A DNA stretch of 64,000 bases from Chloroflexota bacterium. Lineage in GTDB: Bacteria; Chloroflexota; UBA6077; FW602-bin22. Numbering within the stretch: the first letter of the stretch is position 1; every line of letters begins with the position of its first letter. The stretch lies in assembly GCA_016875715.1 (NCBI GenBank), contig VGOZ01000002.1:20608-84607 (forward strand), given 5' to 3'. This document shows, piece by piece, positions 1 through 64,000 of this stretch. Under the pieces are notes generated by a model. That model made no database searches and was not told the origin of the DNA. It saw nothing but the letters and a program-made list of their open reading frames with translations. The translations under genes were made by a program, and so were the position numbers.

Positions 1-2
1 TG

Positions 3-629
3 CAGCTTCCCGAGTACCTGAGCTACGTCGAGGGCGCGATCATCGCCTGTCAGGCGGGCACCGCCTACTGGCCGCTGAAACGGCTCGGAGTCAGCGGACG
101 CGACACTCTCGTGGTCTCCGGTCTCGGCCCGGTCGGCCTGCTCGCGATCCTGTTCGCGAAGCCAATGGGCGCGCACATCGTCGGCGTCGATCCCTCCGCC
201 GGGCGACGCGAGATCGCCGCATCCCTGGGTGCCGACCACACGATCGACCCAACTGCCGGACCGGTCGGCGAGCAGATCCAGGCGATTGTGCCCGAGCGCG
301 GTACATGCCTGATCGAAACCTCGGGATCGAGCGCCGCCCACGCGGTCATTGGCGAGCTCGTGCGCGCCGGCGGGACGGCCGCGATCGTGGGCCTCGGCAA
401 TCCCGAGTTCAAAATGCCGATGATGATGCTCGCCCACCGCGAATTGACCGTTTTCGGCAGCAGCATCTATCCGGATACGATGTTTGCGGAGATCTGCACC
501 TTCATCCGCGATCGCGGCGTCAAACTTGAGAGGGTCGTCAGTCACTACATGCCCCTGGAGAAGGGGCCGGAGGCTTTCCAGATCGCGGAGCAGGCCACGT
601 CGGGGAAGGTCTGCTTCACCTTCGACTGA
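3..629 (+). CDS. Zn-dependent (MDR family) dehydrogenase, 5'-truncated by window edge
   Basis: Frame open from window start; Rossmann motif VSGLGPVG; MDR C-terminus AFQIAEQATSGKVCF. Confidence 0.85.
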   Translation, partial: QLPEYLSYVEGAIIACQAGTAYWPLKRLGVSGRDTLVVSGLGPVGLLAILFAKPMGAHIVGVDPSAGRREIAASLGADHTIDPTAGPVGEQIQAIVPERGTCLIETSGSSAAHAVIGELVRAGGTAAIVGLGNPEFKMPMMMLAHRELTVFGSSIYPDTMFAEICTFIRDRGVKLERVVSHYMPLEKGPEAFQIAEQATSGKVCFTFD

Positions 630-640
630 GCGTCCGGGCG

Positions 641-1282
641 ATGGGTCTTGAGGCGCGCGCAGCCCTGCTGGTGGACGGCGGCGAGATTGCCACCGGTCGG
701 GCACTTCTGGAGACCGACGAGCTGTTCTTTCGCCCTACCGGAGCGCGTCTGCGCATCCCGCTCGCGACGATCCGCGGCGCTTCGGCCGAGGGCGCGCGAC
801 TCAGGATCCAGCGGGACGAAGGCGCGCTCGTGCTCGATCTCGAAGGACCAGCCCAGCGCTGGGTCGATCGTATCTTGCGGCCGCGGTCGCTTCTCGACCG
901 CATGGGGCTACGCGCCGGGCAGCGCGTCCGCATCGCAGGAGTCACCGATGAGCCCTTCCTGCGCGATGCGCGCCAGGCTCTCGCCGTCGTCGACGACGCG
1001 GTCGCGCCGATCGATGTACTGATCCTCCAGATCGAGGATCCAGGCGGACTCGCCGGCATGGGCGCCGCGATCGGACCCGTCCCGCCGGCGGCCACCTGGC
1101 TGATCACACCGCGTGGACGGGCGGGTTTGGGCGACACGGCGGTGCTCGGGGCCGGCCGAGCGCACGGACTCGTCGATACTCGGGTGGCGCGCTTCTCAGC
1201 GACCCACACCGCGACCCGGTTCAGTCGCCCGCACGTGGGACGGGCCGCCTCCGCACCAGACTTGGCCTCGCCCTCCGCCTGA
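641..1282 (+). CDS. DUF3052-like hypothetical protein
   Basis: SLLDRMGL...WLITPRG...AGRAHGLVDTRVARFSATHTA pattern. Confidence 0.55.
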   Translation: MGLEARAALLVDGGEIATGRALLETDELFFRPTGARLRIPLATIRGASAEGARLRIQRDEGALVLDLEGPAQRWVDRILRPRSLLDRMGLRAGQRVRIAGVTDEPFLRDARQALAVVDDAVAPIDVLILQIEDPGGLAGMGAAIGPVPPAATWLITPRGRAGLGDTAVLGAGRAHGLVDTRVARFSATHTATRFSRPHVGRAASAPDLASPSA

Positions 1283-1318
1283 GGCGCGATCGGGCGCTCC
1301 AGCCGTCGGCGCCCGGTC

Positions 1319-1533
1319 ATGGCGCTGCCCCCTTTCTCCAGCATCTCCAGGTGCTCGAGAGGAGCGGCGTCGTCCGAGTATCCCGGAGCGGCAGAGCGGG
1401 CGCGCACTACCGGGCGGTCGCGCTGCACCCGAACGCCGACAGTCGCGGCCGACACGAGGCGAGGGGTTTCCACGATGGGTGGGGCCAGGCCTTTGCCCAG
1501 ATGGTGGAACTGCGGTGCCCCGGACTCGACTGA
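1319..1533 (+). pseudogene. Chimeric remnant: ArsR HTH fragment joined to SRPBCC/AHA1 C-terminal fragment
   Basis: MALP-(frameshift)-FLQHLQVLERSGVVRVSRSGR is ArsR-like; it continues in frame into HYRAVALH...RHEARGFHDGWGQAFAQMVEL, an AHA1-like C-terminus. Confidence 0.6.
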
Positions 1534-1655
1534 GGCACCGCGAGCGGGACCGGCGGCTTCCCGCCCGCCCCGCCTGGCTCCGCACCGACCGGTTCTGACG
1601 CACGTCGAGGCCGGCCGTGGGCCGGAAGTCCGCGACTCCCTTCGCGGTACGCCCT

Positions 1656-2057
1656 CTAGCCCATCGTGTTCGCCGCCTCCGGCTTCACCCGGTAGATGAC
1701 ACGCTGCTCGCCCTCACGGCGGGGGTAGTTGCGGTCGCCCCAGTACTTCTCGCGCAACGAGCAGATGTTGTCAAAGGCGCCTTCCTCGGTCTCATCGACC
1801 ACCTGGCCCCGGATCTGGATGTAGCGGTACGGGTTCTTCGGATCCTGAACCGAAAGCGCGACCTTCGGGTGGCGATGGAGGATGCGGTCCTTCACCCGCC
1901 GCCGCGCCGTGTTGAAGATGATGTGCTCGCCGTCATAGTCGAACCACATCGGCGTCACGTGGGGCGTGCCGTCCTTCGTCACCAGCGCGAGCGAGGCGAA
2001 AGCCTTCGCCTCGCGCCCGAGGATATCGAGAAACCGCTCTGGAATCGCGTTTGCCAT
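1656..2057 (-). CDS. PPOX class F420-dependent oxidoreductase
   Basis: LALVTKDGTPHVTPMWFDYDG...KVALSVQDPKNPYRYIQIRG; GGAAGGAG RBS before ATG 2057. Confidence 0.9.
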   Translation of the reverse strand: MANAIPERFLDILGREAKAFASLALVTKDGTPHVTPMWFDYDGEHIIFNTARRRVKDRILHRHPKVALSVQDPKNPYRYIQIRGQVVDETEEGAFDNICSLREKYWGDRNYPRREGEQRVIYRVKPEAANTMG

Positions 2058-2368
2058 GTGATGTCTCCTTCCGCCTGGTAGAGAGGATGAGGATAGACAC
2101 GCGTTTCGCCACGCGCCGCCACGGCTATCCCGGCCGGAGGCGGAACTCGTCAAAGCAGGGCCAGCGGGACGCATCCTCACCGGACATCTCGGCGGCGAAC
2201 CCGGCGCGGACGGCGTCGGGCGGACGTTCGATCGGGACGCTAACGTGCTTGATCCGGTACGGCATGAGGCCATCCTAGCCGACGGCCTGCGCCGGCCGTC
2301 TTGAACGAATCGGACACCCGGGCGGCTGCACGCCGCCGCCGTTTTCCGACTTTCTGTTGGAGTCATAG

Positions 2369-2380
2369 GAACGGGTGTTC
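2369..2380. promoter_or_regulatory. Putative LexA (SOS) box GAAC-GGGT-GTTC
   Basis: Exact GAAC-N4-GTTC match in an AT-richer intergenic stretch upstream of the GIY-YIG nuclease. Confidence 0.55.
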
Positions 2381-2619
2381 TGCTCTGTAAGGTAGCTAGC
2401 GCCAGGGTAGTCGGCTGTGTCGGGAACGCCCCCACGACTAGATTGGCCTTCTCGCAGCGCCCCCAGCGGGAGAAGGAGCACCGACGTCGCCAGGGCGCGC
2501 GCCGCGCACCCGGACGCCGTATCCTGCGCGCGGGCCATCAGTGACCCCGCAACGAGGAGGTTCGGACTTGCTGCGGTCGCTCCACTGGCGGACGTGCGCT
2601 GCTCGCCGACGACGCGCCC

Positions 2620-3408
2620 GTGCAGCTGGACGAGGTGCGCCGCCGGACGAGCCGGCCAGCGAGCCGCTGCACGACGGGTTCGCCGAGGCCGAGCTGGCTA
2701 GGATGCTACGTCTACGCGCTGCGCGATCCGCGCACCGAGGTCATCTTCTACGTCGGGAAGGGCAAGGGCGACCGCGTCTACCAGCACGCGCGGCACGCCA
2801 AGCGGGTCGACGCGGCAGAAACGCCAGAACAGCTCAAGCTCAGCCGTATCCGCGAGATACTCGCCGGGGGCCACGAGGTCGGCGTCGAGATCATTCGCCA
2901 CGGTATGGACGAGGCGGTCGCCTACGAAGTCGAAGGCGCGGTGATCGACGCCCGCGCTGTGGCCGGCGTCGGTCTCACCAACGCCGTTTCCGGGCATGGG
3001 CTCGCGCGGGGTTGGCGCCCGCTCGACGACATCGTCGCGAGGTACGCGGCAAGACCTGCCGAGATCGCACCCCAGCACCGCGTGATCCTCATCCGGATCA
3101 GGCGGCAGTACAAGGCCGGCATGCCGGCGGACGCGCTCTACGAGGCGACGCGGAAGTGGTGGGCGGCCGCGCCGGCGCGGCGCCGGCCCGAGTGGGCGTT
3201 CGCCGTCCACGACGGGATCGTGCGGGCCGTGTACACGATCGAAGGGTGGGAGCGGCCGCAGGAGCACGAGCGCGTCGGACGACTCAAGAACCGGTGGGCG
3301 TTCTTCGGCCGACGCGACGAACCCATGGAGGATGTGTACCTCTGGACGGACGTATCGCGGTACCTGCCGCGGGGCGCCCAGAACCCCACCCGGTACGTCC
3401 ATTGCTGA
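2620..3408 (+). CDS. LEM-3-like GIY-YIG nuclease (start uncertain; possible frameshift near 2700)
   Basis: YVYALRDPR..IFYVGKGKGDRVYQH, AYEVEGAVID, LTNAVSGH; C-terminal LYEATRKWW...QNPTRYV. Confidence 0.8.
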   Translation: MQLDEVRRRTSRPASRCTTGSPRPSWLGCYVYALRDPRTEVIFYVGKGKGDRVYQHARHAKRVDAAETPEQLKLSRIREILAGGHEVGVEIIRHGMDEAVAYEVEGAVIDARAVAGVGLTNAVSGHGLARGWRPLDDIVARYAARPAEIAPQHRVILIRIRRQYKAGMPADALYEATRKWWAAAPARRRPEWAFAVHDGIVRAVYTIEGWERPQEHERVGRLKNRWAFFGRRDEPMEDVYLWTDVSRYLPRGAQNPTRYVHC

Positions 3409-3439
3409 GCTCGTACGTGGCCGCAGGCGGTTGGCAACG

Positions 3440-4532
3440 TTGAGCGCTCCCGTCGAGCAGCGTCCGGTCGTGCGACCGGAGCACCACCGCGCGGTGGACT
3501 ACATGGAATCGGAGGGGTTCCGCGCGGTGATGGCGGTCTTCGACGCGCACCGCGCCGAGACGGGCGGGGTCTATTACCGGCCTGTCGCCGGCGGGATCTG
3601 CGTCATCGACCTGTCGCCGGCCTCGCGAAAGACTCGCATCGGCGTGGGGCGGGCGCCCGTGCGGCCGGGAACAACGGCGGACGAGGTCGCGCGCGGCATG
3701 CCGGCGCGCCTCGCGTACCTGCGTCAGGCGCGCGACCGGCAGGCGCGGGACTCGAAGGAGGTGCAGATCGAGGCCGCCCTCATCGGTCACGCCCTCGGGG
3801 CCGGCTTGCGGTTGCCGGCGCCGTTGGACCCGAGCCTGCGCTTCGTGCACAGCCAATGGCGCATCGAGCCGGCGGCGGGGAAGGGGGCACGTTTCACCGA
3901 CCTCATCGCGGTGGACACCGCGACGGCGGCGCTCGCGATTATCGAGCTGAAGAAGCGGCCCGACCCGCGCGCGCTGGAGCAGGCGAGCGGGACGCTCGAG
4001 CGGAACCTGCTCGCACCGGCGCCGCGCCTGCTGATCGTTCTCGGCGTGGGCGTCTATTACACCGGGTTGTTCCTGTTCCACGTCGCCTCGCTTCTGACGC
4101 TCGCCTTCCTCTTCCTGCACATCAACGTTCGGTGGACGCCGTCCGCTCTGGCGACCACCGGACTCGTTATCGTGCTGGTCGTGCTGTTGAGCGTCGGATT
4201 CGGGATCCTCTCCGCCGCCGTGATGCTGGCGTGGCGCGATGGCTCCCTGGTGATGATCGCGATCAATCGTCCGATGCTGCTGGTGAGCGGCGCCTACCTC
4301 CTGTTACCGACTATTCCCGAGCCCGTTCCGCACGCTCGCCTGGTTCAACCCCCTGGCGTAGGCGGTAGACGCGTTTCGAGGCAGCCTGACCGGGGTCACC
4401 GTCCTTCTGCCGCTAGAGCAGGCGATCGTCGTCCTTACCGTGGCGACGGTTGTGCTGATCGGCGCGGGTATCGCGTTGTTCGAGCACCTCATGGGCATCT
4501 GGTTGCGCACGGGGTCGCTCGACGCCCACTGA
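3440..4532 (+). pseudogene. Chimera of a truncated PD-(D/E)XK nuclease and the 3' half of an ABC-2 permease (frameshift ~4323, TAG 4359-4361)
   Basis: FTDLIAVD...IIELKK...ALEQA runs into EQASGTLERNLLAP plus TM helices; after a +1 shift reads LAWFNPLA*AVDAFRG...TGA 4532. Confidence 0.7.
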
Positions 4533-4544
4533 CCGGCGACTGAA

Positions 4545-4985
4545 TCAGACCGCGACATCCTCAAGGTGCTGCACGCAACTGAACGACGGCGCGAGGAGGC
4601 GGAACATCCGCTCGTCGGCGGTGACGTAGATGGCGCCATCGCGGATCGCCAGCGCGAGGTGGAGCGCCTCCGCGAACGGCCGATCGTGGCGGCTCGCCAG
4701 GAGCAGCGCCTCATCGGCCAGATCCTCGGAAGGCACGAGCGGGGGCAGGATCGCGTGGAGCACCTGGTGAACCTGCTGCGCGTGGTCGGCCGTCACCTCA
4801 CCGGCGCGGACCTTGCGGCGGCAGATGCTCCCCAGTTCGGCGACGAGCACGTCCGGTGCACGGAGGGAGAGCGTCTGCGCTGCCCAGGCGTCGAAGAGGC
4901 GCAGCGCCGTCGCGGAGTCGGTCTCGTTGAAACCCCACTTGGCGACGGTCGCCGCGTCGACGACAACCGGGCTATCGGCCGCCAC
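4545..4985 (-). CDS. vapC: Type II TA toxin, VapC/PIN domain
   Basis: VVVDAATVAKW, APDVLVAEL, ALHLALA, YVTADERM; overlaps antitoxin gene. Confidence 0.85.
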   Translation of the reverse strand: MAADSPVVVDAATVAKWGFNETDSATALRLFDAWAAQTLSLRAPDVLVAELGSICRRKVRAGEVTADHAQQVHQVLHAILPPLVPSEDLADEALLLASRHDRPFAEALHLALAIRDGAIYVTADERMFRLLAPSFSCVQHLEDVAV

Positions 4986-5223
4986 GCTCGGACCAGAGGA
5001 GCGACGCGCTATCGGTCGTCGCCTGGCCGGGCGCGACGCGCATGCGCAGCGCATCGAGCCGCCTCCGCTGTCGGCCGAGTTGCGCCGCACGCCGGGTCAC
5101 CGCGGCGTGCTCGTCCAGTACGCTCACCAGATGCCGGTTGACGCTCCTCCCCTGGTGGTCGGCCTCGCCCCGCAGCGCGTCCAGCGTCGTTTCCGACAGA
5201 CCCCGAATCGTCAGTACCGCCAT
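4972..5223 (-). CDS. FitA/VapB-like ribbon-helix-helix antitoxin
   Basis: MAVLTIRGLSETTLDALRGEADHQGRSVN; directly upstream of PIN toxin. Confidence 0.85.
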   Translation of the reverse strand: MAVLTIRGLSETTLDALRGEADHQGRSVNRHLVSVLDEHAAVTRRAAQLGRQRRRLDALRMRVAPGQATTDSASLLWSERGGR

Positions 5224-5254
5224 GCCCGCACTCCTGATCGCGATGGCCCCAGAA

Positions 5255-5270
5255 TAGAACAGATGATCTA
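5255..5270. promoter_or_regulatory. Palindromic operator TAGAAC-AGAT-GATCTA (SOS-like box or TA autoregulatory site)
   Basis: One mismatch from AGAAC-N4-GTTCT, about 30 bp upstream of the antitoxin start. Confidence 0.45.
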
Positions 5271-5573
5271 CTTAGTGCAAGCCCCTCTTTCGAGAGTCGC
5301 GGGAGTCCCGCTCGCCTCACCCCGCTGCCCGCGCGCCTCGAGGGCTGAAGACCGTGTCGCGGACTTCTCCCGCAGGCAGAGTCGAAGGGCGAGGTTGCTC
5401 TGCGGGCAGGCCCCCATCCCGGCATTGTCGCGCCGTCCATGCCACGTCCGATGCCGGCACCGGGCGCCCGATGCCCTCACCTCGCGACACGTGGGCGTCC
5501 TCGCGGTGGGAGTGAAACTTCAGCGCACCTGGCAGGGAGTGACGGTCTGCGGGCCGGCTGTTTGCCCCGGTCG

Positions 5574-7535
5574 CTAACCGCGCGGCCTGGGTGTCCCCGT
5601 AGCGGGCGCGACCGTCGGCGTACCGGGGCCGGGAGTGACGGTCGGCGTGCCGGGGCCAGGCGTGGGGGTTGCGGTGCCGGTGAGAGCGATCGCCGTCGCG
5701 GTAGCCGGGTTCGGCGTGCGGGTCGGGAACGGCGTGCGCTGATCGTCTGGCGCCATCCGCACCGGAGGGATCGGCGTGGGCGTCCCCTTCGGGAAGGCCG
5801 CTTCGATGGGCAGCTCCGGCGGTTTGTTCATCGTGCCCACCAGCGTGACGGAGCGTGACGGCAGGTAGTTGCTCTTCATCTTGAGGATCCGCTTCTCCGG
5901 GCCATCTCCGGTCACGGTGCGGCTCAGTTCGACAAAAAATCCATCGCGCGGCGCCTCGATGACGAGCGTGCGTCCCCAGGGCAGCGCCGGATCCGGCTGT
6001 AATACCGGCTCGGGGTCGGGCGCATTCGCGTTGGTGATAATCGGTTTGGCGACCTCGATCTGCCAGCCGGGCTTCCGCCCGTGCAACTCGAAGATGATGT
6101 TGTCACCCTCCACGCGCGCCTGGATCACGATCGGCGTCTTCGAACTATTGATCCACTTGAAGTCGACGTTGAACTCCTCGTCCACCGTCACATCCAGGCC
6201 GACGATCCCGCGGGACGCGTAGGAGGGGATCCAGTAGAGGTGCCAGTACCGCTCCTCGAGCGGGTAGCCGGCCCAGAACACCGCCTGAAAGAGCGTCGTG
6301 GAGACCTGGCAGATCCCGCCGGCGATCGAGGGAACGGTGCGGATACCCTCCTCGGAGTTCGTGATGCCGTAGCCCCATTTGAACCCCGCGTCCAGGGTTG
6401 TCGGCCCGACCGCGCGGTTGAACGAGAACACATCTCCGGGCGCGACAACGTAGCCGTTGAGACGGCTCGCCGCCAGGGTCACGTTATGGCGCTTCTCGGG
6501 GATCGCCCCGCCGAGCGGCGTGGAGCCTTTCTCGATCAATTCCGAGACCTCGAGCGATGGCGCGCTGTCCGGGCCGTACCTGGGTGGTATCGCCCGCACG
6601 GGCAGGATGACCAGACGTGACTCCTCGTCGAGCGCCCTCTGGAAGGCCGCCAGCGCGCCATTGTGGTCGAGTTGTTGTCCGGGTTTGCCCGGATCGATGA
6701 CCTTCGCGCGTCCGGCCTCGATGCTGAAGCGCGCGTTGACCGGCTCCGTCTCAATGACCGGCGCGAACTTCTTCAGAAAGGCTTCGAGCACCATCTCGTC
6801 GGGGACGAGCCGGGCGGGAACGCCGGGTCTCGCGGGCGCGATAGCGAGAACGGAGGCGAAGTCCTTTCGATTGAACGTCCAGAAGCGGTCGTCTCGCCGC
6901 GCGGTGAGGTACGGCGGCGCGCCGTCCAGCAGGCGATTGGCCCGCGCGAATGCCACGGAGGTCAGGTCGTCGGCCACCCGGATCGGCACCGGCGTCATCG
7001 GCAGGTCGGCTCGCGGTTCGGCTCGATCGATCGCTGCCAGGATCCGTTCCCGCGCGAGCGGGCGATCGACATCCTCGCCAGGACGTGCCGGCACGCGGGT
7101 GACGCGGCCGTCGGCGCTGATGCGCAGGTCCGCGTCGATCGGCTCGCGTCGGCTCGCGCGCGATGCGAGGTCGATCAGTCGGTCCATCGCCGCGTCGTCG
7201 CGCGGGCGGTGGAGGCGCGGCCGGCCCTCCTCATACGCGACGGTGAAGCCGAGTTCCCGCGGGCTAGTACGTAGCTGCACGAGCCCTAGGCCGACGGCGA
7301 GCGGCCGATCCAGCATCGCGTTCGCGGCGGCGACATCCGGCGTGGGCGTGGCGGGAACAGGAGTAGGCACGAGGGGCTTCGACGCCGAGGACGATGCGGC
7401 CGCCGTCGCGGTGGCGGCCGCGCCGGGTGGCACGTCGCCTCCCGGCAAGCGGAAGCCTGGCGCACAGGCGAGCGCGCCGGTGATGCCGAGCGCGGCGATC
7501 ATCCGCCGCCGTGAGATCGCGTGCCGTCGTCCCAT
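5574..7535 (-). CDS. VanW family protein with peptidoglycan-binding-type repeats; Tat/lipoprotein-like signal; Pro/Thr tail
   Basis: FSFNRAVG, GGICQVSTTLFQA, LEERYWH, GLDVTV; SRRRM...ALAC N-terminus. Confidence 0.85.
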   Translation of the reverse strand: MGRRHAISRRRMIAALGITGALACAPGFRLPGGDVPPGAAATATAAASSSASKPLVPTPVPATPTPDVAAANAMLDRPLAVGLGLVQLRTSPRELGFTVAYEEGRPRLHRPRDDAAMDRLIDLASRASRREPIDADLRISADGRVTRVPARPGEDVDRPLARERILAAIDRAEPRADLPMTPVPIRVADDLTSVAFARANRLLDGAPPYLTARRDDRFWTFNRKDFASVLAIAPARPGVPARLVPDEMVLEAFLKKFAPVIETEPVNARFSIEAGRAKVIDPGKPGQQLDHNGALAAFQRALDEESRLVILPVRAIPPRYGPDSAPSLEVSELIEKGSTPLGGAIPEKRHNVTLAASRLNGYVVAPGDVFSFNRAVGPTTLDAGFKWGYGITNSEEGIRTVPSIAGGICQVSTTLFQAVFWAGYPLEERYWHLYWIPSYASRGIVGLDVTVDEEFNVDFKWINSSKTPIVIQARVEGDNIIFELHGRKPGWQIEVAKPIITNANAPDPEPVLQPDPALPWGRTLVIEAPRDGFFVELSRTVTGDGPEKRILKMKSNYLPSRSVTLVGTMNKPPELPIEAAFPKGTPTPIPPVRMAPDDQRTPFPTRTPNPATATAIALTGTATPTPGPGTPTVTPGPGTPTVAPATGTPRPRG

Positions 7536-8512
7536 CAGTAGCCGCGCCCTTTGTCGACCACGTTATGGTAAACACCGCCTTCCACAAGCGCCCGCAGGTT
7601 CGCGATCGCGATGTCGACGCCGCGCTGTCGCGTGCCCGGCGTGCTGGCGCCGTTATGCGGCGTCACGATTGCGTTCGGCAAGTCCCAGAACGGGCTGTCG
7701 GCCGGGAGCGGTTCGGTTGTGTGGGCGTCGAGGCCGCCGCCGGCGATCCATCCCTCGCGGAGCGCGCGCAGAAGCGCCGCCTCGTCGGCGATTCCCCCGC
7801 GCGAAAAGCAGATGTAGAAGGCCGAGCGCTTCATCGCCCGGAACTCCGCCTCGCCGAGCATGCCGCGCGTCTCCGGCGTGAGCGGCGCGGTGACGACGAC
7901 GAAGTCGGAGCGGCCGAGGAACTCGTGGAGCCGCTCCCGGAATCGCGGCGCGCCGGGTCCCGGATACTGCTCGTCGACGTTCGGCGTCGCCGTATCGCTT
8001 TGCCGCATCCCCAGGACCCGCATGTGGAACGCCTGGCACTTCAGGGCGAGATCCTGGCCCGAATGACCCAGACCGATGATGCCGCACGTGAGGCCGTTCA
8101 ATTCGGGGTGGTTCCAGTGGTCCCATCGATGCGCGGCCTGAGCGCGGGCCCATCGCCGCGCATCGCGGTTGAGCATCAGCATCAGCATCATCGCGTGCTC
8201 GGCCAGGGGGATCGCGCCGTTACCTTTGCACGAGGTGACGACGATGGGGCTCGCCACGATCTCCGGGATCATCAATCGGTCCGGTCCGGCCGCCCAGCTC
8301 TGGATGAGCTTCAGCCGTCGCGCGCGGCGGAACGCCTCCGGGCTCAGTTCGGAGCAGACGATCGCGTCGGCCTCCTCGATCGCGGCCTCGAACGCATTCT
8401 GCTGGGCGAAACGGCGCAGATCGTGATCTGGCAGCGCGGCGACAATCTGGTCCCACTGCGGCTCGGTGAGCGTCCCGGTGATGAGGATCGTCGCGCGCTG
8501 AGCGCCGGCCAC
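7535..8512 (-). CDS. D-2-hydroxyacid dehydrogenase
   Basis: GIIGLGHSG, PLTPETRG, LDAHTTEPLP, IVTPHNG; GAGGG RBS before GTG. Confidence 0.9.
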   Translation of the reverse strand: MAGAQRATILITGTLTEPQWDQIVAALPDHDLRRFAQQNAFEAAIEEADAIVCSELSPEAFRRARRLKLIQSWAAGPDRLMIPEIVASPIVVTSCKGNGAIPLAEHAMMLMLMLNRDARRWARAQAAHRWDHWNHPELNGLTCGIIGLGHSGQDLALKCQAFHMRVLGMRQSDTATPNVDEQYPGPGAPRFRERLHEFLGRSDFVVVTAPLTPETRGMLGEAEFRAMKRSAFYICFSRGGIADEAALLRALREGWIAGGGLDAHTTEPLPADSPFWDLPNAIVTPHNGASTPGTRQRGVDIAIANLRALVEGGVYHNVVDKGRGY

Positions 8513-8597
8513 CGTGGTCGGTTCCCTCGTTATGGTGCAACGGAGTGTAGGGCGCGCGGCGTGAGGGTGTCGCGAAACGCAGCGTCCAGCCCGCCTT

Positions 8598-8745
8598 TCT
8601 CCCTCTCCCGTCGCGGCGGGAGAGGGGCTGGGGTGAGGGTGCCTCCGCCAGCGGCGCGACGCAGGCGGTCCACAGCGCACCCGGACGGAGGATCGCCGCC
8701 CTCACCCTCCGCTTCGCTCCACCCTCTCGGCGGACGCGGGCGACG
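8598..8745. repeat. REP-like CCCTCTCCC...GGGAGAGGG palindromic element pair
   Basis: ccctctcccg-tcgcgg-cgggagaggg-gctggggtgaggg followed by an inverted ccctcaccctccgcttcgctccaccctctc copy; degenerate relatives at ~43285-43312, ~49584-49620 and 49778-49818. Confidence 0.55.
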
Positions 8746-8986
8746 GCTGTCTGACGCTGTTGGGATGGGCGCCTGTACGGTCCCGTCGTGTCGTCGGTGA
8801 CCGAGCGGCTCGCATTCGCGGTTTCCGCCCCACCCGTGGGGGCGACCAGATTCACATGGAGCGCCCCGGTGGCCGCGGCGTCCGTCGCCCGCTGCACCGG
8901 CGCTGTCCGACCCGGTGCCGTGGCCTGGGCCGCTACCCGCCATCGACGACGCACTCGGGTACACTGCGCGCCGCCTGGAGGAATAG

Positions 8987-9988
8987 ATGCAGTACCGTGC
9001 GCTCGGTGACACTGGCCTGACCGTCTCCGCGATCGGGTTCGGTTGCTGGGAGATGGGTGGAGATCACTATGGCGGCACCGACGACTCCGAGGTGACGCGC
9101 GCAATCCACCGCGCGATCGACCTGGGCGTCACGCTCTACGACACGGCCCCGAACTACGGCTTTGGCGGCTCCGAGATCGTGCTCGGCAAGGCGCTGGGCG
9201 CGAAGCGGAAGGACATCCTCCTCGTCTCCAAAACCTGTATCTCGTGGGACCCTGTCACCTTCACCTCGAAGTTCGACGGGCGCTATTCCACGGTCAAGCG
9301 GCTTAACGAGGAGAGCCTCAAGCGTCTGGGCACCGATTATCTCGACCTGCTGCTCATCCACTGGCCGGATCCGGAGACGCCGGTTGAGGAGACGATGAAG
9401 GCGCTCGACGAGATCCGCCGTGAGGGGAAGGCCCGCCACATCGGCGTTTCCAATTACTCGCCGTACGAGTTGCGGCGGGGGCGCGCCGCAGCGCCGATCT
9501 GCGCCAATCAGGTCGGCTTCAACATGTTCGACCGGCGGTGGCAGAAAGCGATGTTCCCCACCGCGCGCGAACTGGGCATCGGGATCATGGCGTACGGACC
9601 CATGGCGCACGGTCTGCTCACCGGCACGATGCGAAAGGGGCACGTCTTCGGCGAGCACGACTGGCGGCGCCACGGCATGCTATTCGGACAGCGTCTGTTC
9701 GGGCCGAACCTCGATCAGAACCTCGACGTCGTCGAGCGGCTCAAGGGAGTGGCCGCTCGGGCGGCGACGACCCTGCCGCGCCTGGCGCTCGCCTGGGTGC
9801 TCCACGATCCGACCGTTTCGGTGGCACTCAGTGGCTGCCGCAACGTGGCCGAGATCGAGGAGAACGTCGAGGCCCTGGCCGTCGCCCTCTCGCCCGCCGT
9901 GCTGGCCGAAATCGACGAGATCCTCAAAGGCGCGGCGGGCCAGGTGGAGGAGATCCCGGGACGACACCACCAGCTGCCAGCGGCCTGA
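8987..9988 (+). CDS. Aldo/keto reductase
   Basis: VSAIGFGCW, YDTAPNYG, SLKRLGTDYLDLLLIHWPD, IGVSNY; GGAGG RBS. Confidence 0.95.
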   Translation: MQYRALGDTGLTVSAIGFGCWEMGGDHYGGTDDSEVTRAIHRAIDLGVTLYDTAPNYGFGGSEIVLGKALGAKRKDILLVSKTCISWDPVTFTSKFDGRYSTVKRLNEESLKRLGTDYLDLLLIHWPDPETPVEETMKALDEIRREGKARHIGVSNYSPYELRRGRAAAPICANQVGFNMFDRRWQKAMFPTARELGIGIMAYGPMAHGLLTGTMRKGHVFGEHDWRRHGMLFGQRLFGPNLDQNLDVVERLKGVAARAATTLPRLALAWVLHDPTVSVALSGCRNVAEIEENVEALAVALSPAVLAEIDEILKGAAGQVEEIPGRHHQLPAA

Positions 9989-9995
9989 GCCGGGC

Positions 9996-10031
9996 GGGGA
10001 CGGATCGCGCCGCCTGGCGCGAACCGTCCCC
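9996..10031. terminator. GC-rich hairpin between convergent genes
   Basis: GGGGACGG-A-TCGCGCC loop GGCGCGA-A-CCGTCCCC; no U tract. Confidence 0.45.
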
Positions 10032-10048
10032 CGGGCCGTCGTGGGTGA

Positions 10049-11164
10049 CTACGAGTAGACGAGGACCGATCGGGCGACCTCGCCGCGATCGAGCAGGTCG
10101 AACGCATGGTTGATGTCGTCGAGGCCGAGCCGGCGCGAGACCAGCTCGCGCAGCTTCACCTTCCCGCCCATGAACAGGTCGACGATCATTGGCAGGTCGA
10201 CTCGCTGGCGTGAGCCGCCGAACGAGCTGCCGGAGAGCACTCGCTCCTGGACGAGCAGCGAGGGGTCGATCGTGATCTTCGAACCGTGGGGTGACACGCC
10301 GATGACGTACGCCTCGCCGCCGCGGTGGAGACAATCGAGCATGGTCTCGATGACGCGCGGCGCGCCGATTGCCTCGAAGGCGTAGTCGGCGCCGAAACCG
10401 CCGGTAATCTCGCTCACCCGGCGCACCGGGTCCTCGGTGGACGCATTCACCTGATGGGTTGCCCCGAACTCCTCGGCCAGCCCCAGCTTGTACGGCAGGC
10501 GATCGACAGCGATGATCCGTCCTGCTCCGGCGAGTTCGGCGGCCTGGATAACATTGAGGCCGACGCCGCCGCAGCCGAAGACGACCACCGTCGATCCCGG
10601 TTTCACCTTCGCGCGGTTGAGGACAGCGCCCATTCCTGCCGTAACGCCGCAACTCACCAGGCAGATCACGTCCAGCGGCGCGTCCTTGCGGATGGGGATG
10701 ACACCTTCCTGCAGGAGTACCGCACGGGTGGAGAAGGAGGAGACCTGGAGGAAGTGGTTCACCGCCGAGCCGTCGCGACGGCGGATGCGACTTGTCCCGT
10801 CGAGCATCAGATGGCGCGGCCGATCGCGCAGCGCGCACAGGTTCGGCCGCCCGATCGAGCAGTAGTGGCAGGTCCCGCAACTGGGGATATAGCTCGTCAG
10901 CACATGGTCGCCGACGGCACAGGTCGTCACCCCGGGCCCGACCGCCTCGACGACGCCCGCGCCTTCGTGCCCGAGAACGACGGGCAAATCGTGCCGCATG
11001 TCGCCGGTGATCACGTGCAGGTCGCTGTGGCACACCCCGCTGGCGACATAGCGGACCTGCACCTCGCCCGGGCCGGGCGGTAGCACGGCGATCTCCTCGA
11101 TGGACAGGGGCGCCTTGACCCGATCGAGAATCGCCGCCCGTCCGGAATACTCTGGCACGGTCAT
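10049..11164 (-). CDS. Zn-dependent alcohol dehydrogenase (class III-like)
   Basis: GVCHSDLH, LGHEGAG, CGTCHYC...NLC, VFGCGGVG. Confidence 0.93.
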   Translation of the reverse strand: MTVPEYSGRAAILDRVKAPLSIEEIAVLPPGPGEVQVRYVASGVCHSDLHVITGDMRHDLPVVLGHEGAGVVEAVGPGVTTCAVGDHVLTSYIPSCGTCHYCSIGRPNLCALRDRPRHLMLDGTSRIRRRDGSAVNHFLQVSSFSTRAVLLQEGVIPIRKDAPLDVICLVSCGVTAGMGAVLNRAKVKPGSTVVVFGCGGVGLNVIQAAELAGAGRIIAVDRLPYKLGLAEEFGATHQVNASTEDPVRRVSEITGGFGADYAFEAIGAPRVIETMLDCLHRGGEAYVIGVSPHGSKITIDPSLLVQERVLSGSSFGGSRQRVDLPMIVDLFMGGKVKLRELVSRRLGLDDINHAFDLLDRGEVARSVLVYS

Positions 11165-11268
11165 CTCTCCTGACGCGGATGTGGCCGCAGAATAGACGAG
11201 CCAGGGGTGCGGCGGGGCCGGACGACAACGCCGTAGGGGCGCTGCGTGCGCGCGACTACCATGCTCCC

Positions 11269-13632
11269 ATGTCCGGGCCCGATGCGCTCGCCCGCCTCTA
11301 CGCCGCAACCGCCTCGCTGGCGAGAGGTAGCACCGACGAGCGGGAGGTGCTCGGACAGATCGCCCGCTCGGCGGCGGAACTGCTGCGCGCGCCCTACGCA
11401 GCGGTCGGGATCGTCGACGATCACGGTGACCTGCGCGAGTTCGTCGTCCACGGCCTGACCGACGATGAGTACGCGCGCCTCAAGGATCACCCACCGATCG
11501 GGCGCGGCATCCTCGGCGCGCTTCTCCGCGAGGGTAGACCCCTCCGCCTCGACGATCTGACCCGCGATCCTCTCGCGGCCGGCTTCCCGATCCATCACCC
11601 GCCGATGCGCGCGTTCCTCGGCCTGCCCCTCCATCTCGACGGCCGGGTCATCGGCCGCCTCTATGCGACGCATGCGCGTGCGGGTGTCTTCGACGAGGAC
11701 GACGAACGCCTGGCGATGGGCTTCGCCGCCGCAGCCAGCGTCGCGATCGGCAACGCACGGCTCGCCACCTCGCTCCGCGCCCAGACCGACGCCGCGGTGC
11801 TGGCCTCCAGCCAGTTGTGGGCCGTGCTCGATGCCCTCGAACAGGGCGTCATCGTCACCGATCCCGCGGGCACGATCGTCGTCGTCGGCGACCGCATCGC
11901 CGGACTCGTCGGGGCCTCCTCCCCGCTCGCTGGCCAGAACGAGGAGGTGCTCGCGACGCTTCTCGCCGCGCCAGATGTCCTGCTCTCGGCGATCGCGCTC
12001 GAGCGCGCTCAGCCCCGCATCACCGATTCGGACGAACTCACTCTCCAGGCGTTTGACCGCACGCTGCGCCGCTACAGCGCGCCGGTGCTCGCGGTGGACG
12101 ACACCCTCCTCGGCCGCGTTTCGGTGTATGCCGACGTGTCGCGCGAGAGGATCATCCAGGAGCAGATTGTCTCGGTGGAACGGCTGCGCGCGACCGGCGA
12201 GATGGCCTCTGGTCTGGCCCACGATTTCAACAACGTCCTGGCGACGATCCTCGGCCGAGTCGAGCTCCTCCTCGGCCAGGTCACCGACGCCACGCTCATC
12301 GAGAACCTCGCCGCCGTCCAACGCGCGGCGCGCGACGGCGCGGCGACGGTCGCGCGGATGAGGGAGTACGGCCGCCCGCTCGATCAGGCGACATTCCAGC
12401 CGTTCGCCCTGGCCACAGTCATCGCCGAGGCGATCGAGTTCACGCGGCCGCGCTGGCGCGAGCAGGCGGTGCGCGAGGGCCGGACGATCGAAATCGAGAC
12501 CCATCTGACGCCCACGCGCCCGGCGCTGGGCGAGGCGCCCGCGTTTCGCGATGTGCTCGTCAACCTGATCTTCAACGCGGTGGATGCGATGCCCCACGGC
12601 GGCACCATCGCGATCGGCCTGGCGCCAGCCGGCGGCGGCGCGGAACTGACCATCCGCGATACGGGCATGGGGATGACGCCGGCGCTGCAGCGGCGGATCT
12701 TCGAACCGTTCTTCACCACGAAGGGGGAGCGCGGCTCGGGCCTCGGACTGGCGATGGTGCGCAAGGTGATCGCCTCGCTCGGCGGCCACATCGACGTCAC
12801 CAGCGCCCCGGGCGATGGCACGACCTTCACCATCTGGCTGCCGGCGACGGATCGTCCCGCCCCGACGACGGCGGCCCAGAGCACCGCCGATCAGCGACCC
12901 CGCCGACTCGGGCGTATCGTCCTGATCGATGATCAGACGGACGTGCGGGACACCGAGGCGATGCTCCTGCGCGCCGAAGGACACGACCTGCGCGCGTTCA
13001 GCGATCCTGCCGTAGCGCTCGGCGCGATCGATGAGGACCCGCCCGACCTCGTTATCACGGACCTGGGAATGCCTGGTTTGACGGGGTGGGACGTGGCGCG
13101 GGCGCTCCAGGCGCGCCATCCTGCCCTGCCGGTTATCTTCCTCACGGGATGGGGACGCGAGTTGACGGCGGCGCAATTGCGCGAGGGCGGGGTGAGCGGC
13201 GTCATCCCCAAGCCAATGGATCTCTCCGAGGCGCGAAGGGCGATCGACGCGGCGTTGCCGCACGGCGATCAACCGCTCCGGGTCCTCATCGCGGACGATT
13301 CGGCGGCGTTCGCTGCGGTCCTCGCCCTGCTCTTCCGCCAGGCCGGGCACCACGCTCGGACAGCCGCGACCGCGGACGCGGCGCTCGGGATTCTCGCCAC
13401 CGACCGCCACGACCTGATCGTGCTGGATGCCAATCTCCCCGCAGCGCTCGATCTCGCGCGCAAGCCGCACGCCGGCGCGCCTCTCCTCTGCGTAGCAAGC
13501 GGGAGCCCCGAGGGAGAGATGACCGATCTTGTGCCCGGAGCGGCCCTCTACGTCGAGAAAGTGCGCGTCCCGGAGCGTCTGGACGAGATCGTGCGACGGA
13601 CCCGTGAGCGCGAGGTGGCGGCACATGTCTGA
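11269..13632 (+). CDS. Hybrid sensor kinase: DosS-like GAF, PAS-like, HisKA, HATPase, REC, REC
   Basis: GRGILG...PLRLDDL..DP..AGFPIHHPPMRAFLGLP; LAHDFNNVL; NLIFNAVDAM, DTGMG, FEPFFTTK, GLGL; two receiver domains. Confidence 0.9.
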   Translation: MSGPDALARLYAATASLARGSTDEREVLGQIARSAAELLRAPYAAVGIVDDHGDLREFVVHGLTDDEYARLKDHPPIGRGILGALLREGRPLRLDDLTRDPLAAGFPIHHPPMRAFLGLPLHLDGRVIGRLYATHARAGVFDEDDERLAMGFAAAASVAIGNARLATSLRAQTDAAVLASSQLWAVLDALEQGVIVTDPAGTIVVVGDRIAGLVGASSPLAGQNEEVLATLLAAPDVLLSAIALERAQPRITDSDELTLQAFDRTLRRYSAPVLAVDDTLLGRVSVYADVSRERIIQEQIVSVERLRATGEMASGLAHDFNNVLATILGRVELLLGQVTDATLIENLAAVQRAARDGAATVARMREYGRPLDQATFQPFALATVIAEAIEFTRPRWREQAVREGRTIEIETHLTPTRPALGEAPAFRDVLVNLIFNAVDAMPHGGTIAIGLAPAGGGAELTIRDTGMGMTPALQRRIFEPFFTTKGERGSGLGLAMVRKVIASLGGHIDVTSAPGDGTTFTIWLPATDRPAPTTAAQSTADQRPRRLGRIVLIDDQTDVRDTEAMLLRAEGHDLRAFSDPAVALGAIDEDPPDLVITDLGMPGLTGWDVARALQARHPALPVIFLTGWGRELTAAQLREGGVSGVIPKPMDLSEARRAIDAALPHGDQPLRVLIADDSAAFAAVLALLFRQAGHHARTAATADAALGILATDRHDLIVLDANLPAALDLARKPHAGAPLLCVASGSPEGEMTDLVPGAALYVEKVRVPERLDEIVRRTREREVAAHV

Positions 13633-13864
13633 GATCCCTGCCGCCGACCTGCGCGCACTCCTGCACGACCTGCACAGTACTGCGGCGCAGGACGCCGCGA
13701 CCGCGCGGATCGCCCTCACGATCTGGCGCCAGGCGCGCGACCGGGGCAATGACGCGCTGGCGAAGACCGCGGCTGCGGATATCGAAGCCGCGCTCGAGAG
13801 CTTGTTCATTGCGCTGGCGCGAATCGAGGCGCGCGGCAAGGAGATCCTTCGTGACCGAGCCTGA
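13625..13864 (+). CDS. 79-aa stand-alone HisKA_3/DHp-like helical protein
   Basis: LLHDLHSTAAQDAATARIAL resembles the HisKA_3 H-box; GAGG RBS; start overlaps the kinase 3' end. Confidence 0.6.
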   Translation: MSEIPAADLRALLHDLHSTAAQDAATARIALTIWRQARDRGNDALAKTAAADIEAALESLFIALARIEARGKEILRDRA

Positions 13865-13928
13865 AGCGGCTTCGTCGGCCGCGCGTCTCGGAGCCTGAAG
13901 ACGAGGCGTACAGGGTACTCCGATCGTT

Positions 13929-13946
13929 TTAGGGGGTATACCCTGA
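13929..13946. promoter_or_regulatory. Putative NarL/LuxR-type response regulator site TTAGGGGGTATACCCTGA
   Basis: Imperfect palindrome 75 bp upstream of doxX; similar copies occur upstream of several other genes. Confidence 0.5.
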
Positions 13947-14021
13947 GGAAGAGTGGTCGGTCGATGAGGATCATCAGGGCATCGGTCGAGGCGAGATCTC
14001 TCAGGAGGAGGCAATACTCAG

Positions 14022-14621
14022 ATGGCACAGTTCTCGTCGCTTCTTCGCGGTGGCGTCCACGTCGAGGATCCGCCGATCGCGAAGTTCCTGTTCAACAGTT
14101 CGGTCGCGGCCTGGCTCTGGCTGGTGGTGCGCGTGTACTTGGGCTACCAATGGCTCGACGCAGGGCTCCACAAGGTCGGCGAGCCGGCCTGGGCGTTCGG
14201 CGGCGGTTCGGCGATCCTCGGCTACTGGCAGCGCGCGGTGGCGATCCCCGCGCCGCCGGCACGGCCGCTGATCACCTACGACTGGTTCCGCGCGTTCCTG
14301 CAGTGGCTCATCGATATCCAGGCACAGACCTGGTTCGGCGGCCTGATCGCATGGGGTGAGGTGCTCGTCGGCGTGGGCCTCATCGTGGGTGCGCTGGTCG
14401 GCATCGCGGCATTCTTTGGCGCGCTTATGAACATGAACTTCATGCTCGCCGGCACCACGAGCAGCAACCCGGTTCTGTTCCTCCTCGCGGTCGGCCTGAT
14501 GCTTGCCTGGAAGAACGCGGGTCTCATCGGCCTGGACCGGCTCCTGCTCCCGATGCTGGGCACGCCGTGGCCTTCCCAGGAGCAGGCCGCCGCGCTGAGG
14601 TCGGCGACCATCCACGCCTAA
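14022..14621 (+). CDS. DoxX/DoxD family membrane protein (TQO large subunit-like)
   Basis: VRVYLGYQWLDAGLHK, LIAWGEVLVGVGL, MNMNFMLAGTTSSNP, GLIGLDR; AGGAGG RBS. Confidence 0.88.
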   Translation: MAQFSSLLRGGVHVEDPPIAKFLFNSSVAAWLWLVVRVYLGYQWLDAGLHKVGEPAWAFGGGSAILGYWQRAVAIPAPPARPLITYDWFRAFLQWLIDIQAQTWFGGLIAWGEVLVGVGLIVGALVGIAAFFGALMNMNFMLAGTTSSNPVLFLLAVGLMLAWKNAGLIGLDRLLLPMLGTPWPSQEQAAALRSATIHA

Positions 14622-14643
14622 CCGTTCCGCGCTCGCCTCGAAT

Positions 14644-14678
14644 GGCCGGGGTCCCCATCGGGGACCCCGGCCTCTTGC
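14644..14678 (+). terminator. Intrinsic terminator-like hairpin
   Basis: Perfect 13-bp stem GGCCGGGGTCCCC/GGGGACCCCGGCC then TCTTG, 22 bp after the doxX stop. Confidence 0.7.
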
Positions 14679-14920
14679 TCTGGAATCGGCAGCTCTCGGT
14701 CTCCGGCTGGAGTCACCGAACGCGAACGCGATAGCCAGTCCGCCCAACCGCCCGGAGCGGGCGCCAGGATCGGACGCACGGCGAGGGACCCACCCGGCGC
14801 CGTTCGGGGACCCCGCTGGCCGACGCACCGCTCGTGGTGCCGAAGTGTCGACCTTCGCCCGCCGCAGTGGGAGGGATGGAGCGACGCGGAGGTGAGGGCC
14901 GCCCTCAGCCGCCGGCGGAC

Positions 14921-14936
14921 TCGGGTTTTCCCCTGA
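14921..14936. promoter_or_regulatory. Putative response regulator site TCGGGTTTTCCCCTGA upstream of nirK
   Basis: Imperfect palindrome about 100 bp upstream of the start. Confidence 0.5.
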
Positions 14937-15038
14937 TGGCGCGTCCCCTGAATTCCCGTACCGTCCTCGACACGATCCACAGACAGATGTGAGGTCGCAG
15001 GCGTCCCAGGACGCACACGAGGAGGTGGAGTTCTCACA

Positions 15039-16535
15039 ATGGCAACGATCACCCGTCCCCCGGTCGAGCCCGGCGCGCCCTCCGGTGGACCCGGTAAGCG
15101 AGGCGGCATCTCCGTCGGTCCGCTGCTCGCATTTGTCGGTGTCATCGCGATCCTGCTCATGGCCGCGATGGTGGCGATGAACTACATGCTCCTCAGCGGC
15201 CGGGGCGCAGCCGGGCAGGTCGCCGTGGCCGCGCCGACCACGAAGGTGGGTCCGTCGGCCATCTCAGTCGTTGCTACTGAGTTCAAGTTCACGCCTGCTG
15301 AAGTGACGATCCCCGGGCCGGGCGATCTGACGGCCACGATCGACAACAAGGGTCTCATCGAGCACGACCTGGTGATCGAGGGGATCGATGGGCGCGTGCT
15401 CGCGGCCGGTGGCGCGAAAGCCAGTGGAGTCTTCAAGCTCGCGAAGAACGGCGTCTACAACTTCATCTGCACGATCCCTGGCCACAAGGAGGCCGGTATG
15501 GTGGGTCGGCTGGTTGTGGGCACGCCGGAGCAGACCGCCGCCAAGCCAGATCAGATCGCCTATGGCCCTGGACCGGCCGCAGTGGTCCAGCCCCCCGTGA
15601 GCCTGAAGCCCGCGGACGCCGCCGCGAAGCCGCTGCCGCTCCCTCAGGTCGCAGCGCCAGTCAACCGCACCGCTCCTGCGAACGTGAACGTCACAATCGA
15701 GACGCAGGAGATCACCGCGAAACTGGCCGATGGCGTCACCTACACGCTCTGGACCTTCGGGGGCACGGTGCCGGGTCCGATGGTCCGCGTGCGCCAGGGC
15801 GATACCGTCACCATGACCCTGAAGAACAACGCCTCCAGCAAGGTGACCCACTCGATCGACTTCCACTCGGCGACCGGTCCCGGTGGCGGGGCAAAGGTGA
15901 CCCAGGTGCCGCCGGGTCAGGAGGCAACGTTCTCGTTCAAGGCTCTCAACCCCGGCGTCTACGTCTACCACTGTGCCACGCCGATGGTCGCGCATCACAT
16001 CGCGAATGGGATGTACGGCCTGATGATCGTCGAGCCGCCCGGCGGCTATCCAAAGGTCGATCGCGAGTTCTACGTGATGCAGGGTGAGTTCTACCTCGCC
16101 GGAAAGCGGGGCCAGGAGGGGCACCACGAGTTCTCGATGGAGAAGATGCTCAATGAGGAGCCGGACTACGCGCTGTTCAACGGCAGCGTCGGTGCGTTGA
16201 CCAACGGTGCGATGAAGGCGCGCGTCGGCGAGACCGTGCGTATCTTCTTCGGCGTCGGCGGGCCGAACCTCACGTCCAGTTTTCACGTCATCGGCGAGAT
16301 CTTCGATCGGGTCTATCCCGAGGGTGCGAGCGAGTTCATGACCAACGTACAGACGACGCTCGTGCCGACCGGAGGCAGCGCGGTCGTCGATTTCAAACTG
16401 GAGGTGCCCGGCAACTACGTGCTCGTCGACCACAGTCTTGGCCGCCTGGAAAAGGGTCTGGCCGGCATCCTGGAGGTCGAGGGGCCGGCGAATCCGGAGG
16501 TCTTCAACCCGATCAACCCCTTGCCGAAGCCCTGA
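15039..16535 (+). CDS. nirK: Copper-containing nitrite reductase with N-terminal membrane anchor and extra cupredoxin domain
   Basis: [43 protein letters not shown]; extra type-1 site EHDL...[11 protein letters not shown]. Confidence 0.95.
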
Positions 16536-16652
16536 GCCGATAAGGGCGACGACAGGGAGGTCCGTCCGGGCCTCGCGCCTATCCGGGCAAAACCCGGATG
16601 CCTGGTGGGCCCCAGCATCGTGCAATCCCGTGGAGAGGGGGGCTTGTCGCAA

Positions 16653-17027
16653 ATGATGCGCCTTGCGGCGATGGTCGTACTCGTCGCACTGCTCGCGGCC
16701 TGCGCTTCGGCGATGCCGCCATCGGCTGCCACGGCGATCCCCGACCTGACGATCACGATCCCGCCCGGCGCGGCGCTCGCCGAGATGTCCGGCGCGGTCA
16801 GCGTCGCCATGCCTTCCACGCTCCGCGTCGTCGTCGGCCAGCGCATCCTGGTGCGGAACGACGACCAGGCGATGCACTATTTCCTGGAGCGGCCGATCGC
16901 ACCCGGCGATACGCTCGTCCAGACGTTCGCCAGCGCGGGCACGTTTCGCTTCGCCGGAATGCGCAGTTGCTCCGTAGGGCAGATCTCAAGCCTGACCGTC
17001 GAGGTCCTTCCCGGAGGTGTCGCGTGA
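16653..17027 (+). CDS. Lipoprotein with degenerate cupredoxin-like fold
   Basis: Lipobox LAAC; LVRNDDQAMH, IAPGDT..TF..AGTF, single late Cys. Confidence 0.6.
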   Translation: MMRLAAMVVLVALLAACASAMPPSAATAIPDLTITIPPGAALAEMSGAVSVAMPSTLRVVVGQRILVRNDDQAMHYFLERPIAPGDTLVQTFASAGTFRFAGMRSCSVGQISSLTVEVLPGGVA

Positions 17028-18100
17028 GGACGCCGACCCTGCGCGTGCCCGACACAGCTTTCGAGTCCGACAGTCGTGCCCCGGGCCGCGCCACGAGGGT
17101 GGGGCGATGGATCGTTGCCGCCCTCGCCGCTCTGGCCGGAGCGGCGGCATTGGGCGGGCTGGCCGTCTTGCTCCAATGGGGGCCGTTCGCGCCGCCCGCG
17201 CCGTGGAATGGGGGTGCGATCGACCCGGCCCACGATGTAGGCGCTCTGACTCTCCTGCGCGCCGATGGCGTTCCTTTTCGGGAGACCGACCTGATCGGCC
17301 GGACGACGCTGTTCTTCTTCGGCTACACCCGCTGCCCGGATGTCTGTCCGCTGGCACTGGCGCACGCCGCGCAGGTGGTGCGCGCGATGGGCGCGGATGG
17401 TGTGGGGCTGGACGTGTACTTTGTGACCGTCGATCCGGAGCGCGATACACCAGACCACCTGCGTGCCTATACCGCCAACTTCGGGCCTCGGGTCGTCGGA
17501 CTCACGGGCACTGCCAGCCAGTTGGCCGCGGCCTACCGCGCCTTCGGCGTCGTGTCGGCAAGACGCCCGATCGAAGGACGTGCGGATGACTACTCGGTGG
17601 ATCACAGCACGTACGTCTACCTTCTCGATGCGACGGCGCGCGTTCGCCTGATCTACGGATTCGATCAGAATCCCGCCGGATTGGCGGAGGACGCGCGCCG
17701 GCTGATGCGCGAGCAGGTCGTCCGCGTGACGGGTGGGTGGACGCGAGCGGTCGCCCCGGGGATGACCGCCGGTGGCTTTCTCTTGATAGAAAACCGCGGC
17801 GCGGCCGATCGCCTCATCGGAGCGCGTTCCGACGTCGCGGACCGGGTGGAGATTCACCGTACGACGATCGAGAACGGGATGGCGCGGATGGAAAAGGTGT
17901 CCGTACTGCCATTGCCGTTCGGTTCCACCCGCCTCGAGCCGGGCGGCCTGCACCTGATGCTCGTGGATGTGCGCCGTGCGCTGGCCGCCGACGAACGGAT
18001 CGCGGTGACGCTCACTTTCGAGAACGCGGGAGAACTGCCGGCGGTGCTCGTCGTGCTGCCAGCGGGCGCCGCGATGCCGCCGGCGGGGACGGGGCGATGA
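17024..18100 (+). CDS. SCO family protein fused to PCuAC copper chaperone
   Basis: FFGYTRCPDVCP, VTVDPERDT, VDHS; then ADRLIGA.SDVA..VEIH-x10-M...EPGGLHLML; GTGA overlap with upstream gene. Confidence 0.88.
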   Translation: MRTPTLRVPDTAFESDSRAPGRATRVGRWIVAALAALAGAAALGGLAVLLQWGPFAPPAPWNGGAIDPAHDVGALTLLRADGVPFRETDLIGRTTLFFFGYTRCPDVCPLALAHAAQVVRAMGADGVGLDVYFVTVDPERDTPDHLRAYTANFGPRVVGLTGTASQLAAAYRAFGVVSARRPIEGRADDYSVDHSTYVYLLDATARVRLIYGFDQNPAGLAEDARRLMREQVVRVTGGWTRAVAPGMTAGGFLLIENRGAADRLIGARSDVADRVEIHRTTIENGMARMEKVSVLPLPFGSTRLEPGGLHLMLVDVRRALAADERIAVTLTFENAGELPAVLVVLPAGAAMPPAGTGR

Positions 18101-18245
18101 GGGTTCCCACACTCCTCCGGGCGCCGGTGTCCCCCGAGCGCCGCCATCCGGGTAAAGCCCCGACGCCGCGCGCCAGGTGCCTCGCGATGATGCGACCGAC
18201 AGGAGTTGCGCGCCGCGAGCGCTCGATCCCAACGGAGGTGCGAAG

Positions 18246-19166
18246 GTGATCCAGGATAGCCGGCACACCATCATCGTCCCGCTCGACGGATCAGACCTGG
18301 CTGAGCACGCATTGGGCGCAGCGCTGCGTCTGGCCCCTCCCATGCGTGCGGCGCTGCTACTGCTCCGCGTCGTGCCCGAGTTTCCGCCCGACGAGCGCGT
18401 GCGTCAGGCAGCATCGGTCGAGGCCGGCGACGCCTACCTCGCGCCGCTCGCTGAGCGGGTCCACGAGTTAGGGCTGCCCGTGCAGATCGTCACCTGCGCG
18501 GGAAACGCGTGGGAGAAGATCGTCGAGAACGCGATCGCCTGGCACGCCTCCCTCATCGTGATGGGAACGCACGGTCGGGGCGCGGTCGACCGCCTGCTCC
18601 ACGGTTCGGTCGCTGATGCGGTCGTGCGTCACTCCGCGATCCCCGTGCTGCTGGTGCCGGCGCGCGCGGAGCATCACGCCACACTGGACGGCGATTGCGT
18701 GCTCGTGACCGTGGATGGGTCGGCATTCGCCGAACGCGCCCTGAGCGTTGGGGCTGAGATCGCGCGGGAACTGACCGCGCCGCTCTTCATCCTGCGGGCG
18801 TCGTTCTGGGATCCAACGCCGACCAACGGCCTGGCTCCCTCGATGAGCGCGATCGATCTGATGGAGCAGGAATCGAAAGAGTACGTCGAACGGCTCGTCG
18901 ACGAAGTGCGCCGCGCGGGTATCGATGCCCGCGGCCGCTCGATCTTCTCACCGGCGGCCCGCGCGATCGTCGAGATGGCCGAGGAAGCAAACGCGGCGCT
19001 CATCGTGATGGCGACGCACGGCCGCAGTGGTCTCAGTCGCCTGACGATGGGCTCGATCGCCACCGAGGTCGTCACCCACGCGCGCCGCCCGGTACTGCTC
19101 GTGCGGGCGCAGGCCGCCGTCAACCCGATGCCCATCGTCGCCGGTCCCGCCGTGTCAATTCGGTAG
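18246..19166 (+). CDS. Universal stress protein (tandem USP domains)
   Basis: IIVPLDGS...LIVMGTHGRG...GSVADAV; second domain LIVMATHGRSG...GSIATEV. Confidence 0.93.
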   Translation: MIQDSRHTIIVPLDGSDLAEHALGAALRLAPPMRAALLLLRVVPEFPPDERVRQAASVEAGDAYLAPLAERVHELGLPVQIVTCAGNAWEKIVENAIAWHASLIVMGTHGRGAVDRLLHGSVADAVVRHSAIPVLLVPARAEHHATLDGDCVLVTVDGSAFAERALSVGAEIARELTAPLFILRASFWDPTPTNGLAPSMSAIDLMEQESKEYVERLVDEVRRAGIDARGRSIFSPAARAIVEMAEEANAALIVMATHGRSGLSRLTMGSIATEVVTHARRPVLLVRAQAAVNPMPIVAGPAVSIR

Positions 19167-19172
19167 TCGGGG

Positions 19173-19817
19173 ATGACACGCGTCTTCCTCTGTGACGACC
19201 ACGTTCTTCTGCGTGCCGGGCTCCGGGCGCTGCTCGCATCGGAGCCCGGCCTGGAGATCGTGGGCGAGGCCGGCGATGGTGAATCGGCGCTCGAACAGAT
19301 CGCTGTCCTGCGGCCGGATGTGGCACTGATCGACATCACCATGCCGGGCATCGATGGGCTCGAGACCACGAGGAGGCTCTCGGCCCGGGCGCCGGATGTC
19401 CGCACGCTCATCCTCACCATGCACGATGACCCGGAGTATCTGTACCAGGCACTCGACGCCGGTGCAGCCGGTTACGTGATGAAGAAGGCCGCCGAGCGCG
19501 ACCTCATTGAGGCGATCCATAGAGTGCAGACCGACGGCACATTCCTCGCTCCGGCCGTGCATAGAAAGCTCGCCGCCGACTACATCGCGCGGCGCGACCG
19601 AGGCGAACTGGTTGGCCCGGTCGAGCACTTGACCCCGCGGGAGGAGGAGGTCCTTCGTCTCCTCGCCCAGGGGTACACAAACATGGAGATCGGCGAGACC
19701 CTTGTGATCAGCGTCAAGACCGTGGAGACGCACCGAGCCCATATCCTGGACAAGCTTGGCCTGCGAAAGCGGGCGGAGCTTGTGCGCTACGCCAGGACGC
19801 ACGGCCTGCTTGCCTGA
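19173..19817 (+). CDS. NarL/NreC family response regulator (REC + LuxR HTH)
   Basis: LCDDH, IDITMP, LTMH, YVMK; LTPREEEVL...ISVKTVETHRAHILDKL. Confidence 0.95.
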   Translation: MTRVFLCDDHVLLRAGLRALLASEPGLEIVGEAGDGESALEQIAVLRPDVALIDITMPGIDGLETTRRLSARAPDVRTLILTMHDDPEYLYQALDAGAAGYVMKKAAERDLIEAIHRVQTDGTFLAPAVHRKLAADYIARRDRGELVGPVEHLTPREEEVLRLLAQGYTNMEIGETLVISVKTVETHRAHILDKLGLRKRAELVRYARTHGLLA

Positions 19818-20995
19818 TGAAGGCTCGGCTCACCGCCACCCGCGACCTGTCCTCAGCGGCGCCGGTGACAGCAATGTCCTGGGCCGACCGCGCCGCCGCG
19901 CTCCTTCGCGTGCCGCTGGCGCTGAAGCTGATTGTTGCCAACGGCGCGCTCTTGCTCACCGTCGCCGGCACCGTCGCCTACGTCGATCGGATGGCTTTCG
20001 GCGCCGCGGTATCCGTGACCGCGGTTCCCGGCATCGCGGTGGTCGCCCTCTTCGGCATGATCGCGGCCACAGGCGTGAACGCGCTGCTCGTGCGCTGGGC
20101 GCTTGCTCCCCTTCGCGAACTGGAGCGTGTGGCCACTGCGGTCGAAAACGGCGACCTGCTTGTGCGCGCCCGGCTCGGTCCGATTCGCGATCGGCAGACA
20201 GAGCGCATCGGGGCGCTGGCAAACCGAATCCTCGATGCCCACGATCAGCACCGCCACCAGATAGAAGCCGCCGCCGCCCAACTCTCCCGGCTGAGCGCCC
20301 GGGAGATGGAAACTCGAGAGGTCGAGCGCGGCGAAGTGGCTATCGAACTGCGTGAGGAGATCGGGCAGGTTCTCACCGCCATCACTGTCGCGTTGCAGGC
20401 GCTCGTCAACGAGATCGACGCCGGCGGCCCGCTCGAATCTGCCCAGATTCGCGATCGGGTCGCCGAACTCATCGTCCTGGCCCGTGATTCGCACGAGAGG
20501 TGCCTGCGGCGCGCTCAGGGGCTCCGCCCGAGTGTGCTGGATGACCTGGGTCTCGTGCCGGCGCTCCGTTCCGCCATCGCACGCTTCGGTGCGACGCACG
20601 GCCTGGACATCGTCTTCACCGTGAGCGATCCACCGCCTCGCCCGCCACGTCACGTGGGCACCGCCCTCTATCGTGTTGTGGAGGAGGCAATCGCCAACAC
20701 GGTGCGCCACGCCGGCGCGACACACATCGACGTGGACCTCGTCGTCGATGACGGCGCTCTCCGCGTCGCGATCGTCGACGATGGGCAGGGGTTCGATGCA
20801 ACGCGATCCCTCGACCCGCGGATGCTGGGAATCGCCGCGATGCGTCAGCGGGTTAAGGCGCTGGGTGGGGAACTCGCTCTCTGGAGCGAGGTGGGCGAGG
20901 GGACCCGCGTTGAGGCAAGCGTACCCGAGGGCGCCTGGATGGGCGACGCTCCCACGCCGCATCACATTTCAGGTGATTCCCCGATCCGTGGGTAG
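19817..20995 (+). CDS. Membrane HAMP-HisKA_3-HATPase kinase-like protein lacking the phosphoacceptor His
   Basis: Two TM helices, HAMP, H-box reads ELREEIGQ (normally ELHDEIGQ), LRPSVLDDLGL, EEAIANTVRH, DDGQGF. Confidence 0.85.
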   Translation: MKARLTATRDLSSAAPVTAMSWADRAAALLRVPLALKLIVANGALLLTVAGTVAYVDRMAFGAAVSVTAVPGIAVVALFGMIAATGVNALLVRWALAPLRELERVATAVENGDLLVRARLGPIRDRQTERIGALANRILDAHDQHRHQIEAAAAQLSRLSAREMETREVERGEVAIELREEIGQVLTAITVALQALVNEIDAGGPLESAQIRDRVAELIVLARDSHERCLRRAQGLRPSVLDDLGLVPALRSAIARFGATHGLDIVFTVSDPPPRPPRHVGTALYRVVEEAIANTVRHAGATHIDVDLVVDDGALRVAIVDDGQGFDATRSLDPRMLGIAAMRQRVKALGGELALWSEVGEGTRVEASVPEGAWMGDAPTPHHISGDSPIRG

Positions 20996-21018
20996 GACTT
21001 CTTTCCTACCCTCGTGGC

Positions 21019-21264
21019 GTGGACTTCTGGGATGAGGACCTGATGCTTCGTGCCGGACAGCGCGTTCCGCCGGGGCGCTACATGCGCGTCGACGTGCCCA
21101 CCGCGCGCACGCTGATCCTGGAGGTGGAGGACTTCCTCCCGGCCTCGTGCGACGGACACATCGCCCTCTATCAGCCGGCCGCGTTCTGCATGCCGGCATC
21201 GCGGACGATCGACGTCTATGCGTTCGAGGTGTTCGTCGGCGCGGCGAACCTGGCGGCCGCCTGA
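21019..21264 (+). CDS. Small hypothetical protein
   Basis: AGQRVPPGRY...LEVEDFLPASCDGHIALY; coding-like codon pattern; preceded by two palindromes. Confidence 0.55.
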   Translation: MDFWDEDLMLRAGQRVPPGRYMRVDVPTARTLILEVEDFLPASCDGHIALYQPAAFCMPASRTIDVYAFEVFVGAANLAAA

Positions 21265-21292
21265 GGGTCGCCCTTGCCGGCGCGCCCCGCGA

Positions 21293-22225
21293 TCACATCA
21301 GTTCGCGGACGAGTCCCTGCGCGAGTTCGGGTGAGATGCCCAGGGAGCGTCGGGCGAGTGCGCCACCCGAAGCCAGGACCGGCTCGAGCTGATCCAGACT
21401 GGGCAAATCATCGCGCTTCCAGAACAGGCCGATAGGGATCTCATCGCCCCAGATGTACGCCTGTTCCATCGCGGCCTGGAAATCCGACGGATCGTGGCCG
21501 CGATCCTCCAGCTTGTAGGTGCGCTGCTTGAAGAAGTCGTGGGTGTTGTCTCGGTTGAATGTGACGCACGGACTGAAACAGTCGATGAGGGCGAACCCCT
21601 TGTGGGTGATTCCGCCCTTGATGAGCTCGACCAGGTGGCGGATCTGACCCGTATAGCCGCGGGCAACGTAGGTCGCTCCGGCGGCAATCGCGACCGGGAT
21701 CGGGTTGATCGGGTTCTCGACGCTCCCCTGCGGCGTGCTCTTGGTCTTCATACCCTTGATGCTGGTGGGGGAGACCTGCCCCGTCGTGAGGCCGTAGATC
21801 TGGTTATCCATCACGATGTAGGTGAGGTCGACATTACGGCGGATCGAGTGCATGAAGTGGTTGCCACCAATGCCGTAGCCGTCACCGTCGCCGCCGGTCG
21901 CGATCACCTTCAGTTCGTGATTCGCTAGGGCGACCCCGCTCGCCACAGCAAGCGCGCGGCCGTGCAGCGTATGCATACCGTAGGTATTGATATAGCCCGG
22001 GAGGTTCGAGGAGCAGCCGATGCCGCTGACCGTGACCACCTCGTGCGGATAGAGCTCCAGCTCCACGATCGCCTGCTTCAGCGCGTTGAGGACGCCGAAA
22101 TCCCCACATCCCGGGCACCAATCGGGCTCGGCCTTCCCCTTCAGATCACGCACGGTGAGATGGGGTCGGGCCGAACGCTCCTGCGGCGAGTCCGCCGGAT
22201 GGGCGCTGGGTACGACGACACTCAT
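21293..22225 (-). CDS. 2-oxoacid:ferredoxin oxidoreductase beta subunit
   Basis: WCPGCGDFG, SGIGCS, HTLHGR, GGDGDG..IG, DNQIYGLTTGQ, SPCVTFN. Confidence 0.95.
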   Translation of the reverse strand: MSVVVPSAHPADSPQERSARPHLTVRDLKGKAEPDWCPGCGDFGVLNALKQAIVELELYPHEVVTVSGIGCSSNLPGYINTYGMHTLHGRALAVASGVALANHELKVIATGGDGDGYGIGGNHFMHSIRRNVDLTYIVMDNQIYGLTTGQVSPTSIKGMKTKSTPQGSVENPINPIPVAIAAGATYVARGYTGQIRHLVELIKGGITHKGFALIDCFSPCVTFNRDNTHDFFKQRTYKLEDRGHDPSDFQAAMEQAYIWGDEIPIGLFWKRDDLPSLDQLEPVLASGGALARRSLGISPELAQGLVRELM

Positions 22226-22236
22226 GGACTCTTCCT

Positions 22237-24030
22237 CTAGACTAGGATCTCGTGGGTCGGGACGTAGCGCAGCGTCCCCACCAGGACCTTCTTCACGCCC
22301 TCCACGATGTGGTGGGGCATGAAGGGCTCGCCATCGTATTTGCGGATGTGGCCGTCGGCGACGAGGCCCGTCTCCGAACGCAGGTAGCGCGCGAACTGGC
22401 CGCTGTAGTTGTTCTCGACCATGATCGTGCGCCGGGCCCGACCGAAGATGGCCGCGATCGCGTCGCCGTGGAGCGGCACGATCCACTGCACCTGAAGGTT
22501 GTTCGCCGTGATCCCCTCGGCGGCAAGGTGCTCGATCGCCTCCCGAATCACGCCGCGAGTGGAACCCCACCCGACGAGCGTAACCTGGGCATCCGCAGGC
22601 CCGAATAGTTCGGGCGGGTCGAGGCGCGCGAGCACGCCGTCCATCTTCCGCATCCGCTTCTCGTGCATTGCCTGCCGCTTGAGCGGGTTCGTGAACTCGT
22701 CGGAGATGAGCACGCCATCCTCGTCGTGCTCGTCGGTCGCGACCACGTGGACGTATCCCTCGGTACCCGGGAAGGCTCGAGGGGAGATGCCGCTCGGGGT
22801 GATCTCGTAACGGTTGTAATGGCCGTTGTGCTGATCCGCGGCCGCGCCGTTCGAACTGATCACCTCGCCGCGATCGATCGCGACGTTGAAATCGAGCGCA
22901 GCCGGGTCGATCGAGAAGCGCCCCTCGGAAAGGAGCAGATCGGAGAGGATGATGCCGGGGCACTGGAACCGATCGACAAGATTGAACAGCTTGGGCACGA
23001 CCGAGAAGCATTCCTCGATCGAGGTCGGCGCGACGATGATGCGTGGGTAGTCGCCCTGCCCGGCGCCGAGCGCTTGCCACAGGTCGCCCTGCTCGGTCTT
23101 GGTGGGAACGCCTGTCGCCGGACCGGCGCGCTGAACGTCGATACAGACGACCGGAATCTCCATCATCGCCGCCGCGCCGAGAGCCTCGGTCATCAACGCG
23201 AAGCCACCGCCGGATGTAGCGCACATCGCGCGCACGCCTGTATGCGCCGCGCCGATCGCCATGTTGATGACGCCCAGTTCGTCCTCGACCTGGCGAACCA
23301 TGATCCCCAACTGGCGGCCATGCGACGCCATCCAGTGAAGGACGCCGGTGGATGGGCTCATCGGGTAGGCGCAGTAGAACCGCACCCCCGCGGCCGCACC
23401 GCCCATTGCCAGCGCGGTGTTGCCATCAATGAACGCGAGCGGCTTGCCCGTGTCTGGCAGGGGGAAAGGGAACGGCGTGTAATGCGCCGCCGCATGGGAG
23501 TACCCAGCCCACGCCACGCCCACGTTCTCCTTCACTACGGCCTCGCCCTTGGACCGGAACTGGCGCGTGAGGATTTCTTCGAGGATCGAGAACTCCACGC
23601 CCATCAGCTGCAGACCCGCGGCCAGCGCGATCGTGTTCTGCACCAGATCGCCCTTCACGTTCGGGGCGAGCCCCTTGACCGAGAAGGGGCATAACTGCGC
23701 CCCAGGACTCGCCGTGCCCGGCTTGATTCGATCGCCGTTGAACAGGATGGCCGACCCGGCGCCCATCAGCTTCAGGTGCCGATCCATCGTGTCCTGGTTC
23801 AGGCAGATCAGCAGGTCGAGCCGATCGCCGTGGCTGAGGACCGGCGCATCACTCGTCCTGAGCGTGAGGAAGATGTGCCCGCCGCGAATGATCGATTGGT
23901 AGGCGTCGTATACGTTGACGTGCAACCCACGACGCACAAGGATGCGTGCGAGGATATTGCCCGGAGTGGCGATTCCCTGGCCCGCGGCACCACCAATCGC
24001 GATTGCGAGATCGACCTTACCCACCGACAC
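22237..24030 (-). CDS. 2-oxoacid:acceptor oxidoreductase alpha subunit (gamma-alpha fusion)
   Basis: IGGAAGQG, YPMSP, QVEDE, ATSGGGFALM, QRAGPATGVPTK, ENNYSGQ. Confidence 0.95.
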   Translation of the reverse strand: MSVGKVDLAIAIGGAAGQGIATPGNILARILVRRGLHVNVYDAYQSIIRGGHIFLTLRTSDAPVLSHGDRLDLLICLNQDTMDRHLKLMGAGSAILFNGDRIKPGTASPGAQLCPFSVKGLAPNVKGDLVQNTIALAAGLQLMGVEFSILEEILTRQFRSKGEAVVKENVGVAWAGYSHAAAHYTPFPFPLPDTGKPLAFIDGNTALAMGGAAAGVRFYCAYPMSPSTGVLHWMASHGRQLGIMVRQVEDELGVINMAIGAAHTGVRAMCATSGGGFALMTEALGAAAMMEIPVVCIDVQRAGPATGVPTKTEQGDLWQALGAGQGDYPRIIVAPTSIEECFSVVPKLFNLVDRFQCPGIILSDLLLSEGRFSIDPAALDFNVAIDRGEVISSNGAAADQHNGHYNRYEITPSGISPRAFPGTEGYVHVVATDEHDEDGVLISDEFTNPLKRQAMHEKRMRKMDGVLARLDPPELFGPADAQVTLVGWGSTRGVIREAIEHLAAEGITANNLQVQWIVPLHGDAIAAIFGRARRTIMVENNYSGQFARYLRSETGLVADGHIRKYDGEPFMPHHIVEGVKKVLVGTLRYVPTHEILV

Positions 24031-24148
24031 AGTCTCCGAGACGTCGTCTAGCGGTCGAGCCGCGGCGGGTCGTGATCCCAGTCGCGTCTATGGCCCGCTC
24101 CAGTTCTGTATGTGACACCGTAGCACAGGGGCCCTTCCCGGGGTGCGT

Positions 24149-24745
24149 TCATCCTGGCGCCGCCGGGTATCCAGCGGCTTCCGCTTCCGCCACCGAGGCG
24201 TAGCAGCGGGTCGGACGTGCCGCACGGTAGGCGATGTGCAGCGGCGCGTAGTGACGCCGGTCCGTCGCCGAGATGACTGCCTTGACAGGAAAGGTGCTCG
24301 GGCACGTGTCAATCGCGACTGGCGGCATGCCTGCTTCGGATTGACTGTTCCCCATTCGGGGTACCGCCGTCGCACCGCCGAGCGGCGCTAGAGTGCGGAC
24401 CGCGGGTAGGGTGGGCAGGCCGGGGCGAGGTACCACGGGCCCTGAGCCCGTCGCGGTGACCCGCCCGGCGAACGCGGGCGTGGCGGTTGACAGTCGACGT
24501 GCGACCGTGACCGTGGGCCGGGGCGTCGCCGCCGGTGGGCCCGTGGCGGCGGTGTCGGGAACTCCGCGCACGAGCGAGACGGTGGTCCGCTGGGCGGCTG
24601 GACGTTCCGGTGTTGTGGGGCGCTCCGGTGTCGGTGACCCGGGTCCGCCTGCGACGAGAACGCCGCGCGTCGACGACCCCGGGGTGATCGGCTGCGGTTC
24701 CGGGGTGCCACACCCGCTCGCGCCCCAGACGAGCGCCACCGTCAC
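24149..24745 (-). CDS. Putative lipoprotein with Pro/Thr linker and small C-terminal Cys domain (start uncertain)
   Basis: ASGC lipobox-like; CPSTFPVKA...RCYASVAEAEAAGY resembles Ada-metal-binding-like tails. Confidence 0.5.
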   Translation of the reverse strand: MTVALVWGASGCGTPEPQPITPGSSTRGVLVAGGPGSPTPERPTTPERPAAQRTTVSLVRGVPDTAATGPPAATPRPTVTVARRLSTATPAFAGRVTATGSGPVVPRPGLPTLPAVRTLAPLGGATAVPRMGNSQSEAGMPPVAIDTCPSTFPVKAVISATDRRHYAPLHIAYRAARPTRCYASVAEAEAAGYPAAPG

Positions 24746-24750
24746 AAGCG

Positions 24751-25587
24751 TCAGCCAGAACGCGCGAGAAGTCCGGCCAGCGTTCCGCCGAGGATCTTCG
24801 ATCGGTCTTCCTCCGACAGGTGACGCGCCCCCTCGCGGAACGCCTCCAGGCTCTGACGATAGGTCATCGACCGGCGGACGACCGGATAGTCGGATCCCCA
24901 GCAGAGCCGGTCCGGCCCGTACGCGTCGACGATCGAGCGGAGGAGCGCGAGACAATCCGGATAGGGGAAGCCCCACGCCCGCTCGGAGGCGTAGTGGAAG
25001 CCGGAGATCTTCAGCCAGATGTTGGGGATCGCGGCCGAGCCCAGCACCGCCGCGATGGTGTCGGGTTGCCCGACCCTCGCCGAGCCCATGTGGTGGCAAA
25101 GGAAGGTGAGTTCCGGGAAGTCGCTCGCCAGCCGTCGGAGCATCGGTTGGAGGTGAGCGGGCAGCGCCAGGCTGACGATCTGGCGGTGCGCCCTAGCGAC
25201 CGAGAAGAAGGATCGCGCTTCCGGTCCGAGATACCAGGCACCATCGTCCTCGGCTCGTATGTAGTGGGTGAATCCCTTCAGGCTGTAGCGCGCGATCGCC
25301 GACTCCAGGCGGTGTGCGGCGCCGGGTGCCTGGTAGGTCGGCCACCAGAAGCAATCGACATCGGCGAACTGGTCCAGGCGTGCGCCGTGAACGCGCACGC
25401 ATGCGTGGCCGTAGTCGTTGTTCTCCGGGTTGTGATCGATGCGCGCGCACACGAGTACCGCGCGGTCGACGCCGCATCGATCCATCTCCCACAGGAGTTG
25501 CTCGACACGACCGCGACTCTCCGGATCGGGGACGGGCGGCTCGTAGGGCCAGCGCCGCCAGGCGTGGCAGTGAGAGTCGACGATCAC
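24751..25587 (-). CDS. Amidohydrolase family protein (Amidohydro_2)
   Basis: IVDSHCHAW, LCHHMG, WLKISG, RLCWGSDYPV. Confidence 0.9.
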   Translation of the reverse strand: MIVDSHCHAWRRWPYEPPVPDPESRGRVEQLLWEMDRCGVDRAVLVCARIDHNPENNDYGHACVRVHGARLDQFADVDCFWWPTYQAPGAAHRLESAIARYSLKGFTHYIRAEDDGAWYLGPEARSFFSVARAHRQIVSLALPAHLQPMLRRLASDFPELTFLCHHMGSARVGQPDTIAAVLGSAAIPNIWLKISGFHYASERAWGFPYPDCLALLRSIVDAYGPDRLCWGSDYPVVRRSMTYRQSLEAFREGARHLSEEDRSKILGGTLAGLLARSG

Positions 25588-25856
25588 GCGGCGGGTCCCG
25601 GCGCCACGCGGCGGGAGCGCCGGGGCGTCCAGGCCTGATCCGGCGCCGGCGGTGGGAGATTCTTCGCGACTTCGTCGAGGAGGCGTCGCGTCGTCGTCAC
25701 GATCTCCTGGACCGCCGATTCGAAGACCGCCTCGTGGCGGGCGGTCGGCCGCGAGAAGCCGCTCACCTTGCGCACGAACTGCCGCGCGGCGGCGGCGATG
25801 GCGGCGTCATCGCCGATCGCGCCGCCGTTCCGCAGGATCTGAATGCTCCGACACAC
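25584..25856 (-). CDS. DUF2277 family protein
   Basis: CRSIQILR...AAARQFVRKVSG...FESAV.EI..TTRRLLD. Confidence 0.85.
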   Translation of the reverse strand: MCRSIQILRNGGAIGDDAAIAAAARQFVRKVSGFSRPTARHEAVFESAVQEIVTTTRRLLDEVAKNLPPPAPDQAWTPRRSRRVAPGPAA

Positions 25857-25965
25857 GAGCACATCCCTCCCTCGGTGGTGCATCGTCGCAGGCAGCCCGC
25901 GGCGCGGGCAAGGACCAGGGTCCGCATCCGTGCGCCCCGCCGCGCCGCATCACCCCGCGACCGCG

Positions 25966-26586
25966 CTACCAACCGCGGGCGATCCACTCCGCGAGGTGAG
26001 GGCGCTCGGCGCCGATCGTTGTTTCCCTGCCATGGCCCGGGTACACCCGCGTCTCGTCCGGAAGCACGAACAGGTGTGTCTTGATCTTCTCGATGAGGAG
26101 AGGGAAGTCACTGCCGGCGCGTCGCGTGTTGCCGGGACCGCCCGGGAAGAGCGTGTCGCCGGCGATCAGGTGGCCCGGGTAGGAGAAGCAAACGCCGCCG
26201 GCGGTGTGGCCCGGTGTATGGAGCACCAGAAACGAAAGTGACCCGACGGTGAGGAGGTCGCCGTGCTCCAGGTAACGGTCGGGACCGCTGCTGAGCGCCG
26301 CCGCGTCCGCGCGGTGGATCGCCACCGGGACGTCCAGCGCCGATCGGACTGCGTCCAGCGCGCGGATGTGATCGCCATCGCCGTGTGTTTCCCAGATCGC
26401 CTGGACCTTCGTATCGTGGCACGCAGCGAGGATGCGCTCCGCCTCGTCAGCGCAATCGACGATCACACTCTCCCGCGTCGCCGCGTCGATGAGGATGTAG
26501 ACGTTGTTGTCCAAACCGCCGACCGAGAGTTTCCGGATGTGCAACCGATCGTCGGCGAATTGCGGATCCGCGTAGCGCGTCGCCAC
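25966..26586 (-). CDS. MBL-fold metallo-hydrolase (glyoxalase II-like)
   Basis: THGDGDH, HTPGHT, GDTLF, VYPGHG, TTIGAE. Confidence 0.88.
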   Translation of the reverse strand: MATRYADPQFADDRLHIRKLSVGGLDNNVYILIDAATRESVIVDCADEAERILAACHDTKVQAIWETHGDGDHIRALDAVRSALDVPVAIHRADAAALSSGPDRYLEHGDLLTVGSLSFLVLHTPGHTAGGVCFSYPGHLIAGDTLFPGGPGNTRRAGSDFPLLIEKIKTHLFVLPDETRVYPGHGRETTIGAERPHLAEWIARGW

Positions 26587-27037
26587 TGGCACAGCATACG
26601 GCCTCGAGGGTGGGGCCGGCGCGGTCAGCACGCAGGACGTCCCCGCCAGGTCGGGGGATTCCCCGACGCATCGCCAGAAAGGAACCGAGAGACTGTGAAC
26701 GCGACGCACAAAGCGGGAGGAGCAAAAGGGGCGGCGCCAGGAAGCCGAAACGCGCGTCGGGGCGCGCGGATGATGGCGAAGCCAGCGGGTCGCTCGATGG
26801 AAGATCGAGCGCGTACCTTCCCTCCCGCGGGAGGATCGGGGCGGCGAGGCTCTCGGTTCTCCCGTCGCGTTTCCCGGTATAACCGGGGGCCCAGCCCATC
26901 CGAGTGGCTTACGCGCCGCGCTGCGGATGCTTGCCCGCGGGGACGCTCGATGCAATATCGCCGGGCGACCGGTGGAGCCGTGTGCAAACCGTGCTCCCAC
27001 ACGACTCCTGACGCGTGCCAGAACAGTCCCCCAGTCC

Positions 27038-27054
27038 ACTATCCATATGATAGT
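27038..27054. promoter_or_regulatory. Palindromic operator ACTAT-N7-ATAGT upstream of LLM gene
   Basis: ACTATCCATATGATAGT, 11 bp before the ATG; second copy at 51360. Confidence 0.55.
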
Positions 27055-27065
27055 ATCCGTCTCCT

Positions 27066-28139
27066 ATGGAACTGGGCGTCTACTCCTTCGGCGAGATCCC
27101 CCTGGGAACGGCGACACGACCCGCCGAGGGCCCGGGGAAGCGACTCCGTGACCTGATTGAGGAGATCGTCCTCGCCGATCAAGTCGGACTGGATGTCTTC
27201 GGCGTCGGCGAACATCATCGGCCCGATTTCGCCGTCTCCGCTCCGGCGGTGGTCCTTGCGGCCGCGGCCGAGCGAACGTCGCGCATCCGGCTGGGCAGCG
27301 CGGTCTCGGTGCTCAGTTCGGACGACCCCGTGCGCGTGTTCCAGCAGTTCGCGACTCTCGATTTGCTCTCAGGGGGTCGAGCCGAGATGATGGCCGGCCG
27401 CGGATCTTTCGTCGAGTCGTTCCCTCTCTTCGGCTACGACCTCAAGGATTACGACGAACTCTTTGCCGAGAAACTTGAACTGCTCCTCCGCATCCGCGCA
27501 TCGGAGCACGTGATCTGGGAAGGCGGCCATCGTCCGCCCATCGCGAACCGCGGTGTCTATCCGCGACCGATCCAGGATCCGCTTCCGCTGTGGATCGCGG
27601 TTGGCGGCTCACCCAATTCGGCCTTCCGGGCCGGAGCGCTGGGACTGCCTATGGCGCTCGCGATCATCGGCGGGGAGCCTGCCCGATTCGCACCGTTCGC
27701 GGAAATCCATCGGCGCGGCGCCCGTCAGGCCGGGATGGCGGTCCCGGCGCTGAGCATCAACTCCCACGGCTACATTGCTGAGTCCTCGCAGGAGGCCGCC
27801 GACGAGTACTTCCCTCCCTTCCTTGAACTGATGTCGCGGATCGGGCGCGAACGGGGATGGGCGCCGATGACTCGCGAGGACTTCGAGACATCGCGGACGC
27901 TGCGCGGCGCGAACTTCGTGGGGAGCCCGGCGCAGGTCGTCGAGAAGATCCTCTTCCAGCACGAGATCTTCCATCACCAGCGGTTCACGCTGATGTTCAG
28001 CGCCGGATCGATGCCCCACGCCGGGGTGATGCGTTCCATCGAACTGTTCGGCACCCGAGTGGTGCCTGAGGTCCGCCGAGCCCTCGCGACGAAGGCCGAT
28101 CGGCCTGCCATTCCGCTCGTCGCGCCCGCGGCGAACTGA
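27066..28139 (+). CDS. LLM class flavin-dependent oxidoreductase
   Basis: [43 protein letters not shown]. Confidence 0.93.
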
Positions 28140-28151
28140 CAGGTGTTCGCC

Positions 28152-28700
28152 CTAGACAGGGCGAAGCGGCGCGGCGACCGTCGGGCGTTCGACCGCGATC
28201 GGATCGCCGCGGTGGACGACACCTCCCCGAAGAACGATCGCCATCACGCCAGCCTTGCGGATGATCTCTCCGCCGGCGTCGCGATCGAGAGTCGCCGCCA
28301 TGAGTCCGGTCTGAAGGCCATCGAGCTGCGCGCATGGGTTGCGCAGGCCGGTCAGTTCGATCTCGGCGTCCGCGCCTAGGCGCAGCCGCGTACCGGTCGG
28401 CAAGCTCAGCAGATCGAGGCCGCGAGTCGTTACGTTCTCCCCCATCACACCAGGTGGGATAGCGAATCCCGCCAGCGCGAGTTCGTCGTGCAGTTCCCCG
28501 TGGATGAGGTGCACCTGGCGGAGGTTCGGCTGGCTTGGGTCGCGCGCCACGCGAGAACGATGCTTCACCGTCGCCCCGCAGTGGGCATCTCCTTCCAAGC
28601 CGAGACCGGCGATCAGGGTGATGGACGCGACGTTCGGCTTCATCATCGTATGGCCCGGTGACAGACTGACTGCCTCGACCACCGCTGCCATCTCTCTCAC
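28152..28700 (-). CDS. MOSC domain protein
   Basis: GLEGDAH, RQVHLIH, GENVTT, TGLRNPC.QL, GVMAIV..GG. Confidence 0.9.
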   Translation of the reverse strand: MREMAAVVEAVSLSPGHTMMKPNVASITLIAGLGLEGDAHCGATVKHRSRVARDPSQPNLRQVHLIHGELHDELALAGFAIPPGVMGENVTTRGLDLLSLPTGTRLRLGADAEIELTGLRNPCAQLDGLQTGLMAATLDRDAGGEIIRKAGVMAIVLRGGVVHRGDPIAVERPTVAAPLRPV

Positions 28701-28763
28701 CCCATACGCGTCGCCGTTCGCGGAATCGTAAACCGCTCCGACCCTGCGGGGGAGCGTGTCGCG

Positions 28764-29096
28764 TCAGTCGAGGTAGCGTCGCTCGGACGGCCACCACCGG
28801 CCGTATCGGGCGATCTGCTGGCGCACGATGATGCGTCGTGCGGCGCGCAGCTCCTCCTCGAGGCGCTCGCGCCAGCCATCACCGGGCGCGCCATCCCGAT
28901 CGATCCTCGCCCGGGCTTCCGCCACGGTGTCCCGCGCTCGGGCAAGATGGCGACGCAGATCGTGTCCAGGCGCACCGGAGGCGGCTCGGTCCCAGTCCGT
29001 TCGCACGGCCGCGATCTGCCCGGAGGCGAGGCGGAGCGCCCAGAGTTCGGGATCGAATCGCCTGAGTGTCGCGTTCGGAAAGACCACGCCGATCAT
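28764..29096 (-). CDS. Hypothetical protein
   Basis: Fills the gap between MOSC and DUF6941 genes; no recognised motif. Confidence 0.35.
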   Translation of the reverse strand: MIGVVFPNATLRRFDPELWALRLASGQIAAVRTDWDRAASGAPGHDLRRHLARARDTVAEARARIDRDGAPGDGWRERLEEELRAARRIIVRQQIARYGRWWPSERRYLD

Positions 29097-29192
29097 CGCG
29101 CATGCCGCGCTTTGGTGGAGGCGTCCGGCGGCACTACGGCACCGCCCTGGCCCGAGGCGCGACAATAGCGCGACTGTCGCGGGGAGTCGCCG

Positions 29193-29639
29193 ATGGATCT
29201 CGAGCGGGTGGACGTGGATTTCTTGCTCATGGCCGATCGCGCCGAGGCGATCAACGGCAAGCTGTACATGCTGGGCGGCGCCTGGGACCGAATCGGTGTG
29301 GCCGACTTCCAGAAGCCCATCCTCTTCTCGGTCGCTATCGGCATGCTCGTTCCCTGGAATGCGACGAACATGAGCCACACCGTCCTGTTGACGATCCGCG
29401 ACGCCGACGCGCATCCAGTCAATTTTCGAATCGAAGCGAGTTTCGTGACGGGGCGCCCGCCGCAGCTCAACGGCGAGACCCAGCGCGTTCTCCTCGCTGT
29501 GCCCAACGCTACCGCGTTATTGCGCGGTCCTGGCCAGTACCTGCTGAGCGCGGCGATCAACGGCCGGGAGAGCAAGGTCGTGCGGTTCATCGCCCACCCC
29601 GTCGCGCCCGACGTCCCAGCCCCACCATCGCCGGGCTGA
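29193..29639 (+). CDS. DUF6941-like protein
   Basis: LLMADRAEAINGKLYMLGGAWD; GGGAG RBS. Confidence 0.7.
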   Translation: MDLERVDVDFLLMADRAEAINGKLYMLGGAWDRIGVADFQKPILFSVAIGMLVPWNATNMSHTVLLTIRDADAHPVNFRIEASFVTGRPPQLNGETQRVLLAVPNATALLRGPGQYLLSAAINGRESKVVRFIAHPVAPDVPAPPSPG

Positions 29640-29646
29640 ACTCGCC

Positions 29647-29871
29647 TCAGACCGGGCGCATCAGGACGAAAACGACGAACGCAAGCGCGAGCACGGCGAA
29701 CACGGCGACGAACCCTCCGGCCAGGCGCACGACGAGGATGTCCCACGCCCGCCGCCTCGGTTCGCGTCGGCCCGGGCCGCCGTGAATGAAGTCGACGAAG
29801 CGCGGCGCGAGCACCAGTTGGGCCACGCTCAGCGCTAGGAATACGCACAGTGTGGCGAGGAGGATTTCCAT
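29647..29871 (-). CDS. Small two-TM membrane protein
   Basis: Two hydrophobic segments; follows ggt on the same strand. Confidence 0.5.
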   Translation of the reverse strand: MEILLATLCVFLALSVAQLVLAPRFVDFIHGGPGRREPRRRAWDILVVRLAGGFVAVFAVLALAFVVFVLMRPV

Positions 29872-29891
29872 CGGCCGCGGGCGCGCGATCC

Positions 29892-31517
29892 TCAGAAGGC
29901 GACCGCCGCGCCGTCCTTGCGCGGCTCGCTCGCTGCGGTGAGCACGCCCGAATCGGGGTCGATGAGGATGGCCTGACCTCCGCCAAACGCCATTGTCAGC
30001 GCTGCCTCGGAGCGCGCATCGTGGCCGCGCGTGCGCAGGCTGTCGACCGTCGCGGTGCCGAAGGTCTCCTCGAGCGCCACGCGCACGCCGTGCATCACTC
30101 GGAACCGGGGCGCGTCCAACGCCTCCTGCGGGTTCATCCGGAAATCGACCAGGTTGCTCAACACTTGAAGGTGACCCTGCGGCTGCATGAACCCTCCCAT
30201 CACGCCGTAGCTAAGCCACGGCCTCCCCTGGCGCGTCACCATCGCCGGGATGATCGTGTGGTAGGGCCGCTTTGCCCCCTCGAGGCGATTGCGGTGGGTC
30301 GGATCGAGCGAGAAGCACCCGCCGCGATTCTGCAGACAGATTCCTGTGTCCCCAGCGGTGATACCGGATCCGAACCCGTGGTACAGGCTGTTGATGAAGG
30401 AGCAGGCGTTGCCCCGCCCATCGACCGCCGAGAGGTACACGGTATCGCTCGCCGGTGGCATCACCCGCGGGATCGTGCGGGCGCGCGCGGGATCGATCGA
30501 ACGGTAAGCCTGACCGGCGTGCGCGGCCGAGAGGAGTTCGTCCAGGGGCAGATCGACGAAGGCCGGGTCGGCGACGTAGTCGCTCGCGACCTCGAAACCG
30601 ATCTTCATCGCCTCGATCGCGAGGTGCTGATGCTCGGCAGAGCCCCAGACGCGCGTGCCCAGATCATCGCGCGCAAGGATGTTCAGAGCCACGAGCGCGG
30701 CAAGCCCCTGCCCGTTTGGCGGGCATTCGTACACATCGTAGCCCCGGTAGCTGATGTGGATCGGCGAATCCCACGTCGAACGATGGTTGGCCAGATCCTG
30801 TTTCGTGATGAGACCGCCTTCACGCTGACTGCACGCGACGATCTGTTCGGCGATCTCGCCGCGATAGAAGGCATCACGTCCGCCTGTCGCGATCGCGCGC
30901 AGGCTCTTCGCCAGAGCCGGAAGCCGGACGATCTGCCCGGCGCGGGGTGGCTGGCCGTCGAAGAGGTAGTGGCGGGTCGAGTCGGCGTGGCGCGCCAGTT
31001 TGGCCGCCGAGGCTGCCCAGTTCCGCGCGATCAACTCCGAGACCGGATAGCCCTCCTCGGCGTACTCGATAGCCGGGGCAAGGATCTCCGCCATTGGCTT
31101 GCTGCCAAATCGCTCGATGAGTGCGGCCCAACCATCGACCGCCCCCGGCACCGTGACCGAGTGGATGCCGACCTGGGGCATCGTGCCGAAGCGTGCGCGG
31201 TACTCCTCGACGCTGGCTGCACGCGGCGCCCGTCCGCTCGCGTTCAGGGCGTGCACGGTCGGATCGCCGGCGACGCAGCAGAGCGCGAACGCGTCTCCGC
31301 CGATGCCGGTGGACATGGGCTCGACGACGTTGAGAGCCGCGGCCGTGGCAATGGCGGCGTCGAAAGCGTTGCCGCCGGCCAGGAGGAGGCGCAAACCCGC
31401 CTGTGCCGCCAGTGGCTGACTCGTGGCGACCGCGCCACGCCGGCCGTGTACGGCGGATCGGCGGGAGGGGAACCTCTGCCCGGCGATCCGCCCGAGGCCG
31501 TCGTACGAGGCGCTCAC
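29892..31517 (-). CDS. ggt: Gamma-glutamyltransferase
   Basis: ATSQPLA, GGNAFDAA, GIGGD, SDTVY autocleavage site, KRPYHTIIP, GVMGG.MQPQGH. Confidence 0.95.
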   Translation of the reverse strand: MSASYDGLGRIAGQRFPSRRSAVHGRRGAVATSQPLAAQAGLRLLLAGGNAFDAAIATAAALNVVEPMSTGIGGDAFALCCVAGDPTVHALNASGRAPRAASVEEYRARFGTMPQVGIHSVTVPGAVDGWAALIERFGSKPMAEILAPAIEYAEEGYPVSELIARNWAASAAKLARHADSTRHYLFDGQPPRAGQIVRLPALAKSLRAIATGGRDAFYRGEIAEQIVACSQREGGLITKQDLANHRSTWDSPIHISYRGYDVYECPPNGQGLAALVALNILARDDLGTRVWGSAEHQHLAIEAMKIGFEVASDYVADPAFVDLPLDELLSAAHAGQAYRSIDPARARTIPRVMPPASDTVYLSAVDGRGNACSFINSLYHGFGSGITAGDTGICLQNRGGCFSLDPTHRNRLEGAKRPYHTIIPAMVTRQGRPWLSYGVMGGFMQPQGHLQVLSNLVDFRMNPQEALDAPRFRVMHGVRVALEETFGTATVDSLRTRGHDARSEAALTMAFGGGQAILIDPDSGVLTAASEPRKDGAAVAF

Positions 31518-32614
31518 CGGAGCTTGCCGCGCCCCAGCACCGGCCACACTTGTTCGACCATGCCATCACGGATCGCGTACATCTCATCGTGGAGGAAGGT
31601 GGTCGAGTCGGAATAGCCGGCGATCCATTCGACCCTATCGCCGACCCGCAGGCGATCGTTCGGCTCGGCGAGTTCGATCACGCCGTGCTCGGCGGAGAGG
31701 CTCACCTTTGCGACCGTGCCGAGATCCAGCGGGCGCGGGGTTCCCGCGCTGTTGCTCATCGTCTTCCACCCCGCGTCGGTGACGATCCGGGTGCCGTTCG
31801 GCCGGCTCGTGACGGTCGTGACGATCGTCATGGCGAAGCCGTGGTCTTTGAGCAGGTAATGCTCGGCGTAGTGGACGTCGCCGAAGATCCCGCCCCCCGC
31901 CTGGATCTCGGTGACGCCCGGGATAGTTGACGTAATCCAGTAGGTGCCCGTGCCGCCGCACGAGACGATCTCCAGCGGCAGCCCGGCCTGGCGCCCCGCT
32001 TCGGCTGTCCCGACGAGCTTCTCGCCAACCGCCTCATCGATCGCGACGCGCTTCTGATCGTCGGGCATGTGCAGCGTGTGCGCTTCCCAGGCCATGAGGC
32101 CGCTCAGCTTGATGCCCGGCAGGTCATGGACCTTCCGGGCCAGGGCCAGCGCCGGCTCGCCGGGATCGACGCCGGCGCGGTTCAAACCCACGTTCAGCTC
32201 GAGCAGGACCCGCACCCGGGTGCCCGCACGCCGCGCCGCGGCGTCGATCTGAAGGGCGTTGTCGTACGAGTCGACCGCGACCATCACGTCGGCGTGGCGC
32301 TGCAGGTGCGCGAGCCGGCTCACCTTGTCGTGGCCGACAATCTGATTGGCGATGAGGATGTCGCGGATCCCGGCGCCGGCCATCACTTCGGCCTCACCCA
32401 GCTTCGCGCAGGTGACCCCGAACGCGCCGGCGGAGAGTTCGCGATGCGCGATCGCGGGGATCTTCTGGCCCTTGGTGTGTGGCCGCCACCCCTTGCCACC
32501 GCGGCGAATGATGGTGTCGGCCATCCGCTGGACGTTCGCCTCCATCGTCGTGAGGTCGACGCAGAGTGCGGGTGTATCCAGTTCGAACTTCGATCGGCCA
32601 ATCGGGGTACTCAT
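31514..32614 (-). CDS. DSD1 family PLP enzyme (D-serine dehydratase / D-threonine aldolase-like)
   Basis: LDTPAL, WRPHTK, CAKLGEAE, SCGGTGT, EIQAG, SAEHG. Confidence 0.88.
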   Translation of the reverse strand: MSTPIGRSKFELDTPALCVDLTTMEANVQRMADTIIRRGGKGWRPHTKGQKIPAIAHRELSAGAFGVTCAKLGEAEVMAGAGIRDILIANQIVGHDKVSRLAHLQRHADVMVAVDSYDNALQIDAAARRAGTRVRVLLELNVGLNRAGVDPGEPALALARKVHDLPGIKLSGLMAWEAHTLHMPDDQKRVAIDEAVGEKLVGTAEAGRQAGLPLEIVSCGGTGTYWITSTIPGVTEIQAGGGIFGDVHYAEHYLLKDHGFAMTIVTTVTSRPNGTRIVTDAGWKTMSNSAGTPRPLDLGTVAKVSLSAEHGVIELAEPNDRLRVGDRVEWIAGYSDSTTFLHDEMYAIRDGMVEQVWPVLGRGKLR

Positions 32615-32686
32615 CCGGGCGCTCCTCCTCGGCTGCCCGATACTACACGACCGGTGGTGCCCCTCCGCCGAAGGGAGGGAGTCCGC

Positions 32687-33409
32687 TCAGCCGATGACGC
32701 GCCGGCGGAGGCGATCGATCGCCGGTGCATCCAGCCCGGCCGCGCTGAGGTATCCCTCGGTTCCGCCGTATCTCTCGCGCAGGTGAGTCAGGACGGCAGC
32801 AATGGCCGAGGCGGGTGACCCGTACCGGGCACGGTCGGCCTGCCGCTCTTCGACCATCCACTGGGTGATGAGCCGGAAGAGATTGACCTCGCTCTCGGCG
32901 TAGTCGGCCTCGACAGTCGCGCCGGGGACGGCGACGAGGTCGAGCATCATCGCCACGACGATACCGGTCCGATCCTTGCCGGCGTGGCAGTGCACGACGA
33001 CCGGCCCGATGCCCGCGTCGGCGATTGCGCTGAGGATGCGACCGACGTTGGTCGCGAAGTCGTCAACCATCCCGCGGTAGGCGACGTCGATGCCGTTCGC
33101 GGTCCGCAGGCGCTCGATCGCGGCCTCGTTGGCCGTATCGAGAAACGGGAGGTTCGCGTAGCGGGGATCGCCCGGCTGCCTCAATTCCGCAAACGGATTC
33201 GGGTAGCGCTCCAGTTCATCGTCGTTGCGCAGATCGACGATGAGCGACACGCCCGCGTCCACGACCGCGCGCCGACCGCGCGCCGTGAGCCGATGGAGGG
33301 AGTCCGAGCGGATGATGGCGTCCGCGCGCGTCGCCGCTCCCAGGGCGGTCACGTAGCCACCGATGTGCCGGGCGTTGTGGCAGTCTTCCCAGGCGAGGAG
33401 TCGATCCAT
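32687..33409 (-). CDS. Tyrosine-protein phosphatase (Y_phosphatase3-like)
   Basis: NARHIGG, IVDLR, VVHCHAGKDRTG. Confidence 0.9.
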   Translation of the reverse strand: MDRLLAWEDCHNARHIGGYVTALGAATRADAIIRSDSLHRLTARGRRAVVDAGVSLIVDLRNDDELERYPNPFAELRQPGDPRYANLPFLDTANEAAIERLRTANGIDVAYRGMVDDFATNVGRILSAIADAGIGPVVVHCHAGKDRTGIVVAMMLDLVAVPGATVEADYAESEVNLFRLITQWMVEERQADRARYGSPASAIAAVLTHLRERYGGTEGYLSAAGLDAPAIDRLRRRVIG

Positions 33410-33884
33410 GCGCCCGAGTATCGGCGGCGGAAGCGAATCGTGGCGAGGGCTCTTCGGCTTTGCCCGAACCGCATCTGTGCTCGATGAACGGGCCCCAGCG
33501 GCCCGAGATCATGGCCCAGTATCCTGGCTCTAGTCACGGTGTGCGTGCGCACCGACGGGCGCCGGTGACCGCGCCGAGCACGAAGGTCAGCGCGTGTGTG
33601 GACCAGAGTCGCGGCTGCGTTCGCGAGCCGCGCGGCGCCGCTGAGTGACGCTGCCTCGAACGAAAGCTGGCGTGCCGCCATGACGTCCGGACCGCATCGC
33701 GCGCACCGTGCCTCTCATCCATTGTGTGAACGGGCATCGACAATGTGCGGACGACGAAGCTGATTCCGGAAGTGTGCAAAGACGGGAGACGCGGACTCGT
33801 GAATGGAAGTCAGCGGAGCGCTGTACCGCGGATCAGGGACGGCGCTACCCTCCGAAGCCGGATGGCGGGCGTGGCGCGACGGGT

Positions 33885-35751
33885 GTGATCGCGCTACGTG
33901 AACGCGCCGCGGTCGTCGTGGTGCGTGCGATCGCCGCTTTCTTCCGTCTCCATCGACTCGACGAGTATCCCCCCGGGCTGTACCACGACATTGGGGTCAA
34001 CGGTCTCGACGCGATCGACATCCTGCACGGAAATCCCGCGATCTTCTTCGAACGAAACCGGCCGCGAGCCTCTCTTTCTCTACTACCAGGCCGCCCTGCT
34101 CAGTTTGCTCGGCTTCCATCCGTTCGTCTTCAACCTTTCCGGCGCACTTGTGAGTCTCCTGGGCGTCGCGCTCTCATACCGCCTCTTTCGCGACTGATTC
34201 GGGCACGACATCGCGCTCGCGACCACCGCGATCTACTCGCTCAGCCTGTGGCCGATCGTCGCGGGGCGTATCGGGTTGCGGATGACGCTGATCGCGCCGG
34301 TCACCGTCCTGGCACTGCTTCTGCCCCATCGTGCGATGGCGAACACGCACGCACGGATCCCGATGCTCGGGGGTCTGGTCGCCGCCCATTCGCTCTACGT
34401 GCACCTCGCTGGGCGCATCGTACCGGTCATCCTGGCGGCGATCGTGCTCGCGACCCATCCTCCGCGGGCGGTCTGGCCACGGCTGGCGATCGTCGGCGCG
34501 ACCTTCATCACAGTCGCCCTACCGCTGGCCGCCTACTTCGCGCTGCAGCCCGATCGTTTCTTCGGCAGAGCGAGCCAGGCGGCGATCGTCGCGACGGAAT
34601 CAGGCGTGGCCGGTGCGATCAGCGCGCTGCGGGAGAGCGCCGAGGGTGTGGCGGGGATGTTCACCACCGCCGGGGACGCACAACGTCGCCACAACATCCC
34701 CGGCCGCCCCGTTTTCGAATGGCCGCTGAACGTGCTCTTTGTGGCCTGCCTCGTCGTCGCCATCACTCGGTCGGGGAAGGACGATCGATATCGGCGCTGC
34801 CTGATCTGGTTCGCGATCGGTTTGCTGCCGTCGATGCTTGCCACGGAGAGCCCACATTTCCTGCGCGCGATCGGCATTGCGCTCGTGACCATGCTCTTTC
34901 CGGTTCTGGCCATTGATTTCACGCTCCGGGCGTTCGGCGTGACAGCGCTCCGATCCAGACTGCTGCCGGTCGCCGGCGCGCTTCTCCTCGCGCTTCTGGT
35001 TGTGCGGAGCTACTACCTGTACTTCGACGTCTGGGCTCCTCACGTCGACGCGTACGCGTCGTTCGATACCCAGTTTACGGAGATCGCCGACCTCATCGAT
35101 GTCCGCGATGAGCCACCCCTTCTCTTCGCGATCGAACGGGACGCCTCTCTCAATGTCCTGTCCGAACGGTCGCGATCCGGCATCTGGCAGCCCGAATCGA
35201 GCGCGGTGGTCACGGTTCCGGCGGTATCGGGCGGACTGCTCATTGCGGCGGAGCGCGACTCCGCCCTGGCCCGCGTCGCACCCGAGACCCTTCCTGGCCT
35301 GCTGGATCTGACCTGATGGCGCCCCGGCCTACGGCCGCACTTTCGGGCGTTCGCCTGGTCGGACGTCGAACGCCGCGCGTTCCTCGGCCGATTGCGTCCG
35401 TTCGACCCCGGCCCCCACTCCGCGGAACCGAACGGGGCGAGGGGCTTCTCGTTTGCCCGTCGGTCCGACGCGCACTTCGATCTGCACATCCTCTGGAAAC
35501 TCGATCCGAGACGCCCGTGGACTGTGACCGCGGTCCTCGTACCGGCTCAGGGCCCCTTGATCAGCGTCACCGATCTCTCCGCGCCGCCGCTCAACCGGAC
35601 GGCGAAACCGATCCTGACACTGACGCACGCAGTATTTGCCGCCCCATCCGGTCTTTGCCGTCTCCGAGCGTCGGCTCGGGACGAGTCAGCCGTGACTCTC
35701 GCGTTCGGCGGGCCATTCGTCTCCGAGGCCGAAGCAGACCTTCGGGACTGA
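33885..35751 (+). pseudogene. ArnT/PMT (GT39/GT83-like) membrane glycosyltransferase, disrupted
   Basis: RLDEYPPGLYHD..NGLDA, GREPLFLY, RHNIPGRP, ESPHFLRAIG; frameshift ~34057, in-frame TGA at 34195 and 35314. Confidence 0.75.
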
Positions 35752-35787
35752 GCGAGGGCGTTCCGCGTCTTCTGGTACGCTGCACCC

Positions 35788-36963
35788 ATGCACGACCTGC
35801 TCGTTCGCGGCGGCCACGTCCTCGATCCCGCCTCGGGCCTCGACGCCACGGCCGATGTCGCCGTCGATGGCGACCGGATCGTCGCGATCGGACCCGATTT
35901 GGCGGCTGGCGGCTGGCGGCAGGTAGTCGAGGCGTCTGGCTTGGTCGTTGTGCCCGGTCTGGTCGATCTGCACACCCACGTCTATTGGGGCGTGCCGCCG
36001 CTGGGGATCGAGCCCGATCCGCACTGCCTCCGTCGGGGTGTCACGACCGCGATCGACGCGGGGTCCTCCGGGTCTTCGACCTTTCCCGGTTTCCGTCGCT
36101 ATGTGATCGAAGTGTCGGCGACCCGCATCCGCGCCCTCCTCCATATCGCGTCGATCGGGATGGCCCAGGACAGCGGGCCGGAGGCGGCTCCGGAACTGGA
36201 GGATCTTCGCTGGGCGAACGTCGACCGAGCGATCGAGGTGGCCCGCGCCCATGCCGATCTCATCGTTGGGATGAAGGTGCGCCTCTCCGAGGCGATGCTC
36301 GGGGACAGTGCCGAGACCTGTCGCGAGGCGCTCCGGAGAACCCGCCAGGCCGCCGATGCAATCGGCAAGCCGACGATGGTCCACGTCGGAGGTACGGCCA
36401 TCTCGCTCGCCGAGATCCTGGAGATGCTGAACACCGGCGACATCGTTACTCACTGCTTCCACGGACGCTCCGAGGGCGTCCTCGATGACTCAGGCGCGGT
36501 GCGACCTCAGGTGCGGCGGGCGATGGAGCGCGGCATCGGCTTCGATGTCGGCCACGGCGCCGGCAGTTTCAGTTTCGATGTTGCCCGCCGCGCCCTCGAG
36601 CGGGGACTGATGCCCACGACGATCTCCTCCGACGTGCACGCGTTCAGCGTTGCCGGCCCCGCATACGACCTCGTCACGACGATGACAAAGTTCCTCCACC
36701 TCGGCGTGCCCCTCGCCAAGATCCTGCCCCGCGTTACGAGTGCCCCGGCCCGCGCGGTGGGCATGGCTGGTACGGTGGGCGCGCTCCGGGTGGGTGGCGT
36801 CGCCGACATCACGCTGCTGCGCCTCGAGCGGGGCGATTTCCTGCTCCGCGATGCGCACGGCCACATCGAACGGGGAGAGCGCCGCCTTGAACCGGTACGG
36901 GTGATCCGCGGCGGGCACGTCTATGAGTGTCTTCCCCACCCGGCCCATCATCCGCAAGGCTGA
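35788..36963 (+). CDS. Amidohydrolase/deacetylase family metallohydrolase (dihydroorotase-like)
   Basis: PGLVDLHTH, GVTTAIDAGS, GMKVR, THCFH, FDVGHG, ISSDVH. Confidence 0.88.
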   Translation: MHDLLVRGGHVLDPASGLDATADVAVDGDRIVAIGPDLAAGGWRQVVEASGLVVVPGLVDLHTHVYWGVPPLGIEPDPHCLRRGVTTAIDAGSSGSSTFPGFRRYVIEVSATRIRALLHIASIGMAQDSGPEAAPELEDLRWANVDRAIEVARAHADLIVGMKVRLSEAMLGDSAETCREALRRTRQAADAIGKPTMVHVGGTAISLAEILEMLNTGDIVTHCFHGRSEGVLDDSGAVRPQVRRAMERGIGFDVGHGAGSFSFDVARRALERGLMPTTISSDVHAFSVAGPAYDLVTTMTKFLHLGVPLAKILPRVTSAPARAVGMAGTVGALRVGGVADITLLRLERGDFLLRDAHGHIERGERRLEPVRVIRGGHVYECLPHPAHHPQG

Positions 36964-37012
36964 CCCGGCGCCGATCACGGAACCAGCCCGCGCGCGTGCC
37001 CATCCCGCCTCG

Positions 37013-38515
37013 TCAGACGTAACGCGCCGTCTCGTCCAGTGGCCAGATCGGCCGCGGGATTCGCTGGTACGGGAACCCATCCAGACGCAAAGTCGTTGCG
37101 CCCGGTGCGTCGGCGGTCACGATCGCCGTCGCCAGAGGCGCGAATCCGGCCCGGAAATGATTGCTTGACTTCACGGCCACGACCTGCCGTTGGCGGACGT
37201 CGATGCCGTGGAGGCGGAACACCTCGTCGTCGAACACCTGCTGGCGCCGACTCGAGACCAGGATCTCGAGGCCTCCCACGACGAGACACGCCATCGGTCC
37301 CATGTCCACCTGACCGCCGCGACCCATCGGCGTCGTCAGACGGAATCGCCCATTTGTCACCCGCGCCACGCGGGCGGTCACCGCCAGGGGCAGGCCGTGC
37401 AGCGGTTCCCGGCGACCGCCGTCGGACTTGCCCCCAAGACGGAGCGCAAGCTTGGCTCCCTCACCGGCGCGGTGGGCGGCGTCCGCACTCTCCGGATCGC
37501 AGAGGACCCCGAAAGCGGCATCTCGCAGGTTGGCCGCGAGCATTGCCGCCAGCAGATGAGTGCTATCCCCCGGTGCTCCGCCGCCCGGGTTGTCCGACGT
37601 GTCGTTGATGACGACCGGCCCCGCCGGGTGGCGCTGCGCCTCCGCGATCGCCGCGGCGGGCGTCAGGCTGCGCGGCCGAAGCTCCTCGCGCGCGTCCCAC
37701 AGCGCCGCCGCCACCTCCCGCGCCGCCTCGCGGGCCGGCTCCACGCTCCCATCCCCGATCGCCACCACCGACACCGCAACCGCGGGGACATCCGTGTACG
37801 CGAAACCGTGGAAGATCGCGCACTCCAGCACGCCCGGGCGCCTCTCCATCTCCCAGCACAGCGTGTTCAAACGCCCCATCGGCTCCAGATCGGTCGAGAA
37901 CGTCGGGATCATCATCGGCAGGCGTTCGACCCAGGTATGCGGGCGGATCGCGCCGCCGAACATTCGCTGGAGGAATCCCATCGCCTCGACGCCGCGCTCG
38001 TACATATCGACGTGCGGGTAGAAGTTGACGCCGAACAGACCGTCGCTGGCCTCGGCCATCGCCGCGGTGATGTTGCCGTGCAGGTCGAGCGTCACCGCGA
38101 TCGGGAGTCGTCGGCCCACTCTCGCCCGGATCGCCCGAAGGATGTCAGCCTCGATGTCATCGACCCCTTCGGCCGTCCCCGCGCCGTGCAGGCTCAGGCA
38201 GATCCCGTCCAGACCGTCCGCGGCGGCGATCCGCTCAACCAGATCGTCCCGCATCGTCCGGTACGCGGCCCGCTGGATCGTTCCCGATGGCACGGCCGAG
38301 GTAACCAGCGTCGGTACGAGCGAGAACCCCTGGGAATCGGCACCGTCGATCATCCCCCCGATGTAGCTGCGAGTCCCCCGATGGGAACGGAGGATCTGCG
38401 CGCCCGTATGCCAGGCGTGGTCGCGGAACGACGAGAGGGGGGTTGTCTCCGGGCAGAAAGTGTTTGTCTCGTGCGCGATCTCACCGATCGCCACGCGATG
38501 GACTTGCCCGCTCAC
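37013..38515 (-). CDS. M81 family metallopeptidase (MlrC-like)
   Basis: HETNTF, LSLHGA, TLDLHGN, YPHVD, DNPGGG..GDST, VKSSNHFRA. Confidence 0.92.
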   Translation of the reverse strand: MSGQVHRVAIGEIAHETNTFCPETTPLSSFRDHAWHTGAQILRSHRGTRSYIGGMIDGADSQGFSLVPTLVTSAVPSGTIQRAAYRTMRDDLVERIAAADGLDGICLSLHGAGTAEGVDDIEADILRAIRARVGRRLPIAVTLDLHGNITAAMAEASDGLFGVNFYPHVDMYERGVEAMGFLQRMFGGAIRPHTWVERLPMMIPTFSTDLEPMGRLNTLCWEMERRPGVLECAIFHGFAYTDVPAVAVSVVAIGDGSVEPAREAAREVAAALWDAREELRPRSLTPAAAIAEAQRHPAGPVVINDTSDNPGGGAPGDSTHLLAAMLAANLRDAAFGVLCDPESADAAHRAGEGAKLALRLGGKSDGGRREPLHGLPLAVTARVARVTNGRFRLTTPMGRGGQVDMGPMACLVVGGLEILVSSRRQQVFDDEVFRLHGIDVRQRQVVAVKSSNHFRAGFAPLATAIVTADAPGATTLRLDGFPYQRIPRPIWPLDETARYV

Positions 38516-38788
38516 CGACCCGGATTATGACCGACCGCCGCTCAGGCCGCTCGGCGGCAGCACGACCGGCGTGGAGCGCGCGGGCCCATCGTCAAACTTC
38601 TCCCGTCGAAACGGAGGCCGGGATCGAGACGGTCGGCGATCGCCCGCGCCGCCTCGGGTGCGGTCAGGTGCGCGCGGGAGACGCGCGAGGCCGCGGCGAG
38701 TACCGCCGCGACAATCCAAACGCAGCACTTCCGGCCCGACGAGAACAACCGCTCACCCGCCCTTGCGCCCGCCGCGCCTCCGGACTTC

Positions 38789-41065
38789 CTACGGGCGCAG
38801 CCCCGCGACCGCCGCGCGCGCGTCGGCCGGCCCGTTCTCCGCGAACCCCCGGATCAACGCGACCAGACGCCAGCGATCCTCCTCGGCGATCTGCTCGCGG
38901 AACGCGGGCATCGCAAAGCCGGCGATTCCTTCGGTGATCCAGCCGTACAGCTGGCGCTGCGGGTGATCCATGGCGTGCGCCGACAGGTCCGCGGGAGGCG
39001 GCTGGAGGAACCGTCCGGCCGGACCGTCGCCACGCCCGGTCAGGCCGTGGCACTGCGCGCAACTCTGTTGATACAGGATCCGCGCCCGCTCCCATCCCGC
39101 GGCATCCATGGCGACCGGATTCTCCCCGCGTGTCGCGATGCGGATCTGCTCGCTCGCCTCGCTCGCACCCAGGTAGCCACCACCCACGATCGAGACCATG
39201 GCGATGCCCAGGACGATGGGCATCGCCCGGCGGCGTCCGCGCGCGATCCGGCCGCGGCCGGCCAGTAGCACCACGCCGAACAGCAGCAACTGCCCGGCCA
39301 CGATCGCCGAAGTCGTAATGCGGGGCGCAAACGCGGTCTCGCGCGTGCGGGCGGCCAGCGCATCGAGGATCGTCACCTCGATACGAGCCCGCGCGTCCTC
39401 CATTCCTGTGCGGCGGACCAGCGGCTCGATCCTCCAACGCCCCACCGTCGCGAACTGATTCCCTTCGTGCGCGAACAGATCGGGCCCCTCGCGCTGCAGC
39501 GTGATCTCCGTCTCCCCCATGTCCCGATGATCGAGGTGCTGGATGCGGAGAACTGCCTTTTCGACACCGGTGAGATCCCCGGCGACGTGTAGGGTCGTCC
39601 GATTCCGTCCCGCCTCGCCGGGCGCGATCTCCAGTCGCATCGTCAGTCCGCCCGCCGCAACCTGCCCGGCCACCGACCGAAACGCCACCACGGCCTCGCG
39701 GGCGGGCTGCAGGCCGGTCAAGAGACCGGTCAATCCCAGCACCGCAATCGCGGCGACCAGTTCGACCGCTCCGGTCCAGCGAAAGCGCCTCTCAACTCGC
39801 CGGACGGCCGCGGCCGCGATCTGCCCGCTCAGGCGCGCCAGGCCGAGCAACCGCGGCGCAACCAGCCGCCAGTGGAGGATGCCGAAAAGCGCGACGACTC
39901 CCGACAGGGCGAGTTTCAGGAGCAGTGCGCGGCCGTACGGGGTCCGCTCCAGCGCCTCGATCGACCCCACGGTGATGAGCGACTGGATGATGCCGGTCGC
40001 GGCGACGATGCCCACGACCCACACCATCCGCCCGAACCGGGTGACGACCCCCGCTACGATCTGCGACGCCATCACCGTGCCGGATCGCCGCACCGCGCGC
40101 ACCATCAGGAGCAGGGTTACCAGTCCGCCGAACCACGCGCCCGCTGCTGCCAGATGCAGGAGATCGAGTGCGATCCGCACGGCCGGCCACACGAGGGCCG
40201 CCGCCCCGTGCGACCCGAGCGCGATGGTGACGAGGATCGCGCCAGCCATCGCCAGCGCGATCACACGGCTGCCGCTCTCGTGGCGGCTCGTCGCCAGGAT
40301 CAGCGCGATCGTCACACCCAGCGCGCTGCGGATGAGCAGCAGGTATCCGGCGCGGGTGCCCACCAGAGCCTGAGCGAGCGGATCGCCGATTGCCTGTATG
40401 GGCGTCACTTCCGCGGCGGCAGCGGCCTGCGCCAGCGCCATCGCGGTCGTGCCCCCAAGGACCAGGATCGACCCGAGCACGCCGATCCATCCCAGCGCGC
40501 TGTCCCGCGCCTCGTCGATCGCGCGATCGACCTCCGTACGGCCGCGGCCCCACCGACCGAGCACGAGCGGACCGAACAGCAGCACGCCGAACAGGCCCAG
40601 CGCACCGGCGAAGAGCGCCCCCTTCCCGGCGACGGCCAACGTCGTCGGCTCGTACGCCTGTTGCGCGCCGCGCGCGAGCAGCGCGGCCTCCGGTCCCGCC
40701 ACACCCACGGAGAAAGGGATCGTCCCCCGCGTCGTGTGGCCGTCAACTGCCGAGGTGACCCGCCAGGCCAGAACGTAGGTGCCTTCCGGCACGGTCAAGC
40801 CGTCTGCGACGAGGGCGCGTGTATCCCCCGGAACGAGTCGCGGGCTCAGTCGATCGACAGTCGCTCCACGCGCGTCGAGCAGACGCAGATCGGTCAGGCG
40901 CAGTTCGACCGCCTCGGTGTACCAGAGGTAGATCCGCTCCGGCATCGCCGCGATCGTTGAGCCTGCTTCGGGTGCCGACCTTTCGAGTTCGGCGTGCGCG
41001 CGCGCGAGTGCGGGAAGAACGGCGAAGAGAACCAGCGCCGCCAGGACTGCGATCGCACGCACCAC
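38789..41065 (-). CDS. CopC-CopD (YcnJ-like) copper uptake protein with Ig-like domain and C-terminal cytochrome c
   Basis: Signal peptide then HAELERSAP, SAVDGH; GSHGAA, DLLHLAAAGAWFGG, YGRALLLKL; CAQCHG...MPAF. Confidence 0.88.
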   Translation of the reverse strand: MVRAIAVLAALVLFAVLPALARAHAELERSAPEAGSTIAAMPERIYLWYTEAVELRLTDLRLLDARGATVDRLSPRLVPGDTRALVADGLTVPEGTYVLAWRVTSAVDGHTTRGTIPFSVGVAGPEAALLARGAQQAYEPTTLAVAGKGALFAGALGLFGVLLFGPLVLGRWGRGRTEVDRAIDEARDSALGWIGVLGSILVLGGTTAMALAQAAAAAEVTPIQAIGDPLAQALVGTRAGYLLLIRSALGVTIALILATSRHESGSRVIALAMAGAILVTIALGSHGAAALVWPAVRIALDLLHLAAAGAWFGGLVTLLLMVRAVRRSGTVMASQIVAGVVTRFGRMVWVVGIVAATGIIQSLITVGSIEALERTPYGRALLLKLALSGVVALFGILHWRLVAPRLLGLARLSGQIAAAAVRRVERRFRWTGAVELVAAIAVLGLTGLLTGLQPAREAVVAFRSVAGQVAAGGLTMRLEIAPGEAGRNRTTLHVAGDLTGVEKAVLRIQHLDHRDMGETEITLQREGPDLFAHEGNQFATVGRWRIEPLVRRTGMEDARARIEVTILDALAARTRETAFAPRITTSAIVAGQLLLFGVVLLAGRGRIARGRRRAMPIVLGIAMVSIVGGGYLGASEASEQIRIATRGENPVAMDAAGWERARILYQQSCAQCHGLTGRGDGPAGRFLQPPPADLSAHAMDHPQRQLYGWITEGIAGFAMPAFREQIAEEDRWRLVALIRGFAENGPADARAAVAGLRP

Positions 41066-41074
41066 GCTACGAAG

Positions 41075-41707
41075 TCACCCTCGGGTCGACCGAAGCGGGC
41101 CCGATCGCCACGCGAGCGCGATCGTTCCCGCAATCAAGCCGATCGCCCCCGCGATCGCGCCGCCAATTCCGAGCGATCGCGCCATCGCGATCTCGCCGCT
41201 CAGCGCGTCGATCTGACCCTTCAACTCCAGACCGGAGGGAACCTCTTGAGGGAAGTGCAAAGTCGATGCGGGGGTGATGTCGTTGAAGCGGCCCGGACCT
41301 GATTCAAACCGCTCGTTCACCGTCGTCCCGTCGATGGCGCCGACGAACTGAAATGTGTAGGAGCCCGTCTGCGTGGGAATCAGGTCGGCAGTGTACGCGC
41401 CGGGCATGCCGAACCTGGTGCGCAGCGCGTACTCCTTCGGCGCGCCGCCGCCGGCCGCGACCCGTACCCTCAGCGTATTCTGGACGCCCTCCACCGGTGC
41501 GTTCCCATCCGTCTTCGTGACTCGGAAGTCAACGCCGTTTGGCTGGCCTTCAATCGCGGGCTCGTTAATGAATCCGACCACCACCGTGTAGGGACCGAGC
41601 GCACGGCGCTCGTGAGCCGAGGCCAGAGCCGGGAGTAGCGCGGTGAGCGCGAGCGCGAGCAACATCCCGCGCAGGAGAATGAAGGATCGAACCATCGCGT
41701 TGTTCAC
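41075..41707 (-). CDS. Membrane-anchored exported protein with N-terminal His (putative Cu-binding)
   Basis: Signal ...ALASA then HERR; GFINEPA; C-terminal TM; GAAGAGG RBS; directly upstream of copCD. Confidence 0.7.
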   Translation of the reverse strand: MNNAMVRSFILLRGMLLALALTALLPALASAHERRALGPYTVVVGFINEPAIEGQPNGVDFRVTKTDGNAPVEGVQNTLRVRVAAGGGAPKEYALRTRFGMPGAYTADLIPTQTGSYTFQFVGAIDGTTVNERFESGPGRFNDITPASTLHFPQEVPSGLELKGQIDALSGEIAMARSLGIGGAIAGAIGLIAGTIALAWRSGPLRSTRG

Positions 41708-41764
41708 AACCTCTTCTCGGAATAGTGGCGCCGCGCCGGTCGACGCGGCGTGATGGGCGAAGCC

Positions 41765-42136
41765 TCAGGCGAGGTGAGGCTCCGGTGGTGGAAGAGGCGG
41801 TGCGCGGTGGACGCCAGCGGGAGAACGGACAGCCGGGCGAGGCACGACCACGACAGTTGGGGACGGCCGTGACATCGCGATCGCCAGCAGCAGTGCGCCT
41901 ACGACGAACAGTGCCCCGGTCGCGGTCAAACCGGGCAGGAGCGTCGGCGCGGACGTGCGCTCCCGCGCCGTGGCGCGTTCGTCGTGGTGGTGGAGGATCG
42001 CCTGCCGCAGGGGAAGGCTTCCCTGCGCGTCGAAGACCGACCAAGACCCGGCATGGTGGTCTGCCAGCGGCAGGATCAACGCCCCGGCGAGCATGGCCAG
42101 GACGTACGCGCGGGTCACCAGGTTGATCGTGGGCAC
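41765..42136 (-). CDS. His-rich leader ORF with C-terminal RAPP/polyproline (CruR/CutF-like candidate)
   Basis: GAAGGA RBS + GTG; hydrophobic N-terminus, DHH, HHHD, second hydrophobic segment, HRAPPLPPPEPHLA*. Confidence 0.6.
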   Translation of the reverse strand: MPTINLVTRAYVLAMLAGALILPLADHHAGSWSVFDAQGSLPLRQAILHHHDERATARERTSAPTLLPGLTATGALFVVGALLLAIAMSRPSPTVVVVPRPAVRSPAGVHRAPPLPPPEPHLA

Positions 42137-42376
42137 CGGTCCTTCAGTTATATATCGACGTCCGTTTCGCCGGTTTCTCCTCACGCTCGCTTCCGCCGTT
42201 GGCGCGCGCCGGTCGGTGCACGCCGCGTACATCCCCCGGCGATCTTTCCTATCGTTCCAGCAGTGACGGCCGGACGGAGTCCCGACACGCGCGCGACGGT
42301 ATGGGATCGTGAGATGGCCGCCGATGTCGATCGTACGCGGGTCGCCTCGAGCGCGACGCGGGTACACTCCCGGGCG

Positions 42377-43237
42377 ATGGACCGGAGCCACTTCATCGAT
42401 ACGCGCCTCGTCGGCGATGCGCGGATCACGATGATCCTCGACGGCCACGGGTACTGGGCGCCGGAGCTCCAGGTGCCCGAGGCCGAGTGGCGCGCCGCGC
42501 TGCCCCAGGCGAACGCGGCCGGCGAGGTGGGCATCGACTTCTGCGGCGCCCACATTGCCCTCGGCGACGCGTCGATCCTCATCGACCTGGGGTTCGATGA
42601 CATCCCACCCGAGCGCGGCCACTGGGCGACGATGCGCCTGCGGCGCACGCCCGGTGTCGAGGCGGTGCTGGCGGCCATCGGCGTCCGCGCCGAGGAGATC
42701 ACCCACGTCCTCATCACCCATGCGCACGGCGACCACATCGCCGGGGCGATCGCCGAGCGGGACGGACGGCCGGTCGCCCGCTTTCCGAACGCGCGCCACC
42801 TGATCGGTCGGGCGGACTGGGAGCGGAACCCCGAGCGGAACAGCCCCGCGTCGCTCGCCGCGATGCACCTGGGCGGTCTGCTCTCCCGCGGCCTGCTCGA
42901 ACTGGTGGATGGCGTCCGTCCGGTCGCGCCGGGCGTGACGTTCCGACACGCGCCGGGCGAGTCGCCGGGTCATTCCATCGTCGAGGTCCGGTCCCGAGGT
43001 GAGACCTTCCTGCACCTGGGCGATCTGTTCCACTTCCCCTGCGAGTTCGAGCATCTGGGCTGGATTCCGCCGGGGCGCGACCAGGCGACGACCATACTCT
43101 CCCGCCGCGACGCGCTCGAACGCGCGCGAGACGCGGGCGCCCTGCTCGCGTTCTCTCACGGGGTGTTTCCGTGCTGGGGAAGGGTTTCGCCCGAGGGCGA
43201 GCCGGCGCACTGGATGTACGAGGTCGCCACGCGCTAA
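42377..43237 (+). CDS. MBL-fold metallo-hydrolase
   Basis: LITHAHGDHI, FPNARH, APGESPGH, LGDLFH. Confidence 0.88.
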   Translation: MDRSHFIDTRLVGDARITMILDGHGYWAPELQVPEAEWRAALPQANAAGEVGIDFCGAHIALGDASILIDLGFDDIPPERGHWATMRLRRTPGVEAVLAAIGVRAEEITHVLITHAHGDHIAGAIAERDGRPVARFPNARHLIGRADWERNPERNSPASLAAMHLGGLLSRGLLELVDGVRPVAPGVTFRHAPGESPGHSIVEVRSRGETFLHLGDLFHFPCEFEHLGWIPPGRDQATTILSRRDALERARDAGALLAFSHGVFPCWGRVSPEGEPAHWMYEVATR

Positions 43238-43370
43238 CCGACGCCGGCGCGACCGAGGGCCTCGTAGGTACTCGCGTTTCCCGCCGCGACGGACGAGGGA
43301 TGGGGGTAAGGGTCCTATCCCGGGAGCCGCTCCCGCGCCGGATCGGTGAGAACGTCCTCAACCACTCTGG

Positions 43371-45035
43371 CTATCCCGTCCGCGCAAGCGCCTCGCTCGC
43401 CCGCCAGACAAGCGCCTGCAGCGTCAGCGTGGGGTTGATCCCCCCGCCCGTGGGAAACACCGCACCGCCCATGATGTACAGGTTCGGCGAGTCGTGGACG
43501 CGCAATTCGGGGTCGACCACCGAGGCGCGCGGGTCCTCGCCCATCCGGCACCCGCCCATATCGTGCGCGCTCCCCACGCCGGTCAGCTTGGGCCCGGTCC
43601 AGATCTGCGCCGCGCCCATCTCGCCCAGGATCTCTCTCGCGCGCTCGACCATGAAGTCCATAAGTCGTTGCTCGTTGGGATGAATGTCCCAGGTCACCCG
43701 CACGACCGGCAGGCCGGTTGCGTCCCGCGCGCGCGCCCGCGGGTCCAGGTCAAGAAACGTATCCTCGTACGCGAGCGTCTCCGGCTGAATGCGCAGATCG
43801 GCGATGCTGTTCCAGTTCTCGACGAGATGCCGCTTGTACGCGCTTCCCCAAGCCGGGACGCCCGGTGGCAGCGCCGCACGCGCCGCAGCGACTGGCTGCA
43901 GTTGCTCCTCGCAGGAGATCGTCGCACCGCGGAGGAAGCCGAGGCCGCTGTGGTCGAAGTTGTCCCCCACGAAGTCGTCGAGGATGTCGCCGTTCGCAGC
44001 GGGGGCGATGAACCGGTTGAGCCGCTGGCCTGGAAAGAGACCCAGGACACTCCAGAACATCTTGGTGAAGAAGTTCCGGCCCACCTGGCCGTGGCTGTTG
44101 CCCAGCCCGGACAGGAGCAGAAGCCGGACGTTCTCGAACGTATAGCCAGCGAGGACGTAGCGGTCCGCCTCAGCGCGCTGGATCCGTCCCTCGGCATCCT
44201 GGTAGAGGAGACCGGTGACCGTCCCGTTTCCGTCGTGGGCGATCTCGACAACGCGACAATCGGTGCGCAAATCGACGTTGCCGGTCGCGACAGCCTTCCG
44301 CGCGAAGGTGTTGCCCGCGGTCGACTTACTGTCGTTGTGACAGACGTAGAAAGTGCACCAGCCGCACGAGGTGCAGGCGGGGCGTCCGTCGAACGGCTCG
44401 GTGTTGATCGAGGCGGGCACCGGATAGGGGTGGAGGCCGAGGCGGCGGCAGGCATCGGCGAACATCAGCCCTGTCGGCGTACGCCGCGCCGGGGGCAGTG
44501 GCAGCCCGTCGCCCCTGTATCCCTCGAAGGGATTACCGTCCGTCGTCGGCACGCCGCGGGTGTTCCCGGGGACGCCCGCGACGCCCATAAGGTGCTCGAC
44601 CCGACCGAAGTACGGCTCGAGATCGTCGTACCGGATCGGCCAGTCGACGACGTTCGCCCCCGGTGGGATTGCCGCGGCGCCGTAGCGGGCGATCGTATCC
44701 GTCCGCTGACGGAAGTCGTGGGGCTGGAAGCGCCGCATCCACGTGCCGTAGATCTGGGTCGAGCCGCCGACGCCATTGACCATACGCCCCAGCGAGTGGG
44801 TGGCGGGCATCGTTTCGGCGCCGGGCGAACGCCGCCAGGTGAGTGCCTCGGCGTCGAACTTGGGGCCGTACCCGCCCCGCGCGTAGGCGGCGGTCAGTTC
44901 ATCCGGATGCGCGTCGGCGGTGCCGATCGTGTGCCCGGCTTCGAGAACCGTGACGCGCGCGCCCGCGCGAGCGAGGACGTACGCCGCGGTCGCCCCGGCC
45001 GCGCCCATGCCGACGATGCAGACATCGCTCTTCAC
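43371..45035 (-). CDS. GMC oxidoreductase (gluconate 2-dehydrogenase flavoprotein-like)
   Basis: IVGMGAAG, GVGGST, DWPIRYDDLEPY, CTSCGWC, HDMGGCRMG, NPTLT. Confidence 0.9.
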   Translation of the reverse strand: MKSDVCIVGMGAAGATAAYVLARAGARVTVLEAGHTIGTADAHPDELTAAYARGGYGPKFDAEALTWRRSPGAETMPATHSLGRMVNGVGGSTQIYGTWMRRFQPHDFRQRTDTIARYGAAAIPPGANVVDWPIRYDDLEPYFGRVEHLMGVAGVPGNTRGVPTTDGNPFEGYRGDGLPLPPARRTPTGLMFADACRRLGLHPYPVPASINTEPFDGRPACTSCGWCTFYVCHNDSKSTAGNTFARKAVATGNVDLRTDCRVVEIAHDGNGTVTGLLYQDAEGRIQRAEADRYVLAGYTFENVRLLLLSGLGNSHGQVGRNFFTKMFWSVLGLFPGQRLNRFIAPAANGDILDDFVGDNFDHSGLGFLRGATISCEEQLQPVAAARAALPPGVPAWGSAYKRHLVENWNSIADLRIQPETLAYEDTFLDLDPRARARDATGLPVVRVTWDIHPNEQRLMDFMVERAREILGEMGAAQIWTGPKLTGVGSAHDMGGCRMGEDPRASVVDPELRVHDSPNLYIMGGAVFPTGGGINPTLTLQALVWRASEALARTG

Positions 45036-45577
45036 CCGGCGCGGTGGCTCCGGAAGTCGGCCAGCGACCGGGGCGCCCGCGCGATTCGGGCACCGGGCAC
45101 GTAGTCGTCCGGCCCGTACGCCATCTGCACGCCGGGGTGGCCGAGCAGGCGCCAGCCGATCATCTCCCGGTTGCCGCCGTGGGCCGGGTCGCTGAACAGA
45201 CCCTCACGCGTGTGGGTGAGGAGCGTCGCGAAGAACGGATCGTGCTCGAACTCGAGGTCGGCGAGGATCGCATCCTGCGTCGCCACGTCGGCGGCTGCGT
45301 AGCCGTCCTTGCCGCGCGTTCGCGCCCTCTCGTCGAGTCGGGCGATCCCGCGCCGGTAGAGCGACTGCAGATCTCGCGCCGGGCCGTTCAGCGCCCGATC
45401 GATGTAGTGGATGACCCCGGCCTCGGCCGCTCCCGGCCCCAGCGCGTCGGTGGGGAAGATCCGTGCCGCCGCCGCGGCAATCGCGCGCGCCCCGGCGAGG
45501 TCGAAGAACAGAAGCGCCTCCGCCGGCTCGGGCACGGGAGGGATGGTATCACTGGCGGTAGGCGATGACCCCGCCAC
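45032..45577 (-). CDS. Gluconate 2-dehydrogenase subunit 3 family protein
   Basis: PGAAEAGVIHYIDRAL, TREGLFSDP.HGGNR..GWRLLG.PG. Confidence 0.88.
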   Translation of the reverse strand: MAGSSPTASDTIPPVPEPAEALLFFDLAGARAIAAAAARIFPTDALGPGAAEAGVIHYIDRALNGPARDLQSLYRRGIARLDERARTRGKDGYAAADVATQDAILADLEFEHDPFFATLLTHTREGLFSDPAHGGNREMIGWRLLGHPGVQMAYGPDDYVPGARIARAPRSLADFRSHRAG

Positions 45578-45895
45578 CGCAACCGGCCTCGCGCGTTCTC
45601 ACGAGGCCCTTTCCTCGGGTAATGGGAGCCACAGGCGTGGTTTCTCAGTACTCAGACCACGACGCGAGGCGGAGAACGCCGGGGATCGTCCCGTCCGAGC
45701 TCACGAGGAGCACATGCGCCGCGAGGGCGCGCCCGTAGGGAAGGCGATCGAAGGGGTCTACCGGGCGTTCGTCGAAAAGAGCGTTCCGCTTCCATCCCCC
45801 AGTCGCCTGGCGTGACTGGCGCGGTCGCGGGCCGGTGCTCGATGAGGCGGTGCGGATTCCTGGCGCGCCGCGAAGGTCGCCGCGCCGTTCCGCGC

Positions 45896-47023
45896 TCACG
45901 TCATCGTGAGGGCCGCGCGCGTCACCGAGGTCGACTTCCCCATCCACTCTGCGGTCTCGAACGCCTGGTTGATCTCGCGCAGCGGGAACTTGTGCGAGAG
46001 CAGTTCGCCGAACGGATATCGATCGCCCGAGCGCTCCAGAAACTCGAGCGCGCGCGGCAGTGCCCAGGGGTGGTAGTGAGAAAGGCCGACCATCTTCCGG
46101 GATCCCCAGATGAACGTCGAGGCGTCCACTTCGAATCGGCTCGGGTGGATGCAGCCGATCTCCACGTAAGTCCCGCCGGGACGCACCATCTGCAATCCCT
46201 CGGGGATGACCCGCGGTGACCCGACGAGATCCATCACGACGCGGGCACCCACGCCGCCGGTCAGTTCGCGGACGCGGGCGATGCGATCCTCTGGCTTCTC
46301 GATCTCGGTCGCGTCGATGACGACATCGGCGCCGAATCGCTTCGCCAGTGCCAGGCGGCCCGGAATCCGGTCGATCTGGATGACCAGACCTGCGCCCATC
46401 TCCTTCGCGACTGCCGCGGCGTTCAGGCCGAGACCCCCCGCGCCCTGGAGAACGACCGTATCGCCGAAGCGCAGTCCACCCTGCTGGACTCCCCAGATGA
46501 CCTGCGAGAGCGCGCAGTTCGCCGGAGCGATCACATCGTCGGAGAGGCTGTCGGGCACCTTGAACACGTAGTGCCCCGGACGGAGGTAGTAGTACTCGGC
46601 GTACGTTCCCGTGAAGTACGGCGCGATGTGCGCCCCGCGCGGGCCGAAGCGGGTGAAGCGGGTCGGGCACGCGTTCGGCATGTCGTCCAGGCACACCGAG
46701 CACCGCCGGCAGGGAAAAAAGTAGGTGAACACCACGCGGTCCCCCTCGCGGAGGGTCTGGCCGAACGAATCGGTCTTCACATTGCGGCCCAGGACGGCGA
46801 TGCGCCCGGCGCCCTCGTGCCCGGTGACGAAGCCGGAGGTGACGCCCCGCGCCGCAGCGCTCGTGTACTCGCCGCGCCAGGTGTGGAGATCGCTGCCGCA
46901 GATGTTGGCCGTCGTCATGCGGATGAGGATCGCGTCGTCCTCGACCTCGGGCAGAGGCAGTTCACGAATATCGAAGGGAGTTCCCGCGCCCATGAACACC
47001 GCCGCCAGCGCCGTCTTCGCCAT
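45896..47023 (-). CDS. Zn-binding dehydrogenase (MDR family)
   Basis: NICGSDLH, GHEG, CRRCSVC...C, QGAGGLG; GGAGG RBS. Confidence 0.92.
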   Translation of the reverse strand: MAKTALAAVFMGAGTPFDIRELPLPEVEDDAILIRMTTANICGSDLHTWRGEYTSAAARGVTSGFVTGHEGAGRIAVLGRNVKTDSFGQTLREGDRVVFTYFFPCRRCSVCLDDMPNACPTRFTRFGPRGAHIAPYFTGTYAEYYYLRPGHYVFKVPDSLSDDVIAPANCALSQVIWGVQQGGLRFGDTVVLQGAGGLGLNAAAVAKEMGAGLVIQIDRIPGRLALAKRFGADVVIDATEIEKPEDRIARVRELTGGVGARVVMDLVGSPRVIPEGLQMVRPGGTYVEIGCIHPSRFEVDASTFIWGSRKMVGLSHYHPWALPRALEFLERSGDRYPFGELLSHKFPLREINQAFETAEWMGKSTSVTRAALTMT

Positions 47024-47209
47024 CCGTCTCCTCCGTTGGGGAACCGCGTCCGTGGACGCCTTTGTACCACTCCCGGCCCTGCCCTCGAGCGGCCGGGTCG
47101 CCCATCGCTCGCCTGGGAGAAAGGTACCCCCTGTCATAGGGAGAAAACCCCGACGCCGCCGCCGGGGTGTCCCTTCACCATCAGGCATGGGCGGAATTCG
47201 GAGCGAGTG

Positions 47210-47614
47210 ATGGCAACGAAGGGCACGGTCGTCCCGACGGCTCTGCAGTGGTCGCGAATCAATGCCGATGGCCTTCGGCAGATAGAGAGCGGCGATCTCA
47301 CCAGCGCCACGCCCACCCTCCACCGCGCCGTACAGATGGCGGAGCGGATGCCTGAGTCGGGCGAACGCCTGGCGTGCTCGCTCTTCGCGCTTGGCCGTGT
47401 CTACCGGATGGTCGGCCGTCTTGACGAGGCGGAACGCGCCATGCGTCGCGCGCTCCACGCCGAGTCGCACGCGCTGGGCCAGTCCCACCCGTACACCCGG
47501 AAGATTGCCGGTGCCCAGGTCACCATCCTCCGCCGGGCCGGTCGAACGCGCGCGGCCGCCCACCTCGAGCGGGTGCTGGCGGCCGACCCACGCCCGCGGG
47601 AGGGGATCTCGTGA
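47210..47614 (+). CDS. Tetratricopeptide repeat protein
   Basis: LACSLFALGRVY...GRLDEAERAMRRAL...LGQSHPYT. Confidence 0.75.
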   Translation: MATKGTVVPTALQWSRINADGLRQIESGDLTSATPTLHRAVQMAERMPESGERLACSLFALGRVYRMVGRLDEAERAMRRALHAESHALGQSHPYTRKIAGAQVTILRRAGRTRAAAHLERVLAADPRPREGIS

Positions 47615-47919
47615 ACCGCGTCGCTTCCCGGAGCGCCTATCACCCGACCTATCGCCCACATCGGCGTCCGCATGCGCCGCCCCCACCTCCCGACCGGCCG
47701 CAGACGACCTCCGAGCAGGTCGCCCGCACCATCATCGGCGCGTTCATCGGCCTGGCCATCGTCCTCGGCCTGATGGTCCTGGCCGGCGCCATCATGAACT
47801 CCGATACCTCCGCGGCGACCACGCCCTCCGACCCGATCGTCATCGTGAACGGCGAGATCCGTCAGCCGACGCCGTACTGGCGATTCCGCGATGAGTGGCT
47901 GACGCCGCGATCGAAGTAG
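47611..47919 (+). CDS. Small single-TM hypothetical protein
   Basis: GTGA overlap with TPR gene, GGAGG RBS, one TM helix. Confidence 0.55.
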   Translation: MNRVASRSAYHPTYRPHRRPHAPPPPPDRPQTTSEQVARTIIGAFIGLAIVLGLMVLAGAIMNSDTSAATTPSDPIVIVNGEIRQPTPYWRFRDEWLTPRSK

Positions 47920-47940
47920 AGGCGTCCCAGGCCGGTCGGC

Positions 47941-49531
47941 GTGGCGTCGGGGTCCGGGGTTTCCGCCGACCGCGGGCGCCCGCGTCCTGTCGATACTCTG
48001 CCGGTGGCGGCTGGCGATCCGAACCCAGCCGCGGGAGCGCGCGAGGTGGGCACGGGGTCCCTCCTCCTCGATGTGCTCCTCATCGCTCTGCGGCGCCCGA
48101 TGCCGCTGTTCGTCATCATCGGCCTGACGATCGGCCTGGCCGTGCGGCTCCGCGCCGAGACGGCCCCGTCCAGCGATCTCATCCTCGGCCTCACCCTGAT
48201 CGTGGGCGGCGTACTGACGGTGTTCCGGACGGTGCGAGGGATGTTTCGCGGTCAGTTCGCCTCAGACATCGTTGCGAGCATGGCGATCGTCAGCAGCGCG
48301 CTGGTGGGCGAGTACTTCGCCGGAGCCGTCATCGTGCTCAATGCAGACCGGCGGGGAGGCGCTCGAACTGTACGGCGTGCGCCGGGCGAGTTCGACGCTC
48401 GCACGGCTGATCGCGATGCGTGCGACCCGCGCCAGCGAAGAGAGCCATTTCGCCCGGGTTATCGCCCTGACCCGGCAGGCTCAGGCCGAGAAGGCGCCCA
48501 TCTCCCGTCTGGCGGACCGGTACGCGGCCGTCTTCACGCCGCTCACGATCGCGGTCGCTGCGGTCGCCTACTTCATCACCGGGCGGGTGGACGCGGTCAT
48601 CGCCGTGCTCGTGGTGGCCACGCCCTGCCCGCTCATCCTCGCCGCGCCTGTCGCGGTGATGTCCGGCATCAACCGCGCCGCAGCAGTGGGCATCGTGGTG
48701 AGGAGCGGCGGCGCGATCGAACAGATCGCCCGCGTGCACGCGTTCGCGTTCGACAAGACGGATACGTTGACGCGCGGTCACCCCGCTCTGCGACAGATCG
48801 CACCGATGAACGGGTGGTCGGAATCTGACGCGCTGACCTACGCGGCGAGTCTGGAGGAGCACTCCGCGCACCCGATGGCGCGGGCAGTGGTCGCGGCGGC
48901 GCTCGGTCGGCGCGAGGGTGCGCTGCTGACGGCCCGTGATACGCGTGAGGTCCCCGGTCACGGGGTCACCGGCACCGTCGACGGCCATGCGGTCGCCATC
49001 GGCGGCCGGCACTGGGTCGAAGGACTCGTCGGGTCGCCTGCCCGCGAGAATCCCGGGACCGGCCTTGGATGGGACGATCCCGGCGCGGCGCGATCTCTGG
49101 TCGCGATCGATGGGCAGCCTGCCGCCCACCTTCTCTTCGACGATCCCGTGCGGCCGGAGGCCCGCTCCCTGGTGCCCCGATCGCGCGCCCTGGGTATCGA
49201 CCGTGTAGTGATGCTGATCGGCGATGGGATCAACGACGCGCCGGCCCTCGCCGCGGCGTCGGTCGGAATCGCTATGGGCGCCCGCGGAACGGCGATCGCC
49301 GCCGAGGCCGCCGACACTGTCCTCATGGCGGACGATGTGAGCCGCGTCGCGACCGCGGTCGAGATCGGCCGCCGGACCACCGCAATCGCGCGTCAGGCGA
49401 TCTGGATCGGGATGGGCGTGAGCGGCACGCTCATGATCATCGCCGCATTCGGGGTCATCCCGCCGGCGCTCGGCGCGGTGTTCCAGGAACTCCTCCACAT
49501 CTTCGTGATCGTCCACGCGCTGCGGCGATAG
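47941..49531 (+). pseudogene. Heavy-metal P1B-type ATPase (TPCP motif, P1B-5-like) with frameshift and internal deletions
   Basis: VVATPCPL, FDKTDTLT, SAHP, GDGINDAPAL; no TGE actuator domain; extra A at 48340. Confidence 0.8.
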
Positions 49532-49925
49532 CCGTGCGGGACTGAGTGACGATGCGCGCTGATGGGCCGGTCCGAGAGGATTGCCCTCACGCCAACCCTC
49601 TCCACCACCGCGGCGGGCGGGGTAACCCGTCGTCGCCGATGATCGCGCCGGCGAGGTCCAGCGCACCGACCGCATACTCCTCGCGCACGGTCGCGGAGGA
49701 AGCTGTACCGGACCGCGGGCATCTCTTCCGCCCACTTCGGCGACCTCATCCGTGACGGGTGCCAGACCCGCCTCAGTGCGCGGACGCGGGAGGGGTGGAG
49801 CGAACCTGACGGTGATGGTCCTCAACTGTCGTTGCCATCGCTTCGATCGCGAGCGCACGTCTCGCGAGTGCACCGGGAACGTCCGGCGACTGGCGACGTG
49901 CGGTTCGAAGCGTCGCCAAGCCTGT

Positions 49926-51353
49926 TCAGCGCTCGAACGAAGTCGCCGATGGACTCAGTGACCGTTGGTGATCCGGTGGGCAGCGCGGCCCGGCGAGGTT
50001 CTCCATCCGGAGCGTCGCACCGTCGGGAAGACTCATCAGGAGGACACCGCTTAATCGGGCGAGCGGCATCCCTCCGGGCGTCGAACCGGCAGCAAACTGC
50101 TCGTAGCAGTAGACCCTTCCGTCGGCACGAACCTCGCTGAACGGCCGGTTGACCGTCCCCTCGTCACGTGGCGCGAAGGCGTAGAGGCCGCTCGGTGCAC
50201 CCGGAACGCGGTTGCCCATGGCGATGATCGGTTGTGCCGGATCGACAAAGTCGCTCGCCAGTCCGAGGGCGCCGCTCATATCCGTGGAGCGGCGGTAGTC
50301 GACGCCTGGAGCGAACCAGTTGCCTGCGGCGGTGCCCGCGACGTCCTGATCGTGTTTTCCACCGACCGGATTCGCGGTGCGCGTCCTCTGGCCGAAGATG
50401 TTGCCCGTCTTCGCGGCCAGGCGTGCTCTCGGGTCGGGCGCGAAGTACTCCAGAGGAGAGGCGTAATATGGGTAGAACCCATCGTAGTGTTCGGGGCGAA
50501 CGAACCTGGCCGGCGGGCGGCGGAAATCGATCACCCCGAGGTCGATTCCGGCCGTGTCTGGCCCGTGACCGAACACTTCGCCTGCAGCGACGGGCAGGCC
50601 TAGGCCGGAACGTCGGCACGTCGTTACGGTCGCTCGGCCCTCGGAGAATGAGTTGCAGGTGGGCGATCCTGCCTGGTATGCGGCGCGAAGCCGGTCTGCG
50701 ATCGCGCTGAGGTGGCCCCAATAGACCCGCACCTCGCGACACGGATAAGTGAACACCTGGTAGTTCGCGCCGCCGGTGCTGAAGGAGGCCTCCCAGATCT
50801 CCTCGATCCACATCTCCGCGGGCGCGCGCAGCGGCACTGGTACTGGTCGCTCGCCGGGGCGGGTCATCGAGAACGCGCTGTGCTTGGCGGGAAACATGTG
50901 GATCGGCGGCGCCATAAAGCCGAGTGGCCGGAACGCCAGGAATTGCTCTGGTTCGAGAGGCAGGACGGTGAAAAGCTGCGTGGTGAAGTCGGTCGGGCAG
51001 GGAGGAATCGCGGGGCTGGGGGCCGGTCCGCTCGGAAGGGCCGCGCGCGCGAGGGTCGGTGACCTGGTGGGCAAGATCGGTGCAGCGATAGCCGGCGTGG
51101 GGGACGGCACGGCCGACGTGGAGGACGGCACGGCCGGCGTGGGGGACGGCACGGCCGGCGTGGGGGACGGCACGGCGGGAACAAGGGTGGCGGTGGGTGG
51201 AGGAGCGACGGACGCGGCCGCGAGGAGCGTCGGCGCCACCGGCGTCGCGGCGGGACTGTTCGTGGCGGACCCACAGGCCAGGAGAGCGATGAGCGCGACA
51301 GGGCACAACACCACGAACCCTCGCCGGCGCTTCGAGAGTCTTCCCGGGCTCAC
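49926..51353 (-). CDS. Putative lipoprotein with Pro/Ser/Thr linker
   Basis: LLACG lipobox, AVPSPTP repeats, Cys-containing globular domain. Confidence 0.7.
   Translation of the reverse strand: MSPGRLSKRRRGFVVLCPVALIALLACGSATNSPAATPVAPTLLAAASVAPPPTATLVPAVPSPTPAVPSPTPAVPSSTSAVPSPTPAIAAPILPTRSPTLARAALPSGPAPSPAIPPCPTDFTTQLFTVLPLEPEQFLAFRPLGFMAPPIHMFPAKHSAFSMTRPGERPVPVPLRAPAEMWIEEIWEASFSTGGANYQVFTYPCREVRVYWGHLSAIADRLRAAYQAGSPTCNSFSEGRATVTTCRRSGLGLPVAAGEVFGHGPDTAGIDLGVIDFRRPPARFVRPEHYDGFYPYYASPLEYFAPDPRARLAAKTGNIFGQRTRTANPVGGKHDQDVAGTAAGNWFAPGVDYRRSTDMSGALGLASDFVDPAQPIIAMGNRVPGAPSGLYAFAPRDEGTVNRPFSEVRADGRVYCYEQFAAGSTPGGMPLARLSGVLLMSLPDGATLRMENLAGPRCPPDHQRSLSPSATSFER
51091..51175. repeat. 21-bp tandem repeat x4 (codes AVPSPTP)
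   Basis: Unit gccggcgtgggggacggcacg, second copy with two substitutions. Confidence 0.85.
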
Positions 51354-51359
51354 AGTGGC

Positions 51360-51376
51360 ACTATGGCATAGATAGT
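51360..51376. promoter_or_regulatory. Palindromic operator ACTAT-N7-ATAGT upstream of VOC-DoxX
   Basis: ACTATGGCATAGATAGT; same arms and spacing as 27038. Confidence 0.55.
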
Positions 51377-51421
51377 TAGACTACTATGGACAGGATAGGC
51401 CCGGTGTGCCACCATAGGTCG

Positions 51422-51976
51422 GTGATCGAGCACGCTGCTCACCCGTCCCTCCCGCCGTACGTAGCGCCGGCGGCGACGCGCGTGGGTCATGTTCACCTGA
51501 AGGTCGCTGACATCCCCCGTGCCCTCGGGTTTTATCGAGACCTGCTCGGTTTCGAGGTCCAGTTCGATCTCGGCCACGCGGCGTTCCTCTCTGCCGGAGG
51601 ATATCACCACCACATCGGCCTGAATACGTGGGAGAGCCGGGGCGGCGAACCGCCACCACCGGGAGCGACCGGTCTCTACCACGTGGCGTTCGCCTATCCG
51701 ACCCGCCGCGACCTCGCCGTGGTCGTCCGTCGCCTCATGGATGCGGGATACCCGCTGGACGGTGGCTCCGACCACACCACCCACGAGGCGATCTACCTGC
51801 GCGATCCCGATGGCAATGGCGTCGAACTCGCCTGGGACCGGCCGGAGAGCGCCTGGCGGCCGTTCTGGGAGCAGTTCCGGGATGATCCGCGCGGTTTGGC
51901 CCGCCTGAACCGCCAGCTCGATTTTGGCAGCCTGATGGCGGAGATCGATCGTCCAATGGAGGCAGATACCACATGA
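51422..51976 (+). CDS. VOC family protein (CatE-like glyoxalase/dioxygenase domain)
   Basis: GHVHLKV, FLSAGGYHHHIGLNTW, GLYHVA, DH..HEAIYLRDPDGNGVEL. Confidence 0.9.
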   Translation: MIEHAAHPSLPPYVAPAATRVGHVHLKVADIPRALGFYRDLLGFEVQFDLGHAAFLSAGGYHHHIGLNTWESRGGEPPPPGATGLYHVAFAYPTRRDLAVVVRRLMDAGYPLDGGSDHTTHEAIYLRDPDGNGVELAWDRPESAWRPFWEQFRDDPRGLARLNRQLDFGSLMAEIDRPMEADTT

Positions 51977-52365
51977 TCAGGGACCGTCGGCTCTGGGCAG
52001 GCCAGATCTTTCTGGCAATCGCCTTCCTCGTCAATGGCGGCGGCAAGGTCGCGATCCCAGCCGCGGAACTGGCAGCGATGGGTCCAGCGAATCTGTGGGT
52101 TGCGGACGCTTCTCCCGAGATTGTCATTGTGGTGGGACTGCTCGAACTGCTCGGCGCAATCGGCGTCATCCTGCCGTGGGCCACCGGGGTCCGCCGGGAG
52201 CTCACCTTCTGGGCGGCGGCGGGTCTCGCGCTGACGATGCTCGGCGCGGCCGGTCTTCATGTCGTGCGCGGCGAAATGTTCCTCATGCCCGTCAACGCTG
52301 CGATCGGCGTCATCGCGCTCCTCGTCGCGCTCGGGCGCAGGAGCAGGACCGCCCCCACCGACTGA
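51973..52365 (+). CDS. DoxX family (DoxX_2-like) membrane protein
   Basis: QIFLA.AF...G.GK, GLLELLGAIGVILP, GLALTM.GA..LH; ATGA overlap. Confidence 0.85.
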   Translation: MIRDRRLWAGQIFLAIAFLVNGGGKVAIPAAELAAMGPANLWVADASPEIVIVVGLLELLGAIGVILPWATGVRRELTFWAAAGLALTMLGAAGLHVVRGEMFLMPVNAAIGVIALLVALGRRSRTAPTD

Positions 52366-52388
52366 TCCCGACGGCCTTAGGGCAGCGC

Positions 52389-53420
52389 TCAGCCGTCGAT
52401 CCCGCCGATCCGGAGCGCGCCCAGCGTCACGGCCAGCAGGAACGTCAGCGATGCAAGCACCGCCGCTGCGACCCGGGCGCCCACCGCCCGCACGGCCGCG
52501 ATCTCGACGCCGAACCCCAATCCGGCCATCGCGACGAGCGTCAGGGCTCGACTCCCCTCGCGGAGCAACTCGGCCGGGGCCGTGGGTAGGAGGCTCGTGC
52601 TCCGCGCCGCGGCGAGAATGAGGAAGCCGATCACGAACCACGGCAGGAAGCTCGCGAGGCCCCGCCCCGATCCATGGCGGAAGAGCAGACTCGCCGCGAT
52701 CACGACCGGTCCGATGAGGAGCACGCGCGTCAATTTGACGGTCGTAGCCACCTCGCCGCTGAGTTGACTGACCGGAAACGCCGCGGCGATCACCTGCGGC
52801 ACCGCGTAGACCGCCATCCCGGCGAGGACCCCATATTGATAATGACTGAGCAGCAACGGCCCGATGAGGAAAGGCAGGCCGAGCACGAGCAGTAGACCGA
52901 GGATTGCGGTCAGGCCGATCGCTGAGGCCACATCTTTGCGGTCAGCCTTGATCACCGGCGCGACCGCGGCAATCGCGGAGTTCCCGCAAATACCGTTACC
53001 GACCGCGACGAGAAGCGCGAGCTGCCAGCCGAGGCCCAGGACCCTTCCGATGCCGAAGCCGATGAGGATTGCCGCGATCACGCTCAGGATGATGAAGCCG
53101 AGCAGGATCGGGCCGGCCGCGAACACAACGGGGAAGGAGACCGCCGCGCCCAGGAGCAGGACGCCGAGTTCGAGCACCTGACGCGACGCGTAGTTCGCGC
53201 CCGGTGCGAACGAGGCGATCAGATCCGCGGGCAGGATGTTGCGCAGGATCACCCCGATGAGCAGTGCAACCACGAGCCCCTCGATGACCGCCTGCCCGAT
53301 GAGTAGCTCCTCGAACCGCGCGACGACGAAACCCATCGCCGCCACCACGATGGAGAGAAGAAGGCCCCGCGTGTGCTCCGGTCGCAGGCCGATACGCTGG
53401 AGCAGGTTCACCGCGCCCAT
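52389..53420 (-). CDS. YeiH / putative sulfate exporter family transporter
   Basis: GNGICGNSAIAAVAP, VYAVPQV, TVKLTRVLL, PWFVIGF, AMAGLG. Confidence 0.9.
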   Translation of the reverse strand: MGAVNLLQRIGLRPEHTRGLLLSIVVAAMGFVVARFEELLIGQAVIEGLVVALLIGVILRNILPADLIASFAPGANYASRQVLELGVLLLGAAVSFPVVFAAGPILLGFIILSVIAAILIGFGIGRVLGLGWQLALLVAVGNGICGNSAIAAVAPVIKADRKDVASAIGLTAILGLLLVLGLPFLIGPLLLSHYQYGVLAGMAVYAVPQVIAAAFPVSQLSGEVATTVKLTRVLLIGPVVIAASLLFRHGSGRGLASFLPWFVIGFLILAAARSTSLLPTAPAELLREGSRALTLVAMAGLGFGVEIAAVRAVGARVAAAVLASLTFLLAVTLGALRIGGIDG

Positions 53421-53469
53421 CACCTCGATCCTCCGGGCAAAAGCAACTAAGGATACCGCAGCGGCGCAC

Positions 53470-53486
53470 TCAGGGTATTCCCCGGA
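53470..53486. promoter_or_regulatory. Putative response regulator site TCAGGGTATTCCCCGGA
   Basis: Imperfect palindrome between divergent yeiH-like and usp genes. Confidence 0.5.
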
Positions 53487-53534
53487 CGCCTTCCCTCCCC
53501 ACCCGCCCGACAATTGGCGATGGAGGGCTGTCAC

Positions 53535-54638
53535 ATGGGAACGATTCTCGTACCGCTCGACGGCTCGGACATGTCGGAGCGCGCCCTTCCCTTTGCGGTG
53601 CGCCTCGCCCGGGAGACCGGCGGGACCCTGCTCCTCGTGCGCGCGGCGCTGGCCTATGTGTACGAATCGGAGCGCATCAGCGACGTCGTGCGCCTCGACC
53701 ACGGTGCCCAGCCCGAGCTGGACGAAGTCGCCCAGAAGGTCCGCGCGATGAACGTAACCGTGGAAACGTCGGTCGCGCACGGCGTGTCCGCCGCCGACTC
53801 GATCGTCGGACTTGCTTGCGAACGGGCCGTGGACCTGATCGTGATGTCATCGCACGGGAGAGGCGGGCTCGGCCGTTTCATCTACGGGAGCGTGGCCGAC
53901 CGGGTACTGCGGAATGCGCCCGCGCCGGTGCTGATGATCACTGGCGGGACGCATCATCTCTGGAGAGAGGGCACGATCCGGGCTCTGATGCCGCTCGACG
54001 GATCGGCGCTGTCCGGTCGATCGCTCCTCACATTGGGAACGCTCGCCCGCGCGATGTCGATCGAGGCCGTTCTGCTGCGCGTCATCGAACCGCCACCACC
54101 GGACGCGACGCTCGGCTTTCCGCCCACCTACGCCGTGCCGATGCCGATGGAGGTGGACGGCCAGGTCCTCCACGCGCGGGGCGCTCTTGACGATGAGGCG
54201 CAACGGGTGCGGGGCACGGTGCCGATCGTTGGGGTCCGGGTCGAGGTCGGCCAGGTGGCGCCGACCATCGCCACAGTGGCCGCGGAGGAGAAGGTCGACC
54301 TGATCGTGATGTCGACGCACGGTCGCGGCGGCATCAGTCGCATGGTGATGGGGTCGGCTGCGACAGCCATGATGCAGCGTGCCACGGTGCCGCTCCTCCT
54401 CGTTCCCCACACCGTGAGGACTCGCGCCGTGCTCGCACCCACCGATCCGAGGCGACGGCCGCGTCCGAAGAGTGATGTGACGGTGACGCTCACGCCGCTC
54501 CAGGTCGGGTACGTCGAGTACGGCCTCGAGATGGTTCTCCACTCCGCCGACGATCGTGCCTCGGCCGAGGAGGTGCAGGGACTGCTCGCCACGTTCGAGG
54601 CGTTCGCCGAACCGTCGGAGATGGTCCCACACACCTGA
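53535..54638 (+). CDS. Universal stress protein (tandem USP plus C-terminal extension)
   Basis: ILVPLDGS, LIVMSSHGRGG..GSVAD, second domain LIVMSTHGRGG..GSAA. Confidence 0.92.
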   Translation: MGTILVPLDGSDMSERALPFAVRLARETGGTLLLVRAALAYVYESERISDVVRLDHGAQPELDEVAQKVRAMNVTVETSVAHGVSAADSIVGLACERAVDLIVMSSHGRGGLGRFIYGSVADRVLRNAPAPVLMITGGTHHLWREGTIRALMPLDGSALSGRSLLTLGTLARAMSIEAVLLRVIEPPPPDATLGFPPTYAVPMPMEVDGQVLHARGALDDEAQRVRGTVPIVGVRVEVGQVAPTIATVAAEEKVDLIVMSTHGRGGISRMVMGSAATAMMQRATVPLLLVPHTVRTRAVLAPTDPRRRPRPKSDVTVTLTPLQVGYVEYGLEMVLHSADDRASAEEVQGLLATFEAFAEPSEMVPHT

Positions 54639-54659
54639 GCGCAGAGGGCGGCGCGCGCC

Positions 54660-55319
54660 TTACCCGGGCCGCTCCGTCCGATCCTCGATCTCCCAGGCGT
54701 GATCGAGCACATGCCAGGTGATGTAGCGCGCCGCGAAGCGCTGCGACCACCCTCGCTCGGCGACAGGTGCGCCGTCCGATGGCTGGCGCAGAACCGAGAG
54801 CATCGCCGCTCGAGCTTCCGAGATCGCGATTCGATCGTCGAGCGCCGGGATCTTTACCCGAATCCCCAGGCGACGTGCGTAGTAGCCGACGTCGCACTCG
54901 AGCACGTGCTGCACGACAGCCGTGCGGTCACGCCCGCCGCCACGCGGTCCCTTGCGCAGCGTCTCCGACGCCGCGTCGGAAATTCGATCGAAGGCCTCCC
55001 AGGCCGCGGCCAGGATCGCTGCGAAACGCGCGGCCTCATCTCTCGACGTTGGCCGGCGATCGCCCTCCGCGGAGGCGCCCGGAGCGCCGAAATCTGTACC
55101 CGCGGCCCCCGCGAGGCGCTCGCTCACCTCCCACCGATCGGGCGAGATCGGACCGGGCAGTGCCAGTCCCGCCGCAGCGGCGATTGGCTCGTATCGCGAT
55201 CGATAGGCCGCAAGCGCTTCCAGCGCGCCCTGTTCATCGCGCCCGGCTCGGGTCCATCCCGGCCAGTCGACTGCACTCGCAAACGCGCGCTTCGCTCCGA
55301 CTTCCACGATCGCGATCAT
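54660..55319 (-). CDS. Conserved hypothetical protein (DinB-like C-terminus)
   Basis: FASAVDWPGW.R.GR, LRKGPRGGGRD, WHVLDHAWEIEDR. Confidence 0.7.
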   Translation of the reverse strand: MIAIVEVGAKRAFASAVDWPGWTRAGRDEQGALEALAAYRSRYEPIAAAAGLALPGPISPDRWEVSERLAGAAGTDFGAPGASAEGDRRPTSRDEAARFAAILAAAWEAFDRISDAASETLRKGPRGGGRDRTAVVQHVLECDVGYYARRLGIRVKIPALDDRIAISEARAAMLSVLRQPSDGAPVAERGWSQRFAARYITWHVLDHAWEIEDRTERPG

Positions 55320-55383
55320 CTCGCGCCTCCGCAATGTGCGGCGGGGCAGGGCGCCCCGCCGCACAACATTGTCCCGGATGTAT

Positions 55384-55893
55384 TCAGGCGGTCGCGCGTA
55401 CCAGCAGAATCGGAATCGTCGCGTGGCGCACCACGTAGTCGGTCACGCTGCCCAGCAGCAGTCGGCCCAGTCCGCCGCGCCCGTGGGTCGTCATCAGGAT
55501 GAGATCGGCCTCCCAGGACGCGGCCTCGGCGACGATCTTCTCCCCGGCGGAGCCATCCAAACGTCGCCAGCTGCAGTGGACGCCCTCCTTCCGCAGTCGA
55601 TCCGCCGTCTGGGTAGGGTAGAGGTCCGCCTCATCTTTCTGCGCCGCCACGTACGGCGCCGGATCGAGCACCGGTCCGTGACCGGGCATCGTGCTGGCCG
55701 CGCTCGCCGCGAGTAGGCTGGCCGGCGGCGCGTAGGCCCGCACGAGCTCGACGCGAGAGTCGAACGCTTTCGCGAGCGTGCGGACGTGGGGAAGAATTTG
55801 CTCGGCAAGCGCCGACCCGTCCAGCGGAACGATGATGCGCGCGTAGGGTTGGCTGCCGAGTGTGCGGAAATCCCTCTGTGCCATCTGGGGCAC
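55384..55893 (-). CDS. Universal stress protein (single domain)
   Basis: IIVPLDGSALAE, LILMTTHGRGGLGRLLLGSVTD. Confidence 0.9.
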   Translation of the reverse strand: MPQMAQRDFRTLGSQPYARIIVPLDGSALAEQILPHVRTLAKAFDSRVELVRAYAPPASLLAASAASTMPGHGPVLDPAPYVAAQKDEADLYPTQTADRLRKEGVHCSWRRLDGSAGEKIVAEAASWEADLILMTTHGRGGLGRLLLGSVTDYVVRHATIPILLVRATA

Positions 55894-55934
55894 CCCCTTC
55901 GCCAGTCAGCCTAGGGGTGGCCGCTCGCCGAGGA

Positions 55935-55951
55935 TCAGGAATAAATTCTGA
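55935..55951. promoter_or_regulatory. Putative response regulator site TCAGGAATAAATTCTGA
   Basis: Imperfect palindrome between divergent usp and 44-aa ORF. Confidence 0.5.
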
Positions 55952-56004
55952 GGCCCGCCGACCTCACGTCGCGCACGATCGAGCCACGCGAGGAGGTGCT
56001 GACC

Positions 56005-56139
56005 GTGGAGAGTTGGAGTGATGGGCGGGCCGGACTCATGGCGGTCTTCGTCGTGGGAGGCGCCGCGGCGTCGATCCTGCTGCTGATCCTCGCGGTGATC
56101 GCGTACAGCGCAAACTGGGGCTACGCGATCCGATTCTGA
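56005..56139 (+). CDS. 44-aa single-TM small protein (absent from ORF track)
   Basis: AGGAGG 8 nt before GTG; MESWSDGRAGLMAVFVVGGAAASILLLILAVIAYSANWGYAIRF*. Confidence 0.6.
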   Translation: MESWSDGRAGLMAVFVVGGAAASILLLILAVIAYSANWGYAIRF

Positions 56140-56215
56140 CCTGCGCGCGACCCATCGCCGTGCGCGCCGCGCGAGGATCGGCGTATCGTTGGCCGATCCT
56201 GACGGGGTGTGGCGC

Positions 56216-56882
56216 TTGCCGATCTCGGTCTATCTCTGCGACGACCACGCCATGTTGCGTGCCGGCCTGCGCGCCCTCCTGAACAGCGTCCGCGGGATCG
56301 ATGTGATCGGAGATGCGGGCGATGCCGAGACCGCGATTCGGGACGTCGTCGCGCCGTCCCGACGTCGCGATTTTCGACATCATCCTGCCTGGCATTGATG
56401 ACCTCGAGGCCGCGCGCCGCATCCGGCGGGGCGCGCCGGATGTGCGCGTCCTGATGCTCACTATGCACGACGATCCGGCGTACCTGTATCAGGCGCTCGA
56501 CGCCGGTGCCGCAGGCTACGTGCTCAAGCGCGCCGCTGACGTGGAACTGATTGCCGCGATCCGGAGCGTGGTGATGGACAACGCTTTCCTCGCCCCGGCG
56601 GCGGCGCGATCGCTCGTCGCGGACTACCTCCATTGGCGCGAGCGCGGCGAACTGCGGATCGAGGCCGAGAGGTTGACGCCACGGGAAGAGGAGGTGCTCT
56701 CCCTCATCGCCCAGGGTTTCACCAACGTCGAGATCGGCGATCGGCTCGTCATCAGCATCAAGACCGTCGAGACCCACCGCTCGCACGTCCTGGCAAGACT
56801 CGGCCTGCGCAAGCGCGCCGAACTGGTCCATTACGCGCGCACGCACGGTCTCCTCGATCGTCAAACCGCCCTCGGCTCGTGA
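56216..56882 (+). pseudogene. Frameshifted NarL/NreC family response regulator, paralog of 19173-19817
   Basis: LCDDHAMLRAGL in one frame; RPDVAIFD...LTPREEEVL...KTVETHR in another; shift at ~56354. Confidence 0.8.
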
Positions 56883-56893
56883 GGTAGCTCTCC

Positions 56894-57508
56894 GTGCGGC
56901 GCATCGTCCGTCGGATCTTCCCGGCGCTCCTCGAGCGATGCGGGGGGAGTCACGAGCGGCATACCGCCGCCCACAAGCGGGAACTGCTGGCTCCGCTGCG
57001 GGGCCGCGTGGTCGAGGTGGGACCGGGAACAGGGGTGAACCTGGTCTACCTCGATCGAAACGCCGACTGGATCGGCGTGGAGCCGAACGAGCATATGGAA
57101 CCGTACTTGCGTCGGCGTGCCGCGGCTCTCGGTCGTGCGGTGGAGGTCCGCCGCGGCACCGCTGAGGCGCTCCCCTTCGACCGCGCGTCGGTCGACGCGG
57201 TCGTCAGCACGTTGGTGCTCTGCTCGGTGGCCGATCCGAACGCGGCGCTGGCGGAGATCCGGCGCGTGCTCTGCCCTGGTGGGCAGTTCGTCTTCATCGA
57301 GCACGTCGCCGCCCCGGTGGGCTCCCGCACGCGCGCATTCCAGCACTTCATCCGACCTGTCTGGGCGTACATCAGCGACGGCTGCCATCCCGACCGCGAC
57401 ACCCCGGAGGCGATCGCATCTGCCGGCTTTGCGTCGGTCGAGATCGCCCGCTTCGACCTCCGCATGCCGATCGTGGGGCCACACATCGTCGGTCGCGCGG
57501 TCAACTGA
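56894..57508 (+). CDS. Class I SAM-dependent methyltransferase
   Basis: VVEVGPGTG, AEALPF, VVSTLVLCSV, FVFIEHV, DGCH. Confidence 0.9.
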   Translation: MRRIVRRIFPALLERCGGSHERHTAAHKRELLAPLRGRVVEVGPGTGVNLVYLDRNADWIGVEPNEHMEPYLRRRAAALGRAVEVRRGTAEALPFDRASVDAVVSTLVLCSVADPNAALAEIRRVLCPGGQFVFIEHVAAPVGSRTRAFQHFIRPVWAYISDGCHPDRDTPEAIASAGFASVEIARFDLRMPIVGPHIVGRAVN

Positions 57509-57657
57509 GCCACTTCGCTCGCACGGCGCCGGGCGGGCAGCGGAGTTCCGGCCCAAAGTGACCCACGGTGCAGCGCGACCATCGACAGCGTACTTCCGAC
57601 GGGGGCACAAATGACACGGTCCATGGTCGGCCGGCGGTGAGCCCATAGAATCGCGCG

Positions 57658-58560
57658 ATGATCGAACCACCGCGATCTCCACAAGACAGTGCCTTCGAGG
57701 GCGATCGGTGGGCAGGTCGGTTCGTTCCCGGCACGGGGTACGGAGTCCTGATCGTGCTCGTGCTGATGGCGGGGCAGGTCGCCGTGGGTGGCGCCTTCGA
57801 CGCTCTGAGAGGCGGGACACCCCTCTGGATCGTCGCGATCGTCGCGGCACTCATCGCGACGGGAGTCGCCCTCTGGGTGATCCGGCGCTGGTGGCGCCTC
57901 GATCTGGACGAGGTCGTACCCCCGGGTTACCCCGCCGGATCGGTGATGGCTGCTCTGGTGCCGCTCACGATCGGGATGCAGATCCTCTTCTCCGAGATGG
58001 ACAACCTGCTTCAACTCGTGTGGCCGATGCCACCCGAGATGAAGGCGATGATGGCCGACCTCGTAGGGGGCAGCATCATCACCGCGCTGCTGGTCCTGGT
58101 GATCGTTGCCCCGCTCACCGAAGAGCTGCTCTTCCGTGGCGCCGTTCTCGGCGGTCTCCTCCGCGGCCCGAACATCCTCCGCGCGATCGCGGTCTCCTCC
58201 ATCCTGTTCGGGTTGGCACACGGCAATCCCTGGCAGTTCGCGGGCGCCTTCTGCGCCGGGATGCTCTTCGGCTGGCTGCGCGTCCGGACCAACTCGATCG
58301 TCCCCGGCCTCTGGGGGCACGCGCTGATGAACGCCGTGCCGGTACTGGCGATGCACATTCTGCCGCCCATCCCCGGGTTCACCGAGGTGCGGGATACGCC
58401 CACACTACAGCCGTACTGGCTGGATGCGACCGGCGTGGTCCTCGTCTACGTGGGCGCGCGCCTTCTGCTCAACGCGATCCGGCAATCGACCCGAGTATCG
58501 GATTGGCGCGTGGATGACGCGGGCATCGCATCGCCCTCCGATGGGGGATCCTCGTCCTGA
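57658..58560 (+). CDS. CPBP (CAAX/Abi) intramembrane metalloprotease
   Basis: APLTEELLFRG, FGLAH, HALMN. Confidence 0.9.
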   Translation: MIEPPRSPQDSAFEGDRWAGRFVPGTGYGVLIVLVLMAGQVAVGGAFDALRGGTPLWIVAIVAALIATGVALWVIRRWWRLDLDEVVPPGYPAGSVMAALVPLTIGMQILFSEMDNLLQLVWPMPPEMKAMMADLVGGSIITALLVLVIVAPLTEELLFRGAVLGGLLRGPNILRAIAVSSILFGLAHGNPWQFAGAFCAGMLFGWLRVRTNSIVPGLWGHALMNAVPVLAMHILPPIPGFTEVRDTPTLQPYWLDATGVVLVYVGARLLLNAIRQSTRVSDWRVDDAGIASPSDGGSSS

Positions 58561-58566
58561 CCCGCG

Positions 58567-58815
58567 TCAGTCACTGCGCGCGGCTTCCATCGCGGTCGAT
58601 GCACCCAGATCGAGCATGCCGAGCCCCTTGACCTGGTTCGACTGTGCGAAGCGGGCGATGCGCAGCAAGTTCTGCACGATCTCGCTGGCACGCTTGGCGG
58701 CCTGGAGACTCGATCGCGCGGTGCTCTCTCCCGGCTGCCCGGCGAGGGCCTCGATGAGGAGATGCCCGTACCCGACCGTGAGCGTCAACTGGTTGTTCAC
58801 CTCGTGGACGATCAC
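58567..58815 (-). CDS. Stand-alone HisKA (DHp) mini-protein; true start uncertain
   Basis: (DGAIKTAR)VIVHEVNNQLTLTVGYGHLL...AAKRASEIVQNL; no HATPase domain follows. Confidence 0.6.
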   Translation of the reverse strand: MIVHEVNNQLTLTVGYGHLLIEALAGQPGESTARSSLQAAKRASEIVQNLLRIARFAQSNQVKGLGMLDLGASTAMEAARSD

Positions 58816-59016
58816 GCGCGCGGTCTTGATCGCGCCATCGTACCGCGTCGATGGTGCCGCGAATTACTCCCTGATGGCGGGCCGCTCAGGCGACGTTCCG
58901 GATCGTCATCGTTGCCGGGTCGTACTTTGTCATTACGACCAGGCCCGAGCCGGTGGCGGCGAGGGCGTTGGCACAGATCTCGTCGTAGATGCCAGGACGG
59001 GTCAGCGGAGATTCCA

Positions 59017-59934
59017 CTAGCTGGCCCATCTGAGGATGAACAGGTCGAGTCGTCGGGCTAGGTCGCGCAGGCCCAGGTACGTGGCGGGGGTCAACGGACT
59101 GAGTGGATGACGGCAGAAGTCGGATCGGACGATCCCGCCCTCGCGCAGCATCGCCTTGGTCGCGCGGAGGCCGCACTGCCGGTTCTCGTAGTTGATGAGA
59201 GGCAGGTAGCTCTCCCAGAGCGTCATTGCGTCCTCACGCGCACCGTCCAGATACGCATGGACGACGCGGCCGAGGACATCCGGGAGTAGCGCGCTCGGCA
59301 TCGTGCCCGTCGCGCCGGCTGCCAGATCGGCTCCGAGGGTGATGCTCTCCTCACCATCGAACGGCCCGTCGATCGCGTCGCCGGCCAGTTCGATGAGATG
59401 GCGGAGCTTCGCCGCTGCGAACGCACTCTCGATCTTGAAGTAGCGCAGGCGGTCGATCGAGCGGGCGAGATGCGCCAGGAATGGCGCGGAAAGCGTCACG
59501 CCGCTTATCGGCGCGTCCTGGACCATGATCGGGATGTCGATCGCCTCGGCGATGCGCGCGTAGTAAGCGTGGATCGATTCCTCGTCGCCGCGCAGCGTCG
59601 CGCCGTGGTAGGGCGGCATGAGCATGACCATCGCTGCCCCGGCCCGCTGGGCACGCGCGCTGCGCTCTCGCGCGATCGCGGTGCTGAAATGCGTGGTGGT
59701 AACGATGATGGGCGTTCGCCCGCCGGCACGCTCGAGAATCGCATCGGTGAGGAGGTCCCGCTCTGCGTCGGTCAGCGAGAACTGCTCTGAGTAGTTCGCC
59801 AGAATGCAGATACCGTCGACCCCGGCATCCACGAGGTAGTCGATCACCCGTCTCTGACCATCGATGTCGAGATCGCCTGAGGAAGTGAAGATCGTCGGCG
59901 CGATGGGAAACACGCCGCGATACGGCTCGGTCAC
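59017..59934 (-). CDS. DHDPS family protein (2-keto-3-deoxy-L-arabinonate dehydratase-like)
   Basis: ICILANYSEQF, VTTTHFST, MLMPPYHG, IMVQDAP, YFKIE, DGEESIT, YENRQCG. Confidence 0.88.
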   Translation of the reverse strand: MTEPYRGVFPIAPTIFTSSGDLDIDGQRRVIDYLVDAGVDGICILANYSEQFSLTDAERDLLTDAILERAGGRTPIIVTTTHFSTAIARERSARAQRAGAAMVMLMPPYHGATLRGDEESIHAYYARIAEAIDIPIMVQDAPISGVTLSAPFLAHLARSIDRLRYFKIESAFAAAKLRHLIELAGDAIDGPFDGEESITLGADLAAGATGTMPSALLPDVLGRVVHAYLDGAREDAMTLWESYLPLINYENRQCGLRATKAMLREGGIVRSDFCRHPLSPLTPATYLGLRDLARRLDLFILRWAS

Positions 59935-59980
59935 GTTGCTCCCCGCCTCGAGGAGGGATCGTAGTCCTTAGAATGGCGCG

Positions 59981-60445
59981 GTGCTGCGGATCGTGATCGG
60001 CTCCGATCTCGCCCTGACAGCCCGGCTCGAATCCGACCGGGCCCCCCTCACGGTCGCGGCGGTGCGCCGTCTTCTCCCCTTCGAAGGAACCATCATGCAG
60101 GGGCGCTGGAGCGGAGAGTCGGCGTGGGTGCCGCTCGACGACTGGCGAGCCGCCTCCAACCCGGGTGGGCCGGCCGGTGGGTCGGCCGCCGTCCGGCGTT
60201 TCGACCTCCCCTACGAGAACCACACGAGTTTCCCCGCGCCCGGCGAGATGCTCCTCTACTGCTTTGGCTTGAGCGTGACCGAGTTTCTGCTGCCGTACGG
60301 CCCGACCATCTTCAACAGCCGGGTCGGCCAACTGGTGGGCAACCACTTCGCGACCATCATCGAGGGACGCGATCTCCTCGCCGAGGTCGGGCGTCGCGTC
60401 CTCTGGCAAGGTGCGCAGCCCATCACGATCGTGGATTCGACGTGA
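59981..60445 (+). CDS. DUF3830 family (cyclophilin-like fold) protein
   Basis: APLT..A...LLP, RWSGES.W, ENHTSFPAPGE, GNHFATI. Confidence 0.85.
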   Translation: MLRIVIGSDLALTARLESDRAPLTVAAVRRLLPFEGTIMQGRWSGESAWVPLDDWRAASNPGGPAGGSAAVRRFDLPYENHTSFPAPGEMLLYCFGLSVTEFLLPYGPTIFNSRVGQLVGNHFATIIEGRDLLAEVGRRVLWQGAQPITIVDST

Positions 60446-61077
60446 TGGATCGCCTCGATCTCCTCGAGACCATCTACACGACCCGTTCGATACGCCGCTT
60501 TCTGCCCGATCCGGTGCCCGATGAGATCGTGGCCAGGCTGATCGAGGCGGCGACGCGCGCGCCGAACGGCCGCAACGCCCAGCCGTGGCACTTCATTGCC
60601 ATCCGCGATTCCCATCAGCGGCTCGCGGTCGGTGAGGTGTACCGTCGCGCCTGGGACGAGTACTCGCCTCCCTCCCGGCTGGCCGCGATTACTGATCCGC
60701 GCGAACGACGCCGGGTGGCGGGCGCCTTCCACCTCGGTGCAACTATGGGAACCGAGCCGCCGCTGCTCATCGTCGTCTGTGGTCCCGGCGGGACCTCCTC
60801 CTTCGAGATGCGCACGACCGCCGCGACGATCTACCCGGCGGTGCAGAACCTCCTCCTCGCCGCTCGCGCCTATGGCCTGGCTGGGTGTCTCACGACGGTT
60901 CATCTGCCCCGCGAGGCCGAGTTACGACCGATCCTCGGTCTGCCGGATGAGGTCGCGACCTACGCGATCGTGCCCATAGGCCGGACCACTGAGAGGTTCG
61001 GTCCGCTGCGCCGTCGTCCCGTAGGCGAGGTCACCTTCGCGGAGCGCTGGGGGCAGCCCCTCCCGGGAACCGGCTAG
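60445..61077 (+). CDS. Nitroreductase family protein
   Basis: TTRSIRRF.PDPVP, APNGRNAQPWHF, IYPAVQNLLLAARA.GL. Confidence 0.9.
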   Translation: MDRLDLLETIYTTRSIRRFLPDPVPDEIVARLIEAATRAPNGRNAQPWHFIAIRDSHQRLAVGEVYRRAWDEYSPPSRLAAITDPRERRRVAGAFHLGATMGTEPPLLIVVCGPGGTSSFEMRTTAATIYPAVQNLLLAARAYGLAGCLTTVHLPREAELRPILGLPDEVATYAIVPIGRTTERFGPLRRRPVGEVTFAERWGQPLPGTG

Positions 61078-61082
61078 GGCGC

Positions 61083-62287
61083 GTGCTCCGCGTCGGCACC
61101 TTCACCGCGCTGCAGCGGAACCCTAACTACCGCCTCTACTGGATCGGAGCGCTCACCTCCAACCTCGGCACCTGGATGCAGTTCGTCGCCCAGGGTTGGC
61201 TGGTCTACGAACTGACCGGATCGACCCTGATGCTCGGCGTGGTCGGCTTCGCGCAGTCGGCGCCATTCCTCGTCCTCTCCCTGTACGGCGGCGTCCTGGC
61301 GGATCGCTTCGAGCGCCGTCGGCTGATGGTCTGGACTCAAAGCGGCATGATGCTCCATGGCTTCGTTCTCGCCGGAATGACGCTGACGGGCACCGTCACG
61401 GCGTGGTGGGTGGTCGCGTTGGCCGCGATCTATGGAGCCATCAACGCGATCAATACGCCCGTCCGCCAGGCGATCGTGGCCGATCTCGTGCGTCGCGACG
61501 ACCTTCAGAACGCGATCGCTCTCAACTCGCTGCAATTTCAGAGCAGCCGCACCGTCGGCCCGGCGATCGCGGGCCTCGTCCTCGCAACCTACGGCGCCGG
61601 CTGGTGCTTCCTCGCCAACGCACTGTCGTTCATCGCCGTCATCTTCACGCTGCTCCGGATGGATCTTCCCCCCTGGAACCTCGGCCTAGGCCGCCCGCGC
61701 TCGCCGCGATCCGGGAGTCCCTCCGGTACGTCCAGTCGGAGCCGATCCTGCTCGCTGCGCTTCTGCTGACCGCGGTGCCGAGTCTTTTCTCCATGCCGTA
61801 CCAGCACCTGATGCCGGCAGTGGCCAGCGATGTCCTGCGCACCGGTCCGGAGGGGTTCGGCGTCCTCCAGAGCGCCTCCGGTATCGGCGCGGTGGTGAGC
61901 GCGTTCGCGATCGCGTCACTGGGGCGGCGCGGCGGCGGCACAACCCAGCTCGTTGCCCTGATCGTCGGCGGCGTCGGCGTGACCGCGTTCGGCCTCTCCA
62001 CACTGGTACCGGCCTCGGTCGTCGCCGTGTTCGTGGCCGGGCTGGGGCATATGGCGTTCATGTCGCTCAACATGACCGGTATCCACTCTCGGGTCACCGA
62101 GGAGATGCGCGGGCGGGTGACCGCCCTGCTCACGATGATGGTCTTCGGCCTACAGCCGCTGAGCGCGCTCCTCAGCGGTGCGGTCGCGGCGGCGATCGGC
62201 GTGCAGAACACCCTGGCGCTGAGCGGCTTCTTCTGCGCCGGCATCGCGATCGCGGCGGCGATCCTGGTGCCGAAGTTGCGCGCGTGA
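61083..62287 (+). pseudogene. MFS transporter (MFS_3-like) split by one frameshift at ~61670-61700 (decay or sequencing error)
   Basis: SNLGTWMQ, GVLADRFERRR, NAIALNS in one frame; AIRESLRYV...EEMRGRV in another; C6 run at 61668. Confidence 0.7.
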
Positions 62288-62296
62288 GGGCGATCG

Positions 62297-63487
62297 TCAG
62301 TCGCGGGCGAGGTACGCCTCGGTCAGTCGGACGAACATCTCCACGCCGACGGGAAGGGCGGCCTCGTCGATATCGAAGCGCGGGTGGTGATGACCCCAGA
62401 CCAGGCCCCGGCTGTCGTTGCGGGTGCCTACGTTGAAGAAGCACCCCGGCGCGCGCTGCAGGAAGTAGGCGAAATCCTCGCCGCCCATCGATTGATCGCG
62501 AGTGACAACCTGCGTCTCACCAACAGCCTGGCGGGCGATGTTGGCCACAAAGGCCGTCTGGGTCTCCTCATTGATGACCGCCGGGTAGCCCCACTCGTAC
62601 GTGCACCGACAGGTGGCACGCATCGCCGTGGCGACGCTCGTCGCAACCTCCTCGACGCGGCGGGCCAGCACCTGCCGCAGGTCGGGGTCGAAGGTGCGCA
62701 CGGTGCCCCTTAGCAGCGCCGAGTCGGGAATGACGTTCGGCGCAGTACCTGCCTGGATCTGCCCGACCGTGATCACTGCCGGCTCGAGCGGATTCACTTC
62801 ACGGGCCACGACCGCGTGAAGAGCGACCATGACCTGCGCCGCGACGAGTGCGGTGTCCACGCACTCGTGCGGCCGGGCGGCGTGCCCGCCACGACCGGCG
62901 ATCTCCAGGCGGAACATGTCCGCCGCAGCCATAATCGGCCCCGGCCGCGCCGCCACGGTCCCCACGGGGAGTTCCTGGGAGAGGTGTAGGCCGAACACCG
63001 CATCGACCTTCGGATCGTCCATCACCCCCTGAGCGATCATCGCCTGGGCGCCGCCCGGGGGGCGTTCCTCGCATGGCTGGAACGCGAATACGATCGCGCC
63101 GCGCAGCGCGTCCCGGCGCGAGGCGAGGATCTCGGCGGCACTGAGGAGGATCGCGGTATGGCCGTCGTGACCGCACGCGTGCATCACCCCGGGAACGGTC
63201 GACCGGTAGGGGACGTCGTTCTCCTCATCGATCGGCAGCGCATCGATGTCCGCTCGCAAGAGCACGGTCTTGCCCGGAGCGCGACCGCGCAGGATGCCCA
63301 TCACGCCGGTCTCGGCGATCGGCGCGCGGGTGTCGATACCGAGCGCTCGGAGGCGATCGGCGATGAACCGAGACGTCTGATGCTCCTGGAAACCGAGCTC
63401 CGGATGCATGTGGAGGTGTCGCCGATCGCGCACGACCTGCTCGGCGATGGTCCGGATGTCCGCTCGGGTCGAAACCACGCCATTCAC
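62297..63487 (-). CDS. M20 family amidohydrolase
   Basis: HMHPELGFQE, LRADIDALP, MHACGHDGH, FQPCEE, GGHAA.PH, GEDF, HHHP. Confidence 0.93.
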   Translation of the reverse strand: MNGVVSTRADIRTIAEQVVRDRRHLHMHPELGFQEHQTSRFIADRLRALGIDTRAPIAETGVMGILRGRAPGKTVLLRADIDALPIDEENDVPYRSTVPGVMHACGHDGHTAILLSAAEILASRRDALRGAIVFAFQPCEERPPGGAQAMIAQGVMDDPKVDAVFGLHLSQELPVGTVAARPGPIMAAADMFRLEIAGRGGHAARPHECVDTALVAAQVMVALHAVVAREVNPLEPAVITVGQIQAGTAPNVIPDSALLRGTVRTFDPDLRQVLARRVEEVATSVATAMRATCRCTYEWGYPAVINEETQTAFVANIARQAVGETQVVTRDQSMGGEDFAYFLQRAPGCFFNVGTRNDSRGLVWGHHHPRFDIDEAALPVGVEMFVRLTEAYLARD

Positions 63488-63563
63488 CTCCGGGCGCCGC
63501 TTCCCGCGGGCCGGTGGGCAGTGTAGCCGGGACGGATCGCCGCGCGAAGGCGCGGTCCGCCTC

Positions 63564-63998
63564 TCAGCGGGCGCCGGTACGCGCCACGCGCAGCGCCCGG
63601 TCGAGATCGGTCACGATGTCCTCCGGGCTCTCGATGCCGACGCTGAGGCGGATGAGGCCGTCGGTCACGCCGATCGCCCTTCGCTCCGCGAGACTCAGCG
63701 CGCGGTGCGACGTCCCCGCAGGATAGGACACCGTGGTTCGGGTATCGGCGAGGCTGGGTGCCAGCGGGATACCCGCGCGGCTGACCTCGGCGAGCAGAGC
63801 GCGCGCCGCGGCTGCTGACCCGACATCGAACGACACCATCCCTCCGCAACCGGTTGGATAGAGCCGCCCGACGACCGCGCGGTCGGGGTGGCCGGGAAGT
63901 TCCGGGAAGTGCACCGCAGCAATGCCGGGATGCCGATCGAGCGCGTGCGCGACCGCGCGCGCGTTGGCCGAATGCGCCTCCATCCGGAGCGCCAGCGT
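63564..63998 (-). CDS. Trans-sulfuration PLP enzyme (cystathionine gamma-synthase/lyase family), 5'-truncated by window edge
   Basis: GGMVSF, APSLADTRT...PAGTSH, LIRLSVGIESPEDIVTDL. Confidence 0.88.
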   Translation of the reverse strand, partial: TLALRMEAHSANARAVAHALDRHPGIAAVHFPELPGHPDRAVVGRLYPTGCGGMVSFDVGSAAAARALLAEVSRAGIPLAPSLADTRTTVSYPAGTSHRALSLAERRAIGVTDGLIRLSVGIESPEDIVTDLDRALRVARTGAR

Positions 63999-64000
63999 CT

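Follow-up and report, generated by a model that had tools for sequence, protein, structure and literature searches.

Organisation of the locus

The window, a stretch of 64,000 nucleotides from an uncultured Chloroflexota bacterium, was found to encode a series of signalling and copper-associated genes (Table 1). A hybrid sensor kinase, a 79-residue protein (hereafter the mini-protein) and a DoxX-like membrane protein are followed by a copper nitrite reductase (NirK), a SCO1/SenC-PCuAC copper-chaperone fusion, a tandem universal stress protein (USP), a NarL-type response regulator and a HisKA_3-type membrane kinase lacking the phospho-accepting His. The neighbours named in an earlier, sequence-only reading of this DNA (nirK, the SCO1/PCuAC fusion, the tandem USP and the NarL-type regulator) were all recovered with Pfam and TIGR02376, NirK scoring 348.7 bits against a TIGR02376 cut-off of 296.3; all other sequence features named in that reading were likewise found at the positions it gave. 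The DoxX-like gene follows the mini-protein gene in the metagenome locus L059 as well, where its homologue scores 23.9 bits in Pfam. The inverted repeat behind it is probably the terminator of the kinase-mini-protein-DoxX unit; the repeat is not conserved in the related genome G002.

Two gene starts allow an alternative. For the hybrid kinase, an in-frame ATG upstream, at 11179, is also open, and the start of the SCO1/SenC-PCuAC gene is uncertain, with a rival 140-aa ORF (16605-17027) from the ORF screen overlapping its N-terminus.

Table 1. Features of the locus, with positions counted from the first nucleotide of the window.
Feature	Position	Strand	Basis
Hybrid sensor kinase, 787 aa	11269..13632	+	Pfam, PDB phmmer
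GAF domain of hybrid kinase (residues 23-166)	11335..11766	+	alignment to DosT GAF-A 2vzw
His318 codon, predicted autophosphorylation His, in LAHDFNN	12220..12222	+	family alignment
REC1 (residues about 550-659)	12916..13245	+	Pfam Response_reg, family alignment
REC2 (residues about 672-787), short receiver	13282..13629	+	second Pfam Response_reg stretch
Mini-protein, 79 aa, proposed free-standing HisKA_3-type DHp	13625..13864	+	ORF, orthologues, profiles, AF2
DoxX-like membrane protein, next gene 3' of mini-protein	14022..14621	+	Pfam DoxX, weak (E 0.0077)
Perfect 13-bp inverted repeat, 3-nt loop, 23 nt after DoxX stop	14644..14672	+	
NirK, copper nitrite reductase, extra N-terminal cupredoxin domain	15039..16535	+	TIGR02376, Pfam
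SCO1/SenC-PCuAC copper-chaperone fusion	16598..18100	+	Pfam
Tandem universal stress protein	18177..19166	+	Pfam Usp, two stretches (E 4.4e-53)
NarL/LuxR-type response regulator	19173..19817	+	Pfam; PDB matches VraR, NarL, DevR
His-less HisKA_3-type membrane kinase	19817..20995	+	Pfam, homologue alignment

The hybrid kinase, the regulator and the His-less kinase

The hybrid kinase comprises, in order, a DosT-like GAF domain, a PAS-like linker, a HisKA domain with an HDFNN-type H-box, HATPase_c and the receivers REC1 and REC2; Pfam matches GAF, HisKA, HATPase_c and two Response_reg stretches, and the best NCBIfam matches (VirA-like, AtoS and CckA) are all below cut-off. A DosS/DosT-like GAF segment, GFPIHHPPMRAFLGLP, on an HDFNN-type kinase (LAHDFNNVL) with two receivers is present, as the sequence-only reading had noticed. 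The closest solved relatives of the GAF domain belong to DosS/DosT, a phmmer search of the PDB giving E 4.9e-33 for the DosT GAF-A chain 2vzw and roughly 1e-27 to 1e-28 for DevS chains. His110 (codon 11596-11598) and Tyr132 (codon 11662-11664), both unchanged in all 18 hybrid-kinase homologues, align with DosT His147 and Tyr169, which serve as proximal heme ligand and distal residue according to passages of PMC4082495, and are candidates for the same roles; the position of DosT Tyr98 is occupied by Val. The conserved ligand residues suggest sensing of O2, NO or CO via a heme GAF of the DosS/DosT type. Actinobacterial relatives of this GAF domain are found in a HisKA_3 architecture instead.

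The H-box is invariant in all 18 family members. REC1 retains DD554/555, the acceptor Asp598, Thr in FLTGWG and Lys in PKP, and REC2 retains DD676/677, Asp720, Ser in SGS and Lys in YVEK. Full sets of phospho-acceptor residues occur in both receivers throughout the family, and all key residues are kept by 18/18 members in the family alignment.

The receiver of the NarL-type regulator is intact (DD8/9, Asp54, Thr82, Lys104). DevR matches the regulator at E 4.7e-36 in the PDB search; judged by its matches, the protein is generically NarL/VraR/DevR-like and not specifically DosR-like, a point on which the Dos-like relay proposed earlier was not supported.

The kinase next to the regulator consists of HAMP, a degenerate DHp (only 18.4 bits against PF07730) and an intact HATPase_c. 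Where homologues read ARELHD[EQ]TxQ, its H-box reads AIELREEIGQ, with Arg179 (codon 20351-20353) at the position of the phospho-His and Glu180 at that of the Asp. This Arg, already noticed in the sequence-only reading, is fixed in three orthologues (in G000, the genome of the window, and in G001 and G002), and His is present in 22/22 other best homologues, which represent 22 genomes, one unpublished genome being left out. The protein shares 78% identity with its orthologue in G001 and 50% with that in G002. It retains an ExxxQ phosphatase-type motif including the Gln, and its ATP-lid motifs N, G1, G2 and G3 are kept (EEAIAN, DDGQGFD, LGIAAMRQR and GEGT, aligned with canonical homologues); since these boxes are kept, an ATP-using role would fit better than that of a pure phosphatase.

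Conservation and linkage of the mini-protein gene

The ATG of the mini-protein gene overlaps the stop codon of the hybrid kinase (TGA 13630-13632) by 8 nt and is preceded 6 nt upstream by GAGGTGG. The encoded protein carries LLHDLHSTAAQDA and has no HATPase_c catalytic domain, as it ends at 79 aa (relatives, 79-150 aa); the overlap and the missing catalytic domain agree with the earlier description. Orthologues with 82% and 49% identity occur in G001 and G002, respectively, and there too the start codon overlaps the kinase stop (ATG..TGA over 8 nt; GTGA). Because of these identities in two other genomes and a dN/dS of 0.18 (74 codons), the ORF is more than a chance reading frame; it is a real, conserved gene under purifying selection. 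A profile of the family gave 23 matches at E<=1e-3 among 1.84 billion representative proteins, 21 of them proteins of 79-150 aa aligned over nearly the whole profile and the remaining two long repeat proteins, so that, the repeat proteins aside, the library held no long fused relative at this threshold. The conservation on which the sequence-only reading had staked its proposal is found in the two orthologues, the dN/dS value and the 21 small relatives.

Gene neighbourhoods, proposed earlier as a check, support the linkage of the components. The C-terminus of a hybrid kinase of the heme-GAF type lies directly upstream of the mini-protein gene in nine of ten loci (the window, G001, G002, L059, L060, L061, L062 with a short end only, L063 and L064); the exception is L065, in which the gene follows a short-chain dehydrogenase instead of a kinase. 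In three metagenome loci, L060, L061 and L062, a NarL regulator orthologous to that of the window (51-53% identity; 53% in L060 and 51% in L062) adjoins the mini-protein gene convergently, with no kinase gene between the two. Beyond the regulator, L060 carries a 232-aa ORF without a Pfam match, and L061 and L062 are short contigs that end there. No NarL regulator was found in L063 within 18.7 kb of available sequence. Genes of the nirK type flank the kinase-mini-protein pair in L063 and come after it in G002, in which the cluster order is kept. Among 401 sampled Chloroflexota genomes, the mini-protein gene and the heme-GAF hybrid kinase were found only in G000, G001 and G002, and among 41 relatives the His-less kinase is confined to the same three; as these genomes are kin, the three-way co-occurrence counts as one evolutionary event.

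G000 also carries four canonical HisKA_3 kinases and, on another contig, one ordinary Hpt domain over cut-off, and the hybrid kinase could in fact relay through this domain. The components might belong to independent systems, with the hybrid kinase signalling to the ordinary Hpt or through REC2 as output, the NarL regulator fed by another HisKA_3 kinase and the mini-protein unrelated to either. The 5.3 kb between the regulator and the mini-protein gene in the window would agree with such an arrangement; however, the fact that three independent metagenome loci have an orthologous NarL regulator beside the mini-protein gene, the cluster order kept in G002 and the resemblance of the mini-protein profile to HisKA_3 DHp domains (below) argue against it, and it is considered very unlikely.

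Relation to HisKA_3 domains and a putative phosphorelay

The mini-protein family appears, from profile comparisons, to be related to HisKA_3 DHp domains. Alignment of its profile with 32 such domains by hhalign gave a probability of 87.2% and an E-value of 3.9e-6 over 49 columns, in which His17 and Gln22 pair with the His and Gln of the HDxxxQ motif; the score of 35.1 compares with 12.4 for a reversed-alignment control and with a mean of 9.8 (sd 2.2, maximum 17.4) for 100 column shuffles. HisKA_3 (PF07730) is the only recurrent Pfam family among the members (8/23, best E 4.2e-4), every other family being matched by at most two of the 23; the window copy itself has no Pfam match even at E 10 and hence none over the HisKA_3 threshold. 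When the profile was run over the 401 Chloroflexota genomes, 14 of its 15 weak matches were H-boxes of large HisKA_3 kinases, and an HDGPxQ variant is common to the family and to local Chloroflexota HisKA_3 kinases. HisKA_3 also accounts for 16 of 30 feature neighbours in the ESM Atlas, which is a lead only. The second-helix motif LRPxxLDDLGL of HisKA_3 is absent from the family. Against the Dos-like reading proposed earlier, no particular closeness of the mini-protein to DosS-type DHp domains was seen, its profile scoring 18.5 against these, below the 35.1 against ordinary Chloroflexota HisKA_3 domains.

His17 (codon 13673-13675), Gln22 and Trp34 are invariant in 23/23 aligned members. Of the HisKA_3-like box of the earlier reading, the His17/Gln22 part therefore stands, also by its profile match, and the "HD" part does not, since its His14 is Arg in both orthologues; the candidate acceptor is His17. 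At the position following His17, 13/23 members have D/E, and the window copy has Ser. In the AF2 model (pLDDT 93.6) the protein folds as a hairpin of two helices, residues 6-39 and 43-78; structure searches returned generic helical hairpins only, with the DesK DHp at rank 19 (Z 8.8), tied with unrelated folds. The HisKA_3 DHp domains of NarX, DesK and LiaS-type kinases are helical hairpins like the one predicted here, also with Gln at +5 from the His; the mini-protein differs from them in standing alone, in falling below the Pfam threshold and, in the window copy, in the Ser after the His. HPt proteins are monomeric four-helix bundles of roughly 120 aa carrying an HxxKG-type site; HPt (PF01627) was matched by none of the 23 members, two helices being predicted and not four, and HPTransfase (PF10090) was matched by none either.

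The DxxxQ of HisKA_3 is a phosphatase motif, the role of its Gln being known from work on NarX, and small proteins such as Spo0E-type phosphatases and Sda-type kinase inhibitors are comparable to the mini-protein in size and shape. The mini-protein might be a hairpin regulator (phosphatase, inhibitor or adaptor) that transfers no phosphoryl group and, by binding a receiver or a DHp, tunes the hybrid kinase or the NarL regulator. Its size and fold, the invariant Gln22, which matches the phosphatase Gln of HisKA_3 in position, and the tight coupling of its gene to that of the kinase, which suits a stoichiometric partner, would all be in keeping with such a role. The invariance of His17 together with the variable next residue, the Asp position of DxxxQ being acidic in only 13/23, nevertheless speaks more for transfer than for a phosphatase role by DxxxQ alone; moreover, the likeness is to a phospho-accepting domain, His on His, and in L060 to L062, short contigs as they are, the mini-protein gene and the convergent regulator have no kinase gene between them. 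The regulator role is therefore regarded as unlikely.

The whole region may instead constitute a multi-step phosphorelay assembled from parts of two kinase classes, leading from the HisKA hybrid kinase through the mini-protein to the NarL regulator, an interpretation that is favoured here and given an even chance. The cytoplasmic hybrid kinase would sense O2, NO or CO by its heme GAF, autophosphorylate on His318 of its HisKA-type DHp and in turn phosphorylate Asp598 of its receiver REC1 and possibly Asp720 of REC2. The phosphoryl group would then be taken up by His17 of the translationally coupled mini-protein, a putative HisKA_3-derived DHp hairpin, most likely paired in a dimeric four-helix bundle, and be delivered to the NarL-type regulator, a member of a family for which HisKA_3 kinases are the usual partners. 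The His-less membrane kinase would most likely act on the regulator as a phosphatase or modulator under signal control and not as a phosphodonor, and nirK, the copper chaperones and the USP genes are the likely targets.

Split kinases are known from the mycobacterial HK1/HK2 pair and from CheA3/CheA4, and the mini-protein could similarly supply the acceptor helix pair that an ATP-binding domain encoded elsewhere lacks. The intact catalytic domain of the His-less kinase, or directly that of the hybrid kinase, would phosphorylate it in trans before it phosphorylates the NarL regulator, and the receivers of the hybrid kinase would be sinks or outputs instead of relay steps. The constraint on the N, G1, G2 and G3 motifs of the His-less kinase at 50% (G002) and 78% (G001) identity, and its confinement to the three genomes that carry the mini-protein gene, are consistent with this scheme; yet it is with the hybrid kinase, and not with the His-less kinase 6 kb away, that the mini-protein gene is coupled, the interval to the regulator in L060 to L062 is free of kinase genes, and both receivers keep their acceptor residues in all 18 members, which makes the scheme quite unlikely.

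The proposed relay resembles CckA-ChpT-CtrA and Spo0F-Spo0B-Spo0A, in which an upstream or hybrid kinase, a receiver, a dimeric DHp-type His carrier (the dimer being only presumed here) and a terminal regulator are likewise combined; the HDFNN H-box is of the type found in CckA, on whose models the hybrid kinase scores. Spo0B retains a catalytic-domain-like second domain, as does ChpT according to an excerpt of PMC3433190. In contrast, the mini-protein is a bare hairpin of 79 aa without a second domain, resembles HisKA_3 and not HisKA or HPTransfase, and is paired with a NarL-type terminal regulator. The similarity to DosS/DosT-DosR lies in the GAF domain with its proximal His and distal Tyr, the NarL-family regulator and the nearby USP genes. 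DosS and DosT, built as GAF-GAF-HisKA_3-HATPase, transfer the phosphoryl group to DosR without an intermediate (PMC4082495), whereas the window kinase has a single GAF on a HisKA hybrid carrying two receivers, the HisKA_3 element forms a protein of its own and the host belongs to the Chloroflexota, not the mycobacteria.

The phosphotransferase of a phosphorelay is, in the portion of PMC9981736 drawn on here, either an HPt protein or a pseudo-histidine kinase, and no published description was found of a HisKA_3-type DHp phosphotransferase between a hybrid kinase and a NarL regulator. With a probability that we place somewhat short of even, the mini-protein family may represent a third structural class beside HPt bundles and pseudo-kinases, an adaptor of about 80 aa, HisKA_3-derived and dimeric, connecting HisKA hybrid kinases to NarL regulators, the regulator's own kinase having become, without its His, a dedicated phosphatase or modulator. 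If so, what a single DHp does as phosphodonor and as phosphatase would be divided between two proteins and placed under separate sensory control, by cytoplasmic heme-based gas sensing and by a membrane signal.

A replaced acceptor His in a system with a CckA-like hybrid kinase is also found in DivL of Caulobacter, which is of the HisKA type with Tyr at the acceptor site. DivL is described as a pseudokinase modulating CckA (PMC12471899, in part); the window kinase differs from it in being a HisKA_3-type membrane protein with Arg at this site, co-transcribed with a NarL regulator and keeping the Gln of the phosphatase motif.

The gene cluster and its small gene

The cluster comprises, in order, genes for a hybrid kinase, a 79-residue open reading frame (hereafter the mini-protein), a DoxX-like protein, NirK, a SCO1/PCuAC fusion, a tandem USP, a NarL-type regulator and a second kinase. 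All of the features that the sequence-only reading had described here are present in the window, which has a GC content of about 68% and comes from a 3.4-Mb metagenome-assembled genome. A run search found the stretch in 13 lake-water DNA runs, and no RNA run containing it was among the runs listed.

Features of the window, with strand where reported
Feature	Position	Strand	Remark
Cluster of eight genes	11269-20995	+	Pfam/NCBIfam annotation
Hybrid kinase	11269-13632	+
Mini-protein	13625-13864	+	His17 codon 13673-13675
DoxX-like gene	14022-14621	+
NirK	15039-16535	+	498 aa
SCO1/SenC + PCuAC fusion	16598-18100	+	500 aa
Overlapping ORF	16605-17027		140 aa
NarL regulator	19173-19817	+
Second (His-less) kinase	19817-20995	+	Arg179
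2-oxoacid:ferredoxin oxidoreductase genes	21293-24030	-	directly after His-less kinase
CopC-CopD-cytochrome c fusion	38789-41065	-	758 aa; further copper-handling gene
DoxX_2	51973-52365		beside second USP-rich patch
Second USP-rich patch	53514-56882
Tandem USP	53514-54638		in second patch
Single USP	55384-55893	-	in second patch
Another NarL/LuxR-type regulator	56313-56882		in second patch

The mini gene, with GAGGTGG preceding its ATG, overlaps the hybrid-kinase stop by 8 nt. Its orthologues in a genome of the same genus (G001, 82% identity) and in one of the same family but a different genus (G002, 49%) lie directly 3' of the hybrid-kinase orthologue, whose stop they overlap with their start (ATG..TGA and GTGA); dN/dS between this genome and G001, computed on 74 codons, is 0.18. 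A search of 1.84 billion representatives with a profile of these three sequences (E<=1e-3) matched 23 proteins; 21 of them are 79-150 residues long and cover nearly all of the profile, and two are long repeat proteins. The orthologues, the dN/dS value and this library family bear out the conservation on which the sequence-only reading depended, and on such comparative evidence the mini-protein represents a genuine gene and a family. His17, Gln22 and Trp34 are invariant in the 23-row alignment, the consensus being RLH(D)GPxQxAAxxRVALAVW..A..GD. The HDLH..AQD box noticed earlier is present, but its first His (His14) is not conserved; it is Arg in both orthologues, and the candidate acceptor is therefore His17. 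In the AlphaFold2 prediction (pLDDT 93.6), residues 6-39 and 43-78 form two helices.

A word-index search with the single mini-protein matched only itself, and a scan of genome contigs gave the two kin only, plus a chance Sel1-repeat match (L025). A weak match in another genome (G013) was rejected, as the frame that holds it is a shadow of an aldehyde oxidoreductase-like gene. In L077 (G323:C1:3353202-3353276, minus strand), 25 residues (SAASVRIGLAVWRQAVAEPD...) within a 394-residue open frame match helix 1 of the mini family in its second half; the match may be due to chance or mark a fused relative.

Likeness of the mini-protein to HisKA_3 domains

The window mini-protein matched no Pfam family, and HisKA_3 was matched by eight of the 23 relatives (best E 4.2e-4), being the sole recurrent Pfam family among them (others, at most two matches each). 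Against a set of 32 bona fide HisKA_3 DHp domains, collected from this genome and from 12 relatives, hhalign aligned the mini family over 49 columns with a probability of 87.2% and an E-value of 3.9e-6; in this alignment the phospho-His is matched by His17 and the HDxxxQ Gln by Gln22. The score was 35.1 for the real alignment, 12.4 for the reversed one and 9.8 on average (sd 2.2, maximum 17.4) for 100 column shuffles. Over 401 Chloroflexota genomes, strong matches to the mini profile occur in this genome, G001 and G002 alone; 14 of the 15 weak matches are H-boxes of large HisKA_3 kinases, many with LHDGPxQ as in the mini family. Agreement of 16 of 30 ESM Atlas neighbours with HisKA_3 serves as a lead only. 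The family is without the LRPxxLDDLGL second-helix motif and scores below the Pfam threshold. Derivation from a DosS-type DHp is not supported, the hhalign score being lower (18.5, probability 3.8%), and there is thus no evident sign that the mini-protein is a remnant of a DosS-like kinase.

Fold searches do not distinguish the mini-protein from other hairpins: Foldseek against the PDB gave no match at E<=0.001, and VIA-align returned generic helical hairpins, with the DesK DHp at rank 19 among ties. A PDB sequence search with the family profile gave no kinase at E<=10, and a complex prediction of two mini-proteins with the NarL receiver (residues 1-122), run without controls, gave a score of 0.01 and a mark of 0.32, values that count neither in favour of binding nor against it. 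The alternative that the mini-protein is a hairpin regulator which transfers no phosphate is considered unlikely.

The kinases and regulator around the mini gene

The hybrid kinase carries GAF, HisKA and HATPase_c domains and two receiver stretches (Pfam), and its H-box (LAHDFNN) agrees with the earlier description of an HDFNN-type kinase with two REC domains. In a PDB search its GAF matched the DosT GAF-A chain with E 4.9e-33 and DevS chains with about 1e-27 to 1e-28. With DosT numbering placed through the heme-contact residues given in the available part of PMC4082495, His110 corresponds to the proximal ligand His147 and Tyr132 to the distal Tyr169; the GRG(I/V)LGAL stretch is retained and the position of DosT Tyr98 is Val. 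The GAF-(PAS)-HisKA-HATPase-REC architecture is common to about 18 library clusters (GAF identity 50-64%), the next-nearest GAF relatives belonging to GAF-GAF-HisKA_3 kinases of actinobacteria, some of which bear the name DosT at their source. The heme His and Tyr, HDFNN and the acceptor residue sets of REC1 and REC2 are kept in 18 of 18 aligned hybrid kinases. REC1 has (F/L)LTGWG at beta-4, which recalls, as a resemblance only, the FATGUY motif that the accessible text of PMC9981736 associates with relay-intermediate receivers. Beside the conserved receivers, a split kinase, in which a catalytic domain would phosphorylate the mini-DHp directly, is rated quite unlikely. Identity does not exceed 44% for any other hybrid kinase of the 401 sampled genomes, and the four inspected have neither the HPPM motif nor a downstream mini gene.

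Ten mini-gene loci were readable: the window, G001, G002 and seven metagenome contigs (L059-L065) found in a scan with nine closer family sequences. A hybrid-kinase C-terminus lies directly upstream in nine, but not in L065, where the family member (1584-1877) has a short-chain dehydrogenase gene upstream and a cupin-like gene on its other side, and no kinase is near; linkage to a kinase is therefore not universal in the family. The upstream kinase was recognised by Pfam receiver or ATPase matches in L061, L063 and L064, by a conserved ...PGADLYVEK...PE(R/Q)L tail in L059 (E 5e-13) and L060, and by a short end only in L062. A NarL-type regulator is convergent with and adjacent to the mini gene in L060, L061 and L062, with no kinase gene between the two. 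The two full-length regulators of these three loci are 53% and 51% identical to that of the window, which is generic NarL/VraR/DevR-like by its PDB matches, and that of G002 is 79% identical. In L059, as in the window, the mini gene is followed by DoxX. The cluster of G002 is collinear throughout, except that an OmpR-type regulator and kinase pair (L021 8456-10264) is inserted between the mini gene and DoxX. The order in L063 is Rrf2 regulator, PFOR, nirK-like, GAF hybrid kinase, mini gene and second nirK-like, with CopZ and CopA farther downstream. The PFOR gene (L063 2245-5985) adjoins the kinase-mini pair, 2-oxoacid:ferredoxin oxidoreductase being a recurring neighbour in the window and L063.

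The Arg noted at the phospho-His position of the kinase next to the NarL regulator (H-box AIELREEIGQ) recurs as ELREEIGQ in its only orthologues, in G001 (78% identity) and G002 (50%). The remaining 22 best homologues, which come from as many genomes (one unpublished genome was left out), are at most 37% identical and all have RELHD(E/Q)TxQ. PF07730 reaches 18.4 bits only, and the N, G1, G2 and G3 boxes are intact; the His-to-Arg change is therefore fixed and the protein under constraint. It retains the Gln of the phosphatase motif, a role known from work on NarX, and because of this retention a phosphatase or modulator is the favoured prediction; the intact ATP lid would allow a trans-kinase role.

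A candidate relay and its regulon

Comparative genomics supports a putative relay with the mini-DHp, to which, in the following form, an even chance is given. Heme-GAF sensing would govern autophosphorylation at the HisKA domain of the hybrid kinase, and the phosphate would pass to a receiver of the same protein, then to His17 of a dimeric mini-DHp and finally to the NarL regulator, with regulated dephosphorylation supplied by the His-less kinase. An argument that the genome has no Hpt was rejected, as one Hpt domain is present; PF10090 matches in the genome are the ATPase part of hybrid kinases only. That there are two unrelated systems, the hybrid kinase being served by this Hpt domain, is regarded as very unlikely.

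The middle His carrier of multi-step phosphorelays is thought to be an HPt domain or a ChpT/Spo0B-type pseudo-kinase (available part of PMC9981736), and known relays, as far as covered there and in the accessible text of PMC12471899, rely on such proteins, whereas the proposed carrier here is a bare DHp hairpin. In full-text searches, whose scope included few subscription journals, neither a HisKA_3-type DHp phosphotransferase that stands alone nor this hybrid-kinase architecture was found described. If true, the relay would show the minimal unit that His-Asp-His-Asp transfer requires and a way for signals to bridge the HisKA and HisKA_3/NarL specificity classes, and would make very small ORFs 3' of hybrid kinases worth annotating. 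The predicted DosS/DosT-type heme gas sensing would be extended to Chloroflexota and tied to a copper nitrite reductase, an NO-making enzyme; such a tie suggests that denitrification in lake-water bacteria is under feedback control. The kinase in which Arg has replaced His while the ATP motifs stay intact offers a natural test case for the function of His-less kinases.

Judged by synteny, the candidate regulon likely comprises nirK, the copper chaperones and the USPs. Palindrome and GGGGWCCCC searches with comparison to G002 found no conserved operator. A DosR-box idea was rejected, the GGGTATACCC palindrome at 13932 being without significant copies. GGGGWCCCC has three exact sites in the 64-kb window, all in the DoxX-nirK spacer (14644-14816); it is not claimed as an operator, since three sites were reached in 9 of 100 shuffles, the motif is absent from the G002 cluster and two copies pair as a perfect 13-bp terminator-like hairpin after DoxX.

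The SCO1/PCuAC fusion is a single frame whose first 217 residues are domain-free, and its start is putative, or an additional small gene may exist, because a 140-residue ORF of good codon bias overlaps its N-terminus in another frame. NirK is extended by a membrane anchor at the N-terminus and by an additional cupredoxin domain, and this fused form also occurs in G002 and, in two copies, in L063.

Follow-up and report, generated by a model that had tools for sequence, protein, structure and literature searches.

Copper-responsive leaders such as CruR and CutF, and upstream ORFs (uORFs) carrying a RAPP motif, have been described only recently and mostly in Proteobacteria and Actinomycetota; those sensors that have been studied closely use cysteines. 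In an uncultured lake Chloroflexota, the window, i.e., the whole stretch of 64,000 nts analysed here and to which all positions refer, contains a copper-type operon headed by a small ORF which has histidine clusters, no cysteine and a RAPP motif close to its end. A sequence-only reading of this DNA proposed that a ribosome stalled at RAPP masks an anti-Shine-Dalgarno (anti-SD) sequence, that the next gene is thereby translated and that copper relieves the stall. The locus raises the question of whether this ORF is a gene, whether its tail controls the translation of the copper genes and whether its histidines sense copper.

The leader gene and its operon

The uORF is located at positions 41765 to 42136 of the minus strand, from a GTG start at 42136 to a TGA stop at 41767-41765, and its 123-aa product is supported by translation, homologues and dN/dS. 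A GAAGGA sequence (42140 to 42145, minus strand) 3 nts upstream from the GTG, a short spacing, was read by eye as the candidate ribosome-binding site of the leader. The frame makes up the 3′ part of a 481-aa ORF (41765 to 43210), the 5′ portion of which is considered spurious because it lies antisense to a plus strand gene of the metallo-beta-lactamase fold starting at 42377. The position of the leader at the end of a long spurious ORF, already recognized in the sequence-only reading, was thus confirmed, and all the coordinates given there were correct upon re-examination. Comparison with a homologue from the same genus gives a dN/dS of 0.29, indicating purifying selection, and the RAPPxPPP, ADHHA and HHH motifs are unchanged in 6/6 close homologues from three genera. 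By sequence comparison, the 123-aa ORF is a real, conserved gene. Purifying selection, motif conservation and an exact complement of the downstream SD (see below) uphold the original observation as a whole.

The leader protein was correctly described as having an N-terminal hydrophobic segment, a DHH motif (residues 26-28), an HHHD cluster (residues 49-52), no cysteine and the C-terminus HRAPPLPPPEPHLA. Hydrophobic segment 1 (residues 6-26; 42059 to 42121, minus strand), delimited by Kyte-Doolittle analysis, ends in the invariant ADHHA, in which DHH is encoded at 42061-42053, and such a hydrophobic window is present in the six family members scanned by the same method. In the alignment of the family, which shows no conserved cysteine, the HHH of the HHHD cluster (41981 to 41992, minus strand) is invariant in 16/16 sequences and lies 21-25 residues C-terminal of DHH. 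A second hydrophobic segment by Kyte-Doolittle (residues 66-92; 41861 to 41941, minus strand) is found only in some members, exceeding the threshold in three of the six sequences scanned, and is hence not conserved; the distance from HHH to PPP also varies, from 65 to 91 residues.

The RAPPLPPP codons, the proposed stall site, are located at 41783 to 41806 of the minus strand (RAPP 41806-41795, PPP 41791-41783) and encode residues 111-118 of 123, RAPP ending 9 residues from the stop. Five of these eight codons (GCA, CCT, CTT, CCA and CCA) are rare, CCT, CTT, CCA and GCA standing at 7-9% each. In a crude ORF set of the genome, RAPP occurs less often than expected (7 observed versus 20.4 expected), and a scan of the genome found no second convincing small ORF with R[AG]PP in its last 25 residues. 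A genome search showed that EF-P is present.

The next gene (41075 to 41707, minus strand), on the same strand as the leader and 57-69 nts away from it, encodes a predicted Ig-like beta-sandwich protein with a C-terminal membrane helix. It starts at GTG 41707 or at ATG 41695, the latter giving the better signal peptide (ending ASA|HERR) and being the likely start. The alignment-based model of the protein reaches a pLDDT of 86 and the single-sequence model only 50; the structures closest to it in fold are those of CrdA (Z 11.5), FetP/P19/FtrA (Z about 10-11) and CopC (Z 8-9). The architecture, with a signal peptide, N-terminal histidine and C-terminal helix, is YcnI-like. No Pfam family, YcnI included, matched the protein at its threshold, a sequence profile search of the PDB returned nothing below E 0.1, and YcnI is not among the structural neighbours listed. 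The third gene (38789 to 41065, minus strand) encodes a 758-aa CopC-CopD-cytochrome c fusion (Pfam CopC 2.6e-17, CopD 3.8e-14 and Cytochrome_CBB3 9e-11, with NCBIfam matches as well), in which the CopC and CopD domains (CopCD, YcnJ-like) lie above the Pfam cut-offs. The leader does head a copper-type operon, and RAPP and the histidine clusters are kept in all homologues of the window's family.

A scan of 41600-42450 found neither a promoter nor a terminator consensus, and no RNA data set with this locus was found among the public runs listed. In four lake-water DNA runs, the contigs are fragments of the same strain with two single-letter variants (41697 and 41872), none of them at the anti-SD or the SD.

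Predicted pairing between the leader tail and the downstream start region

The sequence CCTCTTC at 41797-41791 (CCUCUUC in the RNA) and the downstream GAAGAGG at 41716-41710 are exact complements of each other, and CGCCGCG (41750-41744) faces CGCGGCG (41735-41729) in a hairpin of the spacer; both elements of the sequence-only reading were verified. In silico, the closed structure is a fold of three helices. The 5′ arm of a long-range helix (41790 to 41810, minus strand), which codes for HRAPPL and contains the anti-SD core, pairs with a 3′ arm (41692 to 41718, minus strand) containing the SD-like GAAGAGG, GTG 41707 and ATG 41695. This helix is predicted in both the MFE and the centroid structure, with a pairing probability of 0.86. 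The fold also comprises hairpin 1 (41758 to 41784, minus strand), with a 10-bp stem across the leader stop codon, and hairpin 2 in the spacer (41729 to 41750, minus strand), with 9 bp around the CGCCGCG/CGCGGCG core.

The folding check suggested for this region, carried out on 141 nts, supports the structure (z = -3.09; a single one of 200 shuffled sequences was as stable). The pairing probability of the SD falls from 0.86 in the native sequence to a mean of 0.12 after synonymous recoding of the last 20 codons, and none of 150 recodings reaches the native value. As in leaders of the SecM/CutF type, the predicted pairing of the SD would be broken up by a ribosome standing at the stall motif. 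GAAGAGG is located 2 nts from GTG 41707 and 14 nts from ATG 41695, the latter long for an SD, so its spacing is atypical for either start.

Pairing of the downstream SD with the 3′ end of the uORF is predicted in all four loci of the family, with probabilities of 0.83-0.88, to be read against a mean of 0.67 at 200 SD-like sites of this GC-rich genome, 20% of which reach 0.83. In three of the four loci, the recoding test on pairing probability gives a p of only 0.05-0.13. The GC-rich spacer hairpin is present in 4/4 loci, with a compensatory change in two of six consensus pairs, and the consensus fold of the four spacers yields the central hairpin only, because the position of the anti-SD moves between loci. 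In the genome of the same genus, the codons of the RAPP region (CCG CCG CTT) do not match the SD (GAUGAGG), the partner of which lies at and just 3′ of the stop codon, outside a ribosome stalled at RAPP (tail test, p 0.77). The claim that the RAPP codons carry the anti-SD hence holds at the window and is specific to it.

Codon usage and Pro-rich tails across the class

Searching with the downstream protein was used to collect loci across the class. In 20 of 30 loci, this gene is preceded by a small ORF for a His-rich membrane protein whose C-terminal region is Pro-rich, mostly of the PPxPPP type; nine have no such ORF and one is interrupted by a contig end. A search with the narrower leader alignment gave two loci. 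The Arg of RAPP is restricted to the window's own family, the tail of the wider family being Pro-rich without this Arg, so the assumption that RAPP is the conserved core did not hold. As the Arg of RAPP arrest is missing there, leaders outside the window's family could rest on polyproline alone, which is normally resolved by EF-P. With the leader alignment, a phylum-wide search found at least three of 401 genomes, all in the window's own family; as the best 10 candidates per genome were scored, absence from the others does not follow. A profile search of 1.84 billion representatives retrieved only 14 relatives, and a word-index protein search with the alignment no further ones. The 13 relatives inspected share one DHH/HHH small-protein pattern, and no homology to other families of RAPP small proteins was detected.

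Synonymous sites provide evidence that cannot be derived from the amino acid sequence, which the null model preserves. At p<0.05, the native version of the last 15 codons exceeds its synonymous recodings in pairing with the SD in 12 of 19 loci, with a Fisher p of 1.9e-10 (4e-10 with 12/19 and 1.7e-9 with 11/19 in repeats), values which overstate the evidence since the 19 loci are related; the bias is absent in the other seven. It is also absent from codons -30 to -16 (p 0.65, 2/19) and -45 to -31 (p 0.41, 0/19), with an A/G-swapped SD (p 0.21, 3/19), with coding 11-mers at +40 and +100 (p 0.97 and 0.96) and with the 11-mer immediately 5′ of the SD (p 0.41). The reversed-SD control is not flat (p 4e-4, 3/19), and is a weak control because SD cores are near-palindromic. 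By manual reading, in 17/19 loci the best anti-SD overlaps a stretch of about -12 to +15 nts relative to the P-site codon within the last PPP, the exceptions being L027 (+21 to +28) and L045, with partial overlap (+9 to +19). The anti-SD is thus not fixed in position between loci and falls mostly inside a ribosome paused on the prolines. Taken across the 19 loci, codon choice in the uORF tail favours complementarity to the SD, with a pairing site which shifts from one locus to the next.

Two other explanations can be weighed against these results. Because Pro, Leu and Ser codons readily yield CCUC-type words and SD-like sites are often predicted to be paired, the Pro-rich tail of a protein from a GC-rich genome could carry RAPP and a CU-rich stretch matching a purine-rich site by coincidence. 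However, conservation across genera, the failure of all 150 recodings to reach the native pairing and the flat controls of the 19-locus test make such a coincidence extremely improbable. Alternatively, the product could be a stable small membrane protein which itself functions in the copper system, e.g., as a copper-binding partner to CopCD or the Ig-like protein, with PPxPPP as a structural or binding motif and SD complementarity as a by-product of Pro and Leu codons. The metal-type DHH and HHH, conserved 21-25 residues apart, and the constant presence of the same partner genes beside the leader gene agree with this explanation, which nevertheless appears unlikely: the synonymous bias is confined to the 15 final codons and depends on the SD as target, and the rare codons (CCT, CTT, CCA and GCA) are found exactly where the pairing arises.

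A further explanation follows CruR, in which Rho-dependent termination is at work. By analogy, Rho would be kept by a stalled ribosome from loading at the 3′ end of the leader and, upon release of the stall, would stop transcription ahead of the copper genes. Both this 3′ end and the spacer are indeed C-rich and G-poor, and CruR itself functions in this way according to the available excerpts of its report (PMC9426467). However, none of the four genomes belonging to the window's family (completeness 94, 92, 96 and 73%) gave a match to the RNA-binding domain of Rho, although this domain was found in 24 of 27 other relatives searched (23/26 without one unpublished genome). With the full-length Rho of a relative as query, the four genomes gave ATPase-paralogue matches only (E about 1e-12), and 41600-42450 contains no terminator-like site. 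The failure of these searches to find Rho argues against a mechanism of the CruR type, which seems very improbable here.

Proposed mechanism and relation to known leaders

The reading that we favour, and hold to be reasonably probable, is that the uORF is a CutF-like translated stalling leader, which unmasks the ribosome-binding site of the next gene and thereby controls the translation of the copper genes. Compared with the sequence-only reading, the conserved leader, the pairing of the SD and the codon bias of the tail stand, while pairing at the RAPP codons as a general feature and RAPP as the core motif do not. In the predicted fold, the stretch coding for HRAPPL (41810-41790) pairs with the region from the SD to the start (41718-41692) and would close it. 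A ribosome paused with RAPP/PPP in the peptidyl-transferase centre would cover the anti-SD, leaving the downstream ribosome-binding site open for translation of the Ig-like copper protein and CopCD for as long as the pause lasts. Run-through and termination would let the helix re-form and switch the copper genes off. The pause would come from RAPP and then from LPPP. In published systems, RAPP arrests ribosomes independently of EF-P; LPPP is EF-P-dependent.

Copper sensing by the leader histidines is a more speculative inference. With a ribosome at RAPP, about 33 residues would occupy the exit tunnel, and the N-terminal membrane segment carrying DHH would already be clear of the ribosome, as would HHH 23 residues further on; both motifs would then probably lie outside the cell membrane. 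Copper bound to their histidines could conceivably alter the pulling force on the nascent chain, hence the length of the pause. For an operon of the uptake type, a shorter pause in the presence of copper is the expectation, although this direction is a guess.

Plain translational coupling would dispense with metal sensing. Translation of the copper genes would depend on that of the leader, the polyproline pause would set their ratio, possibly tied to EF-P activity, and the histidines would serve the finished small membrane protein. The RNA-level evidence fits this explanation equally well, EF-P is present, the protein is constrained over its whole length (dN/dS 0.29), and the variable spacing from HHH to PPP does not suggest a tuned nascent-chain sensor. 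Coupling leaves unexplained, however, why a strong arrest motif lies exactly on the anti-SD, is kept in 6/6 close homologues and has a PPxPPP-type counterpart across the class, while RAPP is otherwise avoided in the genome (7 versus 20.4). Published relatives of this architecture are, in their excerpted descriptions, copper-responsive (PMC9426467, PMC9973294). We give coupling a minor share of the probability.

The stalling leader that we favour resembles several known systems. According to the available excerpts (PMC9973294; bioRxiv 10.1101/2025.02.05.636593), CutF, the DUF2946 leader of cutFOG in Rhodobacter capsulatus, is likewise small and either exported or targeted to the membrane, carries a metal-binding motif and a PPP near its C-terminus, and belongs to a copper-related operon. 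RNA pairing shields the SD of the gene behind it until a paused ribosome opens it; for the leader described here, such shielding is predicted in silico and opening by the ribosome is proposed. The two are unrelated in sequence. Histidines replace the Cys/CxxxC of CutF, the N-terminus is a predicted hydrophobic anchor instead of a demonstrated cleavable Sec signal, and the anti-SD lies, at the window, inside the stall-motif codons instead of an intergenic stem-loop as excerpted for CutF. An Ig-like copper protein and CopCD follow in place of a multicopper oxidase, and the lineage is Chloroflexota. Membership in DUF2946 (CutF/CruR) was rejected, with no Pfam match at E up to 10 and neither CXXC nor CXXXC, while a C-terminal RAPP/Pro-rich motif heading a metal operon with CopC/CopD downstream is a DUF2946-like feature.

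CruR of Bordetella pertussis, also a DUF2946 protein, shares RAPP a few residues from the C-terminus and its place at the head of a copper-regulated operon, and the excerpts of its report propose that copper relieves the stall (PMC9426467); its RAPP was found to cause arrest in vitro (PMC12992588, as excerpted). In CruR, as excerpted, CXXC lies at a fixed distance of 45 residues from RAPP, whereas the leader described here has no cysteine and a variable spacing. SecM-secA and ApdA/ApdP share RAGP/RAPP arrest near the leader C-terminus, which frees the downstream SD by disrupting mRNA pairing, as proposed here; this mechanism is established and also summarized in PMC9973294 and PMC10951233. SecM, ApdA and ApdP keep watch over protein export and control Sec/YidC components, whereas the present leader is associated with copper genes and metal-type motifs.

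The idea of such a leader is less new than first assumed, since the excerpts of a 2025 report describe RAPP uORFs with transmembrane segments, some with conserved histidines, upstream of YcnI-family and other copper genes (PMC12992588), and since CruR carries RAPP (PMC9426467). RAPP arrest was shown for seven Streptomyces lividans peptides, two of them encoded upstream of copper genes (PMC12992588, as excerpted). The RAPP/RGPP small proteins of this set, with SLIV_16130 and SLIV_18480 as tested examples, are like the leader in their small size, transmembrane segments, conserved histidines, C-terminal RAPP and copper gene next on the same strand (same excerpts); the profile search detected no homology to other such families, the Streptomyces sequences being compared by description only. 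With 123 aa (<300), RAPP near the C-terminus and transmembrane-type segments (Kyte-Doolittle), the leader has the size, motif position and kind of localization signal of RAPP/RGPP arrest peptides. Gene classes enriched downstream of those peptides include the YcnI family and PCu(A)C; the downstream gene described here is YcnI-like in architecture but has no Pfam YcnI match. The excerpts of PMC12992588 give no RNA mechanism for that set. The uORF lists of that report may already include Chloroflexota members. The protein is Cys-free, as the sequence-only reading stated.

The locus and its relatives add a sequence-unrelated, His-only family in uncultured lake Chloroflexota, a concrete proposal for the RNA mechanism with the anti-SD within the stall codons, and comparative synonymous-site evidence for selection on SD pairing. 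Tentatively, this whole Chloroflexota class may use Cys-free, His-based transmembrane nascent chains as extracytoplasmic metal sensors, with pause codons doing double duty as stall and anti-SD in a number of His-motif subfamilies that look unrelated; the gain of an Arg might have turned APP into the EF-P-independent RAPP in the one family where searches found no Rho. The tails RAPPxPPP (in that family), APPxPPP and PPDPPP form a natural series for the role of the Arg.

The leader gene and its copper operon

The observation behind the sequence-only reading is confirmed, and all of its coordinates proved correct when the sequence was read again. A 123-aa frame on the minus strand (42136-41765), with a GTG start at 42136 and a TGA stop at 41767-41765, makes up the final quarter of a 481-aa ORF (41765-43210, minus strand). 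The rest of this long ORF is antisense to a metallo-beta-lactamase-fold gene on the plus strand (42377-43237), hence the long ORF is spurious, as had been proposed, and is an antisense shadow of that gene. The leader protein contains no cysteine, shows two hydrophobic windows (residues 6-26 and 66-92), carries DHH at residues 26-28 and HHHD at residues 49-52, and ends with HRAPPLPPPEPHLA, in which RAPP is encoded at 41806-41795 (minus strand). The 240 nts between the leader and the metallo-beta-lactamase-fold gene (42137-42376) form a divergent intergenic stretch, in which no consensus sigma-70 promoter was found; an AT-rich GATATATAAC lies immediately 5′ of the leader.

Sequence conservation shows that the small ORF is a gene. 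A homologue with 78% identity is present in the same genus, those of two other genera in the family share 41% and 35%, and metagenomic ones 94% and 80%; every one of them directly precedes the same downstream genes. The dN/dS ratio against the congener is 0.29 and, among six close homologues, R9, A10, ADHHA, HHH and RAPPxPPP are invariant. Only 14 relatives emerged from a profile search of 1.84 billion representatives. In a 16-sequence alignment, the invariant positions are R9, A10, DHH, HHH and two prolines of PPP, while RAPP is present in only 6 leaders, the remaining ends being RSPP, EPPPLPPP, VPVPPPR and similar. A crude compilation of confident ORFs from the window's genome contains RAPP 7 times against 20.4 expected from composition, a deficit that agrees with the published under-representation of this motif (PMC12992588). 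No second convincing case turned up when the genome was scanned for further small ORFs carrying R[AG]PP close to the end.

The next gene (41707 or 41695 to 41075, minus strand) encodes a protein with a signal peptide ending in ASA, followed by HERR, and a C-terminal membrane helix. It has no Pfam match at threshold. The mature N-terminus His-Glu-x-Arg is invariant in 19 homologues (the window's protein and 18 others), 7 of which give weak YtkA-like matches (best E 1.3e-4). An alignment-based model (pLDDT 86) predicts an Ig-like beta-sandwich, whose nearest solved folds are copper proteins, namely CrdA (Z 11.5, rmsd 2.2 over 100 residues), FetP/P19/FtrA (Z about 10-11) and CopC (Z 8-9). The third gene (38789-41065, minus strand) encodes a 758-aa CopC-CopD-cytochrome c fusion with a cbb3-type cytochrome domain. 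Given these predicted folds and this fusion, copper operon is a reasonable label. In the family genome G003, an ORF of 421 aa, typed by its sequence as an FTR1/EfeU-like permease (locus L004, 1939..3204, minus strand), lies on the leader's strand and ends 16 nts ahead of it. Together with the FetP/P19-like predicted fold of the downstream protein, this neighbour may indicate a connection with copper-dependent iron uptake.

Proline-rich leaders upstream of the downstream gene

The downstream protein is present in 36 of the 61 relatives searched (genome G020 is among the non-matches), and the sequence preceding its gene was read in the 30 loci that this search gave. In 20 of them, it carries a small, hydrophobic, His-rich ORF whose Pro-rich motif lies only a few residues from its end; none was seen in nine, and one was cut by the contig end. 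The tails are mostly of the PPxPPP type (e.g., LAPPTPPP, MAPPDPPP, EPPPDPPP and RPPTPPP); those of loci L031 and L046 are weaker variants. The ORFs fall into several His-motif types that are unconnected by profile. At least three types further to that of the window precede the same gene (L030-L032, L040-L049 and L047/L051/L052/L054), with the motifs PH[DE]HLF..WE.H.HPNPL, LDHHGAERIP..H.H and one with LL[DH]P.F.H.H, and all of these end in Pro-rich C-terminal tails. Because it is shared across the leader types of the 20 loci, the C-terminal polyproline motif is, by sequence comparison, the conserved core. The expectation that RAPP would be conserved in such ORFs held for the Pro-rich tail but not for its Arg, which is confined to the window's own family.

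Predicted pairing of leader codons with the downstream Shine-Dalgarno site

Within the RAPP-region codons, CCTCTTC (41797-41791) is the exact complement of the SD-like GAAGAGG of the next gene (41716-41710), and a CGCCGCG/CGCGGCG hairpin can be drawn in the spacer (41750-41729, minus strand). The predicted fold of 41830-41690 (-58.5 kcal/mol, z = -3.09; one shuffle in 200 was as stable) contains three helices on the minus strand, namely this spacer hairpin, a hairpin across the leader's stop codon and the proposed SD/anti-SD helix, an outer helix pairing the H-R-A-P-P-L codons (41810-41790) with the SD-to-AUG region (41718-41692). The SD core is paired with a predicted probability of 0.86, against a mean of 0.12 when the last 20 leader codons are recoded synonymously, none of 150 recodings reaching the native value. 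Rare codons underlie this pairing (GCA, CCT, CTT and CCA, each 7-9% of its codon family). Pairing by itself is only mildly unusual, since 200 SD-like sites in the genome average 0.67 and 20% of them reach 0.83. The SD of the remaining three family loci is paired at 0.83-0.88, yet recodings are nearly as good (p 0.05-0.13). Its partner shifts to codons after PPP in two of them, and to positions at and just past the stop codon in the congener. Within the family, an anti-SD in the RAPP codons themselves is specific to the window; those of the congener have lost their match to its SD.

The native last 15 leader codons were compared with synonymous recodings, drawn from local codon usage with the peptide unchanged, for pairing with an 11-nt window on the downstream SD. 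One of the 20 loci, L044 (genome G035), was left out because its downstream start is ambiguous; its leader-to-gene spacer is 207 nts long, and the frame of the next gene extends uninterrupted from a strong GGAGGAG-ATG about 30 nts past the leader's stop. Native codons paired better at p<0.05 in 12 of 19 loci, with a combined Fisher p of 1.9e-10 (4e-10 with 12/19 and 1.7e-9 with 11/19 in repeat runs) that is overstated because the loci are related. Under the same null, no bias was seen for codons -30..-16 (p 0.65) or -45..-31 (p 0.41), an A/G-swapped SD (p 0.21), coding 11-mers at +40 and +100 (p 0.97 and 0.96) or the 11-mer just 5′ of the SD (p 0.41). With the SD reversed, p was 4e-4 (3/19 loci); this is a weak control because SD cores are almost identical read backwards. 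Seven of the 19 loci, the congener among them (p 0.77), are without bias. Read by position, the best anti-SD overlaps, in 17 of 19 loci, the stretch that a paused ribosome would hold, about -12..+15 nts relative to the P-site codon of the last PPP.

A putative switch and its relation to known copper leaders

These sequence statistics and predicted structures fit a switch of the CutF/SecM type, in which the leader's tail would close the ribosome-binding site of the next gene and a ribosome lingering at the prolines would open it. We infer stalling on the leader by analogy with published work: RAPP-dependent arrest was described for seven S. lividans peptides and CruR (PMC12992588), and the CutF stall depends on PPP and EF-P (bioRxiv 10.1101/2025.02.05.636593). 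EF-P is encoded in the window's genome. Copper may be the signal, bound by DHH and HHH and shortening the pause. Supporting this proposal, the two motifs keep a steady spacing of 21-25 residues and would sit well outside the ribosome with RAPP at the peptidyl-transferase centre. The HHH-to-PPP distance, by contrast, ranges over 65-91 residues, which speaks against a tuned sensor.

CruR instead combines its RAPP stall with Rho-dependent termination, a route that is unlikely in the window's family. Searches of the four family genomes (G000-G003; completeness 94, 92, 96 and 73%) gave no Rho RNA-binding domain, and a full-length Rho query matched only ATPase paralogues there; the domain was detected in 24 of the 27 other relatives searched (23 of 26 with G020 excluded). 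The family in which Rho was not detected is the same one that carries the Arg of RAPP in its leader.

Membership of DUF2946 was rejected, with no Pfam match even at E 10 and no cysteine, so the leader is not a homologue of CutF or CruR, although codon statistics and predicted folding suggest that it works like them. In descriptive terms, it fits the RAPP/RGPP small proteins with transmembrane segments found before YcnI-family and other copper genes, a class published in December 2025 (PMC12992588). Conserved histidines were noted there in one tested Streptomyces example, and the main-text sections on these proteins give no RNA mechanism. The sequence-only interpretation as a whole, a putative histidine-based copper sensor whose RAPP stall would mask the anti-SD, is partly supported: the codon bias in 12 of 19 loci and the predicted SD pairing speak for its RNA part, and the restriction of the RAPP Arg to one family and the shifting partner position speak against it as first worded. 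What is new is a gradient from polyproline-only leaders to RAPP in the family where Rho was not found, a sequence-unrelated, cysteine-free leader family in Chloroflexota, and the placement of an anti-SD inside putative stall codons, with synonymous-site evidence.
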